This document shows, in pieces, positions 1 to 64,000 of a stretch of DNA of 64,000 nt. The DNA comes from Eubacteriales bacterium (GTDB lineage Bacteria; Bacillota; Clostridia; Oscillospirales; CAG-272). Position numbers and translations under genes: made by a program. Positions within the stretch are counted from its first letter, which is position 1. Each line of letters starts with the position of its first letter. The notes beneath the pieces are model-generated. The model was not told where the DNA came from, made no database searches, and was given only the letters and a program-made list of their open reading frames with translations. Where the stretch lies: assembly GCA_045611965.1 (NCBI GenBank), contig JAZKYE010000062.1, positions 443 to 64,442 on the forward strand, read 5' to 3'.

Positions 1-800
1 GCATAGTCAACCGACGGGAAGCCGCAAAGCGCGTCAACGACAGCTCCGAAGCCGAACGAGTTAGTAATTGCAAGAACCGCACCGAACATAAGCTGAGGAC
101 GCATCGTGGGAAGAGTGATGTACCAGAGCTCCTGCCAACGGTTCTTGATGCCGTCAACGGCAGCCGCCTCGTACATAGAGCGGCCGATGGTCTGGAAGCC
201 CGCGATGAACGACAGGAATGCCGTACCAAGCGAGGTCCAAAGCGCAACCACTATACAAAGAGGCATTACATAATTCGCGTTCTGGAACCAGAGGATAGGC
301 TCGGTGATAATTCCAAGGTCCATAAGGGTTGCGTTTGCCCATCCGTACGAGTCCGACGAGAAGAGGGTTTTCCAAATAAGGTAAACCTGACCGGAAATCG
401 AGGGCGCATAGAAGATAAGCGTTACAACAGAACGGATCTTGGGGGGAAGCTCGTTGATGAACCACGCAATAAGAAGCGAAAGGATATAGGAAACAGGTCC
501 TGTTATCGACGCAAATATGAGCGTATTCTGACAAGCGAGAAGGAATATATCGTCGTTAAGGAACAGACGGATGAAGTTTGAGATACCAAGCCAGTTGGGC
601 ATCTCAAGCATGTTAAAGTCCGTAAGGCTTAAAAGCATCGAAAGAAAAACGGGCAATACAGTAAATATAATGAAGAGAAGGAAGAACGGTGCGAGCATAA
701 AGTATGCCGTCTTGTTGTTCTTCATCTCCTGCCACGTCCAGCGAAGCTTCGACACTTCAGAGCGCTTAACAGGACGATTTGTCTCTGTAGGCTGTGACAT
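1..800 (-). CDS. Carbohydrate ABC transporter permease (MalF/UgpA type). About 266 aa of the N-terminal part lie in the window; the gene continues past the window start.
   Basis: Not in the ORF track because it runs off the edge. Manual minus-strand translation from the ATG at 798-800 gives MSQPTETNRPVKRSEVSKLRWTWQEMKNNKTAYFMLAPFFLLFIIFTVLPVFLSMLLSLTDFN... It continues to the EAA-loop-like YEAAAVDGIKNRWQELWYITLPTMRP. An AAGGAGA RBS lies upstream, and the start is 27 nt after the stop of the binding-protein gene. Confidence 0.85.
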   Translation of the reverse strand, partial: MSQPTETNRPVKRSEVSKLRWTWQEMKNNKTAYFMLAPFFLLFIIFTVLPVFLSMLLSLTDFNMLEMPNWLGISNFIRLFLNDDIFLLACQNTLIFASITGPVSYILSLLIAWFINELPPKIRSVVTLIFYAPSISGQVYLIWKTLFSSDSYGWANATLMDLGIITEPILWFQNANYVMPLCIVVALWTSLGTAFLSFIAGFQTIGRSMYEAAAVDGIKNRWQELWYITLPTMRPQLMFGAVLAITNSFGFGAVVDALCGFPSVDY

Positions 801-827
801 TACATTTTCTCCTTATTCTCAAATTGT

Positions 828-3800
828 TTACTGCGCTGAAGCAGTGGGCGGCTCAAGCTGTCCCTCCTCAAGGACAGGAAGGTCAAACTCAATTCTCTTA
901 CGCTCAATCTCGTCGTTGATAGCGTCGATGTAGCCGCTGAGAGCCTCAACAGCATCCGCACCGTCGTTAACCGCTGCGAGGAACGCAAACTCGGTGTATC
1001 TTGCGATGATGTACGAGCCGGGATAGTTAACTATCGAAGAGAGGTGATTCATCTGAAGCTCAATAGCCTCGTATTCGCTTGCCGTCCAAGACATATTTTT
1101 AAGTGCCTTGACGTTAGCGGATTCGTACTTAGCGGAAGGACCGATAAGAGCAACCATTCTGTTACCGTAATTGGACTGAACGCTCTCGCTGGTCTGCCAC
1201 TGAAGGAACTGCCATGCAGCAAGAAGATTATCGCAGCCGTTAAGAATAACGGTAGCGCCTATTCCCGCGATGGAATCGTAGTTGTAATAACCCGTTTTCT
1301 CATTCTTGTATCCGGGAAGAGAGGTGAACTCCCACATACCTGCAATCTCAGTCGCGTAAACGACGAGCTGGTTGTATATAGTAGCGTAGTCACCGATGAT
1401 AAGAGGCATCTCACCCGTTCTGAAACGGTTTGCCGCATCAAAGGTAACGGGGAATGAGTAATCGCTGTAAAGTCGGCATACGTAGTCGAATGCTTCCTTA
1501 GCAACGTTAGTATCGAGACCTATCTTTGCACCTGCGTAGTCAGGGTTATCGGTAAACTTCCACATGTTTCCGCCCATCTGATAAATCATGAAGTTAAGGG
1601 CAGAGCCGTAGGTAAGACCGACGGACATGTTATTGGTCTGAAGAACAGGAAGAAGCGAAAGAAGCTCGCCCCAGGTCTCAGGAACCTCCTGTCCGAGGTT
1701 TGCAAGAACGTCCATACGGTAGAACATCATCGCGAAGGACATGGTCTGAGGAATTCCGTAGCACTTGTTTCTCAGGATTACGGTATCCATAGCCGCAGGA
1801 ACGAAGTTGTCCGCAGTAACCTCATCATAGGTAAGCGATTTGAAGGTAAGGCCTGCTTCACCGCGATACTCGCTGGTGGTCTCATATACCTTCTCACCGT
1901 TTACCTCGGTGCAATAGGTGTAATAATTTTTAGTAAACAGCTGGTTTGCGCTCACCGCGTTCTTATCAAGAGCGCCCGCGGGTGCGCCGGTTTCGGAATT
2001 TACCTTGATGCCGTCAAGGTAAGGATCGTTACCGCTCACACCGTAAACTGCCTTACGGATAGCGTAGTTGATAACGTCCGTCGAGCCAAGACCGATATAT
2101 ACGTCAGGTCCCTTACCCGAAAGGATTGAGGGAAGAAGCGTACCGCCCGTAACGAGCTTAAGCGTTACTGCTATGCCCGTGCTGTCGGTGAAGCTTCCCT
2201 TTGCGTCGATCATTGTACGCCAGATCTGCGACTGGTCACGACCGGTTGCAAGCCATACGTCGATAGTAACGGTGTCCTCGTCGGGAATGCTGGTAAGACC
2301 CATCTGATCGTACTCGGTGAAAAACGAGTAGAAGAACGAGGAAATCTCAAAGCCGAAGGACTGGAAAAATCCTGCATCGCCCTTAGGAAGAGCCTTTACG
2401 TCCTTATCAGCAGGGCAAACCGTGATGGAATCGACCATCATCGAGCTTTTCTTCGAGTTGTTAATCCAGGTACCGAGAGTACCGAGGTAGGACTTGAGGG
2501 TGGACATATTAGCCGCGATAGCGTCGCCGTACTCCTCACCCATAGTATTAAGAAGAAGCGCTATGGTGTGAAGCGTGGTGATATGCGAGCCCGTCGTTCC
2601 GCAAAGAGCCTCAAACTCCTGCTTAACAGCCTCAAGCTCAATCGCCTCTTCAAGCAGACCTCTTACAACGTCAGGCATAATGTCGTAGAAGTTGTAGTCG
2701 CGGTATTCGTCAGGGTCGTTACCCGTAAGCTGAAGAATGCGAAGGTAATATGAGTTGATATTGTCAAGCGAGGTTTGTACTCTGCGGATAAGATCCTTAA
2801 GAGAGCCGAGCGAGCACTCAAGGTAAAGAGTGTACTCAACGCCAGCCTCGAAGTAGAACTCGAAGGGTCTTTCGCGTCTTTCTATATCAACAACGCTTCC
2901 GTCTGCGTCGGTGTACTCACCGTCAGCATTTACTCTGTAACCGGTAATCTCAACCTCGTTGCCATCCTTATCAAGATAGATATAGTCGCCGACGAAGGTG
3001 GACTGCCAAGCCTTATCGTAATTGAACTGTGCGTTGTACGCTTCAGCGAAGGGTGCGGTGGGTGTATCACCGTAATCACCGCCCGAAAGCTTTACGGTAC
3101 GGCATATGTACATACCCTGAAGTGCGTCCTGCTTGTAACGCATACCGAGCTTGTAAAGGCCGTCCTTATCAACCGAGAATCTGTATGCTGCCCACTGTCC
3201 TACGGTGTTGTAGCTGTTCTCGCCGATAACGTTGTACAGCTGTGCATTGGGTGCCGAGGGATAGGTGATAGCAGATGTGTTATCGTTGGTTGCCGAAACC
3301 GATGAGTCGGATACGAAATCAGGGAACTCAGCCTGAATGATATTCATGCTTCCGCCGTCTGCCGCGGTGTAGCCGTTTGCCTTATATTCAGCAAGGATTT
3401 CGTCGTAGTCCTTGAGGGATGCTTCCTCATCGTCAGCGGGAACGAGCTCAATGGACTTTACGATAACGGGGTCGCGCTCTGCTGCAAGAGTAATGGTTCT
3501 GTATCCGCTCTCGAAGTAGAAGCTGAAGTAATCGTGATAGTAGCCCGTGGTATCCTGACAGTAATATACGCCCCACTTGGAAAGCTGGGTGATGTCAGGT
3601 GCCATCGAGTTTCCGTTGATATCCTGATTTATCTGATAAATCTCAACGGTCTTAATTCCGTCCTTAACGACCGTAACCTTTTTGAAGTAGCCGGGGTTTT
3701 CACCCTTCTTCTCGGTGTAGTATTCGGTATTATATGAATCCTCGTCAGTAGTAGCCTCGGATACCGAGCTTATGAGAGTTTCGTACTTCCAATACTTCGT

Positions 3801-4319
3801 GAGGTTAAGCTGACCTGCCTCAGAGAAAGGAATCTCGCCGTTGATATACAGCTTTCTCTCAATCGAGCTGATACTGCTCTCTGATGTTTCGCAGTTGAAG
3901 TAGGTTATACGGATGTAATACCTTCCTGCTGCAGTTTCGGGAATTACGACGCTCCAGGTCGCCTCGCCTACCGAGGGAAGATAAACAGAGGTTGACTGGT
4001 TATCTCCGAAGTTTTCCCAAGCATCAGGATTCTCCATCATAGAGTTCTGGCACTCCTGGCTGTTTGCAACCAGCTCAGCGTCACCCGTTACCGCGGAATT
4101 GCTTACGAGTATCGTCGTAAGTCCTTCCTTGGATTCGGGCATCGTTTCAAGGTACTCAGCATAGCTTGTCGTACCGACGAGCTGCTGCATGTCCTTTAGC
4201 GACGCTGCGGTGGTCTCGGGCTTATTGTAGCCCGCGAAAGCGCCTACCGCAACAACACTGAACAAGGTCGTTACGCAAAGAATCAAGCAGACGATTCTTT
4301 GGAACACTGACTTTTTCAT
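828..4319 (-). CDS. Very large (1163 aa) extracellular solute-binding protein of a sugar ABC transporter, with an N-terminal CBM-like extension
   Basis: Signal peptide MKKSVFQRIVCLILCVTTLFSVVAVGAFA. The C-terminal ~500 aa look like a family-1 solute-binding protein and sit directly upstream of the permease. The N-terminal ~600 aa carry two beta-sandwich/CBM-style segments (AAGRYYIRITYFN...LYINGE and DGLYKLGMRYKQD...VKLSG). Confidence 0.8.
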   Translation of the reverse strand: MKKSVFQRIVCLILCVTTLFSVVAVGAFAGYNKPETTAASLKDMQQLVGTTSYAEYLETMPESKEGLTTILVSNSAVTGDAELVANSQECQNSMMENPDAWENFGDNQSTSVYLPSVGEATWSVVIPETAAGRYYIRITYFNCETSESSISSIERKLYINGEIPFSEAGQLNLTKYWKYETLISSVSEATTDEDSYNTEYYTEKKGENPGYFKKVTVVKDGIKTVEIYQINQDINGNSMAPDITQLSKWGVYYCQDTTGYYHDYFSFYFESGYRTITLAAERDPVIVKSIELVPADDEEASLKDYDEILAEYKANGYTAADGGSMNIIQAEFPDFVSDSSVSATNDNTSAITYPSAPNAQLYNVIGENSYNTVGQWAAYRFSVDKDGLYKLGMRYKQDALQGMYICRTVKLSGGDYGDTPTAPFAEAYNAQFNYDKAWQSTFVGDYIYLDKDGNEVEITGYRVNADGEYTDADGSVVDIERRERPFEFYFEAGVEYTLYLECSLGSLKDLIRRVQTSLDNINSYYLRILQLTGNDPDEYRDYNFYDIMPDVVRGLLEEAIELEAVKQEFEALCGTTGSHITTLHTIALLLNTMGEEYGDAIAANMSTLKSYLGTLGTWINNSKKSSMMVDSITVCPADKDVKALPKGDAGFFQSFGFEISSFFYSFFTEYDQMGLTSIPDEDTVTIDVWLATGRDQSQIWRTMIDAKGSFTDSTGIAVTLKLVTGGTLLPSILSGKGPDVYIGLGSTDVINYAIRKAVYGVSGNDPYLDGIKVNSETGAPAGALDKNAVSANQLFTKNYYTYCTEVNGEKVYETTSEYRGEAGLTFKSLTYDEVTADNFVPAAMDTVILRNKCYGIPQTMSFAMMFYRMDVLANLGQEVPETWGELLSLLPVLQTNNMSVGLTYGSALNFMIYQMGGNMWKFTDNPDYAGAKIGLDTNVAKEAFDYVCRLYSDYSFPVTFDAANRFRTGEMPLIIGDYATIYNQLVVYATEIAGMWEFTSLPGYKNEKTGYYNYDSIAGIGATVILNGCDNLLAAWQFLQWQTSESVQSNYGNRMVALIGPSAKYESANVKALKNMSWTASEYEAIELQMNHLSSIVNYPGSYIIARYTEFAFLAAVNDGADAVEALSGYIDAINDEIERKRIEFDLPVLEEGQLEPPTASAQ

Positions 4320-4386
4320 GAATTGGTTTCCTCCAAAATTTTATTTTTCCCGCGCATAAATATAGCACGGGCCATTTACAAGGAAA

Positions 4387-4415
4387 ATTATAGCATACAC
4401 TCTTTGAAATGTCAA
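4387..4415 (-). promoter_or_regulatory. Sigma-A type promoter for the sugar ABC operon
   Basis: The minus strand reads TTGACA (4415-4410), a 17-nt spacer, then TATAAT (4392-4387). It lies about 70 nt upstream of the ATG at 4319. Confidence 0.6.
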
Positions 4416-4761
4416 TCTTTTATTTTATAAATAAGAAACGCTGTGGGCACGATTTACACAAAAAGCCTTCATTTTATCTGCAAAGCCTGCAGGGATACCT
4501 GTGCTTTTCCTACACATTCTTTTAACAAATCCGTAAAATAGTAAATGTTATTTACAATTATCAGTCCAAAAAGTTCTTGTTTTTCACATAAATTCGACAA
4601 AGGTAAATCACTTTTACATCATCGCGTCATTTTTGCGTCTCAAAATCACATTTTCAGCTGCATTTTTAATTCTTGTAAAGTTTGCACAAAAGATGAATAA
4701 TAATTTCTACACGGTCTTTTTTGAGCATTTTAATCTATCAAGCTTATTTTACTGCGATTTT

Positions 4762-4807
4762 CAGAAAAAACAGTGCCCGAGCGCGGAAATTCCGTATTGC
4801 TCGGGCA
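4762..4807 (-). terminator. Rho-independent terminator after apbE (end of the rnf-apbE operon)
   Basis: Stem GTGCCCGAGC (4772-4781) pairs with GCTCGGGCAC (4798-4807). On the minus strand it is followed by TGTTTTTTCT. Confidence 0.7.
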
Positions 4808-4899
4808 CATATTCTTACAGTTATTTTGAGTTACACTACTTTTTTTTACTGCCTTTTTTCCTTGGGAATTTATGATAGTAGACATTCGTGAGGGTTTCT

Positions 4900-5955
4900 T
4901 TACGGGCTTATTCTGATATTGGAAAAGCCCTCTGAATACACCTGCTCACCGCTATCGAGCACCCACATTACATACACTCCCTCAAGCGAGCTAACGAGGG
5001 CTCTGCCCTCCTCTATTTCCATACACATAAGCGCGGTTGAGAGCGCATCTGCACATCCGGAATCCTTGGTTATTACAGAAACGGAAAGATAGCCCTTGGC
5101 GGGAAAAAGTGTGTCCTTATCAATTATATGGTGGTATTTCACACCGTCAACGGTGAAGAAGCGCTGATACACACCGCTTGTTACAACCGAGGCGGATTCA
5201 ATGCCCACGTACTCAATATACGGCCTGCTTTTATCCTGCGTATCGGGGTTTTCTATAGCGACGGAAAACGCACCGTCAGGTCCCTTCCCTATCGCTCTTA
5301 CATTACCGCCCACGTTGAGAATATAGCCCGTGAGCCCCCGCTCCTCAAGCACTCTTGCAACGCGCTCGGTTGCGTAGCCCTTGGCAATAGCGCCGACGTC
5401 AAGGCGCATATCGCGGTCGGCAAGCGTGACGGTTGAATTTTCCTTATCAATAATCACATCAGCGATACTTGCGTGTTTGTATGCCACCTCAAGGTCCTTT
5501 TTGTCAGGAAGCGACGAGGCACTTGGTGTGCTTTCGGCCTGCTTTCTTTTACTGTGCCATATTGACAGCACCGAGCCCATAGCCGCGTTGACGTAGCCGT
5601 CGGTAAGCTCGTACATCGCCTTACAGTATTCAAGAAGCTCGATTATTTCCCTATCAACGCTGACAGCACCGCCTCCTGCGTTATTATTGATTGTAGCGAG
5701 GTTATTAATTCCCTCATAGGTGTGATGAATATCGAAAAGCCTATGATATCTGCCAAGCTCGTCGATAGCGATTTTCGCCCATTTATCAAACTCTGCCTTA
5801 TTTCCCTCAAAGCCTATAACAGTCGTAAGGGTGTCAAAATAGTCAAAGCAATATTCGGTGTGTTTTTTCTTCGGCATCTGACAGCAGGTCATAAGAATTA
5901 CGCTACAAATAATCAAGAGGATGCACACGCCCCTCTTAAACCAAGAAAAAAGCAT
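4900..5955 (-). CDS. apbE: FAD:protein FMN transferase (ApbE family flavin transferase), membrane-anchored or exported
   Basis: Contains the ApbE-family strings FDTLTTVIGF and GAIAKGYA and has a hydrophobic N-terminus. I prefer the ATG at 5955 (MLFSWFKRG...) because AAAGGAGGA sits 6 nt upstream. The ORF-track start at 5961 abuts that RBS. Confidence 0.9.
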   Translation of the reverse strand: MLFSWFKRGVCILLIICSVILMTCCQMPKKKHTEYCFDYFDTLTTVIGFEGNKAEFDKWAKIAIDELGRYHRLFDIHHTYEGINNLATINNNAGGGAVSVDREIIELLEYCKAMYELTDGYVNAAMGSVLSIWHSKRKQAESTPSASSLPDKKDLEVAYKHASIADVIIDKENSTVTLADRDMRLDVGAIAKGYATERVARVLEERGLTGYILNVGGNVRAIGKGPDGAFSVAIENPDTQDKSRPYIEYVGIESASVVTSGVYQRFFTVDGVKYHHIIDKDTLFPAKGYLSVSVITKDSGCADALSTALMCMEIEEGRALVSSLEGVYVMWVLDSGEQVYSEGFSNIRISP

Positions 5956-5996
5956 ATACATCCTCCTTTTATCTCGGGGTCTTACCCGAAAATACG

Positions 5997-7871
5997 TCAG
6001 TCAAAAAGCTTATTCGTTGCTTTTACGAAATCGGTGATATAAATAGTACAGCCAGCCGACACGATAGCGTCGTTACCCTTACCGTATACAGTAAGCGCCG
6101 CCACACCGTCCTTGTCAACTCCGACGAGCGCGCCGTCGTACACGTCAGCCTGCTCGTACCATTCAAGAGCAGAGCCCGCGTAAAGCTTCATGCCGTAGTT
6201 CTCTTTAAGAACACGCTTTGAGGTAGCATCCTTTGCCGCGTTAGCCTTACCTGCGGCGGTAAATTCAGCCGCTACGCTGATAGCATCGGTAATAGCAACG
6301 GATACCTTACCGTCAGTACCTACTGTCGCCGCAACGGCAGTAAGGTCAACCGTAACGCTTCCGTTTGCAGATGCGGTAGCGTCAGTACCCTCGCTTGCCG
6401 CGGTAATGCCAAGACGAAGCTCGTCGTCAGCCGCCGCATTAGCAGGCTTAAGCGTATCAAACGCAAGGTCAATAGCCTTGATAAAGTCGCTGATATAAAT
6501 AGTGCATCCGGCAGAGGTAACCTCATCGTTACCCTTGCCCGTTTCGGTAATGAGCGCAGAAATCTCGTCAAGAGTTTTGCCGATAACAACCGATACAAAT
6601 GCGTCGCGATGCTCAAACCACTCGTGCGATGCGCCGTAGTTCACCATATTGTAGTCATATCCGAGCTCGCCCTTGGTTTTAAGCTCCCCAAGAGCCACGT
6701 ATTTGCCGTCAGCCGTAAAGGCGGGCTGTGCCTGAAGCGTATCAATTCTGCAATCTACAACTCTGTTCTTTGCGTCAACAAGAAGCGCACAGACGGTGAT
6801 ATTGATTTCAAAGCTACCGTTAGCATCAGCAGCATTCGTGCCGGTAACGCTCTCATACATTCCGATACCTATCTGATTTCTCGACGGGCCCTGTGCGTAG
6901 AGCTTAAGCGCCGCCTTGATGAAATCGGTGATATAAATGGTGCATCCGGCAGAGGTTATAGCGGAATTGCCCTTGCCGTTTTCCATAAGCGCGGGAATAC
7001 CGTCCTTGCCGACTCCGACGAGAGCCTCGTCAAACACATCAGCCTGCTCGTACCATTCAAGAGCAGAGCCTGCAAATTTCTTCATTCCGTAGTTCTCGCC
7101 AAGCTCGCGCTTTGAGCTTGCGTCATCCGTCGCAAGAGCCTTGCCCTGCGTGTCGAATTTCGTGCCGACGCTTATAGCGTCAGTCATAGCTGCGGTGATT
7201 TTTCCGTCAGCGCCGATAGCGCCCGCAACTGCGGTAAGGTCCACAGTAGCGCTTCCGTCAGCCTGGGCGGTCGCGTCAGCGCCCGTAGCGGTTGCAGATA
7301 TACCGAGCTTTACGGTATCAGTAGCGCTCGCATCAGTGGGCTTAAGCGCAAGGAATGCGGCATTTATAGCCTTGATAAAGTCGCTGATATAGATAGTACA
7401 GCCTGCCGTAGCAACCTCTTCGTTGCCCTTGCCGGTTTCGGTAACGAGCGCGGCGATTTCCTCTGCGTTTTTACCGATAATAACCGAAACAAAGGCATCG
7501 CGATGCTCAAACCACTCGTAGGATGCGCCATAGTTCACCATATTGTAGTCAAATCCGAGCTCACCCTTGGTTTTAAGCTCGCCAAGAGCCACGTATTTGC
7601 CGTCAGCGGTGAAGGCGGGCGTTGCCTGAAGCGTATCAATCTTCGCGTCAAGAATTCTTTTATCCTTATCAACGAGAAGCGCGCACGCGGTAATATTAAT
7701 CTCGAAGCTACCGTTATTATCGGCGGCATCCGTGCCGGTAACGCTCTCGTAAAGACCGACACCTATGGAATTTCTTGACAAATCCATAATAAGATAAGAG
7801 CTGAAGCTCGCGCAGGTAAGCAGAATTACAGCTACGAGCGCTAGCGAAAGCAGTTTCTTAAAATTCAACAT
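5997..7871 (-). CDS. Exported or membrane-anchored protein with four tandem FMN_bind-like modules; putative multi-flavinylated electron-transfer protein
   Basis: N-terminal anchor MLNFKKLLSLALVAVILLTCAS, with a GGAGA RBS 5 nt before the ATG at 7871. There are four homologous modules. Each has a g-x-[FV]-x-[IV]-x-[IL]-T...DGKI beta segment and ends in [ST]AGCTIYI[ST]DF[IV]KA. This is comparable to the vDavSGATxTS ending of FMN_bind domains. The gene lies between the rnf genes and apbE. Confidence 0.6.
   Translation of the reverse strand: MLNFKKLLSLALVAVILLTCASFSSYLIMDLSRNSIGVGLYESVTGTDAADNNGSFEINITACALLVDKDKRILDAKIDTLQATPAFTADGKYVALGELKTKGELGFDYNMVNYGASYEWFEHRDAFVSVIIGKNAEEIAALVTETGKGNEEVATAGCTIYISDFIKAINAAFLALKPTDASATDTVKLGISATATGADATAQADGSATVDLTAVAGAIGADGKITAAMTDAISVGTKFDTQGKALATDDASSKRELGENYGMKKFAGSALEWYEQADVFDEALVGVGKDGIPALMENGKGNSAITSAGCTIYITDFIKAALKLYAQGPSRNQIGIGMYESVTGTNAADANGSFEINITVCALLVDAKNRVVDCRIDTLQAQPAFTADGKYVALGELKTKGELGYDYNMVNYGASHEWFEHRDAFVSVVIGKTLDEISALITETGKGNDEVTSAGCTIYISDFIKAIDLAFDTLKPANAAADDELRLGITAASEGTDATASANGSVTVDLTAVAATVGTDGKVSVAITDAISVAAEFTAAGKANAAKDATSKRVLKENYGMKLYAGSALEWYEQADVYDGALVGVDKDGVAALTVYGKGNDAIVSAGCTIYITDFVKATNKLFD
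6000..7781 (-). repeat. In-frame internal tandem duplication (2 x ~894 nt, ~298 aa) inside the FMN_bind-like gene
   Basis: GATGCTCAAACCACTCGT occurs at both 6608 and 7502, an offset of 894 nt. The protein halves SRNSIGVGLYESVTGTDAADNNGSFEINITACALLVD... and SRNQIGIGMYESVTGTNAADANGSFEINITVCALLVD... are collinear and diverged. Confidence 0.9.
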
Positions 7872-7929
7872 AAAAATCTCCATTCTGCCGCTATGCGGCA
7901 TGTAGAATAGTCGTGTTAAGGCTGCAGCC

Positions 7930-8427
7930 TTAAAACTTACCGATTCGCTTTATGAGAAGCGAGGCGGCAAGTCCTATGAATATACCCGAGACGGTTCCCG
8001 TAACAGCAAGAACCACCATATAGTAAATTAACTCTCTTGTGTTAAGAAGAAGCATAGCCATCAGAATCTGACCGAGGTTGTGGCTGACGCCACCCGCAAT
8101 ACTGACACCGACGGTAGAAAAGAGCGCGCACCTTTTCATCAGCACCATAACGGCAAGGCTCATCACCGCGCCCGCAATACTGTAAGCGAAGGTCATCACA
8201 CTACCGAAGAGAAGTGACGAAAGGCACACTCTGACAAGCGACACGGTAGCCGCAGAGAGAAAATCAAGTCTGTAAAGAAGAAAAATTATAATTACGTTTG
8301 CAAGTCCGATTTTTATACCCGGAACGGCAGTGAACAGAGGTGGCAGAAGAAACTCGATATACGAGAGTATCAGTGCCACCGAGGTGCTGAGCCCGAGAAG
8401 GGCGAGCCTTACGGTTTTCTTTCCCAT
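7930..8427 (-). CDS. Gx transporter family membrane protein (Hpre_diP_synt_I / PF07456-like)
   Basis: 165 aa and polytopic. The N-terminus LALLGLSTSVALILSYIEFLLPPLFTAVPGIKIGLANV is typical of this family as I recall it. A GGGGGA RBS is present. Confidence 0.7.
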   Translation of the reverse strand: MGKKTVRLALLGLSTSVALILSYIEFLLPPLFTAVPGIKIGLANVIIIFLLYRLDFLSAATVSLVRVCLSSLLFGSVMTFAYSIAGAVMSLAVMVLMKRCALFSTVGVSIAGGVSHNLGQILMAMLLLNTRELIYYMVVLAVTGTVSGIFIGLAASLLIKRIGKF

Positions 8428-8436
8428 AAAATCCCC

Positions 8437-8817
8437 CTACTCTATCTCAACGACGAGTCTGTTAGGCAGGCAGACCACGGTCTCACCCACCTTACTGACC
8501 GCTCTGTGGCTGACACAAACACCGTCAGGACAGCTCGCCTCGCTGATGAAAACCTCGCCGTCCTTAATAACAACGTTATTAAACACATCCGATGCCTCGT
8601 CACCGACGGTAAATTCGGTATTTTCAGACAAGGGGTAGGTATTCGTGCGCTGACCGTTAACGATAATAACCACCGTATTGCCACCGGTGCCACCGAATGT
8701 AAAAATAAGATACAAGGCGAGCGCCAGCGCAAGAACTGTGGCAATCAGAAGAAAATCGTTTCTAATCCTGCCACCCGTGCTTTTCGAGGTGGCAGGATTC
8801 GTGCTGTCATTTTGCAT
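8437..8817 (-). CDS. NusG domain II-containing protein (DUF1312-like), membrane-anchored
   Basis: N-terminal TM segment LLIATVLALALALYLIF. The C-terminal ASCPDGVCVSHRAVSKVGETVVCLPNRLVVEIE matches the CPDxxC...IVCLPN signature of NusG_II proteins. Confidence 0.75.
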   Translation of the reverse strand: MQNDSTNPATSKSTGGRIRNDFLLIATVLALALALYLIFTFGGTGGNTVVIIVNGQRTNTYPLSENTEFTVGDEASDVFNNVVIKDGEVFISEASCPDGVCVSHRAVSKVGETVVCLPNRLVVEIE

Positions 8818-8825
8818 ATTAATGC

Positions 8826-9638
8826 TTAACCTATGGTATGAGCCTCAAAATCAACGCTCTTTATGCACTTTTTTGGGCAAACCGCAACACATTCGCGGCA
8901 ACCCGTGCACTTTTCGTAATCAATAACCGCGAGGTTATTAACAACGGTAATTGCGCCGTGGGGGCAGGTCTTTTCGCACTTGCGGCAGGCAATACAGCCA
9001 ACCTTACAGATTTTATTTGCAACGGCACCCGTATCGTGGTTAGAGCAGATGACGGCCGCACGCGCAGTTCTCGGAAGAAGCGAGATAATGTGCTTCGGGC
9101 AGGTTTTAGCGCACATACCGCAGCCGATGCAGAGTCTTGAATCAACTCTTGCAACACCGTCCTTGACACATATAGCATCGACAGGGCAAACGTCTGCACA
9201 GTCGCCACAGCCAAGGCAGGAATAGACGCAGGTCTCACCGCCGCCAAATGTAAGGCAAGCCGCCTTACAGCTTCCGCAGCCGTCAACCTCCGCGCATCTC
9301 GAGGTAGCATCGTCCGTGCCGTTACAATGAACGAATGCACATACCGACACAGCATCCTCTGCCTCAACGCCAAGAGCCGCCGCGATAGCAGACGAAGCAG
9401 AAGCGCCGCCGGGAATACAGAGGTTTGTTTTTACACCGCCGCCTGCAAGCGCCTCGGCATAGCCGTCACAGCCCGTATAGCCGCACGCACCGCAGTTAGC
9501 GCCGGGAAGGCACTCACGGACACGGCTAACCGTTTCATCTACCTCAATTCCCATATAGTAGGATGCAAGTGCGAGAAGCACTGCACATACAAGTCCCGAT
9601 ACGAAGAGTATCACGATAGCAAGGATAATTTCAGTCAT
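8826..9638 (-). CDS. rnfB: Rnf electron transport complex subunit B
   Basis: N-terminal TM helix, a CGACGYTGC cluster and several CxxCxxCxxxCP ferredoxin motifs. AAGGAGG RBS. It is the last gene of the rnfCDGEAB order. Confidence 0.9.
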   Translation of the reverse strand: MTEIILAIVILFVSGLVCAVLLALASYYMGIEVDETVSRVRECLPGANCGACGYTGCDGYAEALAGGGVKTNLCIPGGASASSAIAAALGVEAEDAVSVCAFVHCNGTDDATSRCAEVDGCGSCKAACLTFGGGETCVYSCLGCGDCADVCPVDAICVKDGVARVDSRLCIGCGMCAKTCPKHIISLLPRTARAAVICSNHDTGAVANKICKVGCIACRKCEKTCPHGAITVVNNLAVIDYEKCTGCRECVAVCPKKCIKSVDFEAHTIG

Positions 9639-9650
9639 TTCTATACCTCC

Positions 9651-10265
9651 TTACACCGCGGGTACTGCGGGGAAAAGATTTTCAACGATACCGCCGAAGC
9701 CCATAAATGCAAGCGCAACTATCGACGCTGCGATAAGGGTTACGGGAAGGCCTCTGAAATGCTGGGGAATTCCGCTCTCCTCTATTCTCGAGCGGACACC
9801 TGCGAAGAGCACCATTGCAAGCAAAAATCCAAGTCCGCAGCCAAGCGCCGCGACGATGGACTCAAGGAAATTGTAGCCGTCGTTGATGTTGTTGATGGTT
9901 ACGCCGAGAACCGCACAGTTAGTGGTAATCAGAGGAAGATATACGCCAAGGCTCTTGTGAAGCGCGGGCATAAATTTCTTGAGCGCGATTTCAATAAACT
10001 GTACGAGTGCGGCAATAACGAGAATGAAGATTACCGTCTGAAGGTAACCGAGTCCCAGAGGCTCAAGAATAAGCATCTGGATAGGCCAGGTTGCGAGAGT
10101 TGCCATTATCATAACGAAGATAACCGACACACCCATACCCGTTGCCTGATCAAGCTTCTTGGATACGCCGAGGAACGGACAAATTCCAAGGAATCTTGAA
10201 AGAACGTAGTTATTGACGAGCACCGAGCTCATCAGGATTATAACAAGCGATCTGAAAAGCTCCAT
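9651..10265 (-). CDS. rnfA: Rnf complex subunit A
   Basis: 204-aa polytopic protein with LGICPFLGVS. Its ATG overlaps the rnfE stop (TAATG). Confidence 0.9.
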   Translation of the reverse strand: MELFRSLVIILMSSVLVNNYVLSRFLGICPFLGVSKKLDQATGMGVSVIFVMIMATLATWPIQMLILEPLGLGYLQTVIFILVIAALVQFIEIALKKFMPALHKSLGVYLPLITTNCAVLGVTINNINDGYNFLESIVAALGCGLGFLLAMVLFAGVRSRIEESGIPQHFRGLPVTLIAASIVALAFMGFGGIVENLFPAVPAV

Positions 10266-10984
10266 TATGCCTCGTCTCCTTTCTTTTCGTCAGCCGATGC
10301 ACACTCACACGCGCCGTGCGATTTGCAGACTGCGGCAGAGGGACAGCCCTCGCAGGAAAAGCTCTTTTTCTTGGGATATTTACCTTTGGTAACGAAGCTC
10401 GTGAGAGCTATCATAAGACCGAACACGAAGAAGCCGCCGGGTGCCTGCTGAAGGAAGGCAATCTTGAAGGGCTCAAGGAAAGGAATTGCGATACCGAAGA
10501 AGGTCGCGCTTCCAAGCACCTCGCGCACGGTTGCCATAAGAGCAAGAGCGACGGTGAAGCCAAGTCCCATTCCAAGTCCGTCGAGGACCGATTTGCCAAC
10601 AGAATTCTTGTTTGCGTACATTTCGGCACGGCCAAGAATTATACAGTTAACCGTTATCAGGGCGAGGTAGATACCAAGCAGCTCGTAAAGATCGGGAAGA
10701 TATGCGTGCATAATCATCTGAACGAGGGTTACGAATGCCGCGATAACGACGATATAGCAAGGAATACGGACGGTATCGGGAATAACCTTGCGAAGCAAGG
10801 AAATAACTGCGTTAGAGCACATAAGAACGACCATTGCGGCAAGTCCCATACTGATAGCGCCAAGAAGCGTCGTGGAAACCGCAAGGGTAGGACAGGTACC
10901 GAGAACGAGAACGAAAACGGGGTTTTCAAACAGAATACCGTTTAAGATAAGGTCTTTTGCAGAGCATTTCTTTTCCATTGTCAT
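10265..10984 (-). CDS. rnfE: Rnf complex subunit E, with a Cys-rich C-terminal tail
   Basis: Polytopic, with LGTCPTLAVS. The C-terminal tail is SCEGCPSAAVCKSHGACECASADEKKGDEA. Confidence 0.9.
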   Translation of the reverse strand: MTMEKKCSAKDLILNGILFENPVFVLVLGTCPTLAVSTTLLGAISMGLAAMVVLMCSNAVISLLRKVIPDTVRIPCYIVVIAAFVTLVQMIMHAYLPDLYELLGIYLALITVNCIILGRAEMYANKNSVGKSVLDGLGMGLGFTVALALMATVREVLGSATFFGIAIPFLEPFKIAFLQQAPGGFFVFGLMIALTSFVTKGKYPKKKSFSCEGCPSAAVCKSHGACECASADEKKGDEA

Positions 10985-11514
10985 TCTCCCTTCTCACCGA
11001 TTATTTTTGCCGCCTCAAGAGCCGCCTTTACTGCGTTTCTGTAAGCGAGGGTGGTCTTGGTGACACCCGACACCGTAGCGACAGTGTCTATTGTGCCAAG
11101 GTCAGCACCAACGGTGCTTTCACCGTAGGTCTTTTCTGCGCCGAGCGTTTCACCGCTCGCAAGGCATTTAGCGCCCCTTACGACACCGTTTTCGTCAATA
11201 CCGACGAGGATTACAAGTCCGGGGTTGAAGCCCGTGGTGGACAGCTTGAACACATATCCGCCAAGGTCGTCCGAATAGCCCTCGGTAACCGATGCGTCAA
11301 GGTCTGTGTGTGCAGTAAGGTCAAGGGCGGTAAAGTCGTTAGCGTCCGCGCGTACCTCTCTTAACGCCTTGTTCGTCGCTTCCTTTTCAGCCGCCTCGAT
11401 TACGGGGGCGGTAACAAAGTTAACAACAGCGAGAAGAAGCGCGCTTATAAGACAGATAACGGCAAGCACGATAACGCTCTTTGTGTATTTTGATTTCAAA
11501 AGATTAGCCATCAT
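10981..11514 (-). CDS. rnfG: Rnf complex subunit G (FMN-binding)
   Basis: N-terminal TM helix, and an FMN_bind-type C-terminus DTVATVSGVTKTTLAYRNAV. The motif reads SGVT where SGAT is usual. Confidence 0.85.
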   Translation of the reverse strand: MMANLLKSKYTKSVIVLAVICLISALLLAVVNFVTAPVIEAAEKEATNKALREVRADANDFTALDLTAHTDLDASVTEGYSDDLGGYVFKLSTTGFNPGLVILVGIDENGVVRGAKCLASGETLGAEKTYGESTVGADLGTIDTVATVSGVTKTTLAYRNAVKAALEAAKIIGEKGE

Positions 11515-12434
11515 TTTATCTCACCTCCAAAGGGCTTCCTTGCGGTAAGCTTATCAATATAGGGTGTGAGGATGTTCATAAGAAGAATAGCGAAGGAAAC
11601 TCCCTCGGGATATGCGCCGAAAAATCTGATAAGCGCGGTAAGAAGTCCTGCGCCTACACCGAAAACAACCTTACCAAGTCCGGTAACGGGTGTTGTCGAA
11701 TAGTCGGTCGCCATAAAGAACGCACCGATGACAAGTCCTCCCGAAAGAACCCACGCAAGAGCGCCCGTGAAGCTGAAGCCCTCTGCGATAAGCGAGAGGA
11801 CGAACACGGTCGCGATGTAGCAAACGGGGGTGTGCCACGAGATAACGCGTCTTACGAGAAGGTAGATACCGCCGAGAAGAAGCGCGGCAATACAAACCTC
11901 ACCGATAGCGCCACCCTTGTTTCCGATAAAAAGCGAGAGAAGGTCAACCGACTCACCGTTAGCAAGAAGCGTAAGGGGTGTCGCGCCTGCAACTGCATCC
12001 CATACGGGTGCGGTTGCTTTAGCAACCTCTGAAAAGGCGATTATCATAAAAATTCTTGCGGTAATCGCGGGGTTTGCGAAGTTTCTGCCAATTCCGCCGA
12101 AGATGCACTTGACGAAGATTACGGCAAATACTGCGCCAACAACTCCCTGCCATACGGGAACGGATGCAGGAAGATTAAGAGCAAGAAGAAGTCCCGTTAC
12201 AGCCGCGCTTAAATCACCTGCGGTGTTGGCGGTCTTGGTTATCTTGCAGTAAACGTACTCTGCGAGAACAGCCGCGGCAGTAGTCGCAACAGTAAGGAAG
12301 AGCGCACTCCAGCCGAAGATGAAGCAACCCGCGAGCGCCGCAGGCATAAGGGCGATAAGCACGTCAAGCATTATCGACTGCGTCGTCCTCGGCGTCGCTA
12401 TGTGCGGTGACACCGACATATGAAGATTTGACAT
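11511..12434 (-). CDS. rnfD: Rnf complex subunit D
   Basis: 307-aa polytopic protein with WDAVAGATPLT, the GATPL flavinylation region of the RnfD/NqrB family. Confidence 0.9.
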   Translation of the reverse strand: MSNLHMSVSPHIATPRTTQSIMLDVLIALMPAALAGCFIFGWSALFLTVATTAAAVLAEYVYCKITKTANTAGDLSAAVTGLLLALNLPASVPVWQGVVGAVFAVIFVKCIFGGIGRNFANPAITARIFMIIAFSEVAKATAPVWDAVAGATPLTLLANGESVDLLSLFIGNKGGAIGEVCIAALLLGGIYLLVRRVISWHTPVCYIATVFVLSLIAEGFSFTGALAWVLSGGLVIGAFFMATDYSTTPVTGLGKVVFGVGAGLLTALIRFFGAYPEGVSFAILLMNILTPYIDKLTARKPFGGEIK

Positions 12435-13747
12435 TATTTACCGTCTCCCTTCTTCATCGCTTCCTCACGCAAAAGTGCCTTGGAAAGCTTATTATTCTCA
12501 ACGAGCTTCTGCCCTGCGGGACAAACGAACGAGCAGCATCCGCACTCCATACAGATGTCAACGCGAAGCTTGGCAAGCGTTTCGGTATCGCCCGCCTTGT
12601 AGGCTCTCATATAAGCCGCAGGATTGAGCGAGAAGGGACAGTGCTTTGCACACGAGCCGCATCTGATGCACGCGGTTTCGGGCTTGGGCGCTGCGTCCTT
12701 TTCGTCAAAAGCAATAATGGCGTTGGTGTTTTTCATAATAGGCGTGTCAAGAGTAGGAACGGCAATTCCCATCATAGGACCGCCGAGAAGAACCTTCTTC
12801 GGCTCGCTCTTGAAGCCGCCTGCAAACTCGTAAACCTCGGAAATCTTTGTTCCAATAGGAACAATTACATTCTTGGGCTCACGCACAGCGCTTCCGTCAA
12901 CGGTAACGCACTTGGATATAAGGGGCATACCCGTGCTGATATAGTTACCGATAGCACCGAGGGTGGTTACGTTGCAGACGATGCAACCGACGTCAAGCGG
13001 AAGCTTTCCCGCAGGAATAACCTTACCGGTCGAGTGATATACGAGCACCTTTTCTCCGCCCTGCGGATAAAGCGATTTGAGCACCTTAACCTGAATTCTC
13101 GCATCCTCTTCAAGAGTACGCATAGCGCGGATGGCCTCGGGCTTATTATCCTCAATACCTATGATAACGCGTCCGATGTCGATATACCTCAGGATGTAGT
13201 CGAGAGCTCGCTTGATGTCCGCAGTCTTATCAATCATAGTGCGTGTGTCGCTCGTGATGTAGGGCTCACACTCCGCGCCGTTGACGATAAGCTCGTCCAC
13301 GTGCTTACCCTCGGGGGTATTAAACTTAACGTAGGTCGGGAAGCCTGCGCCTCCAAGACCAACAGTACCCGCATTCTTAATAGCCTCGATAAGTGATTCC
13401 TTCGAATCAACCACGGGGACTTTTATTTCGGGGTCGGGCGTCATCTCGCCGTCTGACTTGATTACGACGGCAGTACCCTTAGTGCCGTTTGATAAAAGGA
13501 TTTCCTCAAGCTTAAGGACGGTGCCCGATACGCTTGAATAAATCGGTGCGCTGACAAAGCCGCTCTGTGCGCCGATAAGCGTGCCGACGAAAACCTTGTC
13601 ACCCGTCTTTACGACAGGGTCGGCAGGCTTACCGATGTGCATCGACATCGGTATCGTCACCGTCTCGGGCGGTGTCATTCTGACAGGCTTCATCAATGCC
13701 GTATTTTTACGGTGCGGCACGTGAACTCCGTGTAGAGAAAAAAACAT
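12434..13747 (-). CDS. rnfC: Rnf complex subunit C
   Basis: Contains GLGGAGFPT and two ferredoxin motifs (CIRCGSCAKHCP, CMECGCCSFVCP). AGGAAGGAAG RBS. Confidence 0.9.
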   Translation of the reverse strand: MFFSLHGVHVPHRKNTALMKPVRMTPPETVTIPMSMHIGKPADPVVKTGDKVFVGTLIGAQSGFVSAPIYSSVSGTVLKLEEILLSNGTKGTAVVIKSDGEMTPDPEIKVPVVDSKESLIEAIKNAGTVGLGGAGFPTYVKFNTPEGKHVDELIVNGAECEPYITSDTRTMIDKTADIKRALDYILRYIDIGRVIIGIEDNKPEAIRAMRTLEEDARIQVKVLKSLYPQGGEKVLVYHSTGKVIPAGKLPLDVGCIVCNVTTLGAIGNYISTGMPLISKCVTVDGSAVREPKNVIVPIGTKISEVYEFAGGFKSEPKKVLLGGPMMGIAVPTLDTPIMKNTNAIIAFDEKDAAPKPETACIRCGSCAKHCPFSLNPAAYMRAYKAGDTETLAKLRVDICMECGCCSFVCPAGQKLVENNKLSKALLREEAMKKGDGK

Positions 13748-13779
13748 AGTGTTCTTCCTTCCTATAAAAATTATAGATA

Positions 13780-13809
13780 AATTATATAATATGTCCTAAT
13801 AAATGTCAA
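13780..13809 (-). promoter_or_regulatory. Sigma-A type promoter of the rnf operon
   Basis: The minus strand reads TTGACA (13809-13804), an 18-nt spacer, then TATAAT (13785-13780). It lies about 35 nt upstream of the rnfC ATG. Confidence 0.6.
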
Positions 13810-13882
13810 GTAGAACTTTTTTGTGCAAGATATCCAATATTTATACCCTGAAATTTGTTTAATATTTAACAAGCTCTTACGC

Positions 13883-13937
13883 AAAAGAAAAAGCAAGACA
13901 AATTTGTGGCACAGATTTTCTGTGTCAAGCGTCTTGC
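13883..13937 (-). terminator. Rho-independent terminator after the aldo/keto reductase gene
   Basis: GCAAGAC (13893-13899) pairs with GTCTTGC (13931-13937), and there is an inner CACAG/CTGTG stem. TTTTTCTTTT follows on the minus strand. Confidence 0.6.
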
Positions 13938-13991
13938 TTTTAGTTTGTGATTATGTTTAAAATCGGGGTTATATGTAAACAACTATTTTCA

Positions 13992-15017
13992 TTATATGGT
14001 TGTTTTGCCTGAAATTATGTTTTTGTAGTCCTCGAGATTTTTGCGAAGAAGGCTTGGCGTATCAAGCCCGTACGGGCATTTTGAAGCGCACCTATTACAG
14101 CCTATGCAGTCCTCGATAAGAAGCATTTTCTTCTGCCACTCGTCGGTAAGATAGGGTGCTGACGGCGAGCGTCTGATAAGCTGTGACATTCTTGCGGAAT
14201 TGTTGATTTCGATACCGACAGGGCACGGCATACAGTAGCCGCATCCACGGCAAAATCCACCGACGAGCTCTTTCCTGTCAGCCATAATTCTGCCCCACAT
14301 CTCATCGTCGAGAACTATCTCTTCTTTGCCGAGGGCGAGAAATTCATCAAGCTCCGAACGCCTTTGGACACCCCATATAGGAAGAACGTTATCGTAAGCG
14401 CACATCCACGCATACGCAAGTCTTGCGTTGTTTATAAGTCCGCCTGAAAGTCCCTTCATCGCGATAAAGCCGACTTCCCTTTCCTTACAGAGCTTCACTA
14501 TCTCAATATCGTTCTCGGTCGCAAGATAGCAGAATGGAAACTGAAGCGTTTCGTAAAGCCCAGAGGTGACCGCCTCGCGCGCTACGTCGGGGCGGTGCGC
14601 GGTGATACCGATATGTCTGACGAGCCCCTGACGCTTGGCATCAAGCATAGCCTCGTACATTCCCGTGCCGTCATCGGGTCTTGGCATAACCGCGGGGTTA
14701 TGGAATTGGTAAATATCAATACGGTCGGTTTTGAGAAGCTCAAGGCTCGTATGCAGGTCTCGAATAAAGCCCTCCTTATCCTTTGAGTGGGATTTGGTTG
14801 CTATTGTGATTTTATCCCTGACCGAGCTTAATGCAATACCGATTTTCTTTTCGCTGTCGGTGTACATTCTCGCCGTGTCAAAGAAGGTAATTCCCTCGTC
14901 GTACGCATGACAGAGAAGCTCGCAGGCATCCTTTTCGCTTATTCTTTGTATGGGAAGCGCGCCAAAGGCGTTCTTCGGGGATACTATACCCGTTTTTCCA
15001 AGTGTTACAGCTTTCAT
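13992..15017 (-). CDS. Aldo/keto reductase with a C-terminal 4Fe-4S binding extension
   Basis: MKAVTLGKTGIVSPKNAFGALPIQR is an AKR-type N-terminus. The C-terminus carries CRGCGYCMPCP and CIGCNRCASKCP. I prefer the start at 15017, which has GAGGAA 4 nt upstream, over the ORF-track start at 15059. Confidence 0.8.
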   Translation of the reverse strand: MKAVTLGKTGIVSPKNAFGALPIQRISEKDACELLCHAYDEGITFFDTARMYTDSEKKIGIALSSVRDKITIATKSHSKDKEGFIRDLHTSLELLKTDRIDIYQFHNPAVMPRPDDGTGMYEAMLDAKRQGLVRHIGITAHRPDVAREAVTSGLYETLQFPFCYLATENDIEIVKLCKEREVGFIAMKGLSGGLINNARLAYAWMCAYDNVLPIWGVQRRSELDEFLALGKEEIVLDDEMWGRIMADRKELVGGFCRGCGYCMPCPVGIEINNSARMSQLIRRSPSAPYLTDEWQKKMLLIEDCIGCNRCASKCPYGLDTPSLLRKNLEDYKNIISGKTTI

Positions 15018-15092
15018 CGTTTCCTCATTCTGCCACGGCCGGCGGCTGATTTTATTCAAAGAGTAATACAGTGCTTACAGCAAGCATTAAAA

Positions 15093-16118
15093 TCAAAGTA
15101 TTTTCGCAAGAGCGTCAATCTCTTCCTTCGTCGTGGCAAAGCTGGTGGCAAATCTCACGACGAGTCTTTCGTCATCAATGCGCTCCCAGAAGCTCATCTT
15201 GACCTCAGCAGAGAGCCTTTCGTACTGCTCATTCGTTAAAATTACGAACTGTTGGTTGGTGGGTGAATCAAGGAACATTTCATAGCCACGGGATTTAAGA
15301 AGCGCAACAAGCTCGCTCGCGCGCTCGATGGCATTTCTGCTTATCTGATAGTAGAGCCCGTCCTTGAAGAGCGTGTAGAACTGAACACCGAAGAGTCTGC
15401 CCTTTGCCACCATAGCGCCGTGCTGCTTGGTAAGACTCCAGAAGCGTTCAGGTGCGCCACCTCTCGGATAAACAACCGCTTCACCGCAAAGTGCGCCAAC
15501 CTTGGTGCCACCGATATAGAACACATCGCAAAGCTCTGCAAGGTCGGCAAGGGCAACGTCAGTATCCTCGGCACAAAGTCCGTAGCCGAGGCGAGCGCCG
15601 TCAACAAAAAGCTTCATTGAGTATTCGTCGCATACGGCACGAAGAGCCTCGAGCTCTGAACGGGTATAGAGCGTGCCGTACTCGGTGGGGTGAGAGACGT
15701 AAATCATTCCGGGGACAACCATCATTACGTTGTTCTCGTCGCCGGAAAAGGTTTTCATATAGCTGCGTACTGCATCAATATCAATTTTTCCGAAATGCTG
15801 GGGCAGCTCAATGACCTTGTGTCCTGTATATTCGATAGCGCCAACCTCGTGAAGCGATACGTGTCCTGTGGTCGGGGCGATTACACCCTCGTAGGCTTTA
15901 AGCGCGGTTGCGATAACCGTCTTGTTTGCCTGCGTGCCACCCGTAAGGAAGAAAACATCGGCAAGCGGATCTCTGCACTCTGCGCGGATAAGCTCTTCTG
16001 CGCTTTTGGTGTAGAAATCTCTGCCATAGCCGGACAGACTTTCATCGTTAGTGTCGATAAGCGCCTTGAGAATTTCAGGATGCGCGCCCTTTATGTAATC
16101 ACTTTCAAAATTAAGCAT
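15093..16118 (-). CDS. ltaE: Low-specificity L-threonine aldolase / PLP-dependent beta-eliminating lyase family
   Basis: MLNFESDYIKGAHPEILKALIDTN...FLTGGTQAN...FVDGARLGY fits this family. The true start is the ATG at 16118 with a GGAGA RBS. The 91 codons upstream in the ORF track look like AT-rich non-coding sequence. Confidence 0.75.
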   Translation of the reverse strand: MLNFESDYIKGAHPEILKALIDTNDESLSGYGRDFYTKSAEELIRAECRDPLADVFFLTGGTQANKTVIATALKAYEGVIAPTTGHVSLHEVGAIEYTGHKVIELPQHFGKIDIDAVRSYMKTFSGDENNVMMVVPGMIYVSHPTEYGTLYTRSELEALRAVCDEYSMKLFVDGARLGYGLCAEDTDVALADLAELCDVFYIGGTKVGALCGEAVVYPRGGAPERFWSLTKQHGAMVAKGRLFGVQFYTLFKDGLYYQISRNAIERASELVALLKSRGYEMFLDSPTNQQFVILTNEQYERLSAEVKMSFWERIDDERLVVRFATSFATTKEEIDALAKIL

Positions 16119-16156
16119 ATTTGTTCTCCGTTTACAAAGATAAAATTTACTTTTAT

Positions 16157-16186
16157 ATTCTAACATACTCAACACGCGCGTGTCAA
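16157..16186 (-). promoter_or_regulatory. Sigma-A type promoter of the threonine aldolase gene
   Basis: The minus strand reads TTGACA (16186-16181), an 18-nt spacer, then TAGAAT (16162-16157). Confidence 0.5.
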
Positions 16187-16673
16187 GGCTGCATATAAAA
16201 AGTTGACAAAAGCCGAAAGTTGTCAAAAATGTAAGAAAAACCAACAAAAACCGCAAAAATACAGCCCTTGGATTTAAAAAAACAAAGAAGTGCTCATTAT
16301 TAAAACTTATACCTGATATAAGCCATATTAGGATATTTTTCGATATTTTCCATAGCTTGACCGCGGCAAGCAAGCAGGCAAGGCGGCGCACGGCTAAATA
16401 ATTCGCTTCACCACGAATAAAATTTGCATAACTAACAAAAAAGACAAATATTTATACAAATAATTGTAAGATTTATGCAATTGTAACATTATGGGTTGAC
16501 TTTTACTCTTTAATATGTTAAAATATTTACTATATTGCGCGTGATATTATTATTTTATGGTCTATAAGTAGGCTTGGGGCTATGAATTTTCGCCACCTAC
16601 TCTTCATCTGACACAATATTTATTACCGCGCATTAACCCGATTTCGGGTAAAAAAGCAAAAGAGGTATAGAAA

Positions 16674-17717
16674 ATGGATGCACAAAACAACACACCCAGC
16701 TTCAAGGCTTCCTGCTCTTCCTTCTTCGGCAAGGTATGGGCATCGCTGAAGAAGGCGGCAATGTGCACGTGGGGCTGGTTAACTTCCAAGACGGGAATGT
16801 ACGTCGTGAAAAGACTTGGTCTTGCACTGCTCACGGTTTGGGTAGTTATCACCGTAACCTTCTTCGTAATGCACGCAGTTCCCGGCGGACCGTTCCTTGG
16901 CGAGAAGGCAATCTCCGAGGAAGCGCAGGCAGCACTCGAAGCAAAGTACGGACTTGACGAGCCGCTTATCGTACAGTACTTCAAGTATCTTGGCGATATA
17001 GTTTTCAAATTTGATTTCGGTCCTTCGCTCAAGCAGCGCGGAAGAACGGTTATCAACGTAATCGCAGACGGACTTGCCACGTCGGCAAAGCTTGGTATCA
17101 TCGCAGCGTTCCTCGCTCTTTGTGCAGGCGTTGTGCTTGGCTCGATTGCGGCACTCAAGAGAAACAAGCTTATCGACAGAATTATAATGGTGGTGACGAC
17201 AGCCTTCGTATCAATGCCGTCGTTCATAATGGGTACGCTACTGCTGCTCGTGTTCTCATCGACACTCGGATGGTTCCCTGCTAACGGCTCGGCTGACGCA
17301 GGCGCGGCAGGTCTTGTTCTTCCCATAATCACCCTCTCGCTTTATCCTACGGCTTATATCACAAGACTTACCCGCTCGTCGATGCTCGACGTTCTCGGTC
17401 AGGACTATATCCGTACTGCTAAGGCAAAGGGTGTATCAGGCACGAAGATTATCTTCGGTCACGCACTTAAAAACTCGCTTATTCCCGTAATCACCTACTT
17501 TGGTCCTATGCTTGCGTACATAGTTACGGGCTCACTCGTTGTTGAGCAGATTTTTGCAGTTCCCGGAATTGGACGCGCATTTGTCAGCAGCATTACCAAC
17601 AGAGATTACCCCCTTATTATGGGTACTACGATTATACTTTCGCTTCTCGTTGTTATTATGAACTTTGTCGGGGATATTCTCTACAAGGTTGTTGACCCGA
17701 GAATCAGCCTTGAGTAA
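16674..17717 (+). CDS. oppB: Oligopeptide/dipeptide ABC transporter permease (OppB/DppB type)
   Basis: YVVKRLGLALLTVWVVITVTFFVMHAVPGGPF and IRTAKAKG are hallmarks of this type. An AGAGG RBS precedes 16674, giving an N-terminal extension of about 40 aa over typical OppB. Confidence 0.85.
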   Translation: MDAQNNTPSFKASCSSFFGKVWASLKKAAMCTWGWLTSKTGMYVVKRLGLALLTVWVVITVTFFVMHAVPGGPFLGEKAISEEAQAALEAKYGLDEPLIVQYFKYLGDIVFKFDFGPSLKQRGRTVINVIADGLATSAKLGIIAAFLALCAGVVLGSIAALKRNKLIDRIIMVVTTAFVSMPSFIMGTLLLLVFSSTLGWFPANGSADAGAAGLVLPIITLSLYPTAYITRLTRSSMLDVLGQDYIRTAKAKGVSGTKIIFGHALKNSLIPVITYFGPMLAYIVTGSLVVEQIFAVPGIGRAFVSSITNRDYPLIMGTTIILSLLVVIMNFVGDILYKVVDPRISLE

Positions 17718-17726
17718 TAGAAAGGA

Positions 17727-19169
17727 GTGGCAAAAATGAAAAAGAAGTTCCCTACAATGCACGTGGATCTCGACTGCTTTATGCCCGCAGATCCCAAGGA
17801 TAAGGAATATATGGTCAGAATGCGTCCCTCCTCTACCTTCTTTAAGGACGGCGTAAAGCGTCTTATAAAGAACAAGGTTGCATTCGTTTCCTTTATCGTT
17901 ATCGTATTCATTACACTTTCCGCAATATTCATTCCGCTTTTCTGGCCCTACGGCTACGAGCAGCAGCTCGGTGTCAAGCTTGGAAAGCCCGTTGACCCCA
18001 CCTATGCAAACCTCGCTCCGTTTGAGTACGGAAGAAGCGAGCGCGCGAAGATGTACGGAAAGGCAAGCTTCTACGAGGTTTACTTTGAGTCACCCGTATT
18101 TGCAGTTTACGCAGACGATGCCCAGAAGGCAGAGTTTGAGGCTAAAAGAGCAGCGGCTCTTGCCGCGGCTAACGCACTTTTCGACAGCTATGCACAGGGC
18201 GCGCAGAATATGGACACCTTCAAGACGCTTGCGTCTGCACTTCCTGCCGATAGCGCAGCTCACGAGCTTAAGAGCTCTATCAGCGCGGACGATAAGGATT
18301 ACAGAAAGCAGACCGAGGTGCTCGACTGGCTCTGGGAAGGCAGTGGCACTTCTCCCGTACGTGCGAAGAACGACGCTAAGGTTATTGAAACAGACTCTGG
18401 CGTTTACGTGCTTTGCTTTGATGCGTACAAGGGCGGCTCGTCAGTATTCCCCCACATATTCGGTACCGACCAGCACGGAAGAGATTACTTCATCCGTATC
18501 GTTTACGGTACGAGAATTTCGCTTATGGTTGGCTTCTTCGCCAGCATTATCGTTCTTATCATCGGTCTTACCGTAGGTGCTGTTTCGGGCTACTGCGGCG
18601 GCAAGGTTGACCTTATCATAATGAGAATAGTAGATATAATCTACTCGCTTCCCGATATGCTTATGGTTATTCTTCTTGCATCGGTATTCAACCTTGTGCT
18701 GGGCGATGCGCTTGCGGGAACATTCCTACAAAAGATAGGAACGAACATTATATCGCTGTTTATAGTATTCGCGCTTCTCTACTGGGTATCAATGTCACGA
18801 CTTGTAAGAGGTCAGATACTCTCGCTTCGTGAGCAGGAATACGTGCTTGCGGCAAAGGCGGCAGGCGCAAAGGGCTCGTGGATTATCAGAAAGCACCTTA
18901 TGCCCAACTGTATTTCGGTTATCGTTATTTCAACCGCACTTCAGATTCCCTCGGCAATCTTTACCGAGAGCTATCTTTCGTTCCTCGGTCTTGGCGTTAA
19001 CGCACCGATGCCCTCGCTCGGCTCGCTTGCGTCCGACGCGCTTAACGGTATCAACTCATATTCGTACAGACTTATTATTCCCGCTATCGTAATTTCGCTT
19101 ATCGTGCTTGCGCTCAACCTTCTCGGTGACGGTCTGCGCGACGCATTCGACCCCAAGCTTAACGGTTAA
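17727..19169 (+). CDS. oppC: Oligopeptide ABC transporter permease (OppC/DppC type) with an extracytoplasmic insertion of about 165 aa
   Basis: The HIFGTDQHGRDYF motif and the C-terminal permease core are present. An extra Ala/Lys-rich domain sits between TM1 and the FGTD motif. AAGGAG RBS. Confidence 0.85.
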   Translation: MAKMKKKFPTMHVDLDCFMPADPKDKEYMVRMRPSSTFFKDGVKRLIKNKVAFVSFIVIVFITLSAIFIPLFWPYGYEQQLGVKLGKPVDPTYANLAPFEYGRSERAKMYGKASFYEVYFESPVFAVYADDAQKAEFEAKRAAALAAANALFDSYAQGAQNMDTFKTLASALPADSAAHELKSSISADDKDYRKQTEVLDWLWEGSGTSPVRAKNDAKVIETDSGVYVLCFDAYKGGSSVFPHIFGTDQHGRDYFIRIVYGTRISLMVGFFASIIVLIIGLTVGAVSGYCGGKVDLIIMRIVDIIYSLPDMLMVILLASVFNLVLGDALAGTFLQKIGTNIISLFIVFALLYWVSMSRLVRGQILSLREQEYVLAAKAAGAKGSWIIRKHLMPNCISVIVISTALQIPSAIFTESYLSFLGLGVNAPMPSLGSLASDALNGINSYSYRLIIPAIVISLIVLALNLLGDGLRDAFDPKLNG

Positions 19170-19186
19170 GAAAGGAGATTCAGATA

Positions 19187-20278
19187 ATGGCATTACTTGA
19201 AGTAAAGGATTTGAGAACCTCCTTCTTCACCGACGCAGGTGAGGTCAAGGCAGTAAACGGCGTATCCTTCAACCTTGATGAGGGTAAGGTGCTCGGTATA
19301 GTTGGCGAGAGCGGCTCGGGAAAATCGGTTACCGCATACTCGGTTATGCAAATTCTTGCAGGCACGGGTAAGATAATCGGCGGCTCTATCAAGTTCCGCG
19401 GTGAAGAGCTCGTCGGTGCTGGCGAGGACAAGATGAAAACGATAAGAGGTAATAAAATCTCTATCATTTTCCAAGACCCTATGACCTCGCTTAACCCTAC
19501 CTACACTATCGGTCATCAGCTTATGGAAGCAATTATGCTTCACACCAACAGAGATAAAAAAGAGGCGTGGGACAGAGCCGTTGAGATGCTCAAGCTCGTT
19601 AACGTAAACGAGCCTGAAAAGCGTATGAAGCAGTATCCCTTCGAGTTCTCGGGCGGTATGCGTCAGAGAGTTATGATCGCAATGGCACTTGCGTGCGAGC
19701 CCGACATTCTTATCGCAGACGAGCCCACCACCGCACTTGACGTTACTATTCAGGCACAGATTCTCGACCTTATGACGAGCCTTCAGAAGGAGCTTGGAAT
19801 GGCTATTATTATGATAACCCACGACCTTGGTGTCGTAGCGCAGATGTGCGACGAGGTTATCGTTATGTATGCAGGCTCTATCTGTGAGCAGGGCACGGCA
19901 GACGAGATATTCTACAATCCCTCTCACGAATATACGAAGGGACTTATGCGCTCTATCCCCTCTACCACCTCGGCAGGAAAGAAGCTTCAGCCTATTACGG
20001 GTACACCCATAGACCTTCTCAATATGCCTAAGGGTTGTCCCTTCGCCCCCAGATGCGATGCGGCAATGAAGATATGTATTCACGAGCGCGCACCGAGAAT
20101 TGAAATCAACGACTGCCATCAGGCGGCGTGCTGGATGAATGAAAAGAAGATAGTTGAGGCCGCAGTTGCCGCAGGTGACGATGAGGTCGAGGCTATGGAA
20201 TGTCTGCTTAAAGCAGAGTTCGCAAAAAAATGCGACGATATAGATACCGCCACGGAAGGAGAGGGCAGCAATGAGTGA
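19187..20278 (+). CDS. oppD: Oligopeptide ABC transporter ATP-binding protein
   Basis: Walker A GESGSGKS, signature FSGGMRQRV, Walker B ILIADEPTTALD. Confidence 0.9.
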   Translation: MALLEVKDLRTSFFTDAGEVKAVNGVSFNLDEGKVLGIVGESGSGKSVTAYSVMQILAGTGKIIGGSIKFRGEELVGAGEDKMKTIRGNKISIIFQDPMTSLNPTYTIGHQLMEAIMLHTNRDKKEAWDRAVEMLKLVNVNEPEKRMKQYPFEFSGGMRQRVMIAMALACEPDILIADEPTTALDVTIQAQILDLMTSLQKELGMAIIMITHDLGVVAQMCDEVIVMYAGSICEQGTADEIFYNPSHEYTKGLMRSIPSTTSAGKKLQPITGTPIDLLNMPKGCPFAPRCDAAMKICIHERAPRIEINDCHQAACWMNEKKIVEAAVAAGDDEVEAMECLLKAEFAKKCDDIDTATEGEGSNE

Positions 20279-21260
20279 GAATAAAAACGACGTGCTCGTC
20301 GAGGTCAAGGGACTGAAGAAGTACTTTGACATTGCGATAAACGCCTTCCAGACGAAGCCGCTCAAGGCGGTTGACAACGTATCCTTCTCTATTAAACGCG
20401 GCGAGACGCTCGGTCTTGTCGGTGAGTCGGGATGCGGTAAGACTACCGTCGGAAGAACGCTTCTTCAGCTTTACAAGCCCACAGACGGTGAGATTATTTA
20501 CGACGGAAAGCCCATCGTAACCAAGCAGGACCTTCAGGAATTCCGCAAGAAGGCAACGATGGTTTTCCAGGACCCCTATTCCTCTCTTAACCCCAGAATG
20601 ACGGTTGCCGATATTATCGGTGAACCGCTTGACATTCACGGTCTTTACTCTACAAAAGAGGAAAGACAGGCAAAAATTCTTGAGCTTATGGACCACGTAG
20701 GTCTTAACTCAGAGCACGCGGCAAGATACGCGCACGAGTTCTCAGGCGGACAGCGTCAGAGAATCGGTATTGCAAGAGCACTTGCGGTAAACCCTGAATT
20801 TATCGTATGTGACGAGCCCGTATCCGCCCTTGACGTTTCAATTCAGGCGCAGGTTATCAATATGTTTGACGAGCTTCAGGAAAAGCTTGGTCTTACCTAT
20901 TTATTTATCGCGCACGACCTTCTCGTCGTACGTCATATCAGCGACAGAATTGCCGTAATGTACCTCGGTAAGATGGTTGAGCTTGCACCCTCGGATGAGA
21001 TTTGCGACCACCCGCTTCACCCCTACACAAAGGCGCTTATGTCCTCTGTTCCTATGCCTGACCCCAAGATTGCAAGAGAGAACAAGAGAATTACCCTTTC
21101 GGGTGATATTCCCTCACCTCTTAACGCACCGTCGGGATGCCCCTTCCGTACAAGATGCCCCTACGCAACCGAGCTTTGCGCCGAAGCAATGCCTGAGTTC
21201 CGTGAGGTTAAGGAAGGTCACTTCGTTGCCTGCCACAGGGTTGACGAAATAAACGGTTAA
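20271..21260 (+). CDS. oppF: Oligopeptide ABC transporter ATP-binding protein
   Basis: Walker A GESGCGKTT, signature FSGGQRQRIGIARAL, Walker B FIVCDEPVSALD. It overlaps oppD by 8 nt. Confidence 0.9.
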   Translation: MSENKNDVLVEVKGLKKYFDIAINAFQTKPLKAVDNVSFSIKRGETLGLVGESGCGKTTVGRTLLQLYKPTDGEIIYDGKPIVTKQDLQEFRKKATMVFQDPYSSLNPRMTVADIIGEPLDIHGLYSTKEERQAKILELMDHVGLNSEHAARYAHEFSGGQRQRIGIARALAVNPEFIVCDEPVSALDVSIQAQVINMFDELQEKLGLTYLFIAHDLLVVRHISDRIAVMYLGKMVELAPSDEICDHPLHPYTKALMSSVPMPDPKIARENKRITLSGDIPSPLNAPSGCPFRTRCPYATELCAEAMPEFREVKEGHFVACHRVDEING

Positions 21261-21369
21261 GTTTTATTCAAGTTCGTTAATGCACCGCATATACGGTGTG
21301 CAATACGTATGCGCGGTGTGTTTCGATATAGAAACCTTAAAATTTTAAATTTGAAAGGAAAAAAACAAA

Positions 21370-23142
21370 ATGAAAAAGCTTTTAGCTGCTATTCTTCTTG
21401 TTGTAATGGTATTCAGCTTTGCATCCTGCGGCGTTACCAAGTCCGAGGCTCCTACCTTTGACTATCTTTACAACACTGGTGAAGGTCACAAGGCTATCGG
21501 CGAGTACCTTCAGAGTGCTCTCTCGGCAGCAGGCCTCACTATGACTCTTACCAACCAGGAATGGAACACCTTCCTTAACACCCGTAAGGACGGTGACTAC
21601 ATGGTAGCCCGCAACGGCTGGCTTGCAGACTACTCTGACCCCATCTCGTTCCTTGATATGTGGACCTCCGGCTCGGGTAACAACGACGTACAGTTCGGTA
21701 AGGGCGCTCACGCTACTCTTGCTATGTACGACCTTGACCTCACCGACATCGAGGGTTACACCCTTAAGGTTAACGACGGTACCTGGGCACAGACTTATGA
21801 CGAGCTTATCAAGCTCATCAAGGCTTGCACCGACACCAACAAGCGTTATCAGCTTATGCACAAGGCTGAGGACATGATCATGGATACCGGTTGCATTGTT
21901 CCCCTCTACTACTACACCGACATCTTCATGATCGACGATGCAGTTAAGGGATTCTTTGCTAACCCCCTTGGCTACAAGTACTTCATGTACACCACCATCG
22001 AGGGCAAGAACAGCATCAACGTATGCCTTTCTTCCGAGCCCGACACCATCGACCCCGCTCTCAACTCTGCTGTTGACGGTGCAACCATGCTTGCACACCT
22101 CTTCCAGGGTCTTGCAAAGTGGAGCCAGAAGGCTGACGGTACTCTTGAGATCGTTGCTGACGCAGCTGTTTCTCTTCCCGAGGGCGTTGTTAACGCTGAC
22201 GGAACTGTAACCTACACCTACACTCTTCGTGATGGCCTTAAGTGGTCCAACGGCGAGGCTGTTACCGCTGGTGACTTCGAGTACTCTTGGAAGAGAGCTG
22301 CTTCTAACGCACTTGCTGCTGACTACGGCTACATGTTCGAGGTTGTTAAGGGCTACGGCGAGGATGATGCTAACGGTCTTTCCAAGATCGCTGTAACCGC
22401 TAAGGACGCTAAGACCCTTGAGGTTACTCTTGCAAACTCTGTTTCCTACTGGAACGAGCTTCTTGCATTCCCCACCTACTATCCTGTACACAAGGCTACC
22501 GTAGCTTCTGAGTCTTGGGCAACTGAGGCTGCTACCTACGTATGCAACGGTCCTTACACCATCTCTGCTTGGGATCACAACAGCTGCATCACCCTTACGA
22601 AGAACACCAACTTCATTGATGCTGCTTCCATTACCATGCCTGAGATCAAGTGCTTCCTTTCTGATGATGCAAACAACATGCTCACCAACTTCAAGAATGG
22701 TACTTGGCAGCTTATCGATGACGTTCCTACCAACGAAATCGCTAACCTTGAGGTTCAGTACCCCAACGAGTACAAGGTTACCGGTCAGATCGGTACTTAC
22801 TATGTAAACTTCAACGTTAACGCAGACCTTCTTCCCAACAACACCGAGCTTACCGGTGCTGAGAAGGAAAAGGCTCAGCAGGAAATCCGTAAGGCTATCG
22901 GCCTTCTTCTTGACCGTAACTACATCTGTGAGGAAATCGGTCAGGCAGGTCAGGTTGCGGCTCCTGCATTCGTACCCATGGGTATGACTGATCCCGCTAC
23001 TGGCGACGAGTTCTACAAGAACACCGGCTTTAGCGACAAGTTTGACGGTTACTACGATGTATCTGAGGATGCATACGAGGCAAACGTTAACGCAGCTATC
23101 GAAACCCTCAAGAAGTACTACACCATTGAGGTTGCTGAATAA
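21370..23142 (+). CDS. Family-5 (OppA/DppA-like) peptide-binding lipoprotein, circularly permuted
   Basis: Lipobox VFSFASCG. Residues ~30-215 match what is normally the C-terminal lobe (EWNTFLNTRKDGDYMVARNGWLADYSDPISFLDMW...KRYQLMHKAEDMIMDTGCIVPLYYY). The canonical N-terminal region follows (INVCLSSEPDTIDPALN...YTYTLRDGLKWSNGEAVTAGDFEYSWKR). Confidence 0.85.
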   Translation: MKKLLAAILLVVMVFSFASCGVTKSEAPTFDYLYNTGEGHKAIGEYLQSALSAAGLTMTLTNQEWNTFLNTRKDGDYMVARNGWLADYSDPISFLDMWTSGSGNNDVQFGKGAHATLAMYDLDLTDIEGYTLKVNDGTWAQTYDELIKLIKACTDTNKRYQLMHKAEDMIMDTGCIVPLYYYTDIFMIDDAVKGFFANPLGYKYFMYTTIEGKNSINVCLSSEPDTIDPALNSAVDGATMLAHLFQGLAKWSQKADGTLEIVADAAVSLPEGVVNADGTVTYTYTLRDGLKWSNGEAVTAGDFEYSWKRAASNALAADYGYMFEVVKGYGEDDANGLSKIAVTAKDAKTLEVTLANSVSYWNELLAFPTYYPVHKATVASESWATEAATYVCNGPYTISAWDHNSCITLTKNTNFIDAASITMPEIKCFLSDDANNMLTNFKNGTWQLIDDVPTNEIANLEVQYPNEYKVTGQIGTYYVNFNVNADLLPNNTELTGAEKEKAQQEIRKAIGLLLDRNYICEEIGQAGQVAAPAFVPMGMTDPATGDEFYKNTGFSDKFDGYYDVSEDAYEANVNAAIETLKKYYTIEVAE

Positions 23143-23227
23143 TTCAGCGAAATTCTAAACTTCCACGCTTCTTTCCGTCTTAATTGCACATTCGGACGGA
23201 AGCTTAGGGGCTTCGCCCCATAAAAGT

Positions 23228-23278
23228 GCGGGCAACCGTGTATTCCGCAAGGGTTACACGGTTGCCCGCCTCTTTTTT
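23228..23278. terminator. Bidirectional rho-independent terminator between the opp binding-protein gene and the convergent 4-gene cluster
   Basis: GCGGGCAACCGTGTA (23228-23242) pairs with TACACGGTTGCCCGC (23255-23269). CTCTTTTTT follows on the plus strand. Confidence 0.8.
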
Positions 23279-23293
23279 ATTTAATTTTAAAGG

Positions 23294-24091
23294 CTAAATT
23301 TTGCCCGTTTTCTTTTCGTAATCTGCACACCGCGTGCGAAGGGTTTTTAAATCGACGCCCTTTATATAGGCAAGAAGATGCTGTGTCACGCGGTACATCT
23401 CGCTATCCTCAAGACCGAGCGAGATAAGCGCTGAAAGCGAGTCGTTTATCGCATCGACAAGCGTAATATAGGTATAGCCCGAGGGAAGCCTTGAAAGCAG
23501 AGATGACAGAAGATACACATCCATATCCTCGTACTCATAAGTTCCCTTAATCAGTACAATACTTTGCATCTCTCGGTACTTTCGCGCATATGCGCCTATG
23601 AGATTGCAAAAATCGTGTGGCACGCAAATTATTTCAAAAAGCTTATCCTGCACCCCGTCGTCCATCGACTTGATTTTATATGCGATATCCATACATATTC
23701 TCGCAATATGCGCCCCTTTGGGGTCGACGCGGTAGGTGAAGAGCCGTTTTGCAAGCGCCTCATCCCATTTAAGACAGACACCGTTCTGTCCTGCGCGCTC
23801 TAAAATACCGAGGTTCAGAAGCAGGGACATTTCCGCATCCCTCTCATCATAAACCGCAGTATGCGCGATAACGCGACCTATTACGGCAAGGTGCTCGTTA
23901 GTCAGCACAGAGCGCACAGAGAGAAGGTCGTAATCGGCAAAAAGCGATGCGTCCTTACCCATAAAGAAATCTATTCCCAGAGTAGGGTCCTTCAATATGC
24001 GCTCGTACAATTTCTTTGCCTCAGGATAGGAAAGCCCTCGCTCGTACTGAATTTTAGCAATGCTCAGTCCGTTGAAAAAATCTGACGTCAT
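23294..24091 (-). CDS. Hypothetical protein (265 aa) with an N-terminal FtsK-gamma-like winged-helix segment; gene D of the 4-gene cluster
   Basis: The N-terminus LSIAKIQYERGLSYPEAKKLYERILKD resembles the s.LQRrlrIGYnRAarLid.LE pattern of FtsK gamma domains. The rest is unrecognised. It overlaps gene C by 4 nt (ATGA). Confidence 0.5.
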   Translation of the reverse strand: MTSDFFNGLSIAKIQYERGLSYPEAKKLYERILKDPTLGIDFFMGKDASLFADYDLLSVRSVLTNEHLAVIGRVIAHTAVYDERDAEMSLLLNLGILERAGQNGVCLKWDEALAKRLFTYRVDPKGAHIARICMDIAYKIKSMDDGVQDKLFEIICVPHDFCNLIGAYARKYREMQSIVLIKGTYEYEDMDVYLLSSLLSRLPSGYTYITLVDAINDSLSALISLGLEDSEMYRVTQHLLAYIKGVDLKTLRTRCADYEKKTGKI

Positions 24092-24552
24092 ATAACGCCA
24101 GCCCCCTTAAGGTGCTCTAAAATATCAGCGCCGATGGTGGGATATAAAACATTATCTATAATATAGGCAAGTCCTACATTCTGAAGCTGACGCGCGTGCA
24201 TAGTAGCGAGCGCGTTTAAGCGAAGCGTCAGCACCTTGTTTATCTCTGAAATTGGCAGAGAGCCGCGACTGACGAGAGCTTCAAGAAGCGGGCCGTTTAT
24301 CTTTCGCGCCTTAATCTTGATTACAAGCTCTTCGCATACTGCCTGCGTCTTGCGAATGGGCGGGATGCGTGCGTGATCGACCTCATAGGCGTTATTATTT
24401 TTGGAAAGCCAACCCTTTTCAAGCATAAACTCGATGAGCTCGCGTGTTTTCGTATAGGTAATAGCGAGCTCGTACTGTATCTCGGGGAAGCCGATGTTAT
24501 CCCTATCCTTGCAGTAGTCAAATATCCGTCTTAAATCCTTGATATCTACCAT
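24088..24552 (-). CDS. Hypothetical small protein (154 aa) with an FtsK-gamma-like winged-helix segment; gene C of the cluster
   Basis: IGFPEIQYELAITYTKTRELIEFMLEKGWLS shares the IQYE..Y....L.E motif with gene D. A possible second wHTH lies in the C-terminal half. Confidence 0.5.
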   Translation of the reverse strand: MVDIKDLRRIFDYCKDRDNIGFPEIQYELAITYTKTRELIEFMLEKGWLSKNNNAYEVDHARIPPIRKTQAVCEELVIKIKARKINGPLLEALVSRGSLPISEINKVLTLRLNALATMHARQLQNVGLAYIIDNVLYPTIGADILEHLKGAGVI

Positions 24553-24605
24553 ATTAATCTCCGTTTTGTAGAAATGATGGGTGAATTTTCGCTACCTCGC
24601 CCTTA

Positions 24606-26282
24606 TCACTCATCATCCCCGTCGTCGGTCTGCATCGGCACGAACTCGTACTTGGGATCACCGAGCATAAAGTCGTTTGAATACTCGTAGGGTGGCTTAT
24701 TGTCAACCGAAAGCTCAGGGCACATATAGTAGCGTTCAAGGCGCGACCAGGTTACGTCTGAGTTCATCCTGGTGATAATTCCCTCGCCTATTTTAAGGCA
24801 GGAAAGCGTGCTTACGGGAATAATCGGAATGGTTTCCTTCTGATACTGGTCGATATGCTCGCCCTCACCGTTGACAGCAGACATAACCGAGTAAATGGTA
24901 TGCTCACCGCACTCCTTGGAAAATTCCTTCTTCGTTTCGGGGTTATTAGTTCCAAGAAATACGTGCATATTGAGGTTGTCCTTGATAATCTTGGCGTTGT
25001 TCTCGCCGTAGACGTTATCAAGCTGGGCGTAGGACTGAATTACCAGCCAGAACCAGATGTTTCTACCGCCGCAGGCGCTTATAACGCTGTCGAAGTCGTT
25101 GAACTTCGGCATATTTCCGAACTCGTCGAGAACGAAATAGAAGGGCGTTTTTCTCGGCTTATTGCCGTGCTTTCTCGTCATATTTATAAGGCTCTTATAA
25201 AGGTCGGTAAGGAAAAGTCCTATAATATCGTAGTAAAGCTTCGTTTCGTCCTTCATTGCGAGGAACACGGCGCAGGGCTGCTTATCGTCATCAAAATCCT
25301 CAAATGAGAAGGTGTTGGCGCAGGTAATCTGTCTTATCGCGCCGTCGTTTATCTTGGTCATAGCGGTGGCAAGGGTACTCATATAGCCGTCCTTGGTAAC
25401 CTCTGCCTTGATAAACATAAATCTCTGCACGAGGCGGTAGGCTATAGAGGTGTTCTTGTTACGTCTGTCAAAGAACGCCTCGGTAAACTCGTTATCAGCT
25501 CTACCTATTCTATCGTAAATCTCAATAAGGGTGCTAAGCGAGAAGGTTTCGCGAGTGATAACCGTGTACTTATCGCTTGGCACGCTGTCCTCAAGCATAG
25601 CGAAGATAAGTCCCTTGAAGATAGACCTCGCGCCGTTCATCCACGACACATCCTTTTCGTTTGTGCATACGCACATAACGTTGGCAATTTCCTCAACGCG
25701 GGCCTGCACCTCGTAAAGAATACTTTTCTTTATCGCATTAACAGCGCAATCAAGGCGGTGAGCGTCAGAATACTTTTTTCCTCTGAATACGTTGTAGTAC
25801 TCGTCACCTTCCTTAACTGCGGTGACGGAATCCTCGATATGAAGATACTCCTGATAAAGGTCGAATATAGGTGTCAGGGGGTTCCATCTGTCAGAGATGG
25901 ATGAGTCGATAAAGTTAAGAAGAATAATCTTGTAGCCCTGCTCTGCAAGCGTTGGCGAGAGCGAGCTGAATATCTCAAGCTTCGGGTCACAGAAAACCAT
26001 ACTGCACTTATTCTTTCTCGTTGCAAGAAAGCTACCGTAGGGGATAACAAAGGACTGCGTTTTTCCGCATCTCGTAGCGCCTATGGTAAGAACGTGCGTA
26101 TCGGGAACGGTATTTACGTAAAGCTTACCGTCATCCTTTCTGCGTATGGATATAGGTGTACCCTCAACGACGGTTTCGGGAAGCTTATCCCAGCAAACCG
26201 ACTCGCCAAGGTGCTTATCAAGCTCGGTATAATGCACGAGCCTTGTATTTTCATAATCCTTGAAAACGTCAAACTTTTTCAC
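24606..26282 (-). CDS. Soluble VirD4/TraG-like (type IV coupling protein family, FtsK-HerA superfamily) P-loop ATPase without an N-terminal TM anchor; gene B
   Basis: Walker A GATRCGKT, Walker B FYFVLDEFGNMP. The C-terminal block WLVIQSYAQLDNVYGENNAKIIKDNLNMHVFLGTNNPETKKEFSKECG is typical of TraG/VirD4. There is no hydrophobic helix in the first 60 aa. GTG start with an AAGGGGGGA RBS. Confidence 0.75.
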   Translation of the reverse strand: MKKFDVFKDYENTRLVHYTELDKHLGESVCWDKLPETVVEGTPISIRRKDDGKLYVNTVPDTHVLTIGATRCGKTQSFVIPYGSFLATRKNKCSMVFCDPKLEIFSSLSPTLAEQGYKIILLNFIDSSISDRWNPLTPIFDLYQEYLHIEDSVTAVKEGDEYYNVFRGKKYSDAHRLDCAVNAIKKSILYEVQARVEEIANVMCVCTNEKDVSWMNGARSIFKGLIFAMLEDSVPSDKYTVITRETFSLSTLIEIYDRIGRADNEFTEAFFDRRNKNTSIAYRLVQRFMFIKAEVTKDGYMSTLATAMTKINDGAIRQITCANTFSFEDFDDDKQPCAVFLAMKDETKLYYDIIGLFLTDLYKSLINMTRKHGNKPRKTPFYFVLDEFGNMPKFNDFDSVISACGGRNIWFWLVIQSYAQLDNVYGENNAKIIKDNLNMHVFLGTNNPETKKEFSKECGEHTIYSVMSAVNGEGEHIDQYQKETIPIIPVSTLSCLKIGEGIITRMNSDVTWSRLERYYMCPELSVDNKPPYEYSNDFMLGDPKYEFVPMQTDDGDDE

Positions 26283-26296
26283 AGCTAAATCCCCCC

Positions 26297-27916
26297 TTAA
26301 AAGCCAAACTTAACGGTGGTAACGCGGATGTCCTTCATAATGAGCTTGAAGGCTTCCTCGTCAACCTCGCCCTCGCGGTCCTCAAGAGCCATATACTTAA
26401 CTACCTCGTCAACGCACTCCTCAATCTGCTCGGTGGACTTGGTTTTAAGTATATCAACAACCGCATCGCAAAGAGTTACGTTCTCAATTCCGTAAGCGTC
26501 AAGGTAGCGCTCGAGTATATCGGATATAACGACACCCTTTTCCTCTGCGGTAATGGGATTCAGGCGGATTACGTCGCAATAGTCCGAGAGCGCGCCGTCA
26601 GGCTCTGCCTGCGAGAAGAGCACGGGAAGAATTCCTGACAAATCAAAGCCAAGTGAGGGCTGAAGCAGACGGAACTCTGCGCGGGTATCACCGCGAAGAT
26701 ATTTTGAGAGCATAGATACTGCCACAGGGCCTAACGCGTGGCAGGAATCTATCATAAATACAGTAGAGGTGGTGTGCGTGCTTGAAATCTCGCTGAGAAA
26801 GACGTTGTTTGCCGTCTGCGAGAAGGTATAATCGTTAAAGTGTCTTGCGTCAAGCATTCTGATTGGGTTCTTACAGAGCGCACGTCCGAGAGCGCGCTTG
26901 TACTCGTGAAGCACGTAGGCGTCACGGCAGACGAGCATCAGGGGCTTGTACTGTGGCTTTGCTCTGCCCTTGATACCGATAAGATTACGCTTGATTCTGC
27001 GAATCTCGTCCTCTCTGACAATAGCAATATCCGAAAACGCGCCCTTATCCCACACCATAGCGGTATCGGTTGCGGCATCTGCGGGAATTGCATCGTAAAG
27101 GTTCATAGTTCCCTTATTGTAGCTCTCTATTGCACGCTTTTTATCAGGCACGGGAATTGCCGAGGAATATATAATTCCCTCGAAGGTGACGTCACAGACG
27201 TGGCGCTCTACCGCACCGAGGCAGAAGGCGCGCTCAAGAAGTCCTGACGAAACGTCTGACTCGGGGGTGTCAACGCCATAGCACTCGCAAACGTACTGAA
27301 CGAGCTCTTGCGTGTCGCTACCCTTATCCGAGGCGAGAATGCGCGCGATGCACTCGCTTACGCGCGACGTATCAAAATACGCAAGAAGAAGGTTAGCGCT
27401 GATGCTGTTCCATCTTGCGGCGTGGTTGAGATTTACGACGGCGCGGCGGTGGTTTTTGCCGATGGCAATACCCGTTTCGTTAAGAAACGCAAGGGTGGTC
27501 ATAGCGGTTACGTTGCCGACTGATATGCCCTTGAGAAGCGCGTCGGTGAGAGTGTCCGGGTTGAGGTTTTCAACCTCGGGAAGAATTTCCTTTGCAGAGC
27601 GAAGCGCGATACGCTTTGCCGAGAGGATAAGCCTGTCCTCGTCGGTAAGCGAGGTGTCTATGCCACGCATCTGTGCATACTCAAGCATACGGCAGGTGCG
27701 CTCGTACTCCGCAAGCGTATTCATTCCGTAATAGTCCTCATTAAAGGAAAGGGCACGGAATTTGTTTAATTTTTCCTCATCCTTTATAAGATAAACCTTG
27801 CTGAGTATATCAAATATCTTCATCTCGCACTCGCGGTCAACAAGACCGCCGACGAGCGCGCTGACAAGATACGAGGTGCAAAGAAATTTTGAAAAAAGCT
27901 TATCTGTTGCTATCAT
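26297..27916 (-). CDS. Hypothetical 539-aa protein with N-terminal Sel1/TPR-like repeats and a C-terminal degenerate AAA+ (SpoVK/CbbX/EccA-like) module; gene A
   Basis: The C-terminal half follows the AAA+ layout, but Walker A is replaced by KPLMLVCRDAYVLHEY and Walker B by TVFMIDSCHAL. A lid-like IRLNPITAEEKGVVISDILERYL is retained. The N-terminal AMTTLAFLNETGIAIGKNHRRAVVNLNHAARWNSISANLLLAYF is Sel1-like. AAGGAG RBS 7 nt before the ATG at 27916. Confidence 0.5.
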   Translation of the reverse strand: MIATDKLFSKFLCTSYLVSALVGGLVDRECEMKIFDILSKVYLIKDEEKLNKFRALSFNEDYYGMNTLAEYERTCRMLEYAQMRGIDTSLTDEDRLILSAKRIALRSAKEILPEVENLNPDTLTDALLKGISVGNVTAMTTLAFLNETGIAIGKNHRRAVVNLNHAARWNSISANLLLAYFDTSRVSECIARILASDKGSDTQELVQYVCECYGVDTPESDVSSGLLERAFCLGAVERHVCDVTFEGIIYSSAIPVPDKKRAIESYNKGTMNLYDAIPADAATDTAMVWDKGAFSDIAIVREDEIRRIKRNLIGIKGRAKPQYKPLMLVCRDAYVLHEYKRALGRALCKNPIRMLDARHFNDYTFSQTANNVFLSEISSTHTTSTVFMIDSCHALGPVAVSMLSKYLRGDTRAEFRLLQPSLGFDLSGILPVLFSQAEPDGALSDYCDVIRLNPITAEEKGVVISDILERYLDAYGIENVTLCDAVVDILKTKSTEQIEECVDEVVKYMALEDREGEVDEEAFKLIMKDIRVTTVKFGF

Positions 27917-27967
27917 TTTGCTACTCCTTATATTGATTTTTGCGAAGCGAGATGCCCCCTATGTAAA

Positions 27968-28495
27968 TCAGAAGCACCTCTTATAGTTTTCTATCGCGGC
28001 ATTGATTACCGTTACCGCTGCGCCCCTTGCCATAACCTCGTCAACCGCGGTGGTCTTGTTTTCAAGATTTTTATAAACGGTGAAGAAGTGGCGCATTTCA
28101 TCAAAAATGTGCGAGGGCAGGTCGGATATGTCCTTATAGTTGTTGTAGGTAGGGTCATTCATCGGAATGGCGATTATTTTTTCGTCAGAGCGTCCGTTAT
28201 CCACCATATTGATAACGCCGATGGGATACGCGCGTACGAGCGACATAGGCTCAAGCGGCTCTGAACACAGAAGCAGAACGTCGAGCGGGTCACCGTCATC
28301 ACCGTATGTTCTCGGTATGAAGCCGTAGTTTGCAGGATAGTGTGTAGAGGTATAGAGTATTCTGTCAAGAATGATATAGCCCGTTTCCTTGTCAAGCTCA
28401 TACTTCTTCTTGCTTCCCTTGGATATCTCGATAACGCATATAAAGTCCTCCGCCGATATGCGCTCGGGTGAAATATCGTGCCAGATGTTAGACAT
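27968..28495 (-). CDS. ppa: Inorganic pyrophosphatase, family I
   Basis: 175 aa with YPANYGFIPRTYGDDGDPLDVLLL, the family I PPase signature region. Confidence 0.9.
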   Translation of the reverse strand: MSNIWHDISPERISAEDFICVIEISKGSKKKYELDKETGYIILDRILYTSTHYPANYGFIPRTYGDDGDPLDVLLLCSEPLEPMSLVRAYPIGVINMVDNGRSDEKIIAIPMNDPTYNNYKDISDLPSHIFDEMRHFFTVYKNLENKTTAVDEVMARGAAVTVINAAIENYKRCF

Positions 28496-28507
28496 TCGTG
28501 TTACTCC

Positions 28508-30349
28508 TTAATTATCAGTTTTGTCAATTTTATAGGTAGGAACGAGCTGTGCAACAAGCTCCTTCATAGTATCGCTCTCGCTGTGCGCCGCCTTGTCAAG
28601 CTCTGCAAGCCTGTCCCAGAGGGCATCCTCGTCCATAGGAATCGGGCGCGCCACGCTGATAAGGCCGTTTGGCGTTCTCATAAGTCCTTCCTCTGCCATA
28701 AGGCGCTCCTCATAGAGCTTCTCACCGGGGCGAAGTCCCGTTATCTGTATCTCGATTTCGGTGTGCGGCTCGTAGCCCATAAGACGGATAAGCTTTTCGG
28801 CAAGGTCGTAAATTCTGACCTGCTCACCCATATCGAGGACGTAAATCTCGCCACCCTTTGCGTACGCACCAGCCTGAAGCACGAGGCTTACTGCCTCGGG
28901 AATGGTCATAAAATAACGGATGATATCCTTGTGCGTGACGGTTACGGGGCCGCCCGAGAGAATCTGCTTTTTGAAAAGCGGTATAACCGAGCCGTTAGAG
29001 CCGAGAACGTTTCCGAATCTGACGGCAACAAATCTTGTCTGCGAGCGCTTTGCATACGCCTGAATAATCATCTCGCATATACGCTTGGTAGCGCCCATTA
29101 TGTTCGTGGGGTTTACCGCCTTGTCCGTTGAAATCTGAACGAAGCGCGACACACCGTATTTATCCGCGCAGTAGGCAAGGTTGTATGTACCGATAACGTT
29201 GTTCTTCACCGCCTCGTTGGGGCTCGTTTCCATAAGAGGCACGTGCTTGTGCGCTGCGGCGTGGAAAACTATCTCGGGGCGGTAACGCTCAAAGAGGCTC
29301 ATCAGCTTTGCCTTATCGCGGATAGAGCCGATAAGAGTGGTGATATTTAGCTCGGGATGCTCTCGATTAAGCTCTTGCTCTATATCGTAAGCGCCGTTTT
29401 CGTATATGTCAAAGATTATAAGCCTTGACGGTTTTTTTGAGGCAAGCTGTCTGCAAAGCTCGCTTCCGATAGAGCCGCCGCCACCCGTTACGAGCACCGT
29501 CTTATCCTTGGTATAAAGCATAACCTCATCAAGATTAACCTCGACAGGGTCACGGCCGAGAAGGTCGGTGACGTCAACGTCACGAAGCTGGGATACGGAC
29601 ACCTTTCCGTTCATAAGCTGGTAAAGGCCCGGCATAACCTTAATCTCGCACTTGGTTGCAAGGGCGCGCTCGGTAATGCGCTTGATATCCGCAGGCTTTG
29701 CCGCAGGGATTGCAACGATTATCATCTCTGCGCGCACCCTCTGTGCAATACGCTTAATGTCGTCGGTGCCGCCAAGCACACGCACGCCGAGAAGATACTC
29801 ACCGTGAAGCGCGACATTATCGTCTATAATTCCTACAGGATAGTAGTTTATTTTATCGGATGATTTAAGCTCACGTAGCACCGTCGTGCCTGCATCGCCA
29901 GCACCGACGATAAGCACGCGCTTCTGCGAGCCCATAATATGCCTTCTGTAAAGTCCCATCAGGATATCGTGGATACGGACAGAGCAGGTCGCGAGAGCTG
30001 ACAGAATAAAGAAGAACAGCGATGTACACACGCACCAAGCGAGAGAAATCCCCTCGCAGAAGAAGGTTATTATCACATTCGAAAGCGAAACCGCGCACAC
30101 CATAAGCGACACGTGGAAAATCTCAAGAAAGCTTGCGTGACGGTATGAGAGCGAATTTATCTTTAAGAAGCATACGCACGCAATAATGATGATACCGCCA
30201 AAGATTAAGGGTAGAGTGCTCACCGAGGTATATGCGTCAAGATTGCCCAAAAGCATTAAGGTCGAGCATACGGTAGATGCGATATATCCTACAAGAAATG
30301 CAAGAAGAACCATAAGCGTTTTAAGCTTATGCTTAAATAAAAATCCCAT
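28508..30349 (-). CDS. Membrane-anchored nucleoside-diphosphate-sugar 4,6-dehydratase/epimerase (CapD/PglF/WbpM family)
   Basis: N-terminal TM helices, a first Rossmann motif VLIVGAGDAGT and a second VLVTGGGGSIGSEL. 613 aa. Confidence 0.85.
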   Translation of the reverse strand: MGFLFKHKLKTLMVLLAFLVGYIASTVCSTLMLLGNLDAYTSVSTLPLIFGGIIIIACVCFLKINSLSYRHASFLEIFHVSLMVCAVSLSNVIITFFCEGISLAWCVCTSLFFFILSALATCSVRIHDILMGLYRRHIMGSQKRVLIVGAGDAGTTVLRELKSSDKINYYPVGIIDDNVALHGEYLLGVRVLGGTDDIKRIAQRVRAEMIIVAIPAAKPADIKRITERALATKCEIKVMPGLYQLMNGKVSVSQLRDVDVTDLLGRDPVEVNLDEVMLYTKDKTVLVTGGGGSIGSELCRQLASKKPSRLIIFDIYENGAYDIEQELNREHPELNITTLIGSIRDKAKLMSLFERYRPEIVFHAAAHKHVPLMETSPNEAVKNNVIGTYNLAYCADKYGVSRFVQISTDKAVNPTNIMGATKRICEMIIQAYAKRSQTRFVAVRFGNVLGSNGSVIPLFKKQILSGGPVTVTHKDIIRYFMTIPEAVSLVLQAGAYAKGGEIYVLDMGEQVRIYDLAEKLIRLMGYEPHTEIEIQITGLRPGEKLYEERLMAEEGLMRTPNGLISVARPIPMDEDALWDRLAELDKAAHSESDTMKELVAQLVPTYKIDKTDN

Positions 30350-30476
30350 AGTTTACCCCCAAAAAACAGTAATGGCTTTAAGCCTTGGTCAAATTATCTC
30401 TTTATATTATAACAAACACCCGAAAAAAAGTCAACCTCGCGCGCAAATATAAAGGCAAAACAAAAAGGCGGATGAT

Positions 30477-30512
30477 ATTCGGGCGACCTGCGGTAGAGCA
30501 GGTCGCCCGAAT
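30477..30512 (-). terminator. Strong hairpin downstream of the 211-aa gene (probable terminator)
   Basis: ATTCGGGCGACCTGC (30477-30491) pairs with GCAGGTCGCCCGAAT (30498-30512). On the minus strand the T-run (CCTTTTTGTTTT) begins about 10 nt after the stem. Confidence 0.55.
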
Positions 30513-30534
30513 GTTCTCCGTTCGTTATAAAAAA

Positions 30535-31170
30535 TTAATACTCGTCAACACCGAGAAGCCTTGTGAGGTCGGCAAAGTTGTGCGGAAATACACCGTTGCC
30601 CTCGAAAAACCTCGGCACTATGCCGTCGTTAAACTCGACGAGCAGGCGCCATCTTACGGGCTCACTGAAGCTTGAGCCGTAGTGCTCGGGCAAATATCCG
30701 TCGCGCCACTCACCCATATCAAGCTCGGAAATTCCAGCGAGGAATTTAGCCTTGTCAAGAGATATTTCAACAGAGTCAATTCCATGCACATTTCGTGTAA
30801 GGCGCGCGTCGTCGGCATAAACACGAACCTCGTAGAAGGAATCGAGGTATATACCGATAGATAGCGAAATCTTTCTTATCGCAGGAACGTTTTTGCGAAA
30901 ATCAGCGGCTATAATTTCAGCCTCGCTCATCTCTATCTCACCGCCAAGCCTTGCAAGCGCGTCGCACGCCTCGGCAAGGTAGCCTCGACAGGCGGCAAGC
31001 TGGTCTGCCTCTGACGGAAAGGAATGTGCTTCGTAGGGGTAGGACGGTGATTCCATTTTGTATTTCAAGCGCTCAATTTCACCCTTGAGCTTTTTTATCT
31101 CGTCCCTGACACAAGCCTCATCCTTGCCGTCAAGGTACATGTCGCGGTAATACTGTGTACTAAGAAGCAT
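30535..31170 (-). CDS. Hypothetical protein (211 aa)
   Basis: Clean ORF with a coiled-coil-like N-terminus (IKKLKGEIERLKYKME). I recognise no family. Confidence 0.5.
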   Translation of the reverse strand: MLLSTQYYRDMYLDGKDEACVRDEIKKLKGEIERLKYKMESPSYPYEAHSFPSEADQLAACRGYLAEACDALARLGGEIEMSEAEIIAADFRKNVPAIRKISLSIGIYLDSFYEVRVYADDARLTRNVHGIDSVEISLDKAKFLAGISELDMGEWRDGYLPEHYGSSFSEPVRWRLLVEFNDGIVPRFFEGNGVFPHNFADLTRLLGVDEY

Positions 31171-31443
31171 TACAAATCTCCAATCCTAAAAAACTACGGC
31201 AACACATGCAGTATAATCCGTATGTGTATAAAAATATTATATCACCTATATCTATAAATGTAAATGCACATTAATGACGAACTTTTTTGTGCACTATCGA
31301 CAAATCATTGTAAATATATCCCGCAAAATAGATGCAAAGTGCAAATAGAGTCACGCTTTTGCGAAAAAACAAATTTTGTATGTTATGAATAAGGTCGCAC
31401 ACATACAGCAATACTAACAAAAAAAGAAAGGTAGGTTTTAAAA

Positions 31444-31896
31444 ATGGTTCTCACCGAAAAAGAAACAAGTCTTTTAAAGGATATGAGGTCGCAGGAAGAG
31501 TTATGTATCAAGAAGTATGAAAAATATGAGCGCGAGGCAAAATGCGAGGGGCTGAAGAAGTTGTTTTCCGAAATCAAATCGGCAGAGCAGACACACCTTC
31601 AGACCATAAGCGCTATGCTCTCAGGAAGCACACCTGAAAATCCAGCGCCCCTTTCGGCAAGCAATCAATACGCAACGGCATGCTCGTACGCAAGCAGCGA
31701 CGACAAGGATGCGGATGCGCTTTTGCTCTCTGATATGCTTGCTATGGAAAAGCACGTATCGTCACTTTATAACGTAGGAATTTTTGAATTCTGCTCTCCC
31801 GCCGTCAGAAAAATGCTCAACCACATTCAGTCAGAAGAGCAGCAGCACGGCGAGCAGCTTTTTGCGTATATGAAGGCAAACGGCATGTATTCGTAA
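31444..31896 (+). CDS. Coat F domain (spore coat protein F-like, ferritin-like fold) protein
   Basis: LTEKETSLLKDMRSQEELCIKKYEKYE... and LLSDMLAMEKHVSSLYNVGIFEFCSPAVRKMLNHIQSEEQQHGEQLF fit the two-repeat Coat_F pattern. Confidence 0.7.
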   Translation: MVLTEKETSLLKDMRSQEELCIKKYEKYEREAKCEGLKKLFSEIKSAEQTHLQTISAMLSGSTPENPAPLSASNQYATACSYASSDDKDADALLLSDMLAMEKHVSSLYNVGIFEFCSPAVRKMLNHIQSEEQQHGEQLFAYMKANGMYS

Positions 31897-31935
31897 CGCA
31901 CACGAAGGCAAACAGTATGTGTTATCACTCAAAAA

Positions 31936-31967
31936 GGGGGCTGTCAGCAACAGTGCTGACAGCCCCC
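31936..31967. terminator. Bidirectional terminator between the cotF-like gene and the DUF4097 operon
   Basis: GGGGGCTGTCAGC (31936-31948) pairs with GCTGACAGCCCCC (31955-31967), with a 6-nt loop. Confidence 0.7.
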
Positions 31968-32003
31968 TGAAACTCGTTATAATGCAATCTTTATTTTACA
32001 TAA

Positions 32004-33017
32004 TCAGTTGTTTGTGAATACTATCGTAACGTCACCTGATGCAGTTTCGAAGCCAAAGCTATGGTTTGCGCCCTTGCCATCGGTGAACCTGCTGCCGTCA
32101 AGCCTTGTGCCATCCTTAAGAAGCACAGTCATATCACCGCTTGCCGCACTGTGCGAGGCGACCACGCCAACAACTCCTGCGGGAAGCTTTACGGTTATAT
32201 CACCGCTTGCCGCCTCGAAGGTGAGAATACTCGGAGCGCCATCAACCTCTGCGTTACCTGATGCCGTTTCGATCTCAAGCACTCTGACCGAGCCTACTAT
32301 GTTAAAATTACCCGATGACGTTTCAAGGTCCATTTTATCCGCCGTTCCCTTGAATGAGAGGTCACCTGTGGCGGCATCAAAGAACAGCTCGTCAAAATTA
32401 CCGTTAACATTAGCATCCCCTGATGCCGTATCTATACCAAGTGAGTTTGCCGCAACGCTTTGTACCGTAACATCGCCGGATGCCGTATCAATCTCAAAGG
32501 ATGCAGCTACGGAATTTTTCACACTGACATCACCCGAAGCGGTATCAACCTCAAGCCTTGTCAGGTCTATTCCGTCAACAAGAACCGATGCGCTATCCGT
32601 TTCAAACTGAACAGTACCAACATTCTTCGGGATGTAAACGGTCAGAGTTTTATTCGGAAGTCTTTCCATAAACGCAATTCTCGACTCACCGTATCTTATG
32701 AAAAGCGTACTTCCGCGAAGCGCGGTGTGGACGGTATTCCTGCTACCGTCCGCGCCAAGCTCTTCGACCTTCACCGTATCTCCGTCATAGCCAACAAGCT
32801 TTACCTCGCCACACTTATAATCCACCAAGAGCGAATTTACATTATCCTTTGGATATTCCTGATTACCGCTTACATACGAGTGTGCGTCAAGGTAGGTCAT
32901 ACCGTCGAAGAACACAAAGGACCTTCCATCCGCTACGTTCGCAAGGCTTATACACAGCACCGTGATGCACAGCGCAAGTATTACTGCAATTATTAAAAGC
33001 TTTACCCAATTACGCAT
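32004..33017 (-). CDS. DUF4097-family beta-strand repeat protein, membrane-anchored
   Basis: N-terminal TM helix and at least 8 repeats of [DE]TASG[DN][VA] (DTASGDVSV, DTASGDVTV, ETASGNAEV, ETASGDVTI...). Confidence 0.8.
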   Translation of the reverse strand: MRNWVKLLIIAVILALCITVLCISLANVADGRSFVFFDGMTYLDAHSYVSGNQEYPKDNVNSLLVDYKCGEVKLVGYDGDTVKVEELGADGSRNTVHTALRGSTLFIRYGESRIAFMERLPNKTLTVYIPKNVGTVQFETDSASVLVDGIDLTRLEVDTASGDVSVKNSVAASFEIDTASGDVTVQSVAANSLGIDTASGDANVNGNFDELFFDAATGDLSFKGTADKMDLETSSGNFNIVGSVRVLEIETASGNAEVDGAPSILTFEAASGDITVKLPAGVVGVVASHSAASGDMTVLLKDGTRLDGSRFTDGKGANHSFGFETASGDVTIVFTNN

Positions 33018-33534
33018 CGTTTTTCCTCTTTCTTTCCTCTAACATATCAACCACGATATCAAGTCCGTTATCAACGAGAAGCGCGCATATGAAGATAAGC
33101 CAGCTCGTTCCCCACGCGCCGCTTAACACGCTGAATATGAGGTAAATCGGCACAGCCGAGCCCCAGATAATTCTCTTGCCTATTTTCTTTGCAAAGGGCA
33201 TCGGCTTCTTTTCCTTCTCATCCTCGTCATCTCCGTCACCCTTCTCTGCACTCTTCTCTGCGCTCTTATCAAGCACCGCTTCGTAAGCGAACGTCGCACC
33301 TTCCTTTGCTCTTATCTCGTCGATAAGCGGATTCACGTCCCCGATGCCTGCTATTGCCGCCTCATACGCGGCATCCTCACCCTTGCCTGCCGACACGGCA
33401 TCGTCATAGCGCAAAAGCGTGTTGTGAAGTATCTCTTCCTTAAGGTCAACACTCTCGCGACAAAGAGGTGCACCCTCAAAAAGATTATCTATGTAATACT
33501 TAATTCTGTTCTTCATCCGTTTCTTTCCTTTCAT
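33010..33534 (-). CDS. Membrane protein of the PadR-associated 'permease prefix / DUF1700-like' type
   Basis: IKYYIDNLFEGAPLCRESVDLKEEILHNTLLRYDDAV...AIAGIGDVNPLIDEI followed by C-terminal TM helices. Translationally coupled to padR (ATGA overlap). Confidence 0.6.
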   Translation of the reverse strand: MKGKKRMKNRIKYYIDNLFEGAPLCRESVDLKEEILHNTLLRYDDAVSAGKGEDAAYEAAIAGIGDVNPLIDEIRAKEGATFAYEAVLDKSAEKSAEKGDGDDEDEKEKKPMPFAKKIGKRIIWGSAVPIYLIFSVLSGAWGTSWLIFICALLVDNGLDIVVDMLEERKRKNDA

Positions 33535-33851
33535 TTAAGCAGCGCATCAATAATATCGCGCGTTTTAGACCAGTATGAGACTTGTCTTTCATACTCTCGT
33601 TTACCTTCTTCGGTAATTTTGTAATATTTCCGTCTTGCACCGGAATCCTCATCGCCCCAATAGGATTTTATAAAGCCTGCTTCCTCAAGGCGCTTGAATG
33701 CGGTATAAAGCGTGGCTTCCTTAAGCTCAAGCTCACCGTCTGTAACCTCTGCGATATGCTTGCTTACACTGTATCCGTAGTTATCCCCCTTATCAAGCAG
33801 AGATAAAATTATCGCGTCGGTATGGCCTCTTATCATATCAAAAGCTATCAA
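33531..33851 (-). CDS. PadR family transcriptional regulator
   Basis: 106 aa. HTDAIILSLLDKGDNYGYSVSKHI...EATLYTAFKRLEEAGFIKSYW is a classical PadR wHTH. Confidence 0.9.
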   Translation of the reverse strand: MIAFDMIRGHTDAIILSLLDKGDNYGYSVSKHIAEVTDGELELKEATLYTAFKRLEEAGFIKSYWGDEDSGARRKYYKITEEGKREYERQVSYWSKTRDIIDALLK

Positions 33852-34007
33852 TCAGTGCACCGTCCTTTCTTATCACTTCTTTCTTGTGATTATATTTTAC
33901 CACGATATACCTCGCCTGTCAAGGTATTTCGGCAAAATAAATACATTTTCTTTCGATAGAATATAAGGTGGCGGTAATTTCAGTACGCTACGGGTGGCGG
34001 CAAAATA

Positions 34008-34044
34008 TGAAAAAGCGCGGGGCATCAGGTGCGATGCTCCGCGC
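34008..34044 (-). terminator. Rho-independent terminator after the giant surface-protein gene
   Basis: GCGCGGGGCATC (34015-34026) pairs with GATGCTCCGCGC (34033-34044). TTTTTCATATTTT follows on the minus strand. Confidence 0.7.
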
Positions 34045-34065
34045 TCGGGTTAAAACGTCTTTTTA

Positions 34066-37000
34066 TCAGCTCTTTTTTAAAACGCATTCAAGCTGATACT
34101 TTTTCGCGCTCTCTGCGTAGCTGTAGAGAGTCTTGATAAGTGAAAGTGCGCTCTTCTTTGCCGCGTTTTCGTCGCTGTTTTCAAGTGCCTCTACATACTG
34201 GATGTAGGACAGCGAGTTAAACTCGGTAATAAAGTCGGTCACGGGGTCATAGGTAAGATCGTCACCGTTGCCGTCAACACCGATAACGATATCCGCGTTA
34301 AAGTCGTAAACCTTGGACTCAAGCTCGTAGAAGTCAAGTCCGTCAGACGTAGCAATACCGTTGATCTCCGTTACAATACCGTTCTCGACGTAAATAAAGT
34401 TCTCGACAAGGGTGCCCTTTGCGCTTGCGTAAGAAAATCTTATCATAGCACTTAGCGTCGGTGCGAAGGTAAATCTGAAGCGTGTCGAGGGCATCGAAAT
34501 ATTAACCGTGACTCCCGTGATGTACTGCGAGATACCCTCGGGGGTCTTGGCTGTATTCTTCGGTGCGAATTCGCTCGGTGTGAAGCCTGCCGCGAGTGCC
34601 GCATTAAGCGCCGCCGCTACCCTCTCGGGTGCTGCCTTTCCTTGATAGAGATATGCTGCCTTTATATATGCGAGCATATCGGTTACCATCTGCTTCGCCT
34701 CTGTCGGATCGTCTTTATTATCTATAACCTTCGTAGCATACTTGGGCACGGAATAGGTCCATTTTGCCGTATGCTGCTTCTGGAATGCGTCAGGGGCAGC
34801 TACGGGTATGACTATCGAGAATTTAATCTCATCATCTGCGTTGAATACCGATATATCCTCGATTGCTATACGGTAGTATTCTTTGCCGTCGTACTCGTAG
34901 TACACGTGGTTTGCAACCTTTCCGTCAGCACCCCATACGGGCTTGAGAGTAGGAATGAAGCTTTTGGATTCGGTCTTGTAAATAACCTCGCCGCCCTCCT
35001 TAAACGAAACTACTGATGCAGGCACATAGATATTGTAGGTAAAGTTGTCAGTAATGCTCAGATTCGATTTAAGCGAGAAATCCGACTTGGTTTTCATAAC
35101 GCATACAGTTCTGTCGGAATCAAGGCTTATAGGATACCTCGGATTAGCAAGAGACAGCGACTCGGTACGCTCAATGCCCGATATCTTCCAGATGAACTTA
35201 TATACGCCTTCCCTTGCGTAATCGAGGTTAGTTTGCTCGATTGATATGGGGCTTCCCTCACCCTTCTCAATGCTCGCGTTATCGTTTTTCGCAGGGGATA
35301 TCATACCGCTTGTCGCAAGAGATGGATCCTCGGTATAGTTAATCCATCTTACGGTAGTTTCACCGTCAGCGAGGGTTACGACCTCAAGTATGTCGTCAAG
35401 CACGAAGGTTCTGCTGTTGAGGTTCGATGTGGCGTTATTGAAGGGCACGGTGATAATGTTGTCACCGCTGTATCTGAATTTCAGTAGCTCGTTTACCCTG
35501 CCGAATTTTGCGTTTTCGAATGCTTTTCCGTTATAGGTAATACCAGAGTGGTTGATAAAATAATCTGCCTTAACTCCATTGGAATTTTTGTTCACAACGG
35601 CTGATGTATGATTGTTGCCGTTAAGATTAATTTTTCCGCTGAAGCTTGCGCCCTCATCATCCACGCCTATGCAGGCAAGAACACAGTTCGTTCTGACACC
35701 GCTCAGGTTTATCGTACCGCTGAACGCAGGAACGTTAACGGTTTGTGTGACGCCGCTCAAATCGACATAAGAATAGGTTGAGGATGCGCCCATTTTATTC
35801 GCAAGGTAGGTGTACTCGGTGAGCGAAACCAGATTAGAATCCTCTATATTCACCACCGCGCTCTCCGTGTTGACGTTGAAGAACGGACCGATATACATCG
35901 TGCCGAAATCGACGCCCTTGAAGTTAAGGCGGGTGTTTTCCGAAAGAGGACGCACAACGAAGAGTCCTGAATAGTCACTGCCCGACTTTACGAATCTGCC
36001 GCCATTCACTGCGTTGACGGTATTATTCTTGCCACGGATATCCGCAATACACGACGAGAAAAGACCTACGTTGCCACCGAGAATGTTAACGACGTTGCCC
36101 TCGCTATGCGGTCCGTCACCCATATGGAATATCGCGCCTGACAAAGTGCTCAAGTCGATTCCTGCGAATATTTCACCGCCGGGAAGCGAGGAAAGAACGT
36201 TCATCGTCGATGCTTCTGCCGCACTCGTGTTATTGAAGTGGAATATCTTCTTGCCATTATCCTCTGATGCACAACGGATAACGGCGAGCCTTGCGCCGTA
36301 AAGGTCGAGCGTCAGGGTTTTGGAATTTATGGGCATCTGCGTATCAGACGTTAACGTAACGTTCTCGCGAAGCTGAATTTTACCGCCGCTCTGAAGCGAG
36401 TTGAAGTCGCTTGCGAACTGCGTCTGGTCAACCGAGTATTTAGTCGCATTTTCGAGCTCCTGCGTGCCGCCGTTATTCCATACTACGTAAACTATCGTTT
36501 TATATACGGCATACAGCTCCTTTTCACCAACCGGTCCCGTAGTCTGATAGGGCTCTGCACCGTCGCTCGTGCCACTCCACGCAACGGGCGCGTAAAGAGT
36601 ATCGTCGCCCGCCGTAGCCGACGGGATGTATTTATTTCTATACTGCGTTTTTATCGGTTGGTTCCACAAAAGCTCGGTAGGATACGAGATGTAAGTGCCG
36701 CCGTATGCGTCATACTCGTTCATTCCGATAACCGAGGTATAGAGGTCAGAGAAGGTATATACTCCGCCCGAGGCGGTGTAGCCGAGAGTTTCCTTAACGG
36801 TGTAATTCTTGAACGTAGCGCTTCCCGTCTGCTTTATTCTGACGGGGTAGTTTATCGCCGTTCCGCTCTCGCTTTTAATAAGATCCACCGTGGAATAATT
36901 GGTCGTGTTATCGTTTATCGCGGCAGTTGTGTTTGTATAATACTTTCCGTACATCTTGCCCTCGGGGGTTACGATGTAGTTCGCGTATGCGCCCATATTC

Positions 37001-40000
37001 GTGCTTGGGTCAGCAGGCGCAGGCGGATTTAAGAAAGTCGAGCCGAAATAATATTCTGTTCCCTGCGTCTTATAGTTGTAGGTTCCGACGGTGTAATTTT
37101 TGAAGCATATATTCGAGCCGATAGCGTAGTTTTTGTCAGGCACGAGATTAAAGCGCAGAGCATCGTATAACACAGGAACTGCGAAAAAGATGTTCCTTTG
37201 AGTACCGACGTGCGAGCTGTTAATGTATAGATCGGCATACGCCTTATCGTAACTATCCTCAAGATAAACCACGAATTTCAGTCTGTTCCAGCTCGTATTT
37301 GCGAGCTTGACGCCACCGCTACCCGCAGCACTCTGCGAGTGGGTTCTCAGATAAACGTCACTTCCGACCGTATCGAAATATGCCGAAACCTTCGTGGTAA
37401 CAAGGTTTTCTTTTCCATCCTCACAACGAATGGTTATATAAGAGCCGTTTCCAATATATTTTAAATCGGTTTTGATATCAATCTCAAACACCATAATATC
37501 GTAGGCGGGATTTTTTCCGGATGAATTGTAAAGAGTGATATCACCGACCTTATCCACGCCTGCTTCCTTGTAGGTGCCTCGTATCAGCAGGTGCGAATCA
37601 AGGCCCGCAGGAACGTCTACGGTTACACCGCCGTCCGTGGAATGCTTGTTGCCAAAGCTTGTATCCGAATTAATGGGGTCCTGAATCTGGAATTTAAGGA
37701 AGCTTCCCTCATCGGAAAGATGCGCCGAGGACAGCTTGCTATCGGAAAGAAGTTCTGCGTCCGAGCCCGAAACCTTATCTGCCGCAGAGAAGTATTTTGC
37801 AGCACCGCCGAGGTTAGCAGGATTTGAGAACATTGCCGCGTCAAGCGCCGAGCTACGAAGGATTGTCTGATTGTTTTCCATCTGCTTTATGATGGCTTCT
37901 TCATCCTTATAGGTATAAAGAGCGTAATCTCTGAAGCAAATATTATCACCGATACCATAGGTCTGATCTACGGCGACGTTGAAGCGCAGAGCATCGTAGT
38001 ATCTCGGTACCTCAGCAAAAAGGTTTACACCGTCACCACCGCCTACCCTGCCGATATGCATTCCAACGAGATAAAAATCAACGTAGTTATCCTTATAATC
38101 GCTGAACAAATTAAGCACCATGGTAATGGTCTGCCACGTACCGTCTTTAACGAGTAGAAGACCGCCCTGACCGTAAGGATACTCGTTATTGGTTCCTCTG
38201 TCAACCACCTGTTCATACGTTCTCACATACGTTTTGTAGCTATTGGCGGCCTCATCCAGGTCCTCGTAAAAATACAGCGACATAAAATTTTTTATCGGAT
38301 TTGATCCGCCATTGGAAAAGCGGAAGGTAAGGACTGAACCATTCCTGATAAAATTCGAATCGGTTTTTATATCAACCTCGAATATCACTTTCTGGTATTG
38401 CGGTGTCGTACCCGCATCGTTATATAAGCGCAGCAATTGCGAGGATGTCGTGCCGCGCATAAGAAGATACGAGTCAAGGCCGCTCGGAATCGTTACAGTT
38501 TTGCCGCCGTCCGTGGAATGCTTATTACCGTAGGCGGTGCTGGATGCCGTGGGATTCTGAATTTCAAATTTAATATAATCGCCCTCATCAGTGAGTCTTA
38601 ACGCTGAGTACTTCTGATTAGGGTTGTTCTGGTCTGCCATCGTACTGCTCTCGGTGTCTTTAAAGTACTTAAGAGCACCTACCACGTCAGGGCTTGCTAC
38701 GGCATCCAGCTCTGAGCTGCGCTGCTTTGTTGAGACGCTGACAAAATTAGCAAGGTTAATGTAAAGCTGATTCGACGTACGTACCGAATACGAGTCAAAG
38801 CATATGGATTCGCCATAATCAAGCCTTGCGTCAGTGCTTACATTATATCTGAAGCCGCTTATCGCCTCGGTTCCGGCCGGCAGAACGTTGTTGTCCGTGC
38901 CAACGTGGGTGCCGTCAATATAGTAATGCACGCTTGAATGCGCGCCCGTCGTACCCGTATCGACAAAGCTTCCGCCTTGATTCTTGATATAGGTTCCGTT
39001 CTCCGACAAAGTATACGTCGAGCCCGACTTCGAGTAACGCCTATCACCCGTAGTATCGGAAAGCTCAAGAACGATAGTAAGCCTGTACCACTGACCTTTA
39101 CTCTTGTTCACCTCATATAAAAGACTCGTAGCGGTATTGGCATTCTTCTGGGTGGTGGTGCGAAGATAAACGCCACCCGACGCCTCGTAGAAGCGCAGCA
39201 TCGAATTATGCTCTGCGAGCTCAGCGTTCTCGAAGGCGGCACGGAAGGTGAAATTTGAGCCATTCGAAAGAAACGTCGAGTCGGTCTTGAAGTGAATTTC
39301 CATAGCAAAGTATCTGAACTTCGCCTTGCCTCTTTTATCGTAAATAAAGGTTCTGTCAACCGCCTCGCTCGCACCGTCGTTGGTGCGCCTGCCGTGCACG
39401 ATGAAATATGATGGCACGACAGTCTTTATTGTATCAGCATCAACGTATCCCGGTTTGCCTGACGCGGTATAGTAGGTGTTAGAGGGTTTAGCGACGTGAA
39501 GCTTGATGTAGCCGCCGTCCTTTGACGGGGATGACGACGAATTTGCCATCGACGTCACCTTGATAGGCGACCTGCCCGTGGTGGTAGTGAGTCCGTCACG
39601 CGCTTCCTGAACGGTGGTGTTATCAGTGCCGTAATAATTGTATCTGATGCTGTATTCGGCCGTGCCCGTACCCGTACTCCACAATGCGTCGTGAAGGCTC
39701 ACTATTCCGTACTTATACGTGAGATCGTCGTATATAGGTGCAATAATGTAGTTGTCCTGCGTGCCGTACTGGACGGACGTGAAGTTACAATTCTTTTGGA
39801 TCTGACAGTTAAATCTGACAGTATCCTCAAGCAGGAAATAATCAGCGGCATCACCTGCCTCATTTTCGGTGTCCTTATCGTCACTTGCCCATAGCAATCC
39901 CGCGATGCCGTACATATCGCAGTTGTTAAAGTAAAACTTCGCGCCCCTGCCTCTGACTACCGAATTTTCCGAGGGAATCATGTAACTCCGATCGGTATCG

Positions 40001-41202
40001 TAAGTATATTTTGCGGCAAGAGTCGCGCCGTCACTCTCCTTTCTTGCATTCGTGAGCTTCGTAATAAGCTCTGGGGTAAGCGGCACTCCGCAGGTAGAGG
40101 CATCCGCCGTGAGCGTAGAGTTTCTTACCTCTATATTGTGCTTGAGCTGCTCGACGGGGCATACTGCACCATCCTGCACGAATACGCGCCAAGCGGCAAC
40201 GAAGGTGCTGGTATCAATCAAAACCTTACCTACAGGCGCAATGTCGTCGGTCGTGTTGATGTATGCTGCAACAGCAGAGTTTTTTTCTCCCTCAAGACGC
40301 CATCCTATCTGATTGCCGTTTGCGTCAAGCTTTCTCGCCCAACCGACAGAGCCGTCCTCGGTGTCGTAGCGCGCAACGGTTGCCTTTACGGTGCAGTTTG
40401 TTATAGTGAGGTAAACTCTGCCCTCTGCCGCAGTGTTATCGGCCGATGCTGCGTGTCTTACGGTAAAGCCTTTTCTCGCGCTGTCAATATAGCAGTTGGT
40501 AAGAGTCGTTTGTGCGTAATCGTAGAAATGGAAGGAAGAGTCGGTCATTGAGGGAATAGTAGAGTCCGTAGGCGATGCCGTCTTGTAAACGACAACTCTG
40601 TCGTATGTCGCCACAACCCTGGACCTCGAATTAAAGAGGCCGTAGGTCGTTTGGGTGCCGTCCTTGGGTGTATATGCCTTGACGTTTGATACATTGACAA
40701 AGCCGTCAGTCGGCGCAATATACACACAGCCCTCACCCGTAAGGGTTATACCGTCGAAGCTACCCTTAAGATTAAAGGTCGAGCCGGCGGGAAGCCTTAC
40801 CATACCCTCCTGCGTGCTAATCCAATTGGAATAGACGTGGATACTACCCTCACCGATGACATTAAGGGTAATTCCCGAGCTCTTTACGTCAAAGATATAG
40901 TCACTTCCGTCGTTGTTGCCCGTATTGGGGCCCGTGAGCTTTTTACCGTTGAGGTCAAGGTTAATATTACAGTTTATCTGAAGGGCGGAAGGTATTTTGA
41001 CATCCCCGATGAGCTTGACGGTCTGCCCACTCTGCGCGGCATTGATCGCCTCTTGAAGCGTAGTATAGCAAGCCGCCCCTATTCTCGCCTGCTTGCCGTC
41101 AGTAGCACCTGCGTATATAGCAGCTGAAAAGCACGCGAAAAGCACCGCCGTAAGAACGGCAGTGAGCAGTATTATAAGTCCTCTTCTTGTTTTTCTTGTC
41201 AT
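34066..41202 (-). CDS. Giant (~2378 aa) secreted or membrane-anchored protein: a beta-helix-like N-terminal region, three LamG/ConA-like repeat modules and a large uncharacterised C-terminal region
   Basis: I prefer the ATG at 41202 (MTRKTRRGLIILLTAVLTAVLFACFSAAIYA), which has AGGAGA 6 nt upstream. The N-terminus (CYTTLQEAINAAQSGQTVKLIGDV...INLDLNGKKLTG) resembles pectate-lyase-fold adhesins. There is no LPXTG, SLH or choline-binding motif. Confidence 0.8.
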   Translation of the reverse strand: MTRKTRRGLIILLTAVLTAVLFACFSAAIYAGATDGKQARIGAACYTTLQEAINAAQSGQTVKLIGDVKIPSALQINCNINLDLNGKKLTGPNTGNNDGSDYIFDVKSSGITLNVIGEGSIHVYSNWISTQEGMVRLPAGSTFNLKGSFDGITLTGEGCVYIAPTDGFVNVSNVKAYTPKDGTQTTYGLFNSRSRVVATYDRVVVYKTASPTDSTIPSMTDSSFHFYDYAQTTLTNCYIDSARKGFTVRHAASADNTAAEGRVYLTITNCTVKATVARYDTEDGSVGWARKLDANGNQIGWRLEGEKNSAVAAYINTTDDIAPVGKVLIDTSTFVAAWRVFVQDGAVCPVEQLKHNIEVRNSTLTADASTCGVPLTPELITKLTNARKESDGATLAAKYTYDTDRSYMIPSENSVVRGRGAKFYFNNCDMYGIAGLLWASDDKDTENEAGDAADYFLLEDTVRFNCQIQKNCNFTSVQYGTQDNYIIAPIYDDLTYKYGIVSLHDALWSTGTGTAEYSIRYNYYGTDNTTVQEARDGLTTTTGRSPIKVTSMANSSSSPSKDGGYIKLHVAKPSNTYYTASGKPGYVDADTIKTVVPSYFIVHGRRTNDGASEAVDRTFIYDKRGKAKFRYFAMEIHFKTDSTFLSNGSNFTFRAAFENAELAEHNSMLRFYEASGGVYLRTTTQKNANTATSLLYEVNKSKGQWYRLTIVLELSDTTGDRRYSKSGSTYTLSENGTYIKNQGGSFVDTGTTGAHSSVHYYIDGTHVGTDNNVLPAGTEAISGFRYNVSTDARLDYGESICFDSYSVRTSNQLYINLANFVSVSTKQRSSELDAVASPDVVGALKYFKDTESSTMADQNNPNQKYSALRLTDEGDYIKFEIQNPTASSTAYGNKHSTDGGKTVTIPSGLDSYLLMRGTTSSQLLRLYNDAGTTPQYQKVIFEVDIKTDSNFIRNGSVLTFRFSNGGSNPIKNFMSLYFYEDLDEAANSYKTYVRTYEQVVDRGTNNEYPYGQGGLLLVKDGTWQTITMVLNLFSDYKDNYVDFYLVGMHIGRVGGGDGVNLFAEVPRYYDALRFNVAVDQTYGIGDNICFRDYALYTYKDEEAIIKQMENNQTILRSSALDAAMFSNPANLGGAAKYFSAADKVSGSDAELLSDSKLSSAHLSDEGSFLKFQIQDPINSDTSFGNKHSTDGGVTVDVPAGLDSHLLIRGTYKEAGVDKVGDITLYNSSGKNPAYDIMVFEIDIKTDLKYIGNGSYITIRCEDGKENLVTTKVSAYFDTVGSDVYLRTHSQSAAGSGGVKLANTSWNRLKFVVYLEDSYDKAYADLYINSSHVGTQRNIFFAVPVLYDALRFNLVPDKNYAIGSNICFKNYTVGTYNYKTQGTEYYFGSTFLNPPAPADPSTNMGAYANYIVTPEGKMYGKYYTNTTAAINDNTTNYSTVDLIKSESGTAINYPVRIKQTGSATFKNYTVKETLGYTASGGVYTFSDLYTSVIGMNEYDAYGGTYISYPTELLWNQPIKTQYRNKYIPSATAGDDTLYAPVAWSGTSDGAEPYQTTGPVGEKELYAVYKTIVYVVWNNGGTQELENATKYSVDQTQFASDFNSLQSGGKIQLRENVTLTSDTQMPINSKTLTLDLYGARLAVIRCASEDNGKKIFHFNNTSAAEASTMNVLSSLPGGEIFAGIDLSTLSGAIFHMGDGPHSEGNVVNILGGNVGLFSSCIADIRGKNNTVNAVNGGRFVKSGSDYSGLFVVRPLSENTRLNFKGVDFGTMYIGPFFNVNTESAVVNIEDSNLVSLTEYTYLANKMGASSTYSYVDLSGVTQTVNVPAFSGTINLSGVRTNCVLACIGVDDEGASFSGKINLNGNNHTSAVVNKNSNGVKADYFINHSGITYNGKAFENAKFGRVNELLKFRYSGDNIITVPFNNATSNLNSRTFVLDDILEVVTLADGETTVRWINYTEDPSLATSGMISPAKNDNASIEKGEGSPISIEQTNLDYAREGVYKFIWKISGIERTESLSLANPRYPISLDSDRTVCVMKTKSDFSLKSNLSITDNFTYNIYVPASVVSFKEGGEVIYKTESKSFIPTLKPVWGADGKVANHVYYEYDGKEYYRIAIEDISVFNADDEIKFSIVIPVAAPDAFQKQHTAKWTYSVPKYATKVIDNKDDPTEAKQMVTDMLAYIKAAYLYQGKAAPERVAAALNAALAAGFTPSEFAPKNTAKTPEGISQYITGVTVNISMPSTRFRFTFAPTLSAMIRFSYASAKGTLVENFIYVENGIVTEINGIATSDGLDFYELESKVYDFNADIVIGVDGNGDDLTYDPVTDFITEFNSLSYIQYVEALENSDENAAKKSALSLIKTLYSYAESAKKYQLECVLKKS
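37080..39560 (-). repeat. Three diverged in-frame repeat modules (~296-308 aa each) within the giant gene; boundaries approximate
   Basis: Recurrent blocks: FAMEIHFKTDSTFLSNGSNFTFR, VIFEVDIKTDSNFIRNGSVLTFRF and MVFEIDIKTDLKYIGNGSYITIRC. Also GNKHSTDGG[KV]TV.[IV]P[SA]GLDS[YH]LL[MI]RGT and YDALRFN[VL]...NICF[RK][DN]Y. Confidence 0.75.
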
Positions 41203-41271
41203 ATGGTATCTCCTGTATGTGTGTATTCTTCGCGCACGAGGGCGCGCAGACAATTAGTTTTATCCAAATAT

Positions 41272-41301
41272 ATTATAAAATATTTTCATACGACAGGTCA
41301 A
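41272..41301 (-). promoter_or_regulatory. Sigma-A type promoter of the giant gene
   Basis: The minus strand reads TTGACC (41301-41296), an 18-nt spacer, then TATAAT (41277-41272). Confidence 0.5.
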
Positions 41302-41447
41302 GTTGCTATTTTAACAAATCGCGCGAGGTGGTTTTGTGGAAAACATACAAAGGCGGTCCGTATGTTGACAATCTCAGGCTTTTGTGCTAAAATTTCATAA
41401 AACCGGTCGCGTTATGCGGTGTATTTAGGACTATTTGGGGGTGCTGT

Positions 41448-42389
41448 ATGAATTTTCTCATAATAGGAACGGGGCATATCAGTGAGCAGTTTGCCGATGC
41501 GCTCGGCCGCCTTGGCATAAAGCCTCATTCGGTTTACTCAAGGGATGCTCTGCGCGCAGAGGAATTTCGCACGAAAATCGGCGCAGGACGCGCTTATTCC
41601 GACCTTGATGCGGCGCTCGCTGACGAGAGTGTAGAGGCAGTATATATCGCCTCACCGAATATATGCCACGCGGGTCAGGCAATTTCCGCCCTTTTAGCAA
41701 AAAAAGCCGTGCTTTGCGAGAAGACGCTTGCGACAAGCTACGGCGAATATCTTGAAATGCGAAGGTGTGCTGACTGGGTGGGCGGAATTTTAGTCGAGGC
41801 GATGCGCCCTGCCTTCGACCCCGTTACCGAGATAATCGAAAGAGAAATACAAGGGTTAGGCAGGATAAGACGCGCATCCTTTACCTTCTGCCAGTATTCC
41901 TCGCGCTACGACGCATTTAAGTCGGGAACGGTGCTGAATGCCTTTAACCCCGATATGAAAAACTCGGCTCTCGCCGACATCGGTGTATATCCTATTTACT
42001 TTGCCGTAAGGCTTTTTGGCGCGCCGACGGGGCTGACTCACCGCTCGGTGTATCTTGAAAACGGCTTTGAGGGCGCGGGGCAAATCCTGCTTCACTACCC
42101 CGATATGCTGTGCGACGTCAATTATTCCAAAATTCACTCGTCACCGACGGGCGGCATAATTGAGGGTGAGCGTGGCACGCTATGCTTTGACAAAATGAAC
42201 GCGCCGAGGCGTATAACCGTAACGGACAGAGATGGCACCTGCCGAGAAATACCCGTAGGTGTATGTGAAAACAACATGATATACGAGATACGGGAATTTA
42301 TAAAAATCGTAAGAGGTGAAGCTAAAGTCCCGCCTCACACCGAAAGAAGCGACGCGGTTATGAAAATAATTGATATGGCGCAGTCATAA
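41448..42389 (+). CDS. Gfo/Idh/MocA family NAD(P)-dependent oxidoreductase
   Basis: MNFLIIGTGHISEQF is a Rossmann N-terminus, ...VYIASPNICH... and ...VLCEKTLA (EKP-like motif) follow. 313 aa. Confidence 0.75.
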   Translation: MNFLIIGTGHISEQFADALGRLGIKPHSVYSRDALRAEEFRTKIGAGRAYSDLDAALADESVEAVYIASPNICHAGQAISALLAKKAVLCEKTLATSYGEYLEMRRCADWVGGILVEAMRPAFDPVTEIIEREIQGLGRIRRASFTFCQYSSRYDAFKSGTVLNAFNPDMKNSALADIGVYPIYFAVRLFGAPTGLTHRSVYLENGFEGAGQILLHYPDMLCDVNYSKIHSSPTGGIIEGERGTLCFDKMNAPRRITVTDRDGTCREIPVGVCENNMIYEIREFIKIVRGEAKVPPHTERSDAVMKIIDMAQS

Positions 42390-42432
42390 CCTGACATTTC
42401 CCATCATACTCTTGCTATGCGAGGTATGAAAT

Positions 42433-43677
42433 ATGAATCCTATAACACTACTCCCCGCCCTGCTTATGCTCGGCGGGGCTTATTTTACCGTTTATCTTGG
42501 CGGCTTTCACATACTGCGCCCGAGGAAAATTTTTATCACCGTTCGTGGCGAGTTAAAGAAGAAAAGTGCCGTTTCCTCACTTATGCTCGCCCTTGCGGGA
42601 ACACTTGGGGTTGGAAACATCACGGGTGTTGCAGTGGGCATTTCAATCGGGGGTGCCGGGGCTGTGCTTTGGCTTCTCGTATCCTGCCTTTTCTCATCGG
42701 TGATAAAATACTGCGAGGTAGCCCTTGCGACAAAGACAAAAAGCCCTGACGGTATGGCAGGGGTTATACGGCAAAGCTTTGGCAGGGTCGGTAGGGCTAT
42801 CAGCACAGTATATGCGCTCTGTTGTCTTTTGCTCTCGTATTTTATGGGCGCATCGCTTCAATCAACGAGCATTGGCGAGTGTGCCGAGTTATCGCTTGGA
42901 ATTAAAGCGGAATACCTTGCGTTACCCCTACTCATATTTGTGATATATATTGCAAATGGCGGTAGCGATAAAATTGAGGGATGTGTCAGATATATCATAC
43001 CTTTGACATCTATTCTTTACATTACTATGTGTTTATGTGTAATAATTCCAAATCTTCACAATATTAATTCCGTAATATCCGAAATATTTTCATCTGCGTT
43101 TTGTCTTAAATCTGCAACGGGCGGCGCGCTTGGCTTTCTCACCTCATCCGCCATAAAAGAGGGCTTTGCGCGAGGTATGCTATCGAACGAGGCAGGGGCA
43201 GGAACATCCGCACTTGCACACATCAGGGCAGGCGAGCGCGATGCCGCTACGGCAGGCGTATTCGGCATTCTTGAGGTATTCTTTGACACGGTAGTTCTCT
43301 GCCCGATAACCGCTCTTACTATACTGCTCTCTTGCAGTAAGGGCTTCGGGCTTGCTATGCTCACCGACGCCTTTTCGGGACGGCTTTTACACTCGGGGGT
43401 GCTTTTATTTATCTGTATATTTTTCTTCGCGCTATCAACCGTACTGTGTTGGTATTATTATGGCGAGCATTGTTATCTTATGCTTTTTAAAAAATCACCG
43501 CGAGCAGTTTATCTTGTGATTTTCTGTGTATTTATCACCCTCGGTCTTGTCACTACACCGAAAAGCCTTATACCTATATGTGACGGACTTCTTTTTCTTA
43601 TGACGCTTATAACGCTTACCACTCTCATAAAGAACCGAGGGGTTATAAGGTCTGCAAGCGAGGCGCTTATGAAATAG
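42433..43677 (+). CDS. Sodium:alanine (amino acid) symporter family (AGCS) transporter
   Basis: LALAGTLGVGNITGVAVGISIGGAGAVLWLLVSCLFSSVIKYCEVAL matches the GTGNIxGVAxAIxxGGPGAxFWMW region of AGCS carriers. Polytopic. Confidence 0.7.
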   Translation: MNPITLLPALLMLGGAYFTVYLGGFHILRPRKIFITVRGELKKKSAVSSLMLALAGTLGVGNITGVAVGISIGGAGAVLWLLVSCLFSSVIKYCEVALATKTKSPDGMAGVIRQSFGRVGRAISTVYALCCLLLSYFMGASLQSTSIGECAELSLGIKAEYLALPLLIFVIYIANGGSDKIEGCVRYIIPLTSILYITMCLCVIIPNLHNINSVISEIFSSAFCLKSATGGALGFLTSSAIKEGFARGMLSNEAGAGTSALAHIRAGERDAATAGVFGILEVFFDTVVLCPITALTILLSCSKGFGLAMLTDAFSGRLLHSGVLLFICIFFFALSTVLCWYYYGEHCYLMLFKKSPRAVYLVIFCVFITLGLVTTPKSLIPICDGLLFLMTLITLTTLIKNRGVIRSASEALMK

Positions 43678-43682
43678 CAAAA

Positions 43683-43716
43683 GCAGACGGATGCTCTCGC
43701 ATCCGTCTGCTTTTCT
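43683..43716. terminator. Bidirectional terminator between the AGCS gene and hom
   Basis: GCAGACGGATGC (43683-43694) pairs with GCATCCGTCTGC (43699-43710). TTTTCTC follows on plus, and the stem is preceded by AAAA. Confidence 0.8.
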
Positions 43717-43731
43717 CTTAAACTATATTTA

Positions 43732-44931
43732 TCAGTCAAGAAGTCTTATCGTAGCCTTGACGTCGCGGTGAAGCATCTCAAGCTTCTGACGAAGCTCGCG
43801 CTCGGACATTTTCGGGGTGACGAAGAACACCTCGCCGCCGTCGCTGACAAGGCTTACCGCGCCAAATACGCGGACTATATCAGCCTCTGTGCCCTCAGTC
43901 GCAACATAGTGGCGAGAAGCAAAATCATCAAAATTACGAGGCTTCTTAATTCTGTCAAAGCTCGGTGATGCACAATGAACGCCTGATCGCATTATCTGCA
44001 TAAGGTCACCGACAACGGCAGATGCGGTTGCACCGGCACCGGCACCCTGACCGTAGAACATTACGTTACCGAGAGGCTCACCGACAACCTCGACAGCGTT
44101 ATACACACCGCTGACCGTGCCGAGAGGCTCGCTCTTTGAAATCATAAAGGGGGCTACCATAACGAAGGGCTCGCATCCGTCCTCTGCAATACATCTGCCG
44201 ACGAGCTTGATGCTAAATCCGAGGCGTTCAGCCGCCTTGACGTCCTCTTCTCTGATAGCGGTAATTCCCTCGGTATGAACCGTGTCGGGGGAAACGAGCT
44301 TACCCGTAACGAGGGCGGTGAGAATAACTATCTTACGGCAGGCATCAATTCCAAGGACGTCTGCATCGGGATTTCTCTCGGCATAGCCGCGAGCCTGCGC
44401 GTCTGCAAGCGCGTTCTCAAAGCTGTCGCCAAACGCAAACATCTTCGTCAATATATAGTTGGTCGTTCCGTTGAGAATGCCGCGTACCTCGCGGATTTTA
44501 TTCTGTCTTACGCAGGAAATGATAGGTGATATAACGGGAATGCCGCCGCCGACAGCCGCTTCAAAGCGATAGCACACACCGTTTGCCGCAGCAAGGGCTA
44601 AAAACTCATCGCCGAAGTTAGCAACGACCTCTTTGTTAGAGGTGATTACATTCTTACCTGCGTTCAGCGCGCGTACGGTAAACTCGTAGGCAGGATGCGA
44701 GCCGCCCATAACCTCTATTACGGTATCCACATCGGGGTCCTTTACTATAATATCATAGTCGTGTATAACTCGGTCGGCAAAGGGTGAGTCGGGGAAATCG
44801 CGAAGGTCAAGTATATACTTAACGTTGATTTTATCCCCTCCGAGAGTCGCGACCTCTGCGCTGTTGTCATAAAGAAGCTTGGCAACACCGCTACCTACTA
44901 CTCCGAAGCCGAGAATTGCAACATTTGTCAT
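43732..44931 (-). CDS. hom: Homoserine dehydrogenase
   Basis: VAILGFGVVGSGVAKLL is a Rossmann N-terminus. The central NGTTNYILT region and a C-terminal ACT-like domain are present. 399 aa. Confidence 0.9.
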   Translation of the reverse strand: MTNVAILGFGVVGSGVAKLLYDNSAEVATLGGDKINVKYILDLRDFPDSPFADRVIHDYDIIVKDPDVDTVIEVMGGSHPAYEFTVRALNAGKNVITSNKEVVANFGDEFLALAAANGVCYRFEAAVGGGIPVISPIISCVRQNKIREVRGILNGTTNYILTKMFAFGDSFENALADAQARGYAERNPDADVLGIDACRKIVILTALVTGKLVSPDTVHTEGITAIREEDVKAAERLGFSIKLVGRCIAEDGCEPFVMVAPFMISKSEPLGTVSGVYNAVEVVGEPLGNVMFYGQGAGAGATASAVVGDLMQIMRSGVHCASPSFDRIKKPRNFDDFASRHYVATEGTEADIVRVFGAVSLVSDGGEVFFVTPKMSERELRQKLEMLHRDVKATIRLLD

Positions 44932-44989
44932 TTTAATATGCCTTTCAGTTTTATCTCTAATCTAACACCGTATAGTTTACCATAAGACG

Positions 44990-45032
44990 CAAAAAAAATC
45001 AAGACACTCACGCGATTTTTCGAGTGCCTTGA
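44990..45032 (-). terminator. Rho-independent terminator after the M23 peptidase gene
   Basis: The minus strand reads CAAGGCACTCG...CGTGAGTGTCTTG (a stem with G-U pairs) followed by ATTTTTTTTG. Confidence 0.6.
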
Positions 45033-45047
45033 TATATTTTTTATAAA

Positions 45048-45725
45048 TTATGCTACAATGCCGAGCGAGGCGCTTTTCGATTCGTCCTCAATATAGTCAA
45101 GAGGGTTTACCGAAACGCCCGAAATATTCATTTCAAAATGAAGATGAGGCTCGTCTGCAAGCTCGATAACCGAGCTGTCACCGACAAGTCCGATGACATC
45201 GCCCGACTTGACCGTAGCACCCACCTCAAGCGTTACGCTGTCAGGGTCAAGGTTAGAATAAACGGTCTTGTGAGTATCGCTGTGCGATATCTCAATGCTC
45301 TTGCCGAGCATAGGGTCGTTGAACACGCGCACGACCTCACCGTCTGCGGCGGCAAACACCTCTGCGCCGGCGTCGGTGGTGATGTCAAGTCCCTTGTGAA
45401 TACGCCACTCGTCAAGAGTTTCCGAGAACACGGGTACTGTTGTGCTATGCGATTTTGCAACCGTGCCAACGGCAGGGCTGACGAAGGTGAGCTTTACCTC
45501 AGGCTTCTTGTCATCCGCAGGCGGCTTCTGCGTGTCGGTGCTGTTATTGTCCCCATCCTGATTACCGCCGTCGGTTGCGGGCGGGGGCGTTTGTACATCG
45601 GGCTTTCTGCCGTTTGCAACGACGATTCCTATCACCACTGCGCTGATACACAGTATGGCAATAACCGTCGCGTAGATAATTTTCGAGGCTGTCGGGTTGT
45701 TGCTGAATTTGAATTTCTTTTCCAT
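45048..45725 (-). CDS. M23 family peptidoglycan metalloendopeptidase, membrane-anchored
   Basis: N-terminal TM helix, HKGLDI, and GDSSVIELADEPHLHFEM (the HxH region). Confidence 0.85.
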   Translation of the reverse strand: MEKKFKFSNNPTASKIIYATVIAILCISAVVIGIVVANGRKPDVQTPPPATDGGNQDGDNNSTDTQKPPADDKKPEVKLTFVSPAVGTVAKSHSTTVPVFSETLDEWRIHKGLDITTDAGAEVFAAADGEVVRVFNDPMLGKSIEISHSDTHKTVYSNLDPDSVTLEVGATVKSGDVIGLVGDSSVIELADEPHLHFEMNISGVSVNPLDYIEDESKSASLGIVA

Positions 45726-45796
45726 AGTGCTTTCCTTTCTTTTGTTCTATGCCTATATTTTTCACAAATATGGAAAAGTTATTCACTAAAGAAAAT

Positions 45797-45835
45797 AAAA
45801 ATCTGCGAGAAACAAGCAAAGCCTCGCAGATTTTT
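45797..45835. terminator. Terminator after pgsA (symmetrical A/T flanks)
   Basis: AAAAATCTGCGAG (45797-45809) pairs with CTCGCAGATTTTT (45823-45835). Confidence 0.75.
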
Positions 45836-45867
45836 ATATTAAAGATTACTACCCGTAAGATTAAGGA

Positions 45868-46482
45868 TTACTGCTCGTCAGACGGTGTGTCGCAGGTCTT
45901 GGTCATATAAGGAAGATAGCCGACGAAATACGAGTAGCCTGAGCCGAGCGTGGTCACCGCCATAATAGCCATCATACAGTAGCTGATTATGCGTCCCGTG
46001 GGGAAAAGCGGCTCAAGAATAATAAGGACGGTTCCTACCATCTGGGATACGGTTTTAAGCTTGCCGAATATATTTGCGGCAAGGTCAACCTTGACACCCG
46101 AGCCTGCAACCACAAGGCGAAGGCTGGTCACCGCAAGCTCACGGAAGAGCACGATAAGAACGAGCCAGACGAATACCGACGCTAAAAGCTCTTCGCCGTC
46201 AAGAAGGATTCTTACGTTAATTGCGATAAGCGAGGAAATAACCATAAACTTATCCGCAAGCGGATCTATGAATTTACCGAAGTCGGTGACGAGACCGTAC
46301 TTTCTCGCAATCTTGCCGTCAAGCATATCGGTAAGAGCCGTCAGCGCGTAGATTATAGCAGGCACGACAAGCCCCCATACCTCAATATCACGCATAAATA
46401 TTATCGACGCAACAAAGAGCGGAACAAGCGCAACTCTTATAAGCGAAAGAACGTTAGGAACATTCAAAACTTTATTATTCAT
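45868..46482 (-). CDS. pgsA: CDP-diacylglycerol--glycerol-3-phosphate 3-phosphatidyltransferase
   Basis: The CDP-alcohol phosphatidyltransferase motif DMLDGKIARKYGLVTDFGKFIDPLADK is present. 204 aa, polytopic. Confidence 0.9.
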   Translation of the reverse strand: MNNKVLNVPNVLSLIRVALVPLFVASIIFMRDIEVWGLVVPAIIYALTALTDMLDGKIARKYGLVTDFGKFIDPLADKFMVISSLIAINVRILLDGEELLASVFVWLVLIVLFRELAVTSLRLVVAGSGVKVDLAANIFGKLKTVSQMVGTVLIILEPLFPTGRIISYCMMAIMAVTTLGSGYSYFVGYLPYMTKTCDTPSDEQ

Positions 46483-46534
46483 TCAGCATACTCCATTCAA
46501 TAACCATCTAAATTGCACATATTTGTTGTCAAAA

Positions 46535-47866
46535 TCAACCAATTACAGCAGTTCCAACCAAATCGTAATCAAGCGACTGCTCGATAATTACATCTACAAA
46601 CTCACCCTCGGAAATCTTTTTTCTTGGGGACTTGAAGTAAACTCTGCCATCGACGTCGGGCGCATCCCTGAACGAGCGTCCGTAGTAAACCTCTGCCACG
46701 GTATCAAAGCCCTCGCAAAGCACCTCGAAGGTCTTTCCTATACATTCGTTACCGATATCCTCGGATACGGTCAGCTGTGTCTGCATAAGTATATCGTATC
46801 TGTCCTGCTTGGTCTGCGCGTCAACGTCATCGGCAAGCTCTGCTGCCGCAGTTCCTTCCTCTGACGAATAGGTGAATGCGCCAAAACGCTCAAAGCGCGC
46901 TTCCTTTACAAACTCGCAAAGGGCGCAGAAATCCTCTTCGCTCTCGCCCGGGAAACCGACCATCGCGGTGGTACGAAGCACGATATCGGGCACCTCGTCG
47001 CGAAGCCTTTTGACCGTCGTGCGAATAAGTTCTGATCCGCCGTGACGGTTCATAGCAGTAAGCACCTTGTCCGATATGTGCTGAATAGGAATATCGACGT
47101 ATTTAAGAAGTCTGTCGTTGTTTTTAAGCTCGGAAATAAGCTCGTCGGTAATTTTGTCGGGATAGAGGTAAAGAAGTCTTATCCACGGAATTTCGGTTGC
47201 GTCGCAAATTGCTCTGATGAGCCTTGCCAAGGACAGCTCACCGTAAAGGTCAAGACCGTATCTTGAGGTATCCTGCGCGATAAGATTGATTTCCTTAACG
47301 CCAAGCGCCTCAAGCTCCTTTGCCTCTCTTACGATATCCTCAATAGTGCGTGAGCGAAGTCCGCCCCTTATCATAGGGATAGCGCAGTAGGTGCAGCGGT
47401 TGTCACAGCCCTCTGCTATTTTTATGTAAGCCGTATAGTCGGGTGTCGTGAGTATGCGCTCACCGCCGAGAGGTGATTTTTCCTTGTCGGGAAGGCAGAC
47501 GAAGCGCTCACCGCGCATTACCGCCTCACACGCCTCGGCAATCTTATCTATGCCGCCGACACCGACGATGCCGTCAAGCTCGGGAAGCTCGGTCAGCACC
47601 TCTTCACCGTATCTTTGCGCGAGGCATCCTGCCGCTATGAGGTATTTAAGCGTGCCGTCCTCTTTAAGACGCGCAAGCTCGAGTATCGCATCAATGCTCT
47701 CGCTCTTTGCCGCCTCGATGAAGCCACAGGTATTGACTACTATAATTTCAGCCTCGCTCTCGTCGGGTGTTATCTCAAAGCCGGCATCGTAAAGAGTGCG
47801 AAGCATTACCTCGGTGTCAACGAGGTTTTTAGAGCATCCGAGCGAAACAAATCCAACCTTTGTCAT
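46535..47866 (-). CDS. rimO: Ribosomal protein S12 methylthiotransferase (radical SAM MTTase)
   Basis: VGFVSLGCSKNLVDTEVM is the N-terminal MTTase domain. The radical-SAM motif is CDNRCTYCAIP. A C-terminal TRAM-like domain is present. 443 aa. Confidence 0.85.
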   Translation of the reverse strand: MTKVGFVSLGCSKNLVDTEVMLRTLYDAGFEITPDESEAEIIVVNTCGFIEAAKSESIDAILELARLKEDGTLKYLIAAGCLAQRYGEEVLTELPELDGIVGVGGIDKIAEACEAVMRGERFVCLPDKEKSPLGGERILTTPDYTAYIKIAEGCDNRCTYCAIPMIRGGLRSRTIEDIVREAKELEALGVKEINLIAQDTSRYGLDLYGELSLARLIRAICDATEIPWIRLLYLYPDKITDELISELKNNDRLLKYVDIPIQHISDKVLTAMNRHGGSELIRTTVKRLRDEVPDIVLRTTAMVGFPGESEEDFCALCEFVKEARFERFGAFTYSSEEGTAAAELADDVDAQTKQDRYDILMQTQLTVSEDIGNECIGKTFEVLCEGFDTVAEVYYGRSFRDAPDVDGRVYFKSPRKKISEGEFVDVIIEQSLDYDLVGTAVIG

Positions 47867-47880
47867 TCTTTCACACCTTT

Positions 47881-48441
47881 TTATTTCAGAAATTTTGCAA
47901 ATCTTGGGCGCAGGCGCTCAAAATACGCGCGTATCATAACCTTTAAGAAGATATCGTAGACGATAAATGCTATGTTGCACGCAAGGTACAGCGCCGCAAC
48001 GATTACCTTACCTATAAGCTCCGCATTATCACCCTCGAGCGTAATTCCGTCAAGCACGAAAAGCGGCACACCGAAAACAAGCTCGCTGAACGCCATAAGA
48101 AGTCCGAGCACCGCGTTGAAATACGCAAGCTTCACCTGCCACGCAAAGGCAAGAGGAAGCTTTTCGATGTAATAACGCAAAATAGGATAAAGCCCGAATA
48201 TCAGAAAATAGGTTATAAAGCCGAAGCCCGTCGGAAAGAGCAACGCAGAAATAAGCGTCACCGTTATCCACAAAAGATACTGATACGGCGAGCCGACCTC
48301 GGCGTGCACGAAAATCACGATAAGCGAGCAGAATGCCGCGAGGGCAAGCTCACCTACCGAGGTCAGCGCGCCTATGGCTAAAAGCACCACGCTGATAGCC
48401 GCCATAATGGCCGACAAAGCCAGCCTTTTAGTCTGCTTCAT
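47881..48441 (-). CDS. Hypothetical polytopic membrane protein (186 aa)
   Basis: About 5 hydrophobic helices. It lies 3 nt downstream of the J-domain gene. I recognise no family. Confidence 0.55.
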   Translation of the reverse strand: MKQTKRLALSAIMAAISVVLLAIGALTSVGELALAAFCSLIVIFVHAEVGSPYQYLLWITVTLISALLFPTGFGFITYFLIFGLYPILRYYIEKLPLAFAWQVKLAYFNAVLGLLMAFSELVFGVPLFVLDGITLEGDNAELIGKVIVAALYLACNIAFIVYDIFLKVMIRAYFERLRPRFAKFLK

Positions 48442-48444
48442 CGC

Positions 48445-49119
48445 TTAACAGCAGGAAATGAGGTCACCGCCCATGCACTCGCAAAGGCAGTCAAGGCAGA
48501 TGAGATTTGCACAGCAGTCGCAAGCATCGTCGCCTCTGCCTCTGCCGTTGCTGTAAGGTCGTCTGTTATAGCTTGAGGTAGATGAGCCGTAGTAGGTATT
48601 GCCGTATGCGCCCGAGCTCTGATTAAACATTTCCTTTGCCTTCTGGTACTCAAAATTAGACGGGTCCATATTGCAGGCAATCTCAAGCTCACGCATAGCG
48701 TCAGAGGACATCTTGCGGCTCATGAGCACAAGCGACATAAGATAGTGCCACTCTGCAACGCGGCGCGCATAATCTATCGCGTTAAGCTTTCTTTCAGCAT
48801 CCAAAAACTTATGCGCGTTTATATCCTGCCTTATTTCAATATATATAGGGTCCTGCGAGCCCGAATATCCGCCGGACGAGGACTGACCGTAGTAGGTGCT
48901 CTGTCCCGTGTAAGCGCCACCCTGCTCTCTTATTCTCTGGATTTCATCGTAAGCCCAGTTGATTTCCTGCATTTTTTCATTTGCGAGATCGGAAAGCGGA
49001 TTTTTTTCGTCATAATTGTCGGGATGATACTTTCTTGCTAACTGTCGGTAAGCATTTTTAACCTCTTCGTCGCTTGCGTTTCTCGATACACCGAGTATGG
49101 AATAGGGGTCCTTATTCAT
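48445..49119 (-). CDS. J-domain (DnaJ-like) protein with a C-terminal cysteine string
   Basis: DPYSILGV...ARKYHPDN is the J domain with its HPD motif. The C-terminal [25 protein letters not shown] has 10 Cys in 25 aa. I prefer the ATG at 49119 (AGGAAG RBS); it overlaps the DUF5685 stop. Confidence 0.8.
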
Positions 49120-49996
49120 CTGAATTCTTCCTTTCTTCGCCCGTGGTGTCCTTTTTGTCAAGAAACGAAATCCTTTCGGGCAATCCTACGTATATTATAT
49201 TTCTTAATATGTTTTCAATCGAAACGTTATCACCGAACGGAAGCGCGCAAACAGCCTCTTCAAGCGCACGACATTCAAGCAGAAGTCCGCACTTTATCGT
49301 CTGTCGGTTGGCATCGGTAAGCCCACCCTTGCCGTAAATCTCGCAAAACGGATTATAGCTTCCCGTAACTCTGTCGCGCTCGTAATCCTCTGCGGCATCT
49401 GCCGAGTAGATAAACTTGCCGATATGGCAGCCGACGCTGTAAAGCACTCCGCGATACTCGCCGTCTATGCCGTATGCAAATATCTCGCCGAGAAGCTCAC
49501 CGAAGAGAGCCGCAGGTCCGTCAACGCTTGCCACGCGCTCTTTTTCAAGCGCGCTTATTTTGTCAAGGCGGTCCTTTGCTACGTCGCAAAGCGTGGCAAG
49601 CCCTGCCCTTCTCTTCGCTGAAGAAAAGATAGGCTTTATAAGCGATACGCCAAGCCTTTTCATCAGTCGCTCGTCTGCCGTGTCGTCGCAAAGCTTATAA
49701 TAGGTTAGTATTGCAAAAGCGCGCGCGGTATATTCAAGCGCCTCGTTATCGTCGAGCATCGTTCTCTTTTTAAGAGGGTGCGCGATACACGAGGACCTTG
49801 TTGCAGTTATTTTGCTTTTGTCGATAAATAACATTCTGACCAGCGCAAGAAATACGCTGTCATAGCTGTGAAGCGTGTTTGACAAAGCGCCCGTATAGCG
49901 CTTCATACACCTACACACTCCGCAATAGGCAGCGCGGTAGAGCTCGTGCTCCTTGACGAGCAATTCCGCGACCTGAGGTCTTACGTAACCGAACAT
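49112..49996 (-). CDS. DUF5685 family protein
   Basis: [36 protein letters not shown] matches the N-terminal pattern I associate with DUF5685 (MFGYV.P....L...E...Y...YCG.C). Confidence 0.65.
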
Positions 49997-50074
49997 CAGT
50001 TTACCTCATACGAGTAAATTTTGTTTTAGCACGGGCGAGCGCATTTTATGCGCGTCGCAGGTCCTTTTTAAAAA

Positions 50075-52246
50075 TCAGTTGCCCATTCCCTTTCTCGAAA
50101 GAGAGATGCGGTGCTTGACGAGGTCAACGCCCTTGATACGAACGTCGATAACGTCACCCGTCTTAAAGAGCTCTGATGGGTGCTTGATAAATCTGTCGGA
50201 CATCTCGGATATGTGAAGAAGTCCGTCGTGATGAACGCCTATATCAACGAAGCAGCCGAAGTCGGTAACATTTCTTACAGTACCCTTAAGCGTCATACCC
50301 TCTTTAAGGTCGTTAATATCAAGAACCTCGGTTGAGAGGATAGGTGCGGGCGCGTCGTCACGGATATCGCGGCCGGGCTTTTCAAGCTCGGAAATAATAT
50401 CCTCAAGCGTGGGCTCACCGCATCCGAGCTCGCGTGCAAGCTTTGCCGTACCGTACTGCTCTGCCTTGAAGCGAAGAAGCATAAGCTGTCCACGGCGCAC
50501 GTCCTCGGTAGAGAAGCCGAACTTTGCAAGAAGCGTCTCTGCGATAGCATAGGACTCGGGGTGAACGCCCGTAGAGTCAAGAACATCCTTTGCGTCGTGA
50601 ATACGAAGGAAGCCTGCACACTGTAAGAACGCCTTGTCGCCTATCTTGGGAACCTTGAGAAGCTGGCTTCTGCTCTTGAACTCACCGTTCTTCTCTCTGA
50701 ACGCAACGATATTCTTTGCGGCAGTAAGATTGATACCCGAAACATAGGAAAGAAGCGAGTAGGATGCGGTGTTTACGTCAACGCCTACTGCGTTAACGCA
50801 GTTCTCAACAACACCGCCGAGAGCCTCGGTAAGTCTTGCCTGCTTCATATCGTGCTGATACTGTCCGACACCGATAGCTTTGGGCTCTATCTTAACGAGC
50901 TCTGCAAGGGGGTCCTGAAGCCTTCTTGCGATGGAAATTGCACTTCTCTGCATAACGTCAAAGTCAGGGAATTCCTCGGTTGCTACCTTTGAGGCGGAAT
51001 AAACGCTCGCGCCTGCCTCGGATACTATGGTATATGCAACGCCCTTGCGGCACGCAGGATTTTTAAGAACGCCTGCGATAAACTGCTCGCTCTCGCGAGA
51101 GGCAGTACCGTTTCCGATAGAAACGACGTCAACGTTATAGGAATTTATAAGCTTGAGAACGACTGCGGTAGAGCGAGCGACGTCCTCTCTTGGCTTTACG
51201 GGATAAATAACCGCGGTGTCAAGCACCTTACCCGTCTTATCAACGACGGCAAGCTTACAGCCGTGAGCGTAGCCGGGGTCGTAGCCGAGCACGGTCTTGC
51301 CCTTAAGAGGTGAGGCAAGAAGAAGGTTGCGTAAATTCTCGCTGAATACCTTAAGCGCACCCTCGCACGCGTCGTCAAAGAGCGAGGTTCTGACCTCTCT
51401 TTCAATAGCGGGGAACAAAAGTCTTGAATACGCGTCCTTTACGGTTTCCATAAGGTAAGGAAGCGCAGGTGACTTCTTATTGGTGATAACTCGGCTGACG
51501 AGCTGGGCAATTCCCTCGTCCTCGGGAAGCGTTACCGCAACCTTAAGAATATCCTCCTTCTCACCTCTGTTTATAGCAAGAACTCTGTGTCCCTTGAGCT
51601 TCTTGATAGGCTCGGAAAAGTCGTAATAGTTCTCGTAAACGGTGGTTTCCTCGGTAGTGCCCTTGGTCGTAAGCGAGCCGTAGCTCATAGTATATTCACG
51701 AAGCATCTTTCTGATTTCAGCGCTGTTGGAAATATCCTCTGCGATGATATCCGACGCGCCCGCAAGAGCCGCCGCCGCGTCAGGGACCTCCTTGCCCTCT
51801 TCAGCACTGATAAACTGCTCTGCATAAGCAGCAATTTCGGGGTCGTACGCATCCTTTTGCTCGAGAATGTAGTTTGCAAGAGGCTCAAGTCCCTTCGCTC
51901 TTGCGATAGAGGCTCTGGTCGTTCTCTTGGGCTTGAAGGGGCGGTATATGTCCTCAAGCTCTACAAGCGTGGTTGCGTTATTCAGTGCAAAGGTGATTTC
52001 GGGCGTGAGCTTCTCCTGTGCCTCGATAAGCGCGGAAATCTCGCCTCTGCGCTCTTCAAGCTTGCGAAGATAGTTAAGTCTGTCAACGAGATCGCGAAGG
52101 ATCATATCGTCAAGACCGCCCGTAACCTCCTTACGGTAACGGGAAATGAAGGGGATAGTGTTTCCCTCGTCGATAAGGGCAACGGTCTTTTCAACCTGCT
52201 CCTGCGTTATTCCGAATTCCTTTGATAATGCTTCTGTAATGTTCAT
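50075..52246 (-). CDS. tex: Tex-like RNA-binding transcriptional accessory protein (YqgF/HhH/S1 domains)
   Basis: Starts MNITEALSKEFGITQEQVEKTVALIDEGNTIPFISRYRKE. The C-terminal S1 domain has LKGTVRNVTDFGCFVDIGVHHDGLLHISE. Start at 52246 with a GGGAGAA RBS. Confidence 0.9.
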   Translation of the reverse strand: MNITEALSKEFGITQEQVEKTVALIDEGNTIPFISRYRKEVTGGLDDMILRDLVDRLNYLRKLEERRGEISALIEAQEKLTPEITFALNNATTLVELEDIYRPFKPKRTTRASIARAKGLEPLANYILEQKDAYDPEIAAYAEQFISAEEGKEVPDAAAALAGASDIIAEDISNSAEIRKMLREYTMSYGSLTTKGTTEETTVYENYYDFSEPIKKLKGHRVLAINRGEKEDILKVAVTLPEDEGIAQLVSRVITNKKSPALPYLMETVKDAYSRLLFPAIEREVRTSLFDDACEGALKVFSENLRNLLLASPLKGKTVLGYDPGYAHGCKLAVVDKTGKVLDTAVIYPVKPREDVARSTAVVLKLINSYNVDVVSIGNGTASRESEQFIAGVLKNPACRKGVAYTIVSEAGASVYSASKVATEEFPDFDVMQRSAISIARRLQDPLAELVKIEPKAIGVGQYQHDMKQARLTEALGGVVENCVNAVGVDVNTASYSLLSYVSGINLTAAKNIVAFREKNGEFKSRSQLLKVPKIGDKAFLQCAGFLRIHDAKDVLDSTGVHPESYAIAETLLAKFGFSTEDVRRGQLMLLRFKAEQYGTAKLARELGCGEPTLEDIISELEKPGRDIRDDAPAPILSTEVLDINDLKEGMTLKGTVRNVTDFGCFVDIGVHHDGLLHISEMSDRFIKHPSELFKTGDVIDVRIKGVDLVKHRISLSRKGMGN

Positions 52247-52391
52247 CTCGTTCTCCCTGTGGTGATACATATTATTATACGAGTAATATTTTAGCACACC
52301 GAGTCACTTTTGTAAAGCCTAAAATTATTAATTTTTAATTAAATATAGACTGCGCGAGCGCAAGAGTGCGTACGCATTTTTTTGGTAAATG

Positions 52392-52420
52392 TTGAAATTG
52401 GCACTATTCTGTGATATAAT
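52392..52420 (+). promoter_or_regulatory. Sigma-A type promoter of the 528-aa gene
   Basis: TTGAAA (52392-52397), a 17-nt spacer, then TATAAT (52415-52420), with TG at -15/-14. Confidence 0.6.
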
Positions 52421-52449
52421 AGCAGTATCATATACGGGGAGGTGGGCCT

Positions 52450-54036
52450 ATGGATGATAAGAAAAAAACTTCAGCTGATGACAAAATAACAGAGCGCGAG
52501 AATTGCGAAGAGCTGCTTTTATTCGCCGATGACTGCGAAGCAACGGTAAAGAGTAAGGACTTCTTCACCACGGGCACACCAGAGGATGAGGATGCGCTGA
52601 CCTGCTCTATCGAGCAAGCACTTTTGTGTCTTAAAGAGCTTTACGCTATGGATTATACCGACATAGACAAGCCGCGAGTGCTGACGCTCATCAGGATTTA
52701 TATTGGACGGGCTCTGATTTCCTTTGTATCAAGAGTATTCCCAAAAATTCTTGTAAGTAAATCCTTTTCGGATAACAATCAAATCAACGAATATATGAAT
52801 TCAAGGTGCAGGGCAAGCGCTGACGATATTGAAGAGCGGCTTGCTTTAATCGAGCAGTATGTATCTCTTTGCGACAAGGACGAGTTTTCCCCCTATTTTA
52901 CGAAGCGAAGCGGTTATATCGGCTTAGAAGATGGGTATTTTGACGCATTCAGAAAATACGCCCTCGGCACACTGCGCGTCCTTTACGATATGACGATAGC
53001 CGATTTTAACCCGTCATACAGCCTTATAAAGTCAGGCGACCCGACGGCAAAGGAAAAAACCGCCGCGGCAATCAAGCAGGCAGAGCGCGTGCTTCCCACT
53101 CTGCGCTGGATAATGCGCCGCTCGCTTGACACGGTTTTCGTTGACCTGACGGGGCTTCTCACCGCAAGCCTTTGCCGCAACTGCTCGGCAGGCTACCACA
53201 ATCTTGCAATCTGCGCTGAAAACGAAATCAGAAGCATCGGGCAAAAAAAAGAGCACCGCAGTCCCGAACACGACGAGCTTCAGCGTCAGGCACGCACCGC
53301 AAGGCTACGCGAGCAAATGTACGCGGCACGCACCCACACCTATTCTTATCTTCTTGACAGACACGGAAGAAACGACAAGGTAAAGAATTTCGTAAAGGAC
53401 ACGCTGAATATGAAAGCTGACCTTTCGCTGATGAAACACATTGACCTTTTCCACACAGCGATAAGCCTTGGCGGTGAGCATCTTGATTTCTATCTTGATA
53501 ATCAGAGCGAGAAGGGACTGCTTCATTGGTTTAACGGCTTGAAGCCGCTGTGGGACAGAGCCGACGAAACGCTCGGCAGGATGCTTTCGGATATAGCAGG
53601 CTTTCTCACAAGTCACCTTGATGATATAAGAGTTAAAAGAATTCTTTATTTCAGCAACTTCTACGAAACACTTGCCATAGCCTACGCCTACAACTACGGC
53701 TGCTATGAGATATCCGAAAAAATAATCTACAACGGATACGATTATTATCTTGAGCTAAGCACCCTATGGCTGATATTCAGGTTTAACAGACCTGCGTTTG
53801 AGAGCGAGATAAAAAAGCTTAAGGCAATTTGCCTTGAACGCGCTCTTAAATGCTCGGCAGACGATTACTATGCCACAAAAAAATACATACGCACCCTTTA
53901 CGGTGACGAGTTTGTTGACGAGTTCCGACGCATAGCCGAGTCGTCACTTGCCGAAATTGACAGAAATGATGATAAAGACCCTCGCAACCGCGACGGAAGA
54001 ATCACGCCAGAGTGGGCAAGAAACCAAAAGCGATAA
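52450..54036 (+). CDS. Hypothetical all-alpha protein (528 aa)
   Basis: Long clean ORF with a GGGGAGG RBS and an acidic N-terminus. No recognisable catalytic motif. Confidence 0.5.
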   Translation: MDDKKKTSADDKITERENCEELLLFADDCEATVKSKDFFTTGTPEDEDALTCSIEQALLCLKELYAMDYTDIDKPRVLTLIRIYIGRALISFVSRVFPKILVSKSFSDNNQINEYMNSRCRASADDIEERLALIEQYVSLCDKDEFSPYFTKRSGYIGLEDGYFDAFRKYALGTLRVLYDMTIADFNPSYSLIKSGDPTAKEKTAAAIKQAERVLPTLRWIMRRSLDTVFVDLTGLLTASLCRNCSAGYHNLAICAENEIRSIGQKKEHRSPEHDELQRQARTARLREQMYAARTHTYSYLLDRHGRNDKVKNFVKDTLNMKADLSLMKHIDLFHTAISLGGEHLDFYLDNQSEKGLLHWFNGLKPLWDRADETLGRMLSDIAGFLTSHLDDIRVKRILYFSNFYETLAIAYAYNYGCYEISEKIIYNGYDYYLELSTLWLIFRFNRPAFESEIKKLKAICLERALKCSADDYYATKKYIRTLYGDEFVDEFRRIAESSLAEIDRNDDKDPRNRDGRITPEWARNQKR

Positions 54037-54054
54037 CCACTTGTAGATAAAAGA

Positions 54055-54090
54055 AAAACGGTTGAGAAATTCAACCGTTTTTCTTTATTT
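54055..54090. terminator. Bidirectional terminator between the convergent 528-aa and 950-aa genes
   Basis: AAAACGGTTGA (54055-54065) pairs with TCAACCGTTTT (54071-54081). TCTTTATTTT follows. Confidence 0.8.
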
Positions 54091-54103
54091 TGTTAATAGT
54101 TGT

Positions 54104-56956
54104 TTACAGATAATCCCTGATTTGTGTTTTCACTACCAAAGTATCCTGACTATTTTCGCCAAAGATTTCATCAAGCCTTTCTACGCATTTTGTGCAAAGA
54201 GCGTAGAACTCATCGGCTCTGTCAAAGAACACCGACTCTTTGGCAAGGTCGAGCACATCATATAGCATCGTCGTGAGATTTGATGCGCCGTCAGAGAAGA
54301 GTGCGAAAAGCGAATCAAGCGTCTTATCAAGCGTCTGCTCTGCCTCACTCTGCTGACCGTTATAGAAATACGCGCTTGAAAGAGATGCCATCATCGTAAC
54401 GCGCTTTCCACCCATACCGATAGGGTTGGACGGCATAAGGCTCTCGTACATTGAAATCGCATCAAGGAAGCTTGGAATTGCGACACCGTAATCCTCGTCG
54501 TTAAGATAAACCGTCGCCTTTGAGCCGTAGGCATCGGCAAGCCCCGTCATATACAGCTCGGGGTGCGCCTTCGCTATCTTCTCGTAAATTTCCACCGCGC
54601 GGTTTATATAGCACTTTGCGCTTGCACAGTCGTCGGCATCCATCGCAATCATACACATTCCGTAATTTGCGCTCGCGTCGCATACCACGGCTACACCGTT
54701 GTAATCGGGGTTAGCATCAAAGAAGTCGAGAATATCCTCGTAGGTCGCACGCGCCGTGTCATAATCCTCAAGAAAGAGGTTTGCCGTCGCAAGGTTGATC
54801 CTTGCGGTCATAAGCTTGTCGTAATACACACCGCCCTTCTCTTTGGCGAGAATTCCGTACAGCCTTACCGATTCCTCGCAGGCTTCCTTGGCAAGCTCAT
54901 ACTCGTCAAGCTCAAGATATACTGCGCCGAGGTTGTTATAGGCATCGGCTTGGTTAGGTGTATATGCGTCAGAATTATTCTCGTGAAGCTTCTCGCACAG
55001 CTCTATTGCGCGACGAGATGATTCAATGGATTCGTAAGGCATAAGCATTCTGCGCTGAAGCTCACCGAGGTTAACATAGTTTACCGCGAGCATTGCCGCG
55101 TATGCGTCGAAGGACTCTCTGATAAGTATCTCGTAGCGGCGTATGGATTGGTCAAACGCAGCTCTTGCGGCAAAGGCATCGTTAGTCTGAGCATTCACCA
55201 TAGCAAGGTTAGTGTACGCAACCGCAATGCTTGAGCGATACTGCTCGGGGTTCTTATTCTCAAGCTTTGAGAAAAGGTCAACAGCGACTATTGCGTATTG
55301 CTTTGCGCTCTTTGCGTCGCACATATCGTAGTAGGTTATCGAAAGGTTATTGATGAGCCTTGCGAGAATAGGACCGTAGGTCGAAAAATCGCGCTGTGCA
55401 TCAGGCTTGATGTAACGCACGCCCTCAATGAATGCCTCTACGGCTTCCTTTCTCTTTCCCATTCCAAGGAATGCGCGCCCGAGATTTAACGAGGCAAGAG
55501 CAATATCGCTCTGAACCTTATGACCAAATGATTTTAATATCTTTTTGTAAGCATTTATTGACGAAATAGAGTATTTTAATGCTTTTTCATAGTTGTCAAA
55601 GCTTGCATAAAAGTTGGACAAATGCAGATGGTTAAATGCGTCATCCCAGAGTCTGCTCTTCTCATCCGCCTCGCGCATATCGCATATGCGCTCTATATCC
55701 ATATACACACGCTCTGCCTGCCTGAAGTGCTTATTCTCGCAGTAAAGCGAGCCGAGAAGCCTTGCCGTTCCTACGAGAAGAGCGCGCTCGTCCTTGTTGT
55801 CCTCGTCAAGCCTTTTATAAAGCTGCTTTGCAACCCTTATAGCCTCGTCGTTTCTGCCGTTCTGAAAGAGGAACTCGGCATAGTCATGAACTACCGTTTT
55901 ATCAAGGTCGTGCTTGTATGAAAGCTCGGATGCCTTCTTATACTTATCGCATATCTTTTCAAACGCATCCTTGTCAACACCGCGCGCTCTTTGCGCTTGT
56001 ATCCAGAGCTTGTTTTCTTCAACATAGCCGGAAATCTCTGCCTTTGCGTTCTCTACCCTTTTCTCTGCGACCTCAAGCTCTGCATCACGCTCTTCGTCAT
56101 CAAGCACGCTTTGCGCGCGCTGATAATTACCTGCGTTGAAGAATTCAAGCGCTATCTTCTGTCTGCGCGTAAGCACCCTGCCGTCAGAGGTAAGCTCTGC
56201 TACTGACGATACGAGCGAGAGTGCCTCACCTTCAAGCGCGGTGAGCCTTGCGGATACTCGGTTAACCTCGCTTGCCGCAAGGAAAAATTCGTCCTCGGCG
56301 GCCGCAGTGCGCTCGGAAAAATACCGCTCTCTCGCCACTTTAAGCGTATCCTCAAGACGCGCCCTCTCGGCATATAATGAAGCAAGCTCGTCGTTCTTTG
56401 CGAAAATCGGTATGTTTGCCGTCGAGAGAATATCCTTACCGTCGAGAGTAAGCACACCGTCCTTGATAGCAATTTTATCCTCTGCATCAAGCTTCATCAT
56501 TTTAAGCTGCATAACGATGCCGAGCTTCAGCGTATCAATGTGAGAATATACATTGTAATAATGTCTGTACTCACCGTCGAGCTTTGAAATTATCTCGCCA
56601 AGCGCATCCGACAGAGCCTGCCCCTGCGCGTCGGATTTAAGATATGTAACAATTTTAGGACTTGACTTTTCAGAGAATGCGCGATACGCAACATCAAGCT
56701 CGTGCAGGGTGTATTCCCCCACCTTGCGGTAAAAGAGAAAAATGCAAAGCTCACTGTCCTCAATTTCCTCATCGTACTCGGTCTGCTTTCCCGAAAGTGC
56801 AATAGCGTTGTCATAATCCTCGCATTTAACGAGCGAGATATAAAGCCCCTTGTCGATATAAATCTCGTTAAGCTGACGGATAAAGTCACCTACCGCTATT
56901 CTGTCGTCATTAAGGTCAAGGATAGACGACGCAAGAAATATTTTAATTTTCCTCAT
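54104..56956 (-). CDS. DUF4062 (TIR-like) - coiled coil - TPR repeat protein (~950 aa)
   Basis: The N-terminus KIFLASSILDLNDDRIAVGDFIRQL...SELCIFLFYRKVGEYTLHELDVAY fits the DUF4062 pattern (vFiSSt..DL..eR ... cDlfv.i.g.rYG..T..E...A). A coiled coil of about 200 aa follows. Then come at least 10 TPR-like repeats (e.g. AYNNLGAVYLELDEYELAKEACEESVRLY). No Walker A is present. The start is ATG 56956, or GTG 56962. Confidence 0.65.
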   Translation of the reverse strand: MRKIKIFLASSILDLNDDRIAVGDFIRQLNEIYIDKGLYISLVKCEDYDNAIALSGKQTEYDEEIEDSELCIFLFYRKVGEYTLHELDVAYRAFSEKSSPKIVTYLKSDAQGQALSDALGEIISKLDGEYRHYYNVYSHIDTLKLGIVMQLKMMKLDAEDKIAIKDGVLTLDGKDILSTANIPIFAKNDELASLYAERARLEDTLKVARERYFSERTAAAEDEFFLAASEVNRVSARLTALEGEALSLVSSVAELTSDGRVLTRRQKIALEFFNAGNYQRAQSVLDDEERDAELEVAEKRVENAKAEISGYVEENKLWIQAQRARGVDKDAFEKICDKYKKASELSYKHDLDKTVVHDYAEFLFQNGRNDEAIRVAKQLYKRLDEDNKDERALLVGTARLLGSLYCENKHFRQAERVYMDIERICDMREADEKSRLWDDAFNHLHLSNFYASFDNYEKALKYSISSINAYKKILKSFGHKVQSDIALASLNLGRAFLGMGKRKEAVEAFIEGVRYIKPDAQRDFSTYGPILARLINNLSITYYDMCDAKSAKQYAIVAVDLFSKLENKNPEQYRSSIAVAYTNLAMVNAQTNDAFAARAAFDQSIRRYEILIRESFDAYAAMLAVNYVNLGELQRRMLMPYESIESSRRAIELCEKLHENNSDAYTPNQADAYNNLGAVYLELDEYELAKEACEESVRLYGILAKEKGGVYYDKLMTARINLATANLFLEDYDTARATYEDILDFFDANPDYNGVAVVCDASANYGMCMIAMDADDCASAKCYINRAVEIYEKIAKAHPELYMTGLADAYGSKATVYLNDEDYGVAIPSFLDAISMYESLMPSNPIGMGGKRVTMMASLSSAYFYNGQQSEAEQTLDKTLDSLFALFSDGASNLTTMLYDVLDLAKESVFFDRADEFYALCTKCVERLDEIFGENSQDTLVVKTQIRDYL

Positions 56957-56983
56957 AGCCACCTCTTGTTTTTAATAAAGCGC

Positions 56984-57694
56984 CTACCGCGCGCATTTAA
57001 GCAGCTCTTCGAGCTCGGTGTCGGTAAGGTAGCGCCACTTTCCTCTATCAAGCCCCTCATCGAGTGTGATAGGACCAAAGGTAACGCGCTCAAGCGAGGT
57101 TATTTTGTTATTAACCGAGCCGAGCATTCTTTTTATTTGGTGATACTTTCCCTCTGTGAGAGTTATAATTCCCGAAGTGCGCTCGCTATCCGCCAAAAGC
57201 TCTGCGCTCTTACATACATATCCGTCGGCAAGAACAGCGCCGCGCGAGAAGATTTCCTCACAGTCCGCGCGAAGCGGCTCGGCGCAGGTGAAGCGGTAGG
57301 ATTTCGTCACGTGGCGCTTGGGCGAAAGCCATCTGTGCGCGCTCTGCCCGTCATCGGTAAGAAGCATAAGTCCTACGGTGTCCTTATCAAGCCTGCCAAC
57401 AGGAAAGAGGTCTCTTTCGCGAAGCTCGTCAGGCAGAAGCTCGGTGACGAAGGGATGCGCCTTGTCATCAGTTGCGCTGACGTAGCCCTCGGGCTTGTTC
57501 AGCATCACATAAACATATTTGCGATACTCTATCGCTCTTCCGAAATAGCAAACTCTGTCACGCGCAGGATCTACGTGCGCGGATGCGTCGCGCACGACCT
57601 CACCGTTTACGGTTATGTCACCGTGTTTTGCGGCGCGCGAGGCTTCCTTTCTTGATGCTATCGCCATATCGGATAAAAGCTTATCAATCCTCAT
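56984..57694 (-). CDS. rsuA: Pseudouridine synthase, RsuA/RluB family (S4 domain plus catalytic domain)
   Basis: MRIDKLLSDMAIASRKEASRAAKHGDITVNGE is the S4 domain. The catalytic motif is GRLDKDTVGLMLLTDDG. Start is ambiguous (57694, 57703 or 57715); 57694 gives the typical MRxDK N-terminus. Confidence 0.85.
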   Translation of the reverse strand: MRIDKLLSDMAIASRKEASRAAKHGDITVNGEVVRDASAHVDPARDRVCYFGRAIEYRKYVYVMLNKPEGYVSATDDKAHPFVTELLPDELRERDLFPVGRLDKDTVGLMLLTDDGQSAHRWLSPKRHVTKSYRFTCAEPLRADCEEIFSRGAVLADGYVCKSAELLADSERTSGIITLTEGKYHQIKRMLGSVNNKITSLERVTFGPITLDEGLDRGKWRYLTDTELEELLKCAR

Positions 57695-58613
57695 TGCTCT
57701 CATTATCCGCGGCACACTCGCCGCACTCTTTCCTTTTTATGTTAAAATTAATCTCGCTGACGACAGACGAGCCGACGATAAGAACCGCGCCTATTATCAT
57801 TAGCGGTGTCATGCTCTCACCTATCACTATCGCAGATGCTACGAGCGCGACTATCGGGTCGGTATAGCTGTAAATCGCAACCGTATTTGCAGGAAGTCCG
57901 GTTGATGAGCCGAAATAAAGTATGTATGCAAATCCCGTATGCACGCATCCGATAATAAGGATAGGTATAATCTGCCCTGCCTGAAACGAAAAACCGGAAA
58001 ATCCCCCCGTCAGAAGCACATATGGCACAAGCACCACAGCGCTTACGACGAACTGTGCTGCCGTTTTGGTAAGAGGCTCAATATCCTTCATCTTTTTATT
58101 ACATACTATAATAGCCGCGTATATTATTGCCGCCACAACGCCAAACGCAATTCCCTCATAGGTAATGCCCTCAGCACCGCCATCAATTACCCCCGAAACG
58201 AATACCATACCCAAAAGTGCCGCGGCAATACAGCCGAGCTTTTTTGGCGTGAGGCGTTCCTTAAAGAATATTGGGGATATGCACACGAGAATTATGGGTG
58301 CCAGGTAGTAGGCGAGCGTTGCGGTCTGCACCGTAGTAAGACGGCACGCCTCGAAGAAGGCTATCCAGTTAAGACCGAGCATCGCACCCGAGAGTACAAG
58401 CAGGAATTTATTGCGAAGCGCGCCACAAATATCAGGCTTGCGTCTTAGCACGAGCATAAATAGCGCAATAAATATGAAGCCTATTGCCGAGCGCAAGAGC
58501 GCAATCACGCTTGACGGATACGGCAAAAGCCTCGAAAACAGTCCAACCGTGCCAAAAATCATCATACTGACAATAAGACACGTAAGATTTACTACATAAG
58601 ATTTATTTTTCAC
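57684..58613 (-). CDS. DMT superfamily (EamA-like) transporter
   Basis: 309 aa with about 10 TM helices arranged as two EamA-like halves. Confidence 0.75.
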   Translation of the reverse strand: MKNKSYVVNLTCLIVSMMIFGTVGLFSRLLPYPSSVIALLRSAIGFIFIALFMLVLRRKPDICGALRNKFLLVLSGAMLGLNWIAFFEACRLTTVQTATLAYYLAPIILVCISPIFFKERLTPKKLGCIAAALLGMVFVSGVIDGGAEGITYEGIAFGVVAAIIYAAIIVCNKKMKDIEPLTKTAAQFVVSAVVLVPYVLLTGGFSGFSFQAGQIIPILIIGCVHTGFAYILYFGSSTGLPANTVAIYSYTDPIVALVASAIVIGESMTPLMIIGAVLIVGSSVVSEINFNIKRKECGECAADNESNED

Positions 58614-58889
58614 GAAGGCTGTCCACCTTTTTGAATTCTTTTATTTACGACAATTATACAACTTTATCCGCGCACAGTCAATAACGAAAGCCTCAAAATA
58701 TTTAAAATAAAGAAAAGACATAAATGCTCTTGCTTAAGACGAAAATGAGGTGCGTCAAGATCACTCCTCGCACGCACCATAATTTAATTCTATCATATAA
58801 TCTTTCGTTTGTAAATATGTTTTTGTGTATTTTGCATAATTTCTATATATTGCACAATTTTTTATTGTGAAGTTTTTACAATTTGTCAA

Positions 58890-58919
58890 TAGACACAACG
58901 CTTGACGGTGTGATATACT
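58890..58919 (+). promoter_or_regulatory. Extended -10 sigma-A promoter of the non-coding unit
   Basis: TAGACA (58890-58895), an 18-nt spacer, then TGaTATACT (TG at 58911-12, -10 at 58914-58919). Confidence 0.55.
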
Positions 58920-58930
58920 ATAGGTGCAGA

Positions 58931-59133
58931 GAGGAAGGTACAGTCCAATGGGAAAGTAAAACAAAATCCAAAAACAAAAATCAAGCAAGGAAGGTTCGGT
59001 CCAATGAGAAGTTAACCTAACCCGTCGAAAACAAATAATTCAAGGAAGGTTCACTCCAATGAGAAGGTAGCCCCAAAAATCAAACAGCAGACTATCTTAA
59101 AATCAACAAGGACGGTATAATCCAATGAAAAGT
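58931..59133 (+). repeat. Four tandem imperfect ~27-nt units (consensus CAAGGAAGGU-N4-UCCAAUGAGAAGU) spaced 55-66 nt apart at the 5' end of the ncRNA
   Basis: Units are at 58931-58957 (GAGGAAGGTACAGTCCAATGGGAAAGT), 58986-59012 (CAAGGAAGGTTCGGTCCAATGAGAAGT), 59041-59068 (CAAGGAAGGTTCACTCCAATGAGAAGGT) and 59107-59133 (CAAGGACGGTATAATCCAATGAAAAGT). Confidence 0.85.
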
Positions 59134-59550
59134 TTACTTTAAAACCTCTGTAGGGTGGGCAGACGGTAAAAGAAAATTTCATATCGGAAAGTTGTCGGAA
59201 AGGTTAATCACTAAAAGAAAGGAAAGAGAGCAAAGCTCAAATCGGTGACAACCGTCACCCCGGTGAGGTTACTCAAAGCATCGAAAATCGGTTGGTAGTA
59301 AGAGCTAAACCACGGCGGTGTTACGCATTACATAGATGAAGTAATACGAAGAAAACCAGCTCTTAACCGATAGGTAGAAGCAAAGAGTGCTTCAAAGCTC
59401 CGCAAAATAGAATACTACAAGGAAAGCAGCCTATTCCAGGTTTTGGAAGTAAGATGATTTAAGGATTTCAGCGAGTATGAAAGCAGTAGCGGAGATAGCA
59501 ATACGAAAGTGAGGATTAGTAAAGATGTTAGATATCAAGGATAATCACTG

Positions 59551-59602
59551 ATAGCCCTGAAAGCGCGTGCGTACGAAGCGATTTCAGGGCTATCAGATTT
59601 TT
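59551..59602 (+). terminator. Rho-independent terminator of the ncRNA unit
   Basis: ATAGCCCTGAAA (59551-59562) pairs with TTTCAGGGCTAT (59582-59593), followed by CAGATTTTT. A second small hairpin GGCA-gtata-TGCC plus T7AT5 follows at 59605-59630. Confidence 0.8.
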
Positions 59603-59622
59603 ATGGCAGTATATGCCTTTTT

Positions 59623-60303
59623 TTATTTTTGCACATCTACTATTTTTTCAAGATTATCAAGAATAAATTTCTGCGCCTCTTTGGTAAGGAAAACCGCGGT
59701 GCGTATCTCGCCCGTCGTTTCATCAACGGTATCCTCGGATACAATTCCCACACTTTCCGACATATCGGTGGGAAGATACGCCTTCTCTGATTTAATAACC
59801 GTGATGCGGTCCTCGCGCACATAGCCTGCGTCAGAAAGCCAGCGCATTACCGCCGCCGCGCCGAGATTTTTTACCCCACGGTCGGTTATATGCTTGTTTA
59901 TTCTGGCAACAAAGCCGCCGATGCGTACGGGCTTTTCTGTAAGCGTTATTGCCGCGCGGTCAAGAAATTCGACGGAAAAGGCTCGCTTTTCATATACGGC
60001 AGTAGTGGTTGGCTCTTTCTTCGTCAGCTCACCTATAAGCTCTGCCGCATCGTAAAGCGCCCTTGCTACATCATCCCTTTTAAGAATGGGATCGTCAAGC
60101 AGCTCGCCCGTAATCGGGTCCTTTGATACAGACAAAGCGTAGAGGTAATTTCTTATCGCTTCCGCACGGCACTCGTCATCCCCCTTTGGCATAAGCTCGT
60201 CAGGGTCAGGCGGTATAATCCTATCGCTAACACCGTCAGGTGCTACTACTGCATCAGGAAAGGGCAAGGCGTTTACATCATAAAGTCCGTTATTCATAGG
60301 CAT
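59623..60303 (-). CDS. Hypothetical protein (226 aa), convergent with the ncRNA
   Basis: Clean ORF with an AGAGGAA-type RBS. I recognise no family. Confidence 0.5.
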   Translation of the reverse strand: MPMNNGLYDVNALPFPDAVVAPDGVSDRIIPPDPDELMPKGDDECRAEAIRNYLYALSVSKDPITGELLDDPILKRDDVARALYDAAELIGELTKKEPTTTAVYEKRAFSVEFLDRAAITLTEKPVRIGGFVARINKHITDRGVKNLGAAAVMRWLSDAGYVREDRITVIKSEKAYLPTDMSESVGIVSEDTVDETTGEIRTAVFLTKEAQKFILDNLEKIVDVQK

Positions 60304-60414
60304 TCCTCTTCTCTTTTACTTACAAGTAATTATAACAATTAGCAATTAAAAATTCAAGTGCATTTGCCTTTTCTGATATTTTTTTGTTATATTAAAAATA
60401 TTTTGCAAAAGGTA

Positions 60415-60443
60415 TTGACAAACTCTAACTCTTCTGCTATAAT
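60415..60443 (+). promoter_or_regulatory. Consensus sigma-A promoter of the tRNA pair
   Basis: TTGACA (60415-60420), a 17-nt spacer, then TATAAT (60438-60443). It lies 16 nt before the tRNA-Thr 5' end. Confidence 0.7.
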
Positions 60444-60459
60444 GTTTACTGTTCGGTGT

Positions 60460-60534
60460 GCTGGTGTGGCTCAATGGCAGAGCAGCTGATTTGTAATCAG
60501 CAGGTTGTTGGTTCGACTCCGATCACCAGCTCCA
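60460..60534 (+). tRNA. tRNA-Thr (anticodon UGU), CCA encoded
   Basis: Manual cloverleaf: acceptor GCTGGTG/CACCAGC, D arm GCTC-AATGGCA-GAGC, anticodon arm GCTGA-TTTGTAA-TCAGC, T arm GTTGG-TTCGACT-CCGAT, then discriminator T plus CCA. Confidence 0.85.
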
Positions 60535-60539
60535 TATAG

Positions 60540-60624
60540 GGGGGAATTCCCGAGCGGCCAAAGGGGGCAGACTGTAAATCTGTTGTCATCGACTTCGCTG
60601 GTCCGAATCCAGCTTCCCCCACCA
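60540..60624 (+). tRNA. tRNA-Tyr (anticodon GUA), class II with a long variable arm, CCA encoded
   Basis: Acceptor GGGGGAA/TTCCCCC, anticodon arm GCAGA-CTGTAAA-TCTGT, long variable arm, T arm GCTGG-TCCGAAT-CCAGC, then A plus CCA. Confidence 0.85.
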
Positions 60625-60626
60625 AA

Positions 60627-60665
60627 AAAGCCTAACTTGTTTAATTGACAAGTTAGGCTTTTTTA
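60627..60665 (+). terminator. Rho-independent terminator of the tRNA operon
   Basis: AAAGCCTAACTTGT (60627-60640) pairs with ACAAGTTAGGCTTT (60648-60661), then a T-run to 60665. Confidence 0.85.
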
Positions 60666-60781
60666 ACTAAATCCGCCGTCGCGGAATAAATCTACCAACG
60701 GTTTACATCTCCTCACTAAACCATTGGTAGGTGTACTTTATTTGACATAGCAGTTATACTGTATGTGAAAGGAGGAAGCCT

Positions 60782-61390
60782 ATGAATCAAATTAAAATCG
60801 GAAGATTTATAGCCGAGTGTAGAAAAAAGGCAAACTTAACGCAAATGCAGCTTTCTGAAAAACTGGGCATCACCGATAAAGCCGTATCAAAGTGGGAACG
60901 TGGCGTTGCAATGCCCGATACTTCGATAATGCTTGAACTCTGTGATATTCTTTGTATCAGTGTAAATGAATTATTAAGTGGGGAGAAAATTGATATGGAA
61001 AATAACAATCAGAAAAATGAACAGCTTCTCTTAGATATGGCGAAAGAATTAGAGCAGAAAAACAAAACAATTTGGTCATCTATGTGGGCAATTATGATTA
61101 TAAGTATAACAGTCCTGATTGCAGGTATCTTTATTGCTGCATTTTTGATTCCCGAAGGAGTGTGGCAGCTTGTCACAATTCTTGGGGTTTGCGTCGTGTT
61201 TTTGATACCGTGCTTCTATGCATTAAAGCTTGAGGTCAGTGTGGGTGCTTACAAGTGCAAAAATTGTGGGCACGAAATTGTACCTACCTACAAGCAGGCA
61301 CTTAATGCGATGCATAGAGGAACGACTCGGTACTTAAAGTGCCCTAAATGCAACAAACGCACTTGGTGCAAAAAAGTATTGAAGAAGTAA
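60782..61390 (+). CDS. XRE-family HTH regulator with two TM helices and a C-terminal zinc ribbon
   Basis: IGRFIAECRKKANLTQMQLSEKLGITDKAVSKWERG is the HTH_3 domain. TM segments are IWSSMWAIMIISITVLIAGIFIAAFLI and LVTILGVCVVFLIPCFYAL. The C-terminus has CKNCGHE...CPKCNKRTWC. The gene is visibly more AT-rich than its neighbours. Confidence 0.85.
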   Translation: MNQIKIGRFIAECRKKANLTQMQLSEKLGITDKAVSKWERGVAMPDTSIMLELCDILCISVNELLSGEKIDMENNNQKNEQLLLDMAKELEQKNKTIWSSMWAIMIISITVLIAGIFIAAFLIPEGVWQLVTILGVCVVFLIPCFYALKLEVSVGAYKCKNCGHEIVPTYKQALNAMHRGTTRYLKCPKCNKRTWCKKVLKK

Positions 61391-61427
61391 ATTTCACAGT
61401 TTTTCAACCTGACGGCAGCGAGAAATT

Positions 61428-61449
61428 ACGCAAAAGTTTTGCGTTTTTT
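61428..61449 (+). terminator. Small terminator after the XRE gene
   Basis: CGCAAA (61429-34) pairs with TTTGCG (61438-43) across a 3-nt loop, followed by TTTTTT. Confidence 0.5.
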
Positions 61450-61510
61450 GAATGATATTTGTCTATCGTACAAATGCTTCATTTGCATATTAAGGTAATA
61501 TATAAAACAA

Positions 61511-61549
61511 AAAGGTGCGATATCAAGCAATTGATATCGCACCTTTTAT
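61511..61549. terminator. Bidirectional terminator; it serves the convergent serine dehydratase gene
   Basis: AAAGGTGCGATATCAA pairs with TTGATATCGCACCTTT, a near-perfect palindrome at 61511-61546. Confidence 0.75.
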
Positions 61550-62752
61550 TCAGGATTTGAGCTTTATTTTAGCAAGTCCTGCTTCGGATGTTTCCTTGTA
61601 GGACGGGGATAAATCATGCCCCGTTTCCTTCATTGTTTTTATAACGCTGTCAAGTGAGATTTTACGCGAATCCCAGAGAAAGCTTGCAAGGCTCACCGCG
61701 TTTATTGCGCGCATCGCCGCCACGGCATTTCTCTCAATGCAGGGAATCTGAACGAGTCCACAAATCGGATCGCAGGTAAGTCCTAAATGATGCTCAATCG
61801 CAATCTCTGCGGCATATTCTATTTTATCGACATCAAGCATAAAAAGCTCGCCAAGTGCTGCCGCCGCCATTGAGCACGCGCTACCGATTTCCGCCTGGCA
61901 TCCACATTCAGCGCCTGATATTGAGGCATTTGTTTTAATCAGATTTCCAACGATACCTGCGGTAATCAGAGCCTTTACAATCTCTCTGTCGCTATAGCCG
62001 TTTCTTTGCTGCTGATAATACAATACCGAAGGAAGCACGCCTGCCGCGCCGCAGGTGGGGGCGGTGACAATCTGCTCGCCGGAGGCATTCTGCTCACCGA
62101 CGGCAAACGCATAGGCACATACGATGCGATTTTCCCGTGTTTGCGCGCTTTCATCAATGTGTTGATTTCGGTAAAGTGATTTTGCTTTTTTCTTTACACC
62201 AAGTCCGCCCGGCAAAATTCCCTCGTCCTCAATTCCACGTCTGATAGAGCTTTTCATCACATCCCATACATTGTCCATATAGCCAAAAAAGTCATCACCC
62301 TCGCGCTCGGTCGCGTATTCCCACAAGCGAATCGACTTTTTTCTGCAATACTCGGCTATATCAGTAAAGCTGCTGAAATCATAAAAATCGGGTGTATCTG
62401 TCTCAATTTGATTTTCGTAGCAGATACTTCCGCCACCGACGCTAAGCACTCTCGCACGTGCGATTTCAACACCGTCGCGATAGCCTATTATATCCATAGT
62501 ATTTGGATGCGGTATGCTTGTATCGGTAAAATCAAATACAACATCTGTATCGTACGGCGCAAAGGTTTTCTGGATGACCGTATCAGTTCCGTGCCCTTTT
62601 CCCGTTTTCGCAAGCGAGCCATATAAAATAACGCGAAATGAATTCGCGTCAGGATGCTGCTTTAAAAACTCACAACACCCACGCTCAGGCCCCATAGTAT
62701 GCGAGCTCGAAGGCCCTCTTCCTATTTTATAAAGTTCCTTAAGTGATTTCAT
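61550..62752 (-). CDS. sdaA: L-serine ammonia-lyase (iron-sulfur dependent, single-chain beta-alpha fusion)
   Basis: LKELYKIGRGPSSSHTMGP is the N-terminal hallmark. The alpha-domain segments ...APTCGAAGVLPSVL... and ...ECGCQAEIGSACSMAA... are present. Confidence 0.85.
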   Translation of the reverse strand: MKSLKELYKIGRGPSSSHTMGPERGCCEFLKQHPDANSFRVILYGSLAKTGKGHGTDTVIQKTFAPYDTDVVFDFTDTSIPHPNTMDIIGYRDGVEIARARVLSVGGGSICYENQIETDTPDFYDFSSFTDIAEYCRKKSIRLWEYATEREGDDFFGYMDNVWDVMKSSIRRGIEDEGILPGGLGVKKKAKSLYRNQHIDESAQTRENRIVCAYAFAVGEQNASGEQIVTAPTCGAAGVLPSVLYYQQQRNGYSDREIVKALITAGIVGNLIKTNASISGAECGCQAEIGSACSMAAAALGELFMLDVDKIEYAAEIAIEHHLGLTCDPICGLVQIPCIERNAVAAMRAINAVSLASFLWDSRKISLDSVIKTMKETGHDLSPSYKETSEAGLAKIKLKS

Positions 62753-63228
62753 ACCTATAAGTGCACCTCTTACGAAAGTATTATATCATAAACACAGTAG
62801 TACAAGCCGAAAACGGCTTGTGCAAAAACAACACCTTTTTATTCGTGTCAATGTTCTCACGTCAAAATCTTTGATTTTGTAAGGCGAAGCCACAGGTTAT
62901 TATATCATGTATTCCACATAAAATCAAGTGTTAACATTAACGTTTGTCATAATGGAAACTTAAACTGCCTAAAATTATTTAAAGAAGCTTACACAAAACA
63001 ATTTCAACTACATATAGTATATTGCAAGCTTATACTTTTATAATTATACCAACCAATATGCAAACCATATTTGACATTTCTCGATATTTTCTACCCATCA
63101 GGTTTAAAAACTCGAAATAAGCGAGGTGTAATCAAATTCTTTGGAATTTAAAAAAATCCCTGCTCAAAAGAACAAGGATTTTTGGGTTATAAGACAAAAT
63201 TACAACCTACAGTTTTACATAATAAATA

Positions 63229-63906
63229 TTACTGCGGAACATAATTTTCCAAAGCAACCTTATCCGCTACCTGTTGCAACGACAACGCGACGTCATCAGG
63301 CAAACCGTTACTGTCAAGAACAGTTGATGATGTATTGAATACGGTCGAAAAGAAAACACAAGCAGCCAAATACGCACCTTCTTTACTTGTATGTGCATTA
63401 TCAGAACCCCACAGAGGAACATCCAGATTTTTCATAGCATACGCAAAGGCGCGATTTACGTATACGTTTTTCGCTTCGATCTCCGCCGCGATCTCACAAA
63501 ACAGCTTATCATATTCCAAGCATTGTGTATATGAATCATATCCGGCAGTATCTCTTCCTGTAGGGGGACGCACGTAGATATAAGCTTGCGCGCCCGATTC
63601 CAAAATGGCTTTGTTCAAGCACTTGCAAGCATGCATGGCTGCAGCTCTGATTTCGTCCGAAGCAATGCAACGGCTGTGATCCTGCAAAAACACTATGTCA
63701 TAGCCCTTTGCGATATGTTCCAGAGTTTCCATGCCGAACTCCGTATCGGTATCTGCATGCTGTGCAAGCGTTGCACCGCCTTTTGCGCGAGTAACTGCAC
63801 TAACAGAATATCCCGCATTATTTGCCAAACGGCAAAGAGTCTGCGGAATATCATTAACATAGGTCGCGCTGTTTCCAACAAAAAGCACCTTTTTTGTGTT
63901 GTTCAT
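63229..63906 (-). CDS. SGNH/GDSL-like hydrolase family protein
   Basis: KKVLFVGNSATYVNDIP (block I, GNS) and DIVFLQDHS are present. I prefer the ATG at 63906, with GGAGG about 11 nt upstream. The ORF-track start at 63924 is a TTG inside the RBS region. Confidence 0.6.
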   Translation of the reverse strand: MNNTKKVLFVGNSATYVNDIPQTLCRLANNAGYSVSAVTRAKGGATLAQHADTDTEFGMETLEHIAKGYDIVFLQDHSRCIASDEIRAAAMHACKCLNKAILESGAQAYIYVRPPTGRDTAGYDSYTQCLEYDKLFCEIAAEIEAKNVYVNRAFAYAMKNLDVPLWGSDNAHTSKEGAYLAACVFFSTVFNTSSTVLDSNGLPDDVALSLQQVADKVALENYVPQ

Positions 63907-64000
63907 ATTCAAAAATGCCTCCAATCTGTAAAAAAGAGAAATACATCTGTATTTTCCTTTTTATTTTACTTTTATATCACACCACATTAGGTGAGTTTAT

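Follow-up and report, generated by a model that had tools for sequence, protein, structure and literature searches.

A 64,000-nt stretch of DNA from a Eubacteriales bacterium (hereafter the window) carries four tightly spaced genes, A to D, one of which encodes a motor of the type that serves conjugation, and no conjugation gene lies nearby. What such a motor and its three companions might do was addressed by comparing the cluster with its orthologous loci, and by profile and structure searches with the encoded proteins.

A four-gene cluster among housekeeping genes

The cluster and its borders are as follows.

23180-23270, no strand assigned: GC-rich hairpin and T-run between D and the convergent oppA-like gene
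23294-24091, minus strand: gene D (265 aa)
24088-24552, minus strand: gene C (154 aa)
24606-26282, minus strand: gene B (558 aa, GTG start)
26297-27916, minus strand: gene A (539 aa)
27968-28495, minus strand: ppa, inorganic pyrophosphatase (PF00719, 6.5e-61)

The coordinates confirm the arrangement given in the preliminary description, with four minus-strand reading frames between ppa and the opp terminator, gaps of 14 nt (A-B) and 53 nt (B-C), and a 4-nt ATGA overlap of C and D. A CapD-like gene (PF02719) accompanies ppa on the upstream side, and the convergent gene downstream is OppA-like (PF00496). All four genes are real, since A and B have many homologues and their start positions match the N-termini of these. 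Read directly, the minus-strand letters after D run GCGGGCAACCGTGT...ACACGGTTGCCCGC, then ACTTTTAT, forming a strong hairpin that is followed by a T-run and is probably a bidirectional terminator closing the cluster. A hairpin was likewise looked for in the 51-nt spacer between ppa and A and none is present, in agreement with the earlier reading, and ppa and A may be co-transcribed. The cluster has the GC content of its flanks and shows no integrase, transposase or tRNA boundary. A Coat F spore-coat protein is encoded nearby, and the host is thus probably a spore-former.

In a close relative (locus L002) the cluster likewise lies between ppa and the opp genes; in a more distant one (L003) it is near ppa with other genes downstream, Rnf being among the neighbours. 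Searches of sequenced plasmids, phages and viral contigs (IMG/VR) gave no orthologue of A or B, and nothing was found to indicate horizontal mobility of the cassette or a location inside a defence island. Conjugation genes are missing here, as had been noted for the window, and also from every orthologous locus; specifically, relaxase, VirB4 and integrase are absent from all of the approximately 10 distinct loci.

A membrane-free motor paired with a Lon-type pseudo-AAA+ protein

Domains and motifs of A and B that bear on function are listed here.

25113-25133, minus strand: Walker B of B
26058-26081, minus strand: Walker A of B
26300-26311, minus strand: C-terminal KFGF motif of A, a candidate ClpP-docking peptide (family version [I/F/Y]-G-F-G-G)
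26351-27034, minus strand: Lon-type AAA+ module of A, approximately aa 295-522, catalytically degenerate (sequence and fold)
27272-27664, minus strand: Sel1-like repeat region of A, approximately aa 85-215 (family profile and AF2 paired helices)

Judged from its profile matches, B is a cytoplasmic P-loop ATPase of the VirD4/TraG type (FtsK-HerA superfamily) with intact motifs, as first described. It matches PF02534 (T4SS-DNA_transf, 1.6e-40), PF12696 (TraG-D_C, 1.3e-28) and PF10412 (TrwB_AAD_bind, 6.7e-17), contains GATRCGKT (aa 68-75), VLDEFGN (aa 384-390) and IQSYAQL (aa 415-421), and has Cag-beta (8dol) and TrwB (1e9r) as its closest solved structures. No segment passes as transmembrane in a Kyte-Doolittle 19-residue window, and a conserved FKDYEN peptide stands where the membrane anchor would be. 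B has more than 1000 homologues. Within the soluble family, mean column identity is 67% and the catalytic motifs are intact; the nearest other relatives (at most 31-35% identity) nearly all carry N-terminal transmembrane segments, typically two, and neither A nor ClpP is ever found near them. Plasmid-borne relatives are at most 30% identical and lie mostly on conjugative plasmids.

A single A sequence matches no family, and its own family, an orphan of 268 clusters (at 50% identity, all of approximately 530-555 aa), is modelled in neither Pfam nor NCBIfam. Nevertheless, the PDB matches of the family profile include Sel1 proteins at E = 1.2e-10 and, at E = 1.6e-7, the Lon AAA+ module, which identifies A as a protein with a Sel1/alpha-solenoid region at its N-terminus, a LonA-type pseudo-AAA+ module behind it and no protease domain. 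Profile positions 87-178 align with the Sel1 repeat proteins 6ok3, 5b26 and 8ket, the AF2 model (136-sequence MSA; pLDDT 96.1, pTM 0.89) has paired helices across this region, and five of 77 family members match Pfam Sel1 individually. When the model was compared with the PDB using Foldseek, all of the top 50 matches were Lon. Thus, the earlier proposal of Sel1 repeats ahead of a degenerate AAA+ domain is borne out, whereas its assignment of that domain to the SpoVK/CbbX/EccA type must be rejected, since the Foldseek and profile matches all point to Lon. The Walker A position reads YKPLMLVC-RDAY (26927-26950) and lacks GK[ST], with only two of 136 family members matching a Walker A regular expression; hydrophobic or variable residues occupy the Walker B positions (FMIDSC, 26741-26758); and a conserved Cys (YCDV, 26570-26581) aligns with the arginine of Lon LRDRME. 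With Walker A, Walker B and the arginine finger lost, the AAA+ module is, to judge by these motifs, catalytically dead throughout the family.

The two proteins are strictly paired. A lies directly upstream of B in all 14 loci reached through soluble B, and the reverse check on the loci of three distant A members found a downstream reading frame in the B position each time, an HMM-confirmed full B in L095 and only a short unverified fragment in L094 and L098. Of the two proteins A evolves faster, at 23-27% identity across genera versus 44-48% for B.

A ClpP paralogue and fast-evolving winged-helix proteins

A ClpP paralogue is encoded directly upstream of A, often overlapping it, in seven of 11 distinct loci (L004/5, L006-8, L009, L010/11, L012/13, L094 and L095). 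In the subclade of the window (the window, L002, L003 and L098), ppa or an opposite-strand gene stands upstream of A, where clpP is found elsewhere; no ClpP gene exists in the 64-kb window, and none adjoins A in the subclade. At approximately 213 bits, the paralogues fall short of both ClpP cutoffs (249 and 308.6 bits). The Ser-His-Asp triad is retained, but the docking pocket has changed, its canonical hydrophobic residues Y60, Y62 and F82 being replaced, and there are also a 7-8 residue insertion and a remodelled N-terminus. By sequence they look like divergent but catalytically intact peptidases dedicated to this operon.

The tail of A offers a possible counterpart. In 125 of 140 family members GF is found within 16 residues of the C-terminus, typically as [I/F/Y]GFGG, and G538 is nearly invariant. 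This motif resembles the GIGFG of the E. coli ClpX IGF loop (GSGIGFGAT) and, by analogy, is a candidate ClpP-docking peptide. The motif is short, and because the pocket residues Y60, Y62 and F82 are replaced, the analogy may not hold in detail. The last residue of B is aromatic in 107 of 119 members. A and B alike have tails that differ between ClpP-linked and ClpP-less clades, and in the window subclade A ends in FGF-COOH while the B tail is acidic (DDGDDE in the window copy). Given that no ClpP is encoded in the window or next to A in its subclade, the proteolytic link is indirect for the window locus.

Gene C carries the following two domains.

24367-24540, minus strand: first winged helix (wH1), approximately aa 5-62, FtsK-gamma-like
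within C, minus strand: second winged helix (wH2), approximately aa 82-145 (hhalign 74.5%)

On profile evidence C is a tandem winged-helix protein whose first domain is FtsK-gamma-like and whose second is a weaker match. The resemblance to the gamma domain is modest: FtsK_gamma (E = 0.029) and HTH_45 (E = 0.022) are both sub-threshold in Pfam, and the five top PDB matches of a C-type domain profile are all FtsK gamma, the best being 2j5p at E = 1.4e-3. The same domain profile finds C-type domains in downstream genes of L003, L006, L009, L012, L038 and L095, and in none of approximately 80 loci with transmembrane-type coupling proteins (T4CPs); they were seen in soluble-B loci only.

D matches no family. 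It is a very fast-evolving, paralogue-like protein with a partial gamma-like helix-turn-helix core (aa 9-35), a helical C-terminal extension and a probable second winged helix. The winged-helix profile matches it at E = 4.8e-4, and its hhalign comparison with the C-type domain covers 27 columns (85%, E = 6.5e-6). In MAFFT alignments D spans the full length of 284-299 aa proteins from L003, L009 and L012, at a mere 13-18% identity. Both C and D had been called FtsK-gamma-like, which stands for C and for D is limited to the 27-residue core. The shared IQYE segment is present in both (PEIQYE, aa 23-28 of C; KIQYE, aa 13-17 of D), but the kinship is visible at profile level only, pairwise BLASTP being non-significant (E = 0.15). 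Compared with L002, C is 42% and D (a syntenic orthologue) 28% identical, whereas B is 87% and the flanking genes are 72-96% identical. C and D therefore diverge far faster than their neighbours and are the fastest-evolving genes of the region.

What is conserved is not A-B-C-D as a cassette but the A-B pair; a dedicated ClpP paralogue usually stands ahead of it, and one or two fast-evolving winged-helix proteins usually go with it. The full operon runs clpP paralogue, A, B, gamma-like winged-helix gene(s), and the window cluster is a lineage-specific variant of it, chromosomal and non-conjugative, with no adjacent clpP. The operon is widespread in uncultured Clostridia of the gut and rumen; its hosts carry few source labels, which are Ruminococcus, Ruminococcaceae/Oscillospiraceae or simply Clostridia. 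It is so far undescribed, no account of such a system having been found in the literature.

Possible functions and comparison with known systems

The link to ClpP, which is invisible from the window alone, alters the functional reading of the cluster. We tentatively favour, at a confidence somewhat short of even, a ClpP-linked, DNA-associated machine for ATP-dependent remodelling or proteolysis, and we infer all of the physical contacts, oligomeric states, DNA binding, proteolysis and biological role that it would involve. B would be an active hexameric ATPase, derived from T4CPs, that became cytoplasmic on losing its anchor. A would be a catalytically dead Lon-type AAA+ ring or adaptor that carries a Sel1 protein-binding platform and docks a ClpP-type peptidase through its C-terminal [I/F/Y]GFGG peptide. 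C and D, with tandem winged helices and an FtsK-gamma-like first domain, might confer DNA or client specificity while evolving very fast. ATP hydrolysis by B could then drive DNA tracking, or the extraction of DNA-bound or other clients for degradation by ClpP, although feeding a protease is not a known activity of T4CP-type motors. In the window subclade, where clpP is not adjacent, A ends in FGF-COOH and the B tail is acidic, the module may borrow a ClpP encoded elsewhere or may have moved to protease-independent remodelling.

Alternatively, the cluster could defend against phages or plasmids, with B tracking or pumping invading DNA, C and D acting as hypervariable sensors of foreign DNA or protein, and A, with or without ClpP, serving as effector or regulator. 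This account shares its architecture with the remodelling machine and differs in biological role. The extreme divergence of C and D within an otherwise conserved syntenic block, and the faster evolution of A relative to B, would fit such a role. Moreover, the L009 operon holds a CARF-PD-(D/E)xK nuclease between B and the winged-helix gene (PADLOC, 8.9e-28), genes for macro, ADP-ribosylglycohydrolase, metallophosphatase and VWA-kinase proteins recur nearby across loci, and B weakly matches mad8 of MADS (PADLOC, 4e-9, 34 bits). However, the PADLOC check, which the preliminary description had suggested, returned no model for A and none convincing for B, C or D, the winged-helix match of C being marginal; among ten neighbouring proteins, eight had no match and a ninth a marginal one. 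The cluster also keeps its place among housekeeping genes (ppa, capD and opp in L002; Rnf in L003), shows neither mobility genes, a tRNA boundary nor deviant GC, and is absent from plasmids, phages and IMG/VR. We consider a defence role possible but on the unlikely side.

Less likely still is a housekeeping DNA translocase or segregation system that operates with no proteolysis, a split FtsK with B as the motor, C and D as gamma-like readers of DNA motifs that act in trans, and A as a scaffold; its role could be chromosome handling in division or sporulation. The gamma-like domain of C, the superfamily of B, the chromosomal and syntenic context, the Coat F gene of a probable spore-former and the lack of adjacent clpP in the window subclade are consistent with this idea. 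Yet motif readers are expected to be conserved, and C and D are the fastest-evolving genes of the region; the idea would explain neither the ClpP linkage seen in seven of 11 lineages nor the resemblance of the A tail to ClpX; and none of the loci has a linked recombinase or partition gene.

A secretion pair of the EccA/EccC kind, handing substrates to a membrane translocon encoded elsewhere, is very improbable. A TPR-like plus AAA+ protein beside an FtsK-like ATPase offers a formal analogy, the one drawn in the preliminary description, and T4CPs are able to recruit protein substrates, but the AAA+ module of A is inactive and Lon-type, B has no transmembrane segments, translocon, WXG and T7SS genes were not found nearby, and linkage to ClpP suggests degradation rather than export. 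Least credible is a decayed ICE or T4SS remnant, with B a truncated coupling protein left orphaned and the other three genes unrelated cargo: the best curated matches of B are conjugative VirD4 proteins of the CD1115 family and its plasmid relatives lie mostly on conjugative plasmids, but this reading is largely refuted by the invariable pairing with A, the conservation and intact motifs of a large soluble family, the conserved N-terminal peptide in place of a membrane domain, a sub-cutoff CD1115 score (228.6 bits against 250 for NCBIfam conju_CD1115) and the consistent lack of relaxase, VirB4 and integrase.

The operon can be compared with several known systems. EccA is an active CbbX-type AAA+ protein, unlike A, and EccC is membrane-anchored with three ATPase domains. 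Defence systems that couple a HerA/FtsK-type ATPase to an effector, and MADS, share a soluble FtsK-HerA-superfamily ATPase with this locus, but the other MADS genes, NurA, Sir2 and DUF4297-type effectors are absent here, and A and the winged-helix proteins have no counterpart in them. With ClpXP, ClpAP and LonA the operon shares the LonA AAA+ fold and ClpX-IGF-like tail of A and, in most lineages, a neighbouring ClpP-family peptidase. A has nevertheless lost the ATPase motifs and has no Lon protease domain; docking pocket and N-terminus are remodelled in the ClpP paralogue, and no clpP adjoins the window cluster; and where those proteases use an AAA+ unfoldase, the only active ATPase here is a T4CP-type motor with a RecA fold.

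The type IV coupling proteins (VirD4, TrwB, TraD, TraG; CD1115) have the same nucleotide-binding and all-alpha domains as B (PF02534, PF10412, PF12696), and their Walker A, Walker B and IQSYAQL regions are conserved in it. The C-terminal tail of F-plasmid TraD binds the DNA-binding accessory protein TraM; B likewise has a flexible charged tail, aromatic-ended in most members. B differs in its lack of the anchor and of relaxase, VirB4 or T4SS neighbours, its sub-cutoff CD1115 score, its distance from transmembrane-bearing (at most 35% identity) and plasmid-borne relatives, and its strict pairing with A and usual company of ClpP. Finally, FtsK and SpoIIIE likewise join a motor of the FtsK-HerA superfamily to a gamma-type winged helix, which in FtsK recognises DNA motifs and makes contact with partner proteins. 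Here, by contrast, the motor is of VirD4 rather than FtsK_SpoIIIE type, and the gamma-like domain resides on separate, fast-diverging proteins, where it is tandem-duplicated and fused to variable C-terminal regions.

A four-gene cluster with a membrane-free coupling-protein ATPase

The cluster comprises four consecutive minus-strand genes between ppa and the opp genes:

26297-27916, minus strand: gene A, 539 aa, Sel1 repeats and a Lon-like AAA+ module
24606-26282, minus strand: gene B, 558 aa, GTG start, soluble VirD4-type ATPase
24088-24552, minus strand: gene C, 154 aa, winged-helix protein
23294-24091, minus strand: gene D, 265 aa, winged-helix protein

The ORF list reproduces the layout given in the preliminary description, with gaps of 14 nt between A and B and 53 nt between B and C, and an overlap of 4 nt between C and D. 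The 5′ flank consists of ppa (PF00719) and a CapD-like gene (PF02719), whereas the 3′ flank is a convergent OppA-like gene (PF00496), with a GC-rich hairpin and T-run located after D. No terminator had been seen between ppa and A, and indeed the 51-nt spacer between them contains no hairpin, so that read-through from ppa is possible. The GC content of the cluster (47-50%) is the same as that of its flanks, and the nearest tRNAs are 35 kb away; these two tRNAs are all that an Rfam scan of the window returned.

Several features of the surroundings were also recorded. A Coat F / rubrerythrin-like spore-coat gene (31444-31896, plus strand) points to a source organism that forms endospores. A giant ORF of 2395 aa (34066-41253, minus strand, TTG start) located about 6 kb from the cluster has no Pfam match at E ≤ 1e-3. 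The OppA-like lipoprotein (21370-23142, plus strand, 590 aa) matches SBP_bac_5 only across residues 274-549, and, judged by eye, its first ~200 residues resemble the C-terminal portion of binding proteins of this type, pointing to a permuted or duplicated arrangement. An assembly artefact can be dismissed, since the related locus L002 carries a 591-aa counterpart with 90% identity. Long antisense ORFs within B (for example 24855-25307, plus strand) and within the opp genes group together in an all-versus-all comparison of related loci, but were rejected as genes because they are conserved only through the sense genes and are thus artefacts.

Gene B encodes the P-loop nucleotide-binding domain and the all-alpha domain of type IV coupling proteins, with Pfam matches to T4SS-DNA_transf (1.6e-40), TraG-D_C (1.3e-28) and TrwB_AAD_bind (6.7e-17). 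Its Walker A (GATRCGKT) and Walker B (VLDEFGN) motifs are intact and invariant across homologues, and its nearest solved structures are H. pylori Cag-beta and TrwB. The best NCBIfam model, NF045973 (VirD4-like conjugal transfer protein, Firmicute CD1115 family), gives 228.6 bits, under its 250-bit cutoff. The absence of N-terminal transmembrane (TM) helices, proposed in the preliminary description, is borne out by a hydropathy scan, in which neither B nor any of 13 orthologues showed a hydrophobic window of 19 residues. Where the anchor would be, the soluble family instead carries a nearly invariant N-terminal peptide, (F)KDYEN. The C-terminal tail is charged and ends in F-x-F, LF or YF in 107 of 119 members, although the window protein and its closest relatives have an acidic tail, DDGDDE, instead.

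A single genome contig scan recovered two close relatives and no more. The metagenome scan was seeded with the B alignment, the A alignment being too divergent, and the matches listed were mostly TM-type coupling proteins. At E ≤ 1e-3 the B family contains 1141 clusters (90% identity), the best 120 of which are all ~540-600 aa, and where the source names such a protein it is called a 'type IV secretory system conjugative DNA transfer family protein' (Clostridia, Ruminococcaceae and Oscillospiraceae MAGs). The next-nearest relatives listed from metagenomes are at most 31-35% identical, 640-870 aa long, and nearly all equipped with N-terminal TM segments, typically two.

HMMs for A, B and ClpP were run over the ORFs of all fetched loci. 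Gene A lies directly 5′ of soluble B on the same strand in all 14 soluble-B loci, and is absent from all of the ~80 loci with TM-type relatives of B. No relaxase, VirB4 or other T4SS gene is present in the window flanks, as had been claimed, or in the Pfam-annotated neighbourhoods of the related loci L003-L013 and L095. A remnant of an integrative conjugative element, which the domains of B might bring to mind, was rejected, given the missing anchor, the lack of conjugation neighbours and the conserved A-B pair. It is very likely that A and B, with or without a winged-helix gene, constitute a conserved, non-conjugative module.

Among the nearest TM-bearing relatives of B (L015-L042; 31-35% identity), one locus was checked. 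There (L025, 279-15355), the flanks encode two GHKL histidine kinases, a LytTR response regulator and four ORFs without a Pfam match (818, 570, 608 and 689 aa), and the locus has no VirB4 or relaxase gene and no recognisable conjugative context. This relative may represent another non-canonical use of a coupling protein.

An inactive Lon-type partner and a ClpP paralogue

As a single sequence, A matches no Pfam, NCBIfam, PHROG or PADLOC model, and PHROGs gave nothing meaningful. Because A diverges quickly, word-indexed searches found only two or three homologues and an exhaustive HMMER search was needed, which revealed a family of 268 clusters at 50% identity, nearly all 530-555 aa and aligned end to end. 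Despite this size, neither Pfam nor NCBIfam holds a model for the family. A 77-member profile matches solved Sel1-repeat proteins at positions 87-178 (6ok3, E 1.2e-10; SEL1L, 2.4e-8) and the Lon AAA+ module at positions 288-522 (human LONP1, 1.6e-7; bacterial Lon, 7e-5). The Pfam Sel1 model is matched individually by 5 of the 77 members, but not by window A alone. The profile has 56 PDB sequence matches, and those that are AAA+ proteins are all Lon or clamp loaders.

An AlphaFold2 model of A made with a 136-sequence alignment reached pLDDT 96.1 and pTM 0.89, compared with pLDDT 34 for the single-sequence model, and the top 50 Foldseek matches listed against the PDB are all LonA (E down to 1e-8; 6n2i, TMt 0.59). 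An AAA+ module of the EccA/CbbX/SpoVK type was rejected, as none occurs among these 50. Thus, the preliminary view of A as Sel1 repeats plus a degenerate AAA+ scaffold holds for the repeats and the degeneracy, but the clade is Lon (HCLR).

At the Walker A position the family consensus is P-L-C-x-S-D-S-x-Y, and a Walker A regex fits only 2 of 136 members. The acidic pair of Walker B is replaced by hydrophobic or variable residues, and the arginine of the Lon LRDRME segment by a conserved cysteine. Judged by these substitutions, the AAA+ module is inactive across the family. Nor is there a Lon protease (S16 Ser-Lys) domain in A, which has no Lon_C match and stops right after the AAA+ lid.

A ClpP-family gene of ~200 aa is found directly 5′ of A in 7 of 11 distinct lineages (loci L004/5, L006-8, L009, L010/11, L012/13, L094 and L095). 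The last two were reached from distant A members: L095 has the order clpP-A-B-winged helix with overlapping stops and starts, and L094 has a clpP fragment and A followed by a short ORF at the putative B position. The A-linked ClpPs score ~213 bits against NCBIfam ClpP models, whose cutoffs of 249 and 308.6 they do not reach. Their Ser-His-Asp triad is retained, a 7-8-residue insertion and a divergent N-terminus set them apart, and the docking-pocket residues Y60, Y62, F82, M92 and F112 of canonical ClpP are substituted. On these features they have the appearance of dedicated paralogues, not of the housekeeping enzyme. No ClpP is encoded anywhere in the 64-kb window, and in its subclade (the window, L002, L003 and L098; B at least 60% identical in full-length comparisons) the position directly 5′ of A is occupied by ppa or by an opposite-strand gene. 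The comparison of loci shows strict co-inheritance of A and B and frequent operonic linkage to a specialised ClpP that, with its triad kept, is predicted to be catalytically intact.

The C-terminus of A offers a candidate contact. GF occurs within the last 16 residues of 125 of 140 A proteins, typically as [I/F/Y]GFGG plus a short tail, and in the ClpP-less subclade A ends exactly in (K/R)FGF-COOH (KFGF-COOH in the window). In E. coli ClpX (K-12 genome), the IGF loop that docks ClpP reads GSGIGFGAT. This likeness, together with synteny, suggests that A may dock the ClpP ring through a C-terminal peptide. Given the altered pocket of the ClpP paralogue, the details of docking may differ from those of ClpXP.

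Two ClpP-linked loci (L010, 12579-14657; L012, 9762-11830) have a similar run of four small genes 3′ of B (~270, 80-90, 159 and 157 aa) without Pfam matches. Only the 80-90 aa gene is linked by BLAST between the two; it is also present in L009 (9827-10102). These genes may be further accessory components in the ClpP-linked clade.

Winged-helix proteins and a possible role in defence

On its own, C gives only sub-threshold Pfam matches (HTH_45, 0.022; FtsK_gamma, PF09397, 0.029, 14.5 bits against a 30.6 cutoff). By iterative search, its first ~75 residues recur at the N-terminus of proteins encoded 3′ of soluble B, namely those in L003 (299 aa), L006 (416 aa), L009 (284 aa), L038 and L095 (171 aa), and two tandem paralogues in L012 (293 and 296 aa). 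None of the TM-type loci has this domain, and the C-termini of the proteins that carry it are variable. Both C and D had been described as FtsK-gamma-like. For C, the five best PDB matches of the domain profile are all FtsK gamma (best 2j5p, E 1.4e-3, collinear over helices 1-3), and a second, weaker winged helix was detected by hhalign (74.5%). For D the likeness extends only to a 27-residue core, which aligns with the C-type domain over 27 columns (hhalign 85%, E 6.5e-6; HMM E 4.8e-4). In a MAFFT alignment D spans the 284-299 aa proteins, with only 13-18% identity, and a full-length D-type profile had a weak match to FtsK gamma as its only PDB hit. An hhalign comparison of the alignments A8 and A6 was left out, since shared sequences make them non-independent.

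These two genes change quickly. Between the window and L002, which has the cluster in the same position, flanking proteins are 72-96% identical, B 87%, A 69%, C 42% and D 28%. In the C-D segment (window 23294-24552; L002 11671-12953), divergence or cassette replacement is concentrated locally, amid perfectly syntenic flanking genes. Such turnover is expected of specificity subunits or of subunits exposed to conflict.

A role in defence, one of the functions raised in the preliminary description, would require no architecture other than that of the ClpP-linked reading taken up below. No system was matched significantly in PADLOC (PADLOC-DB v2): B matches mad8 at just 34 bits and C matches WH_III-A at E 0.012, and A and D have no match. 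For ten neighbouring proteins, eight had no match and a ninth was marginal. The MADS preprint gives no domain description of mad8. One locus does have a clear link to known immune signalling, the sole such case in any locus: in L009, a CARF-PD-(D/E)xK (Card1/Can2-like) nuclease gene (10121-11242, plus strand; PADLOC CARF4--CARF_PDDEXK, 8.9e-28) lies within the operon, with B on one side and the winged-helix gene on the other. Genes for macro, ADP-ribosylglycohydrolase, metallophosphatase and VWA-kinase proteins also recur near the module.

With respect to mobility, A has no tblastn match in 72,556 plasmids or 50,697 phage genomes. The best plasmid relatives of B are at most 30% identical and mostly conjugative coupling proteins, and its IMG/VR relatives are 25-28% identical over most of the protein, apart from one short 37% fragment. 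The module is still near ppa in L003, and in more distant loci it resides among unrelated housekeeping genes, without integrases. Taken together, the mobility, PADLOC and neighbourhood results leave defence possible but unproven, and we consider it rather unlikely.

A few kb 3′ of the module, L004 (16177-20954) and L010 (14689-16496), from two different lineages, each have one or two VWA_4 genes preceded by an HTH_3 gene, a recurrence that may reflect inherited synteny or a functional link. Ser/Thr kinase genes come after the VWA_4 genes in L004, but not in L010.

Proposed mechanism and comparison with known systems

We tentatively view the module as a ClpP-linked, DNA-associated remodelling or proteolysis machine, a reading whose prospects we place slightly short of even. 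B would form hexamers and perform ATP-driven translocation on DNA or polypeptide clients, and C and D, by means of their gamma-like domain, would bring this motor to specific targets or to DNA. A parallel to such recruitment would be the FtsK gamma domain, or the TraD tail as bound by TraM, which is a DNA-binding protein. A would link the motor to ClpP and bind clients or the B tail through its Sel1 platform. The result might be removal or degradation of DNA-associated proteins, or a protease switched on by foreign DNA. The window lineage would have lost its adjacent clpP and changed both tails, and its module would either use a ClpP encoded elsewhere or act without proteolysis.

In its strongest form, this proposal describes a new class of ATP-dependent protease or remodeller, in which a coupling-protein-type FtsK-HerA motor, not an AAA+ unfoldase, would serve a dedicated ClpP via a dead Lon-like adaptor with a ClpX-like docking peptide, and would be steered to DNA or DNA-bound clients by hypervariable FtsK-gamma-like winged-helix subunits. 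We regard this full form as improbable. A plausible use of such a machine, if it exists, would be against mobile genetic elements in gut Clostridia.

The whole system occurs solely in uncultured gut and rumen Clostridia and so represents sizeable functional dark matter, for which the hypervariable C and D provide a concrete entry point to what the system recognises. In the literature we found no description of a combination of ClpP, VirD4 and Sel1, of a soluble VirD4, of conflict systems joining FtsK-HerA and Lon-like proteins, or of a standalone FtsK gamma domain. The parts are known folds, and the motor is an exapted coupling protein.

Coupling proteins are the textbook membrane gatekeepers of conjugation. 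B shares their domains and Walker motifs, but differs in having neither a TM anchor nor linkage to a T4SS. The recruitment of a whole membrane-free clade, large and conserved, into a cytoplasmic complex would widen the known roles of this motor family, and it cautions against using soluble B genes as conjugation markers in gut metagenome annotation. With LonA protease, A shares the AAA+ fold, but lacks a functional Walker A, Walker B, Arg finger and protease domain. The Clp unfoldases (ClpX, ClpA and ClpC) dock through [LIV]-G-[FL]; the A family has [I/F/Y]GFGG and the paralogous ClpP an altered pocket. An adjacent clpP is missing beside window A but present in 7 of the 11 related lineages. 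Should the link to ClpP be physical, the module would represent the first ClpP machine with a non-AAA+ motor and a clear case of an adaptor made from a pseudo-ATPase Lon module, and if the motor indeed drives ClpP, the system would be categorically new.

Follow-up and report, generated by a model that had tools for sequence, protein, structure and literature searches.

The question raised by this locus is what a segment of several hundred nucleotides, running from a promoter to a terminator and holding no gene of ordinary size, might encode. In the 64,000-nt stretch of clostridial DNA analysed here (the window), an earlier note had taken this segment for a non-coding, structured RNA with its own transcription unit, possibly of the ROOL or GOLLD class and possibly something new. 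Judged from its sequence, 58923-59602 on the + strand constitutes a promoter-to-terminator unit, with predicted ends, that would encode a stand-alone RNA of ~680 nt. The features to which the text refers are as follows.

58873-58895, + strand: upstream promoter block TTTTTACAATTTGTCAATAGACA, an A/T-rich UP-like segment plus the -35 hexamer TAGACA (58890-58895).
58911-58919, + strand: extended -10 element TGaTATACT, after an 18-nt spacer from TAGACA.
58923-58927, + strand: predicted transcription start, ~7 nt past the -10, placed by the constant interval that separates the -10 from the first Shine-Dalgarno (SD) sequence throughout the family.
58930-58959, + strand: unit 1; SD AGGAAGGT at 58932-58939, AUG at 58948, GGA AAG, UAA at 58957-58959; MGK*; nhmmer E = 9e-8.
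58986-59015, + strand: unit 2; SD, AUG at 59004, AGA AGU, UAA at 59013-59015; MRS*; E = 8e-9.
59041-59070, + strand: unit 3; SD, AUG at 59059, AGA AGG, UAG at 59068-59070; MRR*; E = 4e-7.
59107-59142, + strand: unit 4; SD AGGACGGT, AUG at 59125, four further codons, UAA at 59140-59142; MKSLL*; E = 1e-6.
59143-59286, + strand: lineage-specific segment, common only to the syntenic locus L013, with the hairpin GGTGAC/GTCACC at 59244-59259.
59287-59306, + strand: 5' strand of helix P1; ATCGGT, a bulge GGTAG, then TAAGAGCT (59299-59306); pairs with 59358-59371.
59311-59337, + strand: conserved core CACGGCGGTGTTACGCATTACATAGAT; small hairpin CAC-GGCG-GUG, then an invariant single-stranded segment; nearly invariant in type-A loci.
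59358-59371, + strand: 3' strand of P1; AGCTCTTA (59358-59365), then ACCGAT; present in both the MFE and the centroid structure.
59377-59393, + strand: hairpin GAAGCA-aagag-TGCTTC, in the predicted fold of the window sequence, with a weaker counterpart by eye in L013.
59396-59403, + strand: 5' strand of the long-range helix (AGCTCCGC); core pairs CTCCGC at 59398-59403.
59434-59448, + strand: hairpin TTCCA-ggttt-TGGAA, inside the long-range helix.
59489-59496, + strand: 3' strand of the long-range helix (GCGGAGAT), by covariance model and pair count.
59509-59515, + strand: SD of the terminal small ORF (sORF), GTGAGGA, within the conserved motif GAAAGaGAGGA, an invariant block in the alignments.
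59525-59551, + strand: terminal sORF AUG UUA GAU AUC AAG GAU AAU CAC UGA, 8 codons, MLDIKDNH*; its stop is within the terminator's 5' arm.
59548-59602, + strand: intrinsic terminator; 19-nt arms (59548-59566 and 59578-59596), 11-nt loop, UUUUU at 59598-59602.

The promoter proposed earlier, TAGACA-18-TGaTATACT, was present and scored 10/12 with its extended -10 in a promoter scan, a score that is weak by itself because the scan found 8 promoter-like sites where 4.9 were expected. The same arrangement recurred among relatives. An extended -10 of the form TGnTAnnnT was found in 18/18 type-A loci, ending 12-14 nt before the first unit (27 nt in one), and related loci carry a counterpart of the upstream block, TTTTTACAAATTGCCAATTGaAA, ahead of the element. 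When the window and the loci were scanned for this block as a shared operator, it occurred only at the element's own promoters. The terminator has the G+C-rich stem and subsequent U-run expected of an intrinsic terminator and proved stronger than the 12-bp stem first claimed: its 19-nt arms are 95% complementary, and compensatory changes were seen in 14/16 pairs among relatives. Together these results support an independent transcription unit headed by a strong sigma-A promoter. The purine-richness of the transcribed strand was borne out at 62.7% A+G on the + strand, with a GC content of 40% against 48% for the window. The claim that the segment is free of credible ORFs stood in part, since no ORF above 18 codons occurs on the + strand of 58920-59605 and none of at least 20 amino acids in the unit, but an array of three-codon ORFs and an 8-codon sORF are present. 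Four tandem units, their three-codon ORFs and the terminal sORF at 59525-59551 had gone unmentioned there.

The search for homologues was moved to a two-unit DNA pattern because the route through the 226-aa neighbour gene gave only two relatives among 5.8 billion proteins, and the contig of the one examined was without the element. The pattern scan returned 27 loci from genomes and 23 from metagenomes, and 2.9 million viral contigs gave no match. Among the genomes, the hosts were Oscillospiraceae, Ruminococcus, Lachnospiraceae and Blautia, including the cultured carriers Blautia sp. MSJ-9 (L007) and Ruminococcus sp. AF41-9 (L028). Loci of the family share the promoter, the unit array, the core with its enclosing helix, the long-range helix and a terminal sORF that runs into the terminator. 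Alignments of 16-18 type-A loci cover the promoter, the units, the core and the 3' module. Neighbouring genes differ between loci, with no candidate protein gene kept beside the element. The only adjacent gene in the window is convergent and gave no match in Pfam, PADLOC or NCBIfam, and no toxin, cas or defence match was obtained among the flanking genes. The downstream gene is likewise convergent in L013, which is syntenic with the window, and in L008, L020 and L025; the downstream genes of other loci are unrelated.

Class membership had been suggested partly by tRNA genes, since ROOL and GOLLD RNAs often adjoin tRNA genes or sit in prophages. The tRNA-Thr/tRNA-Tyr pair was confirmed at 60460-60624, ~850 nt downstream of the element. 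Among 50 related loci, L011 alone had a tRNA within ~1 kb and L013 had none; tRNA adjacency is no family trait, and the argument built on it falls. Membership of ROOL, GOLLD or another Rfam class fared no better: at gathering score Rfam 15 matched only the two tRNAs in the window and only tRNAs in 18 related loci, and at E<=10 over 58600-59700 there were only three chance hits of 12-18 bits. ROOL, GOLLD, OLE, raiA, 6S, tmRNA, RNase P and SRP were excluded on the same ground, no Rfam 15 model having matched. A literature search on the unit, core and peptide strings and on tandem mini-ORF or ribosome-sponge RNAs found no prior description. The element is an undescribed structured RNA family of gut and rumen Clostridia, missing from Rfam 15, and of the two possibilities raised at the outset it is "something new", not a known class, that the data support.

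A repeat search located the four tandem 31-nt units at 58930, 58986, 59041 and 59107. Their consensus, AAGGAAGGU-ayrg-UCCA-AUG-RRA-NNN-stop, comprises a strong SD, a start codon, two codons and a stop; the spacer between AAGGAAGGU and the AUG is AYRGUCCA, the SD lies 8 nt upstream of the AUG, and the two codons that follow are A-rich, codon 2 being AAA, GGA, AGA or GAA. The copies in the window are 74-87% identical to the reference copy and unequally spaced, 55-66 nt apart; repeats diverge within the array, and the spacers (13-35 nt) are partly conserved between species. Across the family an array holds 2-7 units spaced 44-66 nt apart, which is room for one ribosome per unit. Statistics were drawn from 122 unique units, in which positions -16 to -8 and -4 to +2 were nearly invariant. 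AUG was present in 110 of them, and 103 of these 110 read exactly AUG, two codons and a stop (UAA 83, UGA 14, UAG 6). The AUG frame was at most six codons long in all AUG units, while the other two frames were often open for more than 15 codons; the in-frame stop was displaced only in steps of three (L009, L026 and unit 4 of the window), and UAA, UGA and UAG were exchanged for one another. GUG or UUG replaced the AUG in 6 of the 12 remaining units. Some units conserved between species carry no start codon (ACA, CCG) despite a perfect AAGGAGGU, and therefore initiation cannot be required at every unit. The units have the architecture of a minigene, namely an SD, an AUG, 1-3 codons and a stop. 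UGG was absent at codon 4, which is not significant given that only ~0.8 was expected. No other parts of the family are as conserved or as unusual as the units and the terminal sORF.

Pairing with 16S rRNA was computed against the textbook Bacillota 16S 3' tail (UGGAUCACCUCCUUU), from which the carrier genomes' own tails may differ. Positions -18 to -2 of the unit can pair with the whole single-stranded tail, in a predicted duplex that is unbroken along the 16S strand and places the variable positions (-7, -6) in a bulge. The mean dG of this duplex was -15.4 kcal/mol, versus -10.5 for 46 window genes and -7.2 for shuffled units; a few ordinary window genes reach -17 to -22 kcal/mol, and the anti-SD energy of the units is strong, not exceptional. 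By partition function the SD-AUG segments had a predicted unpaired probability of 0.49 versus 0.44-0.56 elsewhere in the RNA, i.e., no difference, and no conserved fold of the unit itself, including presentation in a hairpin loop, was found. A resemblance of GGAAGGUnCGG to the 3' strand of 16S helix 45 was also seen and was judged a chance purine-rich match.

The four helices reported earlier all exist where they had been placed, and helices with compensatory changes among relatives support a structured RNA. MAFFT plus RNAalifold on whole segments recovered the terminator alone; because the other helix arms were misaligned, an energy-versus-shuffle test and a covariance model were used. The 8-bp longer-range pairing, 59299-59306 with 59358-59365 (TAAGAGCT/AGCTCTTA), turned out to be part of the family's helix P1. 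Most type-A RNAs have counterparts of P1 with different sequences, i.e., AGAGCU/AGCUCU, GAACC/GGUUC, GGACUU/AAGUCC, CCUGAAC/GUUCAGG and others, and its duplex energy exceeded that of shuffles at p<=0.017 in 9/15 sequences (Fisher p = 5e-8). With this test as the statistic, P1 reads as a conserved helix whose pairing is kept by compensatory changes and which encloses the family core, CACGGCGGUGUUACGC..AUAGAU. Within the core, the change to CGC-GGCG-GCG in L014 is compensatory and supports the small hairpin; the idea of ACGGCGGUGUUAC as a near-complement of 16S 1392-1406 was set aside, the L014 change favouring the internal hairpin. For the long-range helix, covariance model R1 gave 91.8% of cells paired versus 70.3% in shuffles, with 0/500 reaching the observed value; both sides changed in 7/9 pairs, and covariation was 0.62 versus at most 0.13 with the partners slid. 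The same model recovered 9 loci outside its seed. The energy-versus-shuffle test for this helix alone was weak (Fisher p = 0.005). The hairpin TTCCA/TGGAA is conserved as UUCUC-gcuu-GAGAA, CUCUCC/GAGAG and similar forms in relatives, and in the L013 alignment the position of GGTGAC/GTCACC is taken by a compensated counterpart, GGTGG/CCACC.

At the 3' end, relatives encode the terminal peptides MLDIKSEQK, MLDTKSEHK, MIEPKQEQK or MTEPKNEQK. Differences between loci include the synonymous pairs ATC/ATT, ACG/ACT, AAG/AAA, CCC/CCA and GAG/GAA, with the frame kept; the type-B sORF encodes MDQSE and shows synonymous changes only. Variability by codon position is mildly skewed (9, 8 and 12 extra states). 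The stop lies inside the terminator arm in the aligned type-A sequences and in the type-B loci inspected.

Given this architecture, which the analysis shows, we tentatively favour the reading that the family, its ends being predicted, is a new class of structured RNA working by engaging ribosomes, a mechanism that we infer. Each module would be a translation start site in optimised form, able to pair with the 16S 3' tail over its full length. A ribosome starting there would stop after two codons and, because of that early stop, would never enter or unfold the structured core; it may stay tethered by SD pairing and re-initiate. The array could in this way keep the RNA loaded with 30S/70S particles, which might shield its 5' end against 5'-exonucleolytic attack, with the capture of ribosomes or peptidyl-tRNA as a further possible effect. 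During termination on the last sORF, the ribosome would sit over the 5' arm of the terminator hairpin, and the state of the 3' end may be coupled to translation through that sORF. A bolder version, which we regard as possible though rather doubtful, holds that the three-codon cistrons are translated and that the RNA is dedicated to capturing ribosomes: each unit would run a two-codon 'treadmill', pairing with the whole 16S tail would hold 30S/70S particles, the abundance of the RNA would determine how many free ribosomes, or how much initiator tRNA/peptidyl-tRNA, there are, and the folded core would serve as the input that governs the timing of this capture.

An unlikely alternative is that the units mimic mRNA initiation regions and titrate an RNA-binding translational regulator, as CsrB/RsmZ do with CsrA, the mini-ORFs being by-products. 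An SD-containing motif repeated in a stand-alone RNA is what such a sponge would look like, and conserved units lacking a start codon fit it. Moreover, families of Clostridia agree over a run of ~20 positions, spacer included, which is beyond the known needs of ribosome binding; for the spacer GUCCA, whose conservation goes past any known ribosomal requirement, a sequence-specific protein is an equally good explanation. Against this reading, the in-frame stop is kept through exchange of UAA, UGA and UAG and moves by threes, neither of which a protein site predicts, and no candidate protein gene accompanies the element, its neighbours varying by locus. CsrA sponges are marked by many GGA or A(N)GGA motifs, more than composition predicts and usually placed in hairpin loops. 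A CsrA sponge in particular was rejected, as GGA is not enriched in the element (14 observed versus 14.8 expected) and the units are without a conserved hairpin; in favour of a sponge only CAAGGA, which resembles the CsrA consensus, is enriched (5 versus 0.37 expected), through the units.

We also consider it improbable that the core and the long-range domain carry the entire function, with the units serving as ribosome-bound 5' stabilisers that block RNase J and the immediate stop as a safety device. A strong 5'-proximal SD, as in STAB-SD of cryIIIA and the ermC leader, can hold a ribosome and block 5'-exonucleolytic decay, and stabilisation of RNA by 5'-proximal ribosome binding is established in Bacillota. 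The first SD lies ~5-7 nt from the predicted 5' end in 17/18 type-A loci, and the core and helices are under structural selection, both as this explanation expects. Up to 7 units and their extreme conservation, however, exceed the needs of a cap, and the terminal sORF fused to the terminator is left unexplained. Type-B RNAs carry an A/C-rich leader that puts the first unit ~35 nt from the predicted start; 5'-end protection is for this reason not the whole story.

That the RNA is an mRNA for the 8-9-aa peptide (MLDIKDNH / MLDIKSEQK), with the upstream units as uORF-like controls, is quite improbable: the sORF has a conserved SD, a conserved frame and synonymous substitutions, but its peptide differs strongly by subfamily (MLDIK.., MTEPKNEQK, MDQSE and, with a UUG start, MDTES, MDIQF), AUA replaces the AUG in L015, ~300 nt of conserved structure separate it from the units, and the placing of the stop within the terminator is kept more strictly than the residues are. 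Membership of a known class (ROOL, GOLLD, OLE, raiA) or repeat system (the antitoxin RNA of a type III toxin-antitoxin system, a CRISPR array) is scarcely credible, as size, host group, purine-rich composition, the tRNA genes 850 nt off and tandem repeats followed by a terminator are outweighed by the absence of an Rfam match even at E<=10, tRNA adjacency that is not conserved, no viral-contig match, the unequal spacing and 74-87% identity of the repeats, and the lack of a toxin or cas gene.

Few bacterial RNA classes of several hundred nucleotides are conserved across families, and every one of them (tmRNA, 6S, OLE, ROOL/GOLLD) has given rise to a field of research. On the most conservative reading the element is still a new structured RNA family absent from Rfam 15, and its hosts, Blautia, Lachnospiraceae, Ruminococcus and Oscillospiraceae, are abundant gut and rumen Clostridia. 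A folded core joined to an array of near-identical ribosome-binding sites and three-codon frames was not found in Rfam or the literature searched, and we know of no other case of a covarying core together with a row of almost invariant ribosome-binding sites and two-codon frames. If ribosomes occupy the units, this would be a natural RNA that acts by loading itself with ribosomes, and the old question of what minigenes are for would become testable; the cultured carriers Blautia sp. MSJ-9 and Ruminococcus sp. AF41-9 make experiments feasible. Should the ribosome-capture reading be true, it would reveal a global control of translation in Bacillota that is new in principle.

Compared with known systems, the element is like ROOL (RF03087), GOLLD (RF01998), OLE (RF01071) and the raiA motif (RF03072) in having its own promoter and terminator, a length of several hundred nucleotides, gut or rumen Clostridia as hosts, covarying conserved helices and no assigned function; unlike them it has neither a covariance-model match nor a consistent tRNA or prophage context, and it alone carries an array of initiation modules and a terminal sORF. 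With CsrB/RsmY/RsmZ it shares a repeated SD-like motif in an sRNA and possible titration. It differs in a unit of ~31 nt with AUG and in-frame stop, in units that lie outside hairpin loops, in a GGA content that is not enriched, and in its large non-repetitive folded domain. STAB-SD and the ermC leader are single and stand before protein genes, whereas the element has multiple SDs with their own starts and stops and no protein gene following. Leader-peptide attenuators and dual-function sRNAs (SR1, RNAIII) likewise have an sORF on a regulatory RNA with a stop overlapping the terminator hairpin, but the element's peptide is not conserved between subfamilies and, unlike in attenuators, no co-directional gene lies past the terminator in the window, L013 and several other loci. 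A leader-peptide attenuator was rejected in spite of the sORF-terminator overlap, the downstream genes being convergent or unrelated. The type III toxin-antitoxin RNAs ToxI and CptI also consist of tandem repeats followed by a terminator and occur in Lachnospiraceae and Ruminococcus (PMC3401426); their near-identical repeats adjoin one another and precede a ToxN/AbiQ-type toxin gene (PMC3401426), whereas the element has differing spacers, a long unique domain after the repeats and no toxin gene. ToxIN/CptIN/TenpIN was accordingly rejected, with copies 74-87% identical, spaced 55-66 nt apart, and a convergent gene without a match. A CRISPR array was rejected as well, since the repeats diverge, the spacers of 13-35 nt are partly conserved, a conserved unique domain comes after the array and there is no cas gene. 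The bar gene of phage lambda is a minigene, and the minigenes known to us are single, incidental or operon-embedded. Minigenes such as that of axe-txe (PMC8708949) consist of an SD, an AUG, 1-3 sense codons and a stop, as the units do, and A-rich early codons (AAA, AGA) like those of the units have been discussed for peptidyl-tRNA drop-off (PMC2034473). Unlike the known minigenes, those of the element stand 2-7 together in a conserved array that heads a structured chromosomal RNA.

The element lies in a gap of ~1 kb between an EamA/DMT transporter gene and a gene for a 226-aa protein:

57684-58613, minus strand: EamA/DMT transporter gene (Pfam EamA)
58923-59602, plus strand: the element
59623-60303, minus strand: 226-aa gene, convergent with the element

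The earlier note had seen no credible ORF in this gap, and our analysis agreed, since plus-strand ORFs are all ≤18 codons. The promoter that it proposed, TAGACA-18-TGaTATACT, was found at 58890-58919, and the terminator proved strong, with 19-nt arms (59548-59566 and 59578-59596) followed by UUUUU. The body is indeed purine-rich (62.7% purines; GC 40% vs. 48% in the window), and the four helices described there are all present. The predicted fold of the interval (-154.6 kcal/mol) is somewhat better than that of shuffles (z = -2.6, n = 20), which taken alone would be weak evidence for structure. The hairpin of the element may also serve the convergent 226-aa gene, as a bidirectional terminator. 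Further along, a tRNA-Thr(UGU)/tRNA-Tyr(GUA) pair (60415-60624, plus strand) lies behind a perfect TTGACA-17-TGnTATAAT promoter, and 60782-61390 (plus strand) encodes an HTH protein of the XRE type (202 aa) that has a C-terminal membrane segment and zinc ribbon and gives weak PADLOC matches to RmrA / HTH_VI control proteins; the HTH gene and the tRNA genes may together signal the border of an integrated element. A very large ORF (2395 aa) occupies 34066-41253 on the minus strand of the window.

Synteny through the 226-aa protein failed to give homologues because the protein is almost an orphan, with only two relatives among 5.8 billion proteins (one being the same protein) and no match in Pfam, PADLOC or NCBIfam. 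A DNA pattern requiring two repeat units 25-55 nt apart gave 27 loci in 185,579 species genomes (Clostridia MAGs, Oscillospiraceae, Ruminococcus, Lachnospiraceae, Blautia and one Holdemanella bin) and 23 in metagenomes, mostly human gut; no loci were found in viral contigs. The Ruminococcus MAG locus L013 is syntenic with the window, comprising a 952-aa protein without NCBIfam match (window 54104-56962, minus strand; L013 67-2925), a pseudouridine synthase, the EamA gene, the element and, in the place of the 226-aa gene, a convergent 227-aa counterpart. At the other loci the neighbor genes vary, and the element is therefore a free-standing gene; the tRNA pair is not conserved beside it, so that tRNA adjacency, suggested earlier as a class trait, did not hold. 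The relatives form two subfamilies built on one plan:

Type A, 18 loci: the window, L013 and many Clostridia/Eubacteriales MAGs
Type A, 5' part: conserved promoter, 2-4 units, variable stretch
Type A, middle: invariant core aCACGGCGGUGUUACGCaUUAyAUAGAU, then further hairpins
Type A, 3' part: GCAAAAGAyAGACAAGGAAAGAGAGGA, terminal short reading frame (sORF), terminator
Type B, 33 loci: Lachnospiraceae and Blautia
Type B, 5' part: 4-7 units with the conserved tail UAACGAUUUACCCyAU
Type B, middle: hairpin unlike that of type A, then CAUAUAGAUGUA
Type B, 3' part: last unit, running into the terminator

The type A promoter consists of TTTTTACAAATTGCCAATTGaAA, a 17-nt spacer and TGnTATAAT, and the first unit follows 12-14 nt after the end of the -10 element in 17 of 18 loci. 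These promoters alone also have a conserved block upstream of the -35 hexamer (58873-58892 in the window); it carries the inverted repeat AATTGnCAATT, with TTACAAATTGCCAATTGTAA in the related locus L003, and could be an operator or UP element. An extra segment of ~150 nt with the conserved stretches GGUGGCAGAGGGUAAAAG and AUCGGAAgGUUGUCGGAAgGGUUA is common only to the window (59143-59290) and L013 (5070-5300); this segment and two extra units account for the window RNA being ~200 nt longer than typical type A members. A Holdemanella biformis bin (L016, CAVCYJ010000022.1) carries a Blautia-type array among Blautia-like neighbors, so that mis-binning or a recent transfer seems likelier than genuine Erysipelotrichaceae membership.

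In the 5' quarter of the window element, a 31-nt unit that the earlier note had overlooked occurs in four direct copies (starts 58930, 58986, 59041 and 59107), each comprising a Shine-Dalgarno-like AAGGAAGGU, the eight bases AYRGUCCA, AUG, two codons and a stop (MGK*, MRS*, MRR*), with MKSLL* in the fourth. An HMM built from exact copies found 189 units, 122 of them unique (97 units in 28 loci in an earlier run). Positions -16 to -8 (AGGAAGGUA) and -4 to +2 (UCCAAUG) are nearly invariant, while -7 and -6 vary. AUG is present in 110 unique units, and in 103 of these exactly two further codons precede the stop (UAA 83, UGA 14, UAG 6); in exceptional AUG units the stop is still in frame, after 2, 5 or 6 codons, and the other two frames often stay open for >15 codons. 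Codon 2 is AAA, GGA, AGA or GAA, codon 3 is free, and the units share no conserved peptide. The remaining units have GUG (5), UUG (1), AAG (1), ACA (3) or CCG (2), and in the ACA, CCG and GUG units a perfect AAGGAGGU, conserved between species, replaces AAGGAAGGU; type B arrays bearing such units, of which those with ACA or CCG lack a start codon, were seen at six loci (L006, L012, L017, L018, L041 and L046). This conserved coupling suggests two functional kinds of unit. No unit-level fold is conserved across units. We infer that the unit could pair with the textbook Bacillota 16S rRNA 3' tail over the whole length of that tail, AAAGGA.AGGU..RGUCCA facing UGGAUCACCUCCUUU and the two variable positions of the unit lying in a bulge. 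For this pairing a mean dG of -15.4 kcal/mol was predicted, vs. -10.5 for 46 window genes and -7.2 for shuffled units, a strong value yet equaled by a few ordinary genes. That the RNA is instead a decoy for a protein binding initiation regions seems unlikely to us.

In the folded part, the 8-bp helix of the earlier note (59299-59306/59358-59365) is P1 of the family, which encloses the core in most type A RNAs with differing sequences (AGAGCU/AGCUCU, GAACC/GGUUC, GGACUU/AAGUCC, UUUGAACC/GGUUCAAA, CCUGAAC/GUUCAGG, GAACAA/UUGUUC and others); its duplex energy gave p ≤ 0.017 against shuffles in 9 of 15 sequences (Fisher p = 5e-8). In one locus, L014, CGC-GGCG-GCG replaces CAC-GGCG-GUG, a change that supports a putative small hairpin inside the core. 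The core sequence ACGGCGGUGUUAC (window 59312-59324 and homologues) is also almost the reverse complement of universal 16S 1392-1406, the 1392R primer site, with two bases missing; we treated this likeness as coincidence, the compensatory change in L014 favoring the internal hairpin. A long-range helix joins 59396-59403 with 59489-59496 (CUCCGC/GCGGAG) and reads UCUUUUGC/GCAAAAGA, ACCUUUUAC/GUAAAAGGU, AUCCCC/GGGGAU or GCCCUUAC/GUGAGAGGC in relatives. Its covariance model, seeded with 8 sequences, recovered all 17 type A loci, 9 of them outside the seed. In the model alignment, which is fitted to the structure, 91.8% of cells are paired vs. 70.3% in shuffles (0/500), both sides changed in 7 of 9 pairs, and the covariation score is 0.62 vs. 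≤0.13 for slid partners. In the terminator stem 14 of 16 pairs are compensated. A purely structural RNA whose units serve only as protection seems unlikely to us.

Close to the 3' end lies the sORF AUG UUA GAU AUC AAG GAU AAU CAC UGA (59525-59551), with a normal Shine-Dalgarno, GUGAGGA (59509-59515), ahead of it and its stop codon inside the terminator's 5' arm. Type A peptides are MLDIKDNH (window), MLDIKNNH (L013), MLDIKSEQK, MLDTKSEHK, MIEPKQEQK and MTEPKNEQK, with synonymous differences between loci (ATC/ATT, ACG/ACT, AAG/AAA, CCC/CCA, GAG/GAA, CAC/CAT). The last unit of type B reads AUG GAU CAG UCC/UCA GAG/GAA UGA (MDQSE*, varying only synonymously) or UUG GAU ACA GAA UCU UAA. The loci examined preserve both the reading frame and a stop located within the terminator arm; one locus, L015, has AUA at the start, and the skew in codon-position variability is only mild. 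Judged from these sequences, the sORF is probably translated, its geometry mattering more than its peptide. That the RNA is an mRNA for this small peptide we hold to be very improbable.

The earlier note had pointed to ROOL/GOLLD-type RNAs. Rfam 15 gave only the two tRNAs over the whole window at gathering score, no meaningful match in 58600-59700 at E ≤ 10, and none over the homologous elements of 18 related loci. To the extent that covariance models can judge, this excludes ROOL, GOLLD, OLE, raiA, 6S, tmRNA, RNase P and SRP. In literature of incomplete coverage, neither the unit, core and peptide strings nor a description of tandem mini-ORF RNAs was found. No known RNA class was found to combine these modules.

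In the proposed mechanism, the units would be optimized ribosome-binding sites with reading frames cut to the minimum, so that ribosomes could load, initiate and terminate there, never reaching the folded domain, and may stay tethered via Shine-Dalgarno pairing. The first unit of type A would sit at the very 5' end of the RNA, a location that it shares with the 5' stabilizers of Bacillus. The 5' arm of the terminator would be covered by any ribosome finishing the last sORF. Given these considerations, we tentatively favor an RNA that engages ribosomes, whether as a sponge, a "treadmill", a self-protecting device or a combination of these.

Follow-up and report, generated by a model that had tools for sequence, protein, structure and literature searches.

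Tandem Shine-Dalgarno, start, and stop units in an RNA family of gut Clostridia: possible ribosome-docking minigenes

The locus and its four units

The window (the whole 64,000-nucleotide stretch of DNA that was analyzed) contains a predicted transcription unit with four tandem copies of a short unit (Table 1). The sequence-only reading had placed these copies in the 5′ third of an RNA. This placement holds, since a promoter-like site precedes them, a terminator hairpin follows, and no long ORF lies inside. The conserved promoter and strong terminator support independent transcription of the approximately 675-nt RNA that carries the four units, with a likely start at approximately 58925–58927. 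The promoter-like site lies in an approximately 75-nt upstream block (with an ACAA-A/T tract and TTTTTACAAnTTGYCAAT) that is conserved in approximately 11–12 homologous loci from different species. In the window and other long forms, the first unit begins approximately 7 nt from the predicted 5′ end, and the 5′ 200 nt of the RNA are essentially open in the centroid fold.

Table 1. Coordinates of the predicted RNA and its parts in the window
Feature	Position	Strand	Description
Whole transcription unit	58926..59604	+	Predicted RNA of approximately 675 nt: four units, body of approximately 380 nt with conserved central motif, terminal small ORF, terminator
Promoter region	58841..58919	+	TAGACA-18-TATACT with TG (promoter scan); extended −10 TGATATACT at 58911–58919
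Unit 1	58930..58959	+	SD-like GGAAGGU 58933–58939; spacer ACAGUCCA; mini-ORF AUG GGA AAG UAA 58948–58959 (MGK*)
Unit 2	58986..59015	+	GGAAGGU 58989–58995; spacer UCGGUCCA; mini-ORF AUG AGA AGU UAA 59004–59015 (MRS*)
Unit 3	59041..59070	+	GGAAGGU 59044–59050; spacer UCACUCCA; mini-ORF AUG AGA AGG UAG 59059–59070 (MRR*)
Unit 4	59107..59142	+	GGACGGU 59110–59116; spacer AUAAUCCA; mini-ORF AUG AAA AGU UUA CUU UAA 59125–59142 (MKSLL*)
Inter-unit linkers	58960–58985, 59016–59040, 59071–59106	+	A/C-rich, nearly G-free, predicted unpaired, poorly conserved between species
Central conserved motif	59310..59341	+	CCACGGCGGUGUUACGCAUUACAUAGAUGAAG; short hairpin and YAUAGAUG; common to the long forms (class A alignment)
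Terminal SD and small ORF	59510..59551	+	SD GUGAGGA; ORF 59525–59551 (MLDIKDNH*)
Intrinsic terminator	59548..59604	+	19-nt arms 59548–59566 and 59578–59596 (95% complementary), then AUUUUUAU (U run)

The pattern GGAMGGT-N4-TCCAATG has exactly four matches in the window, all on the + strand (58933, 58989, 59044, and 59110), whereas 0.02 matches are expected by chance in 64 kb according to shuffles. An independent repeat search returned the same four copies with start-to-start distances of 56, 55, and 66 nt, as claimed from the sequence alone. A profile built from 82 family units also gave exactly four matches, with no degenerate further copies elsewhere in the RNA. The remaining anatomy proposed by the sequence-only reading was confirmed in the window sequence: a distance of 9 nt from the SD-like GGAAGG or GGACGG to the AUG, the tiny frames MGK, MRS, MRR, and MKSLL, and stops at an identical offset in units 1–3 (TAA, TAA, and TAG). 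Unit 4 has UUA at the usual stop position, and its next in-frame stop lies two codons further.

The closest homologue (locus L021) has diverged linkers and identical unit cores. Its orthologue of unit 2 reads AGC UGA (a synonymous codon and another stop), that of unit 3 AGC UAA (AGG UAG in the window), and that of unit 4 AUG AAA AGU UAA. Between the two loci, the stop triplet changed in units 2–4 and is still a stop in two of them, and codon 3 underwent a synonymous change in one.

Five copies of the hexamer CAAGGA had also been listed. Four were found as reported (58986, 59041, 59107, and 59418); the fifth lies at 59536 and not at 59535. The estimate that well under one copy is expected was sound, with approximately 0.14 (shuffles) to 0.3 (window-wide observed rate) per 680 nt on one strand. 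The enrichment is real; however, three of the five copies are the units themselves, and that at 59536 is inside the terminal small ORF.

The central motif is context that lies outside the units, and its AUAGAUG(U) element is also present in Lachnospiraceae and rumen arrays. The UGA of the terminal small ORF falls within the 5′ arm of the terminator. Homologues of this ORF encode MLDIKSEQK*, MLDIKNNH*, and MIEPKQEQK*, and the nucleotides GAUGUUAGAUAUCAAG are near-invariant. A consensus terminator scan missed the terminator, probably because its 11-nt loop exceeds the limit of the scan. The gene downstream of the RNA is convergent. We also noted tRNA-Thr and tRNA-Tyr genes approximately 860 nt 3′ of the terminator.

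Conservation of the unit across Clostridia

The 61 related arrays retrieved by pattern scans hold approximately 210 distinct units and come from gut and rumen metagenomes and at least 29 species-level Clostridia genomes. The carriers include Blautia wexlerae, other Blautia, Lachnospiraceae, Ruminococcus, Oscillospiraceae, and rumen bacteria. The repeats are not unique to one strain. Each array holds 2–11 tandem copies, at a spacing of approximately 47 nt at minimum, 59 nt at the median, and up to 80 nt or more. Linker samples contain 56% A, 28% C, and 5.6% G. Many Blautia and Lachnospiraceae arrays consist of 5–11 units followed almost directly by a terminator, and rumen-type arrays have units also 3′ of the central domain. 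Since the pattern of the genome scan held AATG and was biased toward start codons, the census was repeated with a start-free core. Chance accounts for approximately 17 of the 46 loci from the genome scan, and one metagenome-scan locus (L056) was discarded as an unrelated 19-nt repeat.

Within Rfam 15 and the literature searched, the array RNAs are an undescribed family in gut Clostridia. Rfam 15 covariance models at the gathering threshold matched only tRNAs and by chance in the window and 15 loci, and the E-value mode gave no family match for the RNA and four arrays, even at E≤10 for the RNA. Literature searches, including the literal unit sequence, returned no description of such arrays. A blastn search against 50,697 phage records gave no match, and two viral-contig scans gave 0 matches and then six unrelated tandem repeats. 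The genes flanking the genome-scan arrays and the window have no common neighbor; no conserved ORF lies downstream of the arrays, where the genes vary by lineage. A link to ABC-F genes was rejected because, among the ABC-type proteins upstream of four loci, one is a true ABC-F (at L011, which sits just 3′ of its gene) and three are fused transporter proteins. The idea that the unit initiates translation of a real gene was also rejected: the core precedes a frame of at least 30 codons only in eight chance matches and in none of the family units.

The unit consensus is an A-rich tract, GGA(A)GGU, AYR, GUCCA, AUG, RRA, ANN, and UAA, with AYRG as the central tetranucleotide (most commonly ACAG). 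The information profile rests on 99 units, and the census on 210 distinct units from 61 arrays, blind to the start codon. The start codon lies exactly 9 nt past the GG of the SD-like block. Starts were found in 141 of the 210 units (67%; ATG 134, GTG 5, TTG 2), all of which have an in-frame stop after 2, 3, 5, or 6 codons. This stop follows three codons in 116, the triplet at +9 to +11 being TAA in 97, TGA in 11, and TAG in 8. The most frequent nucleotide after UAA is C (42 of the 99 profiled units). The wobble positions +7/+8 carry approximately 0 bits. Among 84 units, 60 have AAA, GGA, or AGA as codon 2, and 32 have a Thr codon (ACN) as codon 3. The units encode 41 different peptides, and neither the peptide nor the identity of the last codon is conserved. 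Many Lachnospiraceae units have an ACC(Y)(Y) further downstream, which might mask the SD and counts against ribosome docking.

In start-bearing units of close clusters, the stop switches only between UAA, UGA, and UAG. Since the changes from UAA to UGA or UAG are transitions, their excess relative to other changes is no more than weakly significant after transition bias and shared ancestry are taken into account. The remaining 69 of the 210 distinct units (33%) carry CCA, AAG, AUC, ACA, or CCG in place of a canonical start; in one lineage (L064, L066, and L068), AUC or AUU occupies the position in six of six units. UAA or UAG is still present at +9 in 52 of these 69 start-less units, and the conservation of the stop is, therefore, partly independent of the start. 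In a start-less Blautia unit, the triplet at the stop position drifts to TTA, CAA, CTA, and CAG. The interpretation offered by the sequence-only reading was partly supported. Across the homologues in the 61 arrays, the SD-like element, the start distance, and the early stop are conserved, 33% of the distinct units are start-less, and CAAGGA is not conserved.

Predicted pairing with the 16S rRNA tail and possible ribosome docking

Three elements that bacterial ribosomes read make up the conserved blocks of the unit: the SD-like GGA(N)GGU behind its A tract, the start codon, and the stop codon, which mostly comes after two more codons. Clostridia use AAAGGAGGU with ACCUCCUUU (PMC10783764). The predicted duplex between positions −24 to −1 of the units and GGAUCACCUCCUUUCU (an assumed 16S tail) has a mean energy of −15.9 kcal/mol. 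In the same DNA, the regions preceding the first ATG of long ORFs give −8.6 kcal/mol, and shuffles give −6.3 kcal/mol. The positions predicted to pair (−20 to −14, −12 to −9, and −5 to −2) are the conserved ones, and the predicted loop (−7 and −6) is variable. The extra nucleotide within the SD varies in both identity and position (GGA-A-GGU 112, GG-C-AGGU 20, GGA-U-GGU 6, and none 15), whereas GGU is invariant; a bulged nucleotide in an RNA duplex would be expected to vary in this way. However, A−8 and A−13 are highly conserved although predicted to be unpaired, which counts against pairing with 16S rRNA. Selection for maximal 30S affinity should have produced a perfect complement, and the imperfect units also count against docking. 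Furthermore, pairing of CC(−3,−2) would need G1529/G1530 at the foot of helix 45 with only 1 nt left before the AUG. Such pairing might sterically prevent placement in the P site if its distal part does not melt.

We tentatively favor, at somewhat less than an even chance, a reading of the RNA as a series of ribosome-docking minigenes, with units that would capture ribosomes rather than encode a product. The conserved spacer A..GUCC may extend the pairing to the 16S rRNA 3′ tail, with 5′-AAAGGA(A)GGU[AYR]GUCC-3′ predicted to pair with 3′-UUUCCU-CCA[C]UAGG-5′ in an interrupted 13-bp duplex that would clamp the 30S subunit far more tightly than ordinary mRNA. At AUG units, a ribosome would initiate, make fMet-X-X, meet the stop before its tether to the SD is lost, and be released or recycled in place without continuing into the RNA. 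Units that lack a start would serve only to bind 30S subunits through the SD, in the manner of a STAB-SD. Since the units lie at least approximately 47 nt apart in G-poor unstructured linkers, there would be room for one ribosome per unit, and the transcript might stay loaded with 2–11 ribosomes or 30S subunits. We propose that the primary role would be to hold or titrate free ribosomes, as a ribosome or anti-SD buffer, because many members are almost nothing but units. In the long form of the window, protection of its own 5′ end from 5′-exonucleases would be a likely side benefit.

The ribosome decoy or minigene proposed by the sequence-only reading is the explanation that best fits the homologues in SD, spacing, early stop, and 16S match; however, the 33% of start-less units and the AUC/AUU lineage, which mostly keep UAA in the same position, weigh against it. 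A narrower version, a trans-acting ribosome-sponge RNA that clamps the 16S 3′ tail by the approximately 13-bp duplex and buffers free 30S/70S or shields idle 30S 3′ ends, appears possible but rather unlikely from the sequence evidence. Such an RNA would be made from a strong conserved promoter, and its AUG units would take the ribosome through a three-codon frame while retaining it. As a natural RNA regulator of the translation machinery itself, it would be without described precedent.

Alternative explanations and implications

The unit is conserved as primary sequence and not as a fold. The alignment of units revealed no covariation-supported structure, and since no conserved fold competes with ribosome docking, this counts for docking. 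The structural modules of a multimerizing RNA that the sequence-only reading had offered found no support: there was no excess of stem pairing or covariation and no Rfam match. We give very little credence to hairpin modules in which an anti-SD-like ACC(Y)(Y) arm further downstream would be the partner of the SD-like 5′ arm, leaving AUG...UAA in the loop, and which would be building blocks, processing sites, or multimerization modules of a structured RNA. Blautia-type AAGGUAcAGUC can pair with GAUUUACCUU and rumen-type GGUAcGGUC with GAUCUACC, some long-form 3′ arms overlap the stop codon (AGAU/AUCU in L039 vs AGUU/AACU in L011), and minimum free energy folds pair −11 to −8 with +17 to +20 in approximately 40 of 176 units. 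However, the stem in a fixed register was paired in 48.5% of cells (47.4% when shuffled and 38–48% when slid), the covariation score was 0.109 vs 0.100, and RNAalifold gave −0.92 kcal/mol with only two invariant pairs (the GG:CC contact). The best duplex of a unit with its own downstream flank was −6.0 kcal/mol, compared with −5.55 kcal/mol for shuffles and −5.7 kcal/mol with the flanks of other units. The register of the 3′ arm varies by lineage, and window units 1 and 4 lack this arm. The unit hairpin was, therefore, rejected as a family feature in both fixed and flexible registers. ROOL, GOLLD, OLE, raiA, and HEARO gave no Rfam match in the window, the RNA, and 19 loci, and the hairpin corresponds to no Rfam family. 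A protein sponge, with units that mimic an initiation region bound by CsrA or another repressor and arrays that titrate the protein, is quite improbable on the sequence evidence. A conserved single-stranded motif repeated in a stand-alone RNA recalls the CsrB/RsmZ architecture, in which a short SD-like motif rich in purines likewise occurs many times. AAGGA is found in 65% of units, a second GGA lies approximately 18 nt downstream (AUGGGA/AUGGA) in about a third, and the start-less units that keep all other conserved bases, including UAA, are more easily explained as a protein footprint than by translation. However, GGA precedes the start position in 134 of 205 distinct units, and approximately 35% have GGCAGG, GCGAGG, AGAAGG, or similar. 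Unlike in CsrB/RsmZ, GGA is thus not required, the motif lies outside hairpin loops, no conserved hairpin presents it, and the sites are approximately threefold further apart (minimum 47 nt and median 59 nt vs about 17 nt in CsrB). Only the lineage of the window characteristically has CAAGGA, with C at −18 in approximately 18% of units, and the invariant GGU is not required by CsrA. The conserved start and stop registers are a further difference from CsrB/RsmZ, and the sponge leaves the frame-length classes (2, 3, 5, and 6 codons) and the interchange of stops unexplained. In the window and 78 loci (approximately 600 kb), the check for csrA and fliW suggested by the sequence-only reading gave no tblastn match to CsrA, FliW, flagellin, Hfq, or Pth, and no link to CsrA was found. 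Many carriers are Blautia, described as non-motile.

Two further alternatives keep the ribosome as the ligand. It is unlikely, in our judgment, that the units are cis-acting 5′ stabilizers of the STAB-SD type, at which parked 30S subunits or ribosomes would block RNase J-type 5′-to-3′ decay of the RNA body; the immediate stop would then only keep ribosomes from entering and unfolding this body, and the function would reside in the 3′ two-thirds and the terminal ORF. A STAB-SD has been described in the cryIIIA mRNA of Bacillus thuringiensis (Agaisse and Lereclus 1996, as cited in PMC10783764). Like that element (GAAAGGAGG in cryIIIA and GAAAGGA(A)GGU here), the family loci have an SD-like site near the 5′ end that is predicted to be complementary to the 16S 3′ end and serves no gene or long ORF. 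In STAB-SD stabilization, 30S binding near the 5′ end stabilizes the RNA and a start codon is not needed, so that the start-less units fit. The position of the first unit near the predicted 5′ end in the window and other long forms, the predicted energy gap for the assumed 16S tail, and the conserved central motif and terminal ORF of the long forms as a possible payload are also in its favor. However, the arrays of 5–11 units followed by a terminator in many Blautia and Lachnospiraceae leave little to stabilize, one 5′ site should be sufficient whereas 2–11 are kept over up to 700 nt, and rumen-type arrays have units on the 3′ side of the central domain. The STAB-SD is also a single site in an mRNA leader, whereas the present sites are tandem, mostly with a start and stop, have an extended core (GUCC), and are carried by a stand-alone RNA often made only of sites. 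We consider it very improbable, judging from the sequence, that the units are bar-type minigenes for peptidyl-tRNA drop-off, in which abortive fMet-X-X translation would sequester particular tRNAs (often Lys, Arg, or Gly, then Thr) and thereby modulate translation or sense peptidyl-tRNA hydrolase capacity. The minigene concept includes engineered minigenes of 2–6 codons (PMC2490762). Shared features are the SD, the AUG, the stop after two to five sense codons, and a frame that the ribosome can finish with the SD still bound. An SD, a start, at most approximately six codons, and an in-frame stop occur in four of the four window units and 141 of the 210 family units, and are incomplete in the other 69. 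The preferences at codons 2 and 3, the C after UAA (a poor termination context in E. coli), and the tRNA genes downstream in the window also favor drop-off. However, the diversity of peptides and last codons argues against it, start-less units and the AUC lineage could not act as minigenes, the tRNA linkage is absent from other loci (only L041 has a nearby tRNA), and no pth was detected nearby by tblastn in the same approximately 600 kb. A strongly promoted chromosomal toxic element would need tight control, of which there was no sign. Moreover, the lambda bar minigenes occur singly in a phage and are known through the phenotype of a mutant host, whereas the present units occur in 2–11 copies in a conserved chromosomal RNA family, have a conserved spacer, and lack a start in a third of cases.

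Other known systems resemble the arrays in part. In Firmicutes, ABC-F resistance genes such as Listeria lmo0919 and B. subtilis vmlR are preceded by three-codon leader ORFs that act by attenuation. These leaders are also very short frames with a strong SD that serve to hold a ribosome rather than to make a product; however, they are single and regulate a downstream gene, whereas the present units are tandem with no regulated downstream gene. Type III antitoxin repeat RNAs (ToxI/CptI; PMC3401426) are also tandem RNA repeats followed by a terminator and found in Lachnospiraceae. In contrast to their near-identical fixed-length repeats ahead of a toxin gene, the present arrays have a spacing of 47–80 nt or more, diverged linkers, and no conserved downstream ORF; a type III antitoxin array was rejected on these grounds and because the downstream genes differ (convergent in the window). 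A CRISPR array was rejected because the repeats differ at defined positions and the linkers are mutually related, A-rich, and variable in length. Guanidine-II (mini-ykkC) requires GC-closed hairpins with an invariant ACGR, whereas the units have AYRG, most commonly ACAG, and no Rfam mini-ykkC match. By eye, we also rejected a T-loop (UGNRA), the U of which is not conserved in start-less units; the PyrR binding loop (ARUCCAGAGAGG), which has only AGUCCA in common; and the 11-nt tetraloop receptor, the relevant bases of which are the unconserved ones. Mimicry of 16S helix 45 (GGAAGGUGCGG vs GGAAGGUACGG) was rejected because there is no 5′ strand for a hairpin and the commonest variant, ACAG, breaks it. 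DNA-level iterons were rejected because of strong strand asymmetry and a fixed orientation between promoter and terminator.

Should ribosomes prove not to be the ligand, an element of 29 nt that is kept base for base across Clostridia families, up to 11 times per RNA, would point to another specific and important ligand. If the units dock ribosomes, they would represent the first natural RNA family with the role of a ribosome ligand, as opposed to that of a translated message or a ribosomal component. The carriers include some of the most abundant human gut commensals, and two cultured carriers exist (Blautia wexlerae MSK.20.46 and Blautia sp. MSJ-9). Ribosome docking, if true, would add a layer of global translation control in these bacteria, and would provide a physiological context for minigenes, which have for decades been only a phage or laboratory curiosity.

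The RNA and its four units

The sequence-only reading had described four tandem units, each with a Shine-Dalgarno (SD)-like block, an AUG and an early stop, and the present analysis bore this out. GGAMGGT-N4-TCCAATG matched four times in the 64-kb window, always on the + strand (0.02 matches expected from shuffles). A repeat finder returned the same four copies as a 31-nt unit with start spacings of 56, 55 and 66 nt, and the mini-frames of units 1-4 translated as MGK, MRS, MRR and MKSLL, each followed by a stop. Searched with a profile of 82 family units, the RNA yielded these four copies and no further degenerate ones. The five reported copies of CAAGGA were also present, against approximately 0.14-0.3 expected per 680-nt strand; only the last copy had been placed one base off.

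The units sit in a stretch of approximately 1 kb without a credible ORF. The promoter-like site and the hairpin with its U run would delimit a stand-alone RNA of approximately 675 nt. Its 5' 200 nt are 45% A and essentially unpaired in the centroid fold, and the linkers between units contain 56% A and 5.6% G. No Rfam 15 family matched the RNA, even at E<=10, and no similar phage record was found. Neither the 226-aa ORF nor the window ORF at 52450-54036 (+, 528 aa) had a Pfam or NCBIfam match. By eye, the DNA 3' of the RNA in L021, a locus of an uncultured Ruminococcus, resembles the 226-aa ORF region, and the ORF may be conserved there. Genes for tRNA-Thr(UGU) and tRNA-Tyr(GUA) lie at 60460-60624 (+), from approximately 860 nt past the RNA terminator, on the far side of the convergent ORF. 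The last sense codon of the mini-ORFs is most often one for Thr; no such tRNA linkage was seen at other loci.

Features of the window around the RNA, and conserved positions of the unit (A of AUG = position 0)
Feature	Position	Strand	Basis or remark
EamA-type transporter gene	57684-58613	-	One side of the units' ~1-kb stretch
Promoter-like site with extended -10	Ends at 58919	+	Promoter scan
GGAMGGT-N4-TCCAATG (starts)	58933, 58989, 59044, 59110	+	Pattern search of the window
CAAGGA	58986, 59041, 59107, 59418, 59536	+	Hexamer search
Central motif CCACGGCGGUGUUACGCAUUACAUAGAUGAAG, short hairpin and YAUAGAUG	59310-59341	+	Sequence conservation
Terminal SD and small ORF (MLDIKDNH, stop)	59510-59551; ORF 59525-59551	+	UGA inside the 5' arm of the terminator
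19-bp hairpin, then U run	59548-59604	+	Inverted repeat
Convergent 226-aa ORF, no known family	59623-60303	-	Other side of the units' ~1-kb stretch
Unit: A tract	-21..-16		Unit conservation
Unit: GGA(A)GGU	-15..-9		Unit conservation
Unit: A	-8		Unit conservation
Unit: variable YR	-7/-6		Unit conservation
Unit: GUCCA	-5..-1		Unit conservation; AUG next
Unit: RRA (AAA, GGA, AGA, AAG, GAA)	Directly after AUG		Unit conservation
Unit: A	+6		Unit conservation
Unit: free positions, ~0 bits	+7, +8		Unit conservation
Unit: UAA	+9..+11		Unit conservation

Distribution and architecture of the family

One genome per species was scanned for two adjacent units, which yielded 46 loci, approximately 29 of them real. 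All real loci belong to Clostridia (Blautia including B. wexlerae, Lachnospiraceae, Ruminococcus, Oscillospiraceae, and unnamed Clostridia/Eubacteriales), except for one bin labelled Holdemanella. Since this pattern included the AUG, metagenomes were scanned with two occurrences of the start-free pattern GGAAGGTAYRGTCC, and 31 of the 32 loci obtained were real; the exception, L056 (metagenome contig Ga0123352_10112419), is an unrelated, nearly perfect 19-nt tandem repeat (GGAAGGTACGGTGCTGACA...) that matched by chance. The family comprises 61 arrays with approximately 210 distinct units, and no array was found in the viral contigs scanned.

Two main architectures were observed. Long forms, such as that in the window, have a strongly conserved promoter region, 2-4 units at the extreme 5' end, a variable body in which the hairpin and YAUAGAUG motif is the only well-conserved element, and a 3' SD with a small ORF whose stop lies within the terminator stem. 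Array forms have 5-11 units, in some cases with this central motif between them. Their last frame is unit-like and 5 codons long (MDQSE or (UUG)DTES), is placed as the small ORF of the long form, and is followed by the terminator. A related AUAGAUG(U) element, often AUG-UAA or AUG-UAG, occurs in Lachnospiraceae and rumen-type arrays. Homologues of the terminal ORF encode MLDIKSEQK, MLDIKNNH and MIEPKQEQK; its nucleotides GAUGUUAGAUAUCAAG are almost invariant among otherwise diverged species, and synonymous changes are too few for a constraint purely on the peptide. Approximately 75 nt upstream of the -10 (58841-58919 in the window) are conserved in 12 long-form loci of different species, as ACAAAAAAnTATTGT...TTTTTACAAnTTGCCAATTG...TGnTATAAT. 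Promoters seldom show such conservation, which points to a UP-like element and/or the operator of a shared regulator.

The genes flanking the arrays are not conserved among loci, which argues that the array RNA is an independent gene. In L011, and there only, an ABC-F 'ribosomal protection-like' gene (5989-7542, -; NF000355, 403.7 bits against a cut-off of 380) ends approximately 208 nt upstream of the long-form RNA on the same strand. Six Blautia arrays (L004, L005, L010, L016, L034 and L041) adjoin divergently oriented genes, which we take from their N-termini, by eye, to be enolase, with RNase R at a distance of 2-3 kb; the synteny was seen in this lineage only. In three other arrays (L009, L020 and L033), the gene that follows is presumably an alpha-L-arabinofuranosidase, and its ribosome-binding site AAGGGACGGUAUGAUUUAUGG resembles the unit variant GGACGGUAU, as in window unit 4.

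What is conserved in the unit

Units are spaced at a minimum of approximately 47 nt (median 59), and conservation past the UAA is lineage-specific. A start-blind census of the distinct units found ATG in 134, GTG in 5 and TTG in 2. All 141 start-bearing units stop in frame, after 2 (8 units), 3 (116), 5 (16) or 6 codons (1), and the +9..+11 triplet was TAA in 97, TGA in 11 and TAG in 8. L021, the closest homologue of the window RNA, has the same four units with identical cores and diverged linkers. Its stops differ from those of the window in unit 2 (TAA in the window, TGA in L021), unit 3 (TAG, TAA) and unit 4 (TTA, TAA); window unit 4 gains a new stop two codons further on, and the codon 3 change in unit 2 is synonymous. 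Within close clusters, start-bearing units vary solely among the three stops, whereas a start-less Blautia unit has drifted there to TTA, CAA, CTA and CAG. As every stop interchange is a transition, these changes carry modest statistical weight.

One third of the distinct units lack a start (CCA 25, AAG 20, AUC 8, ACA 6, CCG 6), and 52 of 69 such units retain UAA or UAG at +9. In one array lineage (human gut metagenome loci L064, L066 and L068), all six units carry AUC or AUU and retain the core and the UAA, with the RRA preference lost. Five rumen/gut metagenome arrays (L055, L059, L072, L073 and L074) mix three types among 7-11 units: 5-codon frames (MDTAK, MGTTE) with wobble variation (GCA/GCG, ACU/ACG/ACA), 2-codon frames (AUG AAA UAG), and start-less units with CCCAAGGAGACUUAAG, after which comes GAUCUACCUC, a sequence similar to the 16S tail.

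The units had also been read as possible structural modules of a multimerising RNA, which flanks covarying as stems would favour. The best candidate stem, between the core and a downstream ACC-containing arm, formed in 48.5% of cells, compared with 47.4% in column shuffles and 38-48% with slid partners, and showed no excess covariation in the unit alignment. RNAalifold found two invariant G:C pairs (-0.92 kcal/mol), and pairing of the core with its own downstream flank in any register gained only 0.5 kcal/mol over shuffled flanks. An SD-masking arm is plausible in some lineages, with a few compensatory-looking differences (L039 versus L011), but was rejected as a family feature; window units 1 and 4 have none. 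These results suggest that the unit is conserved as a sequence read single-stranded, and structural modules are highly improbable. A protein sponge, whether for CsrA, as suggested by CAAGGA, or for another protein, is quite unlikely. CAAGGA is peculiar to the window lineage (C at -18 in 18% of units), GGA precedes the start position in 134 of 205 distinct units, and the others carry GGCAGG, GGUAGG, GCGAGG, AGAAGG and the like, with GGU invariant; judged from these variants, this is the reverse of the CsrA requirement. No hairpin presenting CAAGGA or GGA was found in the units, and the density of GGA-type sites is low. The approximately 600 kb of DNA examined held no csrA, fliW or flagellin gene, which may lie elsewhere in the genomes.

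Proposed ribosome docking

As its SD-like block the unit carries the SD consensus of Clostridia, AAAGGAGGU, which is complementary to ACCUCCUUU (PMC10783764). One extra nucleotide, variable in identity and position, interrupts this block. The forms observed were GGA-A-GGU, GGA-U-GGU, GGA-C-GGU, GG-C-AGGU, GG-U-AGGU or uninterrupted, and variation of this kind is typical of a bulged nucleotide in duplex RNA. The DNA examined contained no 16S gene. Against GGAUCACCUCCUUUCU, the assumed 16S tail of the carriers, unit positions -24..-1 gave a mean predicted duplex of -15.9 kcal/mol, compared with -8.6 for the regions preceding the first ATG of long ORFs in this DNA and -6.3 for shuffled sequences. 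The optimal predicted duplex of nearly every unit pairs GUCC (-5..-2) with GGAU and loops out A-Y-R. The conserved 'spacer', otherwise unexplained, thus falls where complementarity to the 16S tail is extended, and the variable YR falls in the predicted loop. We infer extended pairing from these predictions, the whole family counting as one evolutionary observation. Conservation of A-8 and of the bulged A exceeds the prediction of the pairing model. A duplex reaching fully to -2 would leave one nucleotide before the AUG, and distal pairs would therefore have to open for P-site placement.

The suggestion of a ribosome decoy or bar-type minigenes stands in part: SD, spacing and early stop are conserved and the stops interchange, but a third of the units are start-less. 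These, together with the AUC/AUU lineage, indicate that translation is not a universal requirement, and the UAA may do more than terminate translation. By sequence, AUG units match the definition of minigenes, and no long open frame follows a unit core in any family locus; sequestration of tRNA in the manner of lambda bar is nevertheless very unlikely, given the start-less units. These resemble STAB-SD, the SD-like 5' mRNA stabiliser of B. thuringiensis cryIIIA, although a pure 5' stabiliser is unlikely because many members have hardly any sequence besides their units.

CsrB-type sponges, type III antitoxins, CRISPR, guanidine-II hairpins and every Rfam model were considered, and the family failed each test. 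We know of no family in which tandem arrays of such elements form a conserved stand-alone RNA, and no description was found in the literature searched. On these grounds, we consider the family categorically new in kind, its function being read from sequence alone.

We tentatively propose ribosome docking, a possible mechanism that we hold with less than even confidence. A 30S subunit would dock on each unit through the extended, interrupted SD/anti-SD duplex. On AUG units, the ribosome would initiate, add two residues and terminate while still tethered, and start-less units would serve as STAB-SD-like pads, so that the RNA would be loaded with one ribosome per unit. Protection of the 5' end would be a secondary effect in long forms. 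Since the units make up nearly the whole of many members, the family would most probably serve to hold or titrate ribosomes.
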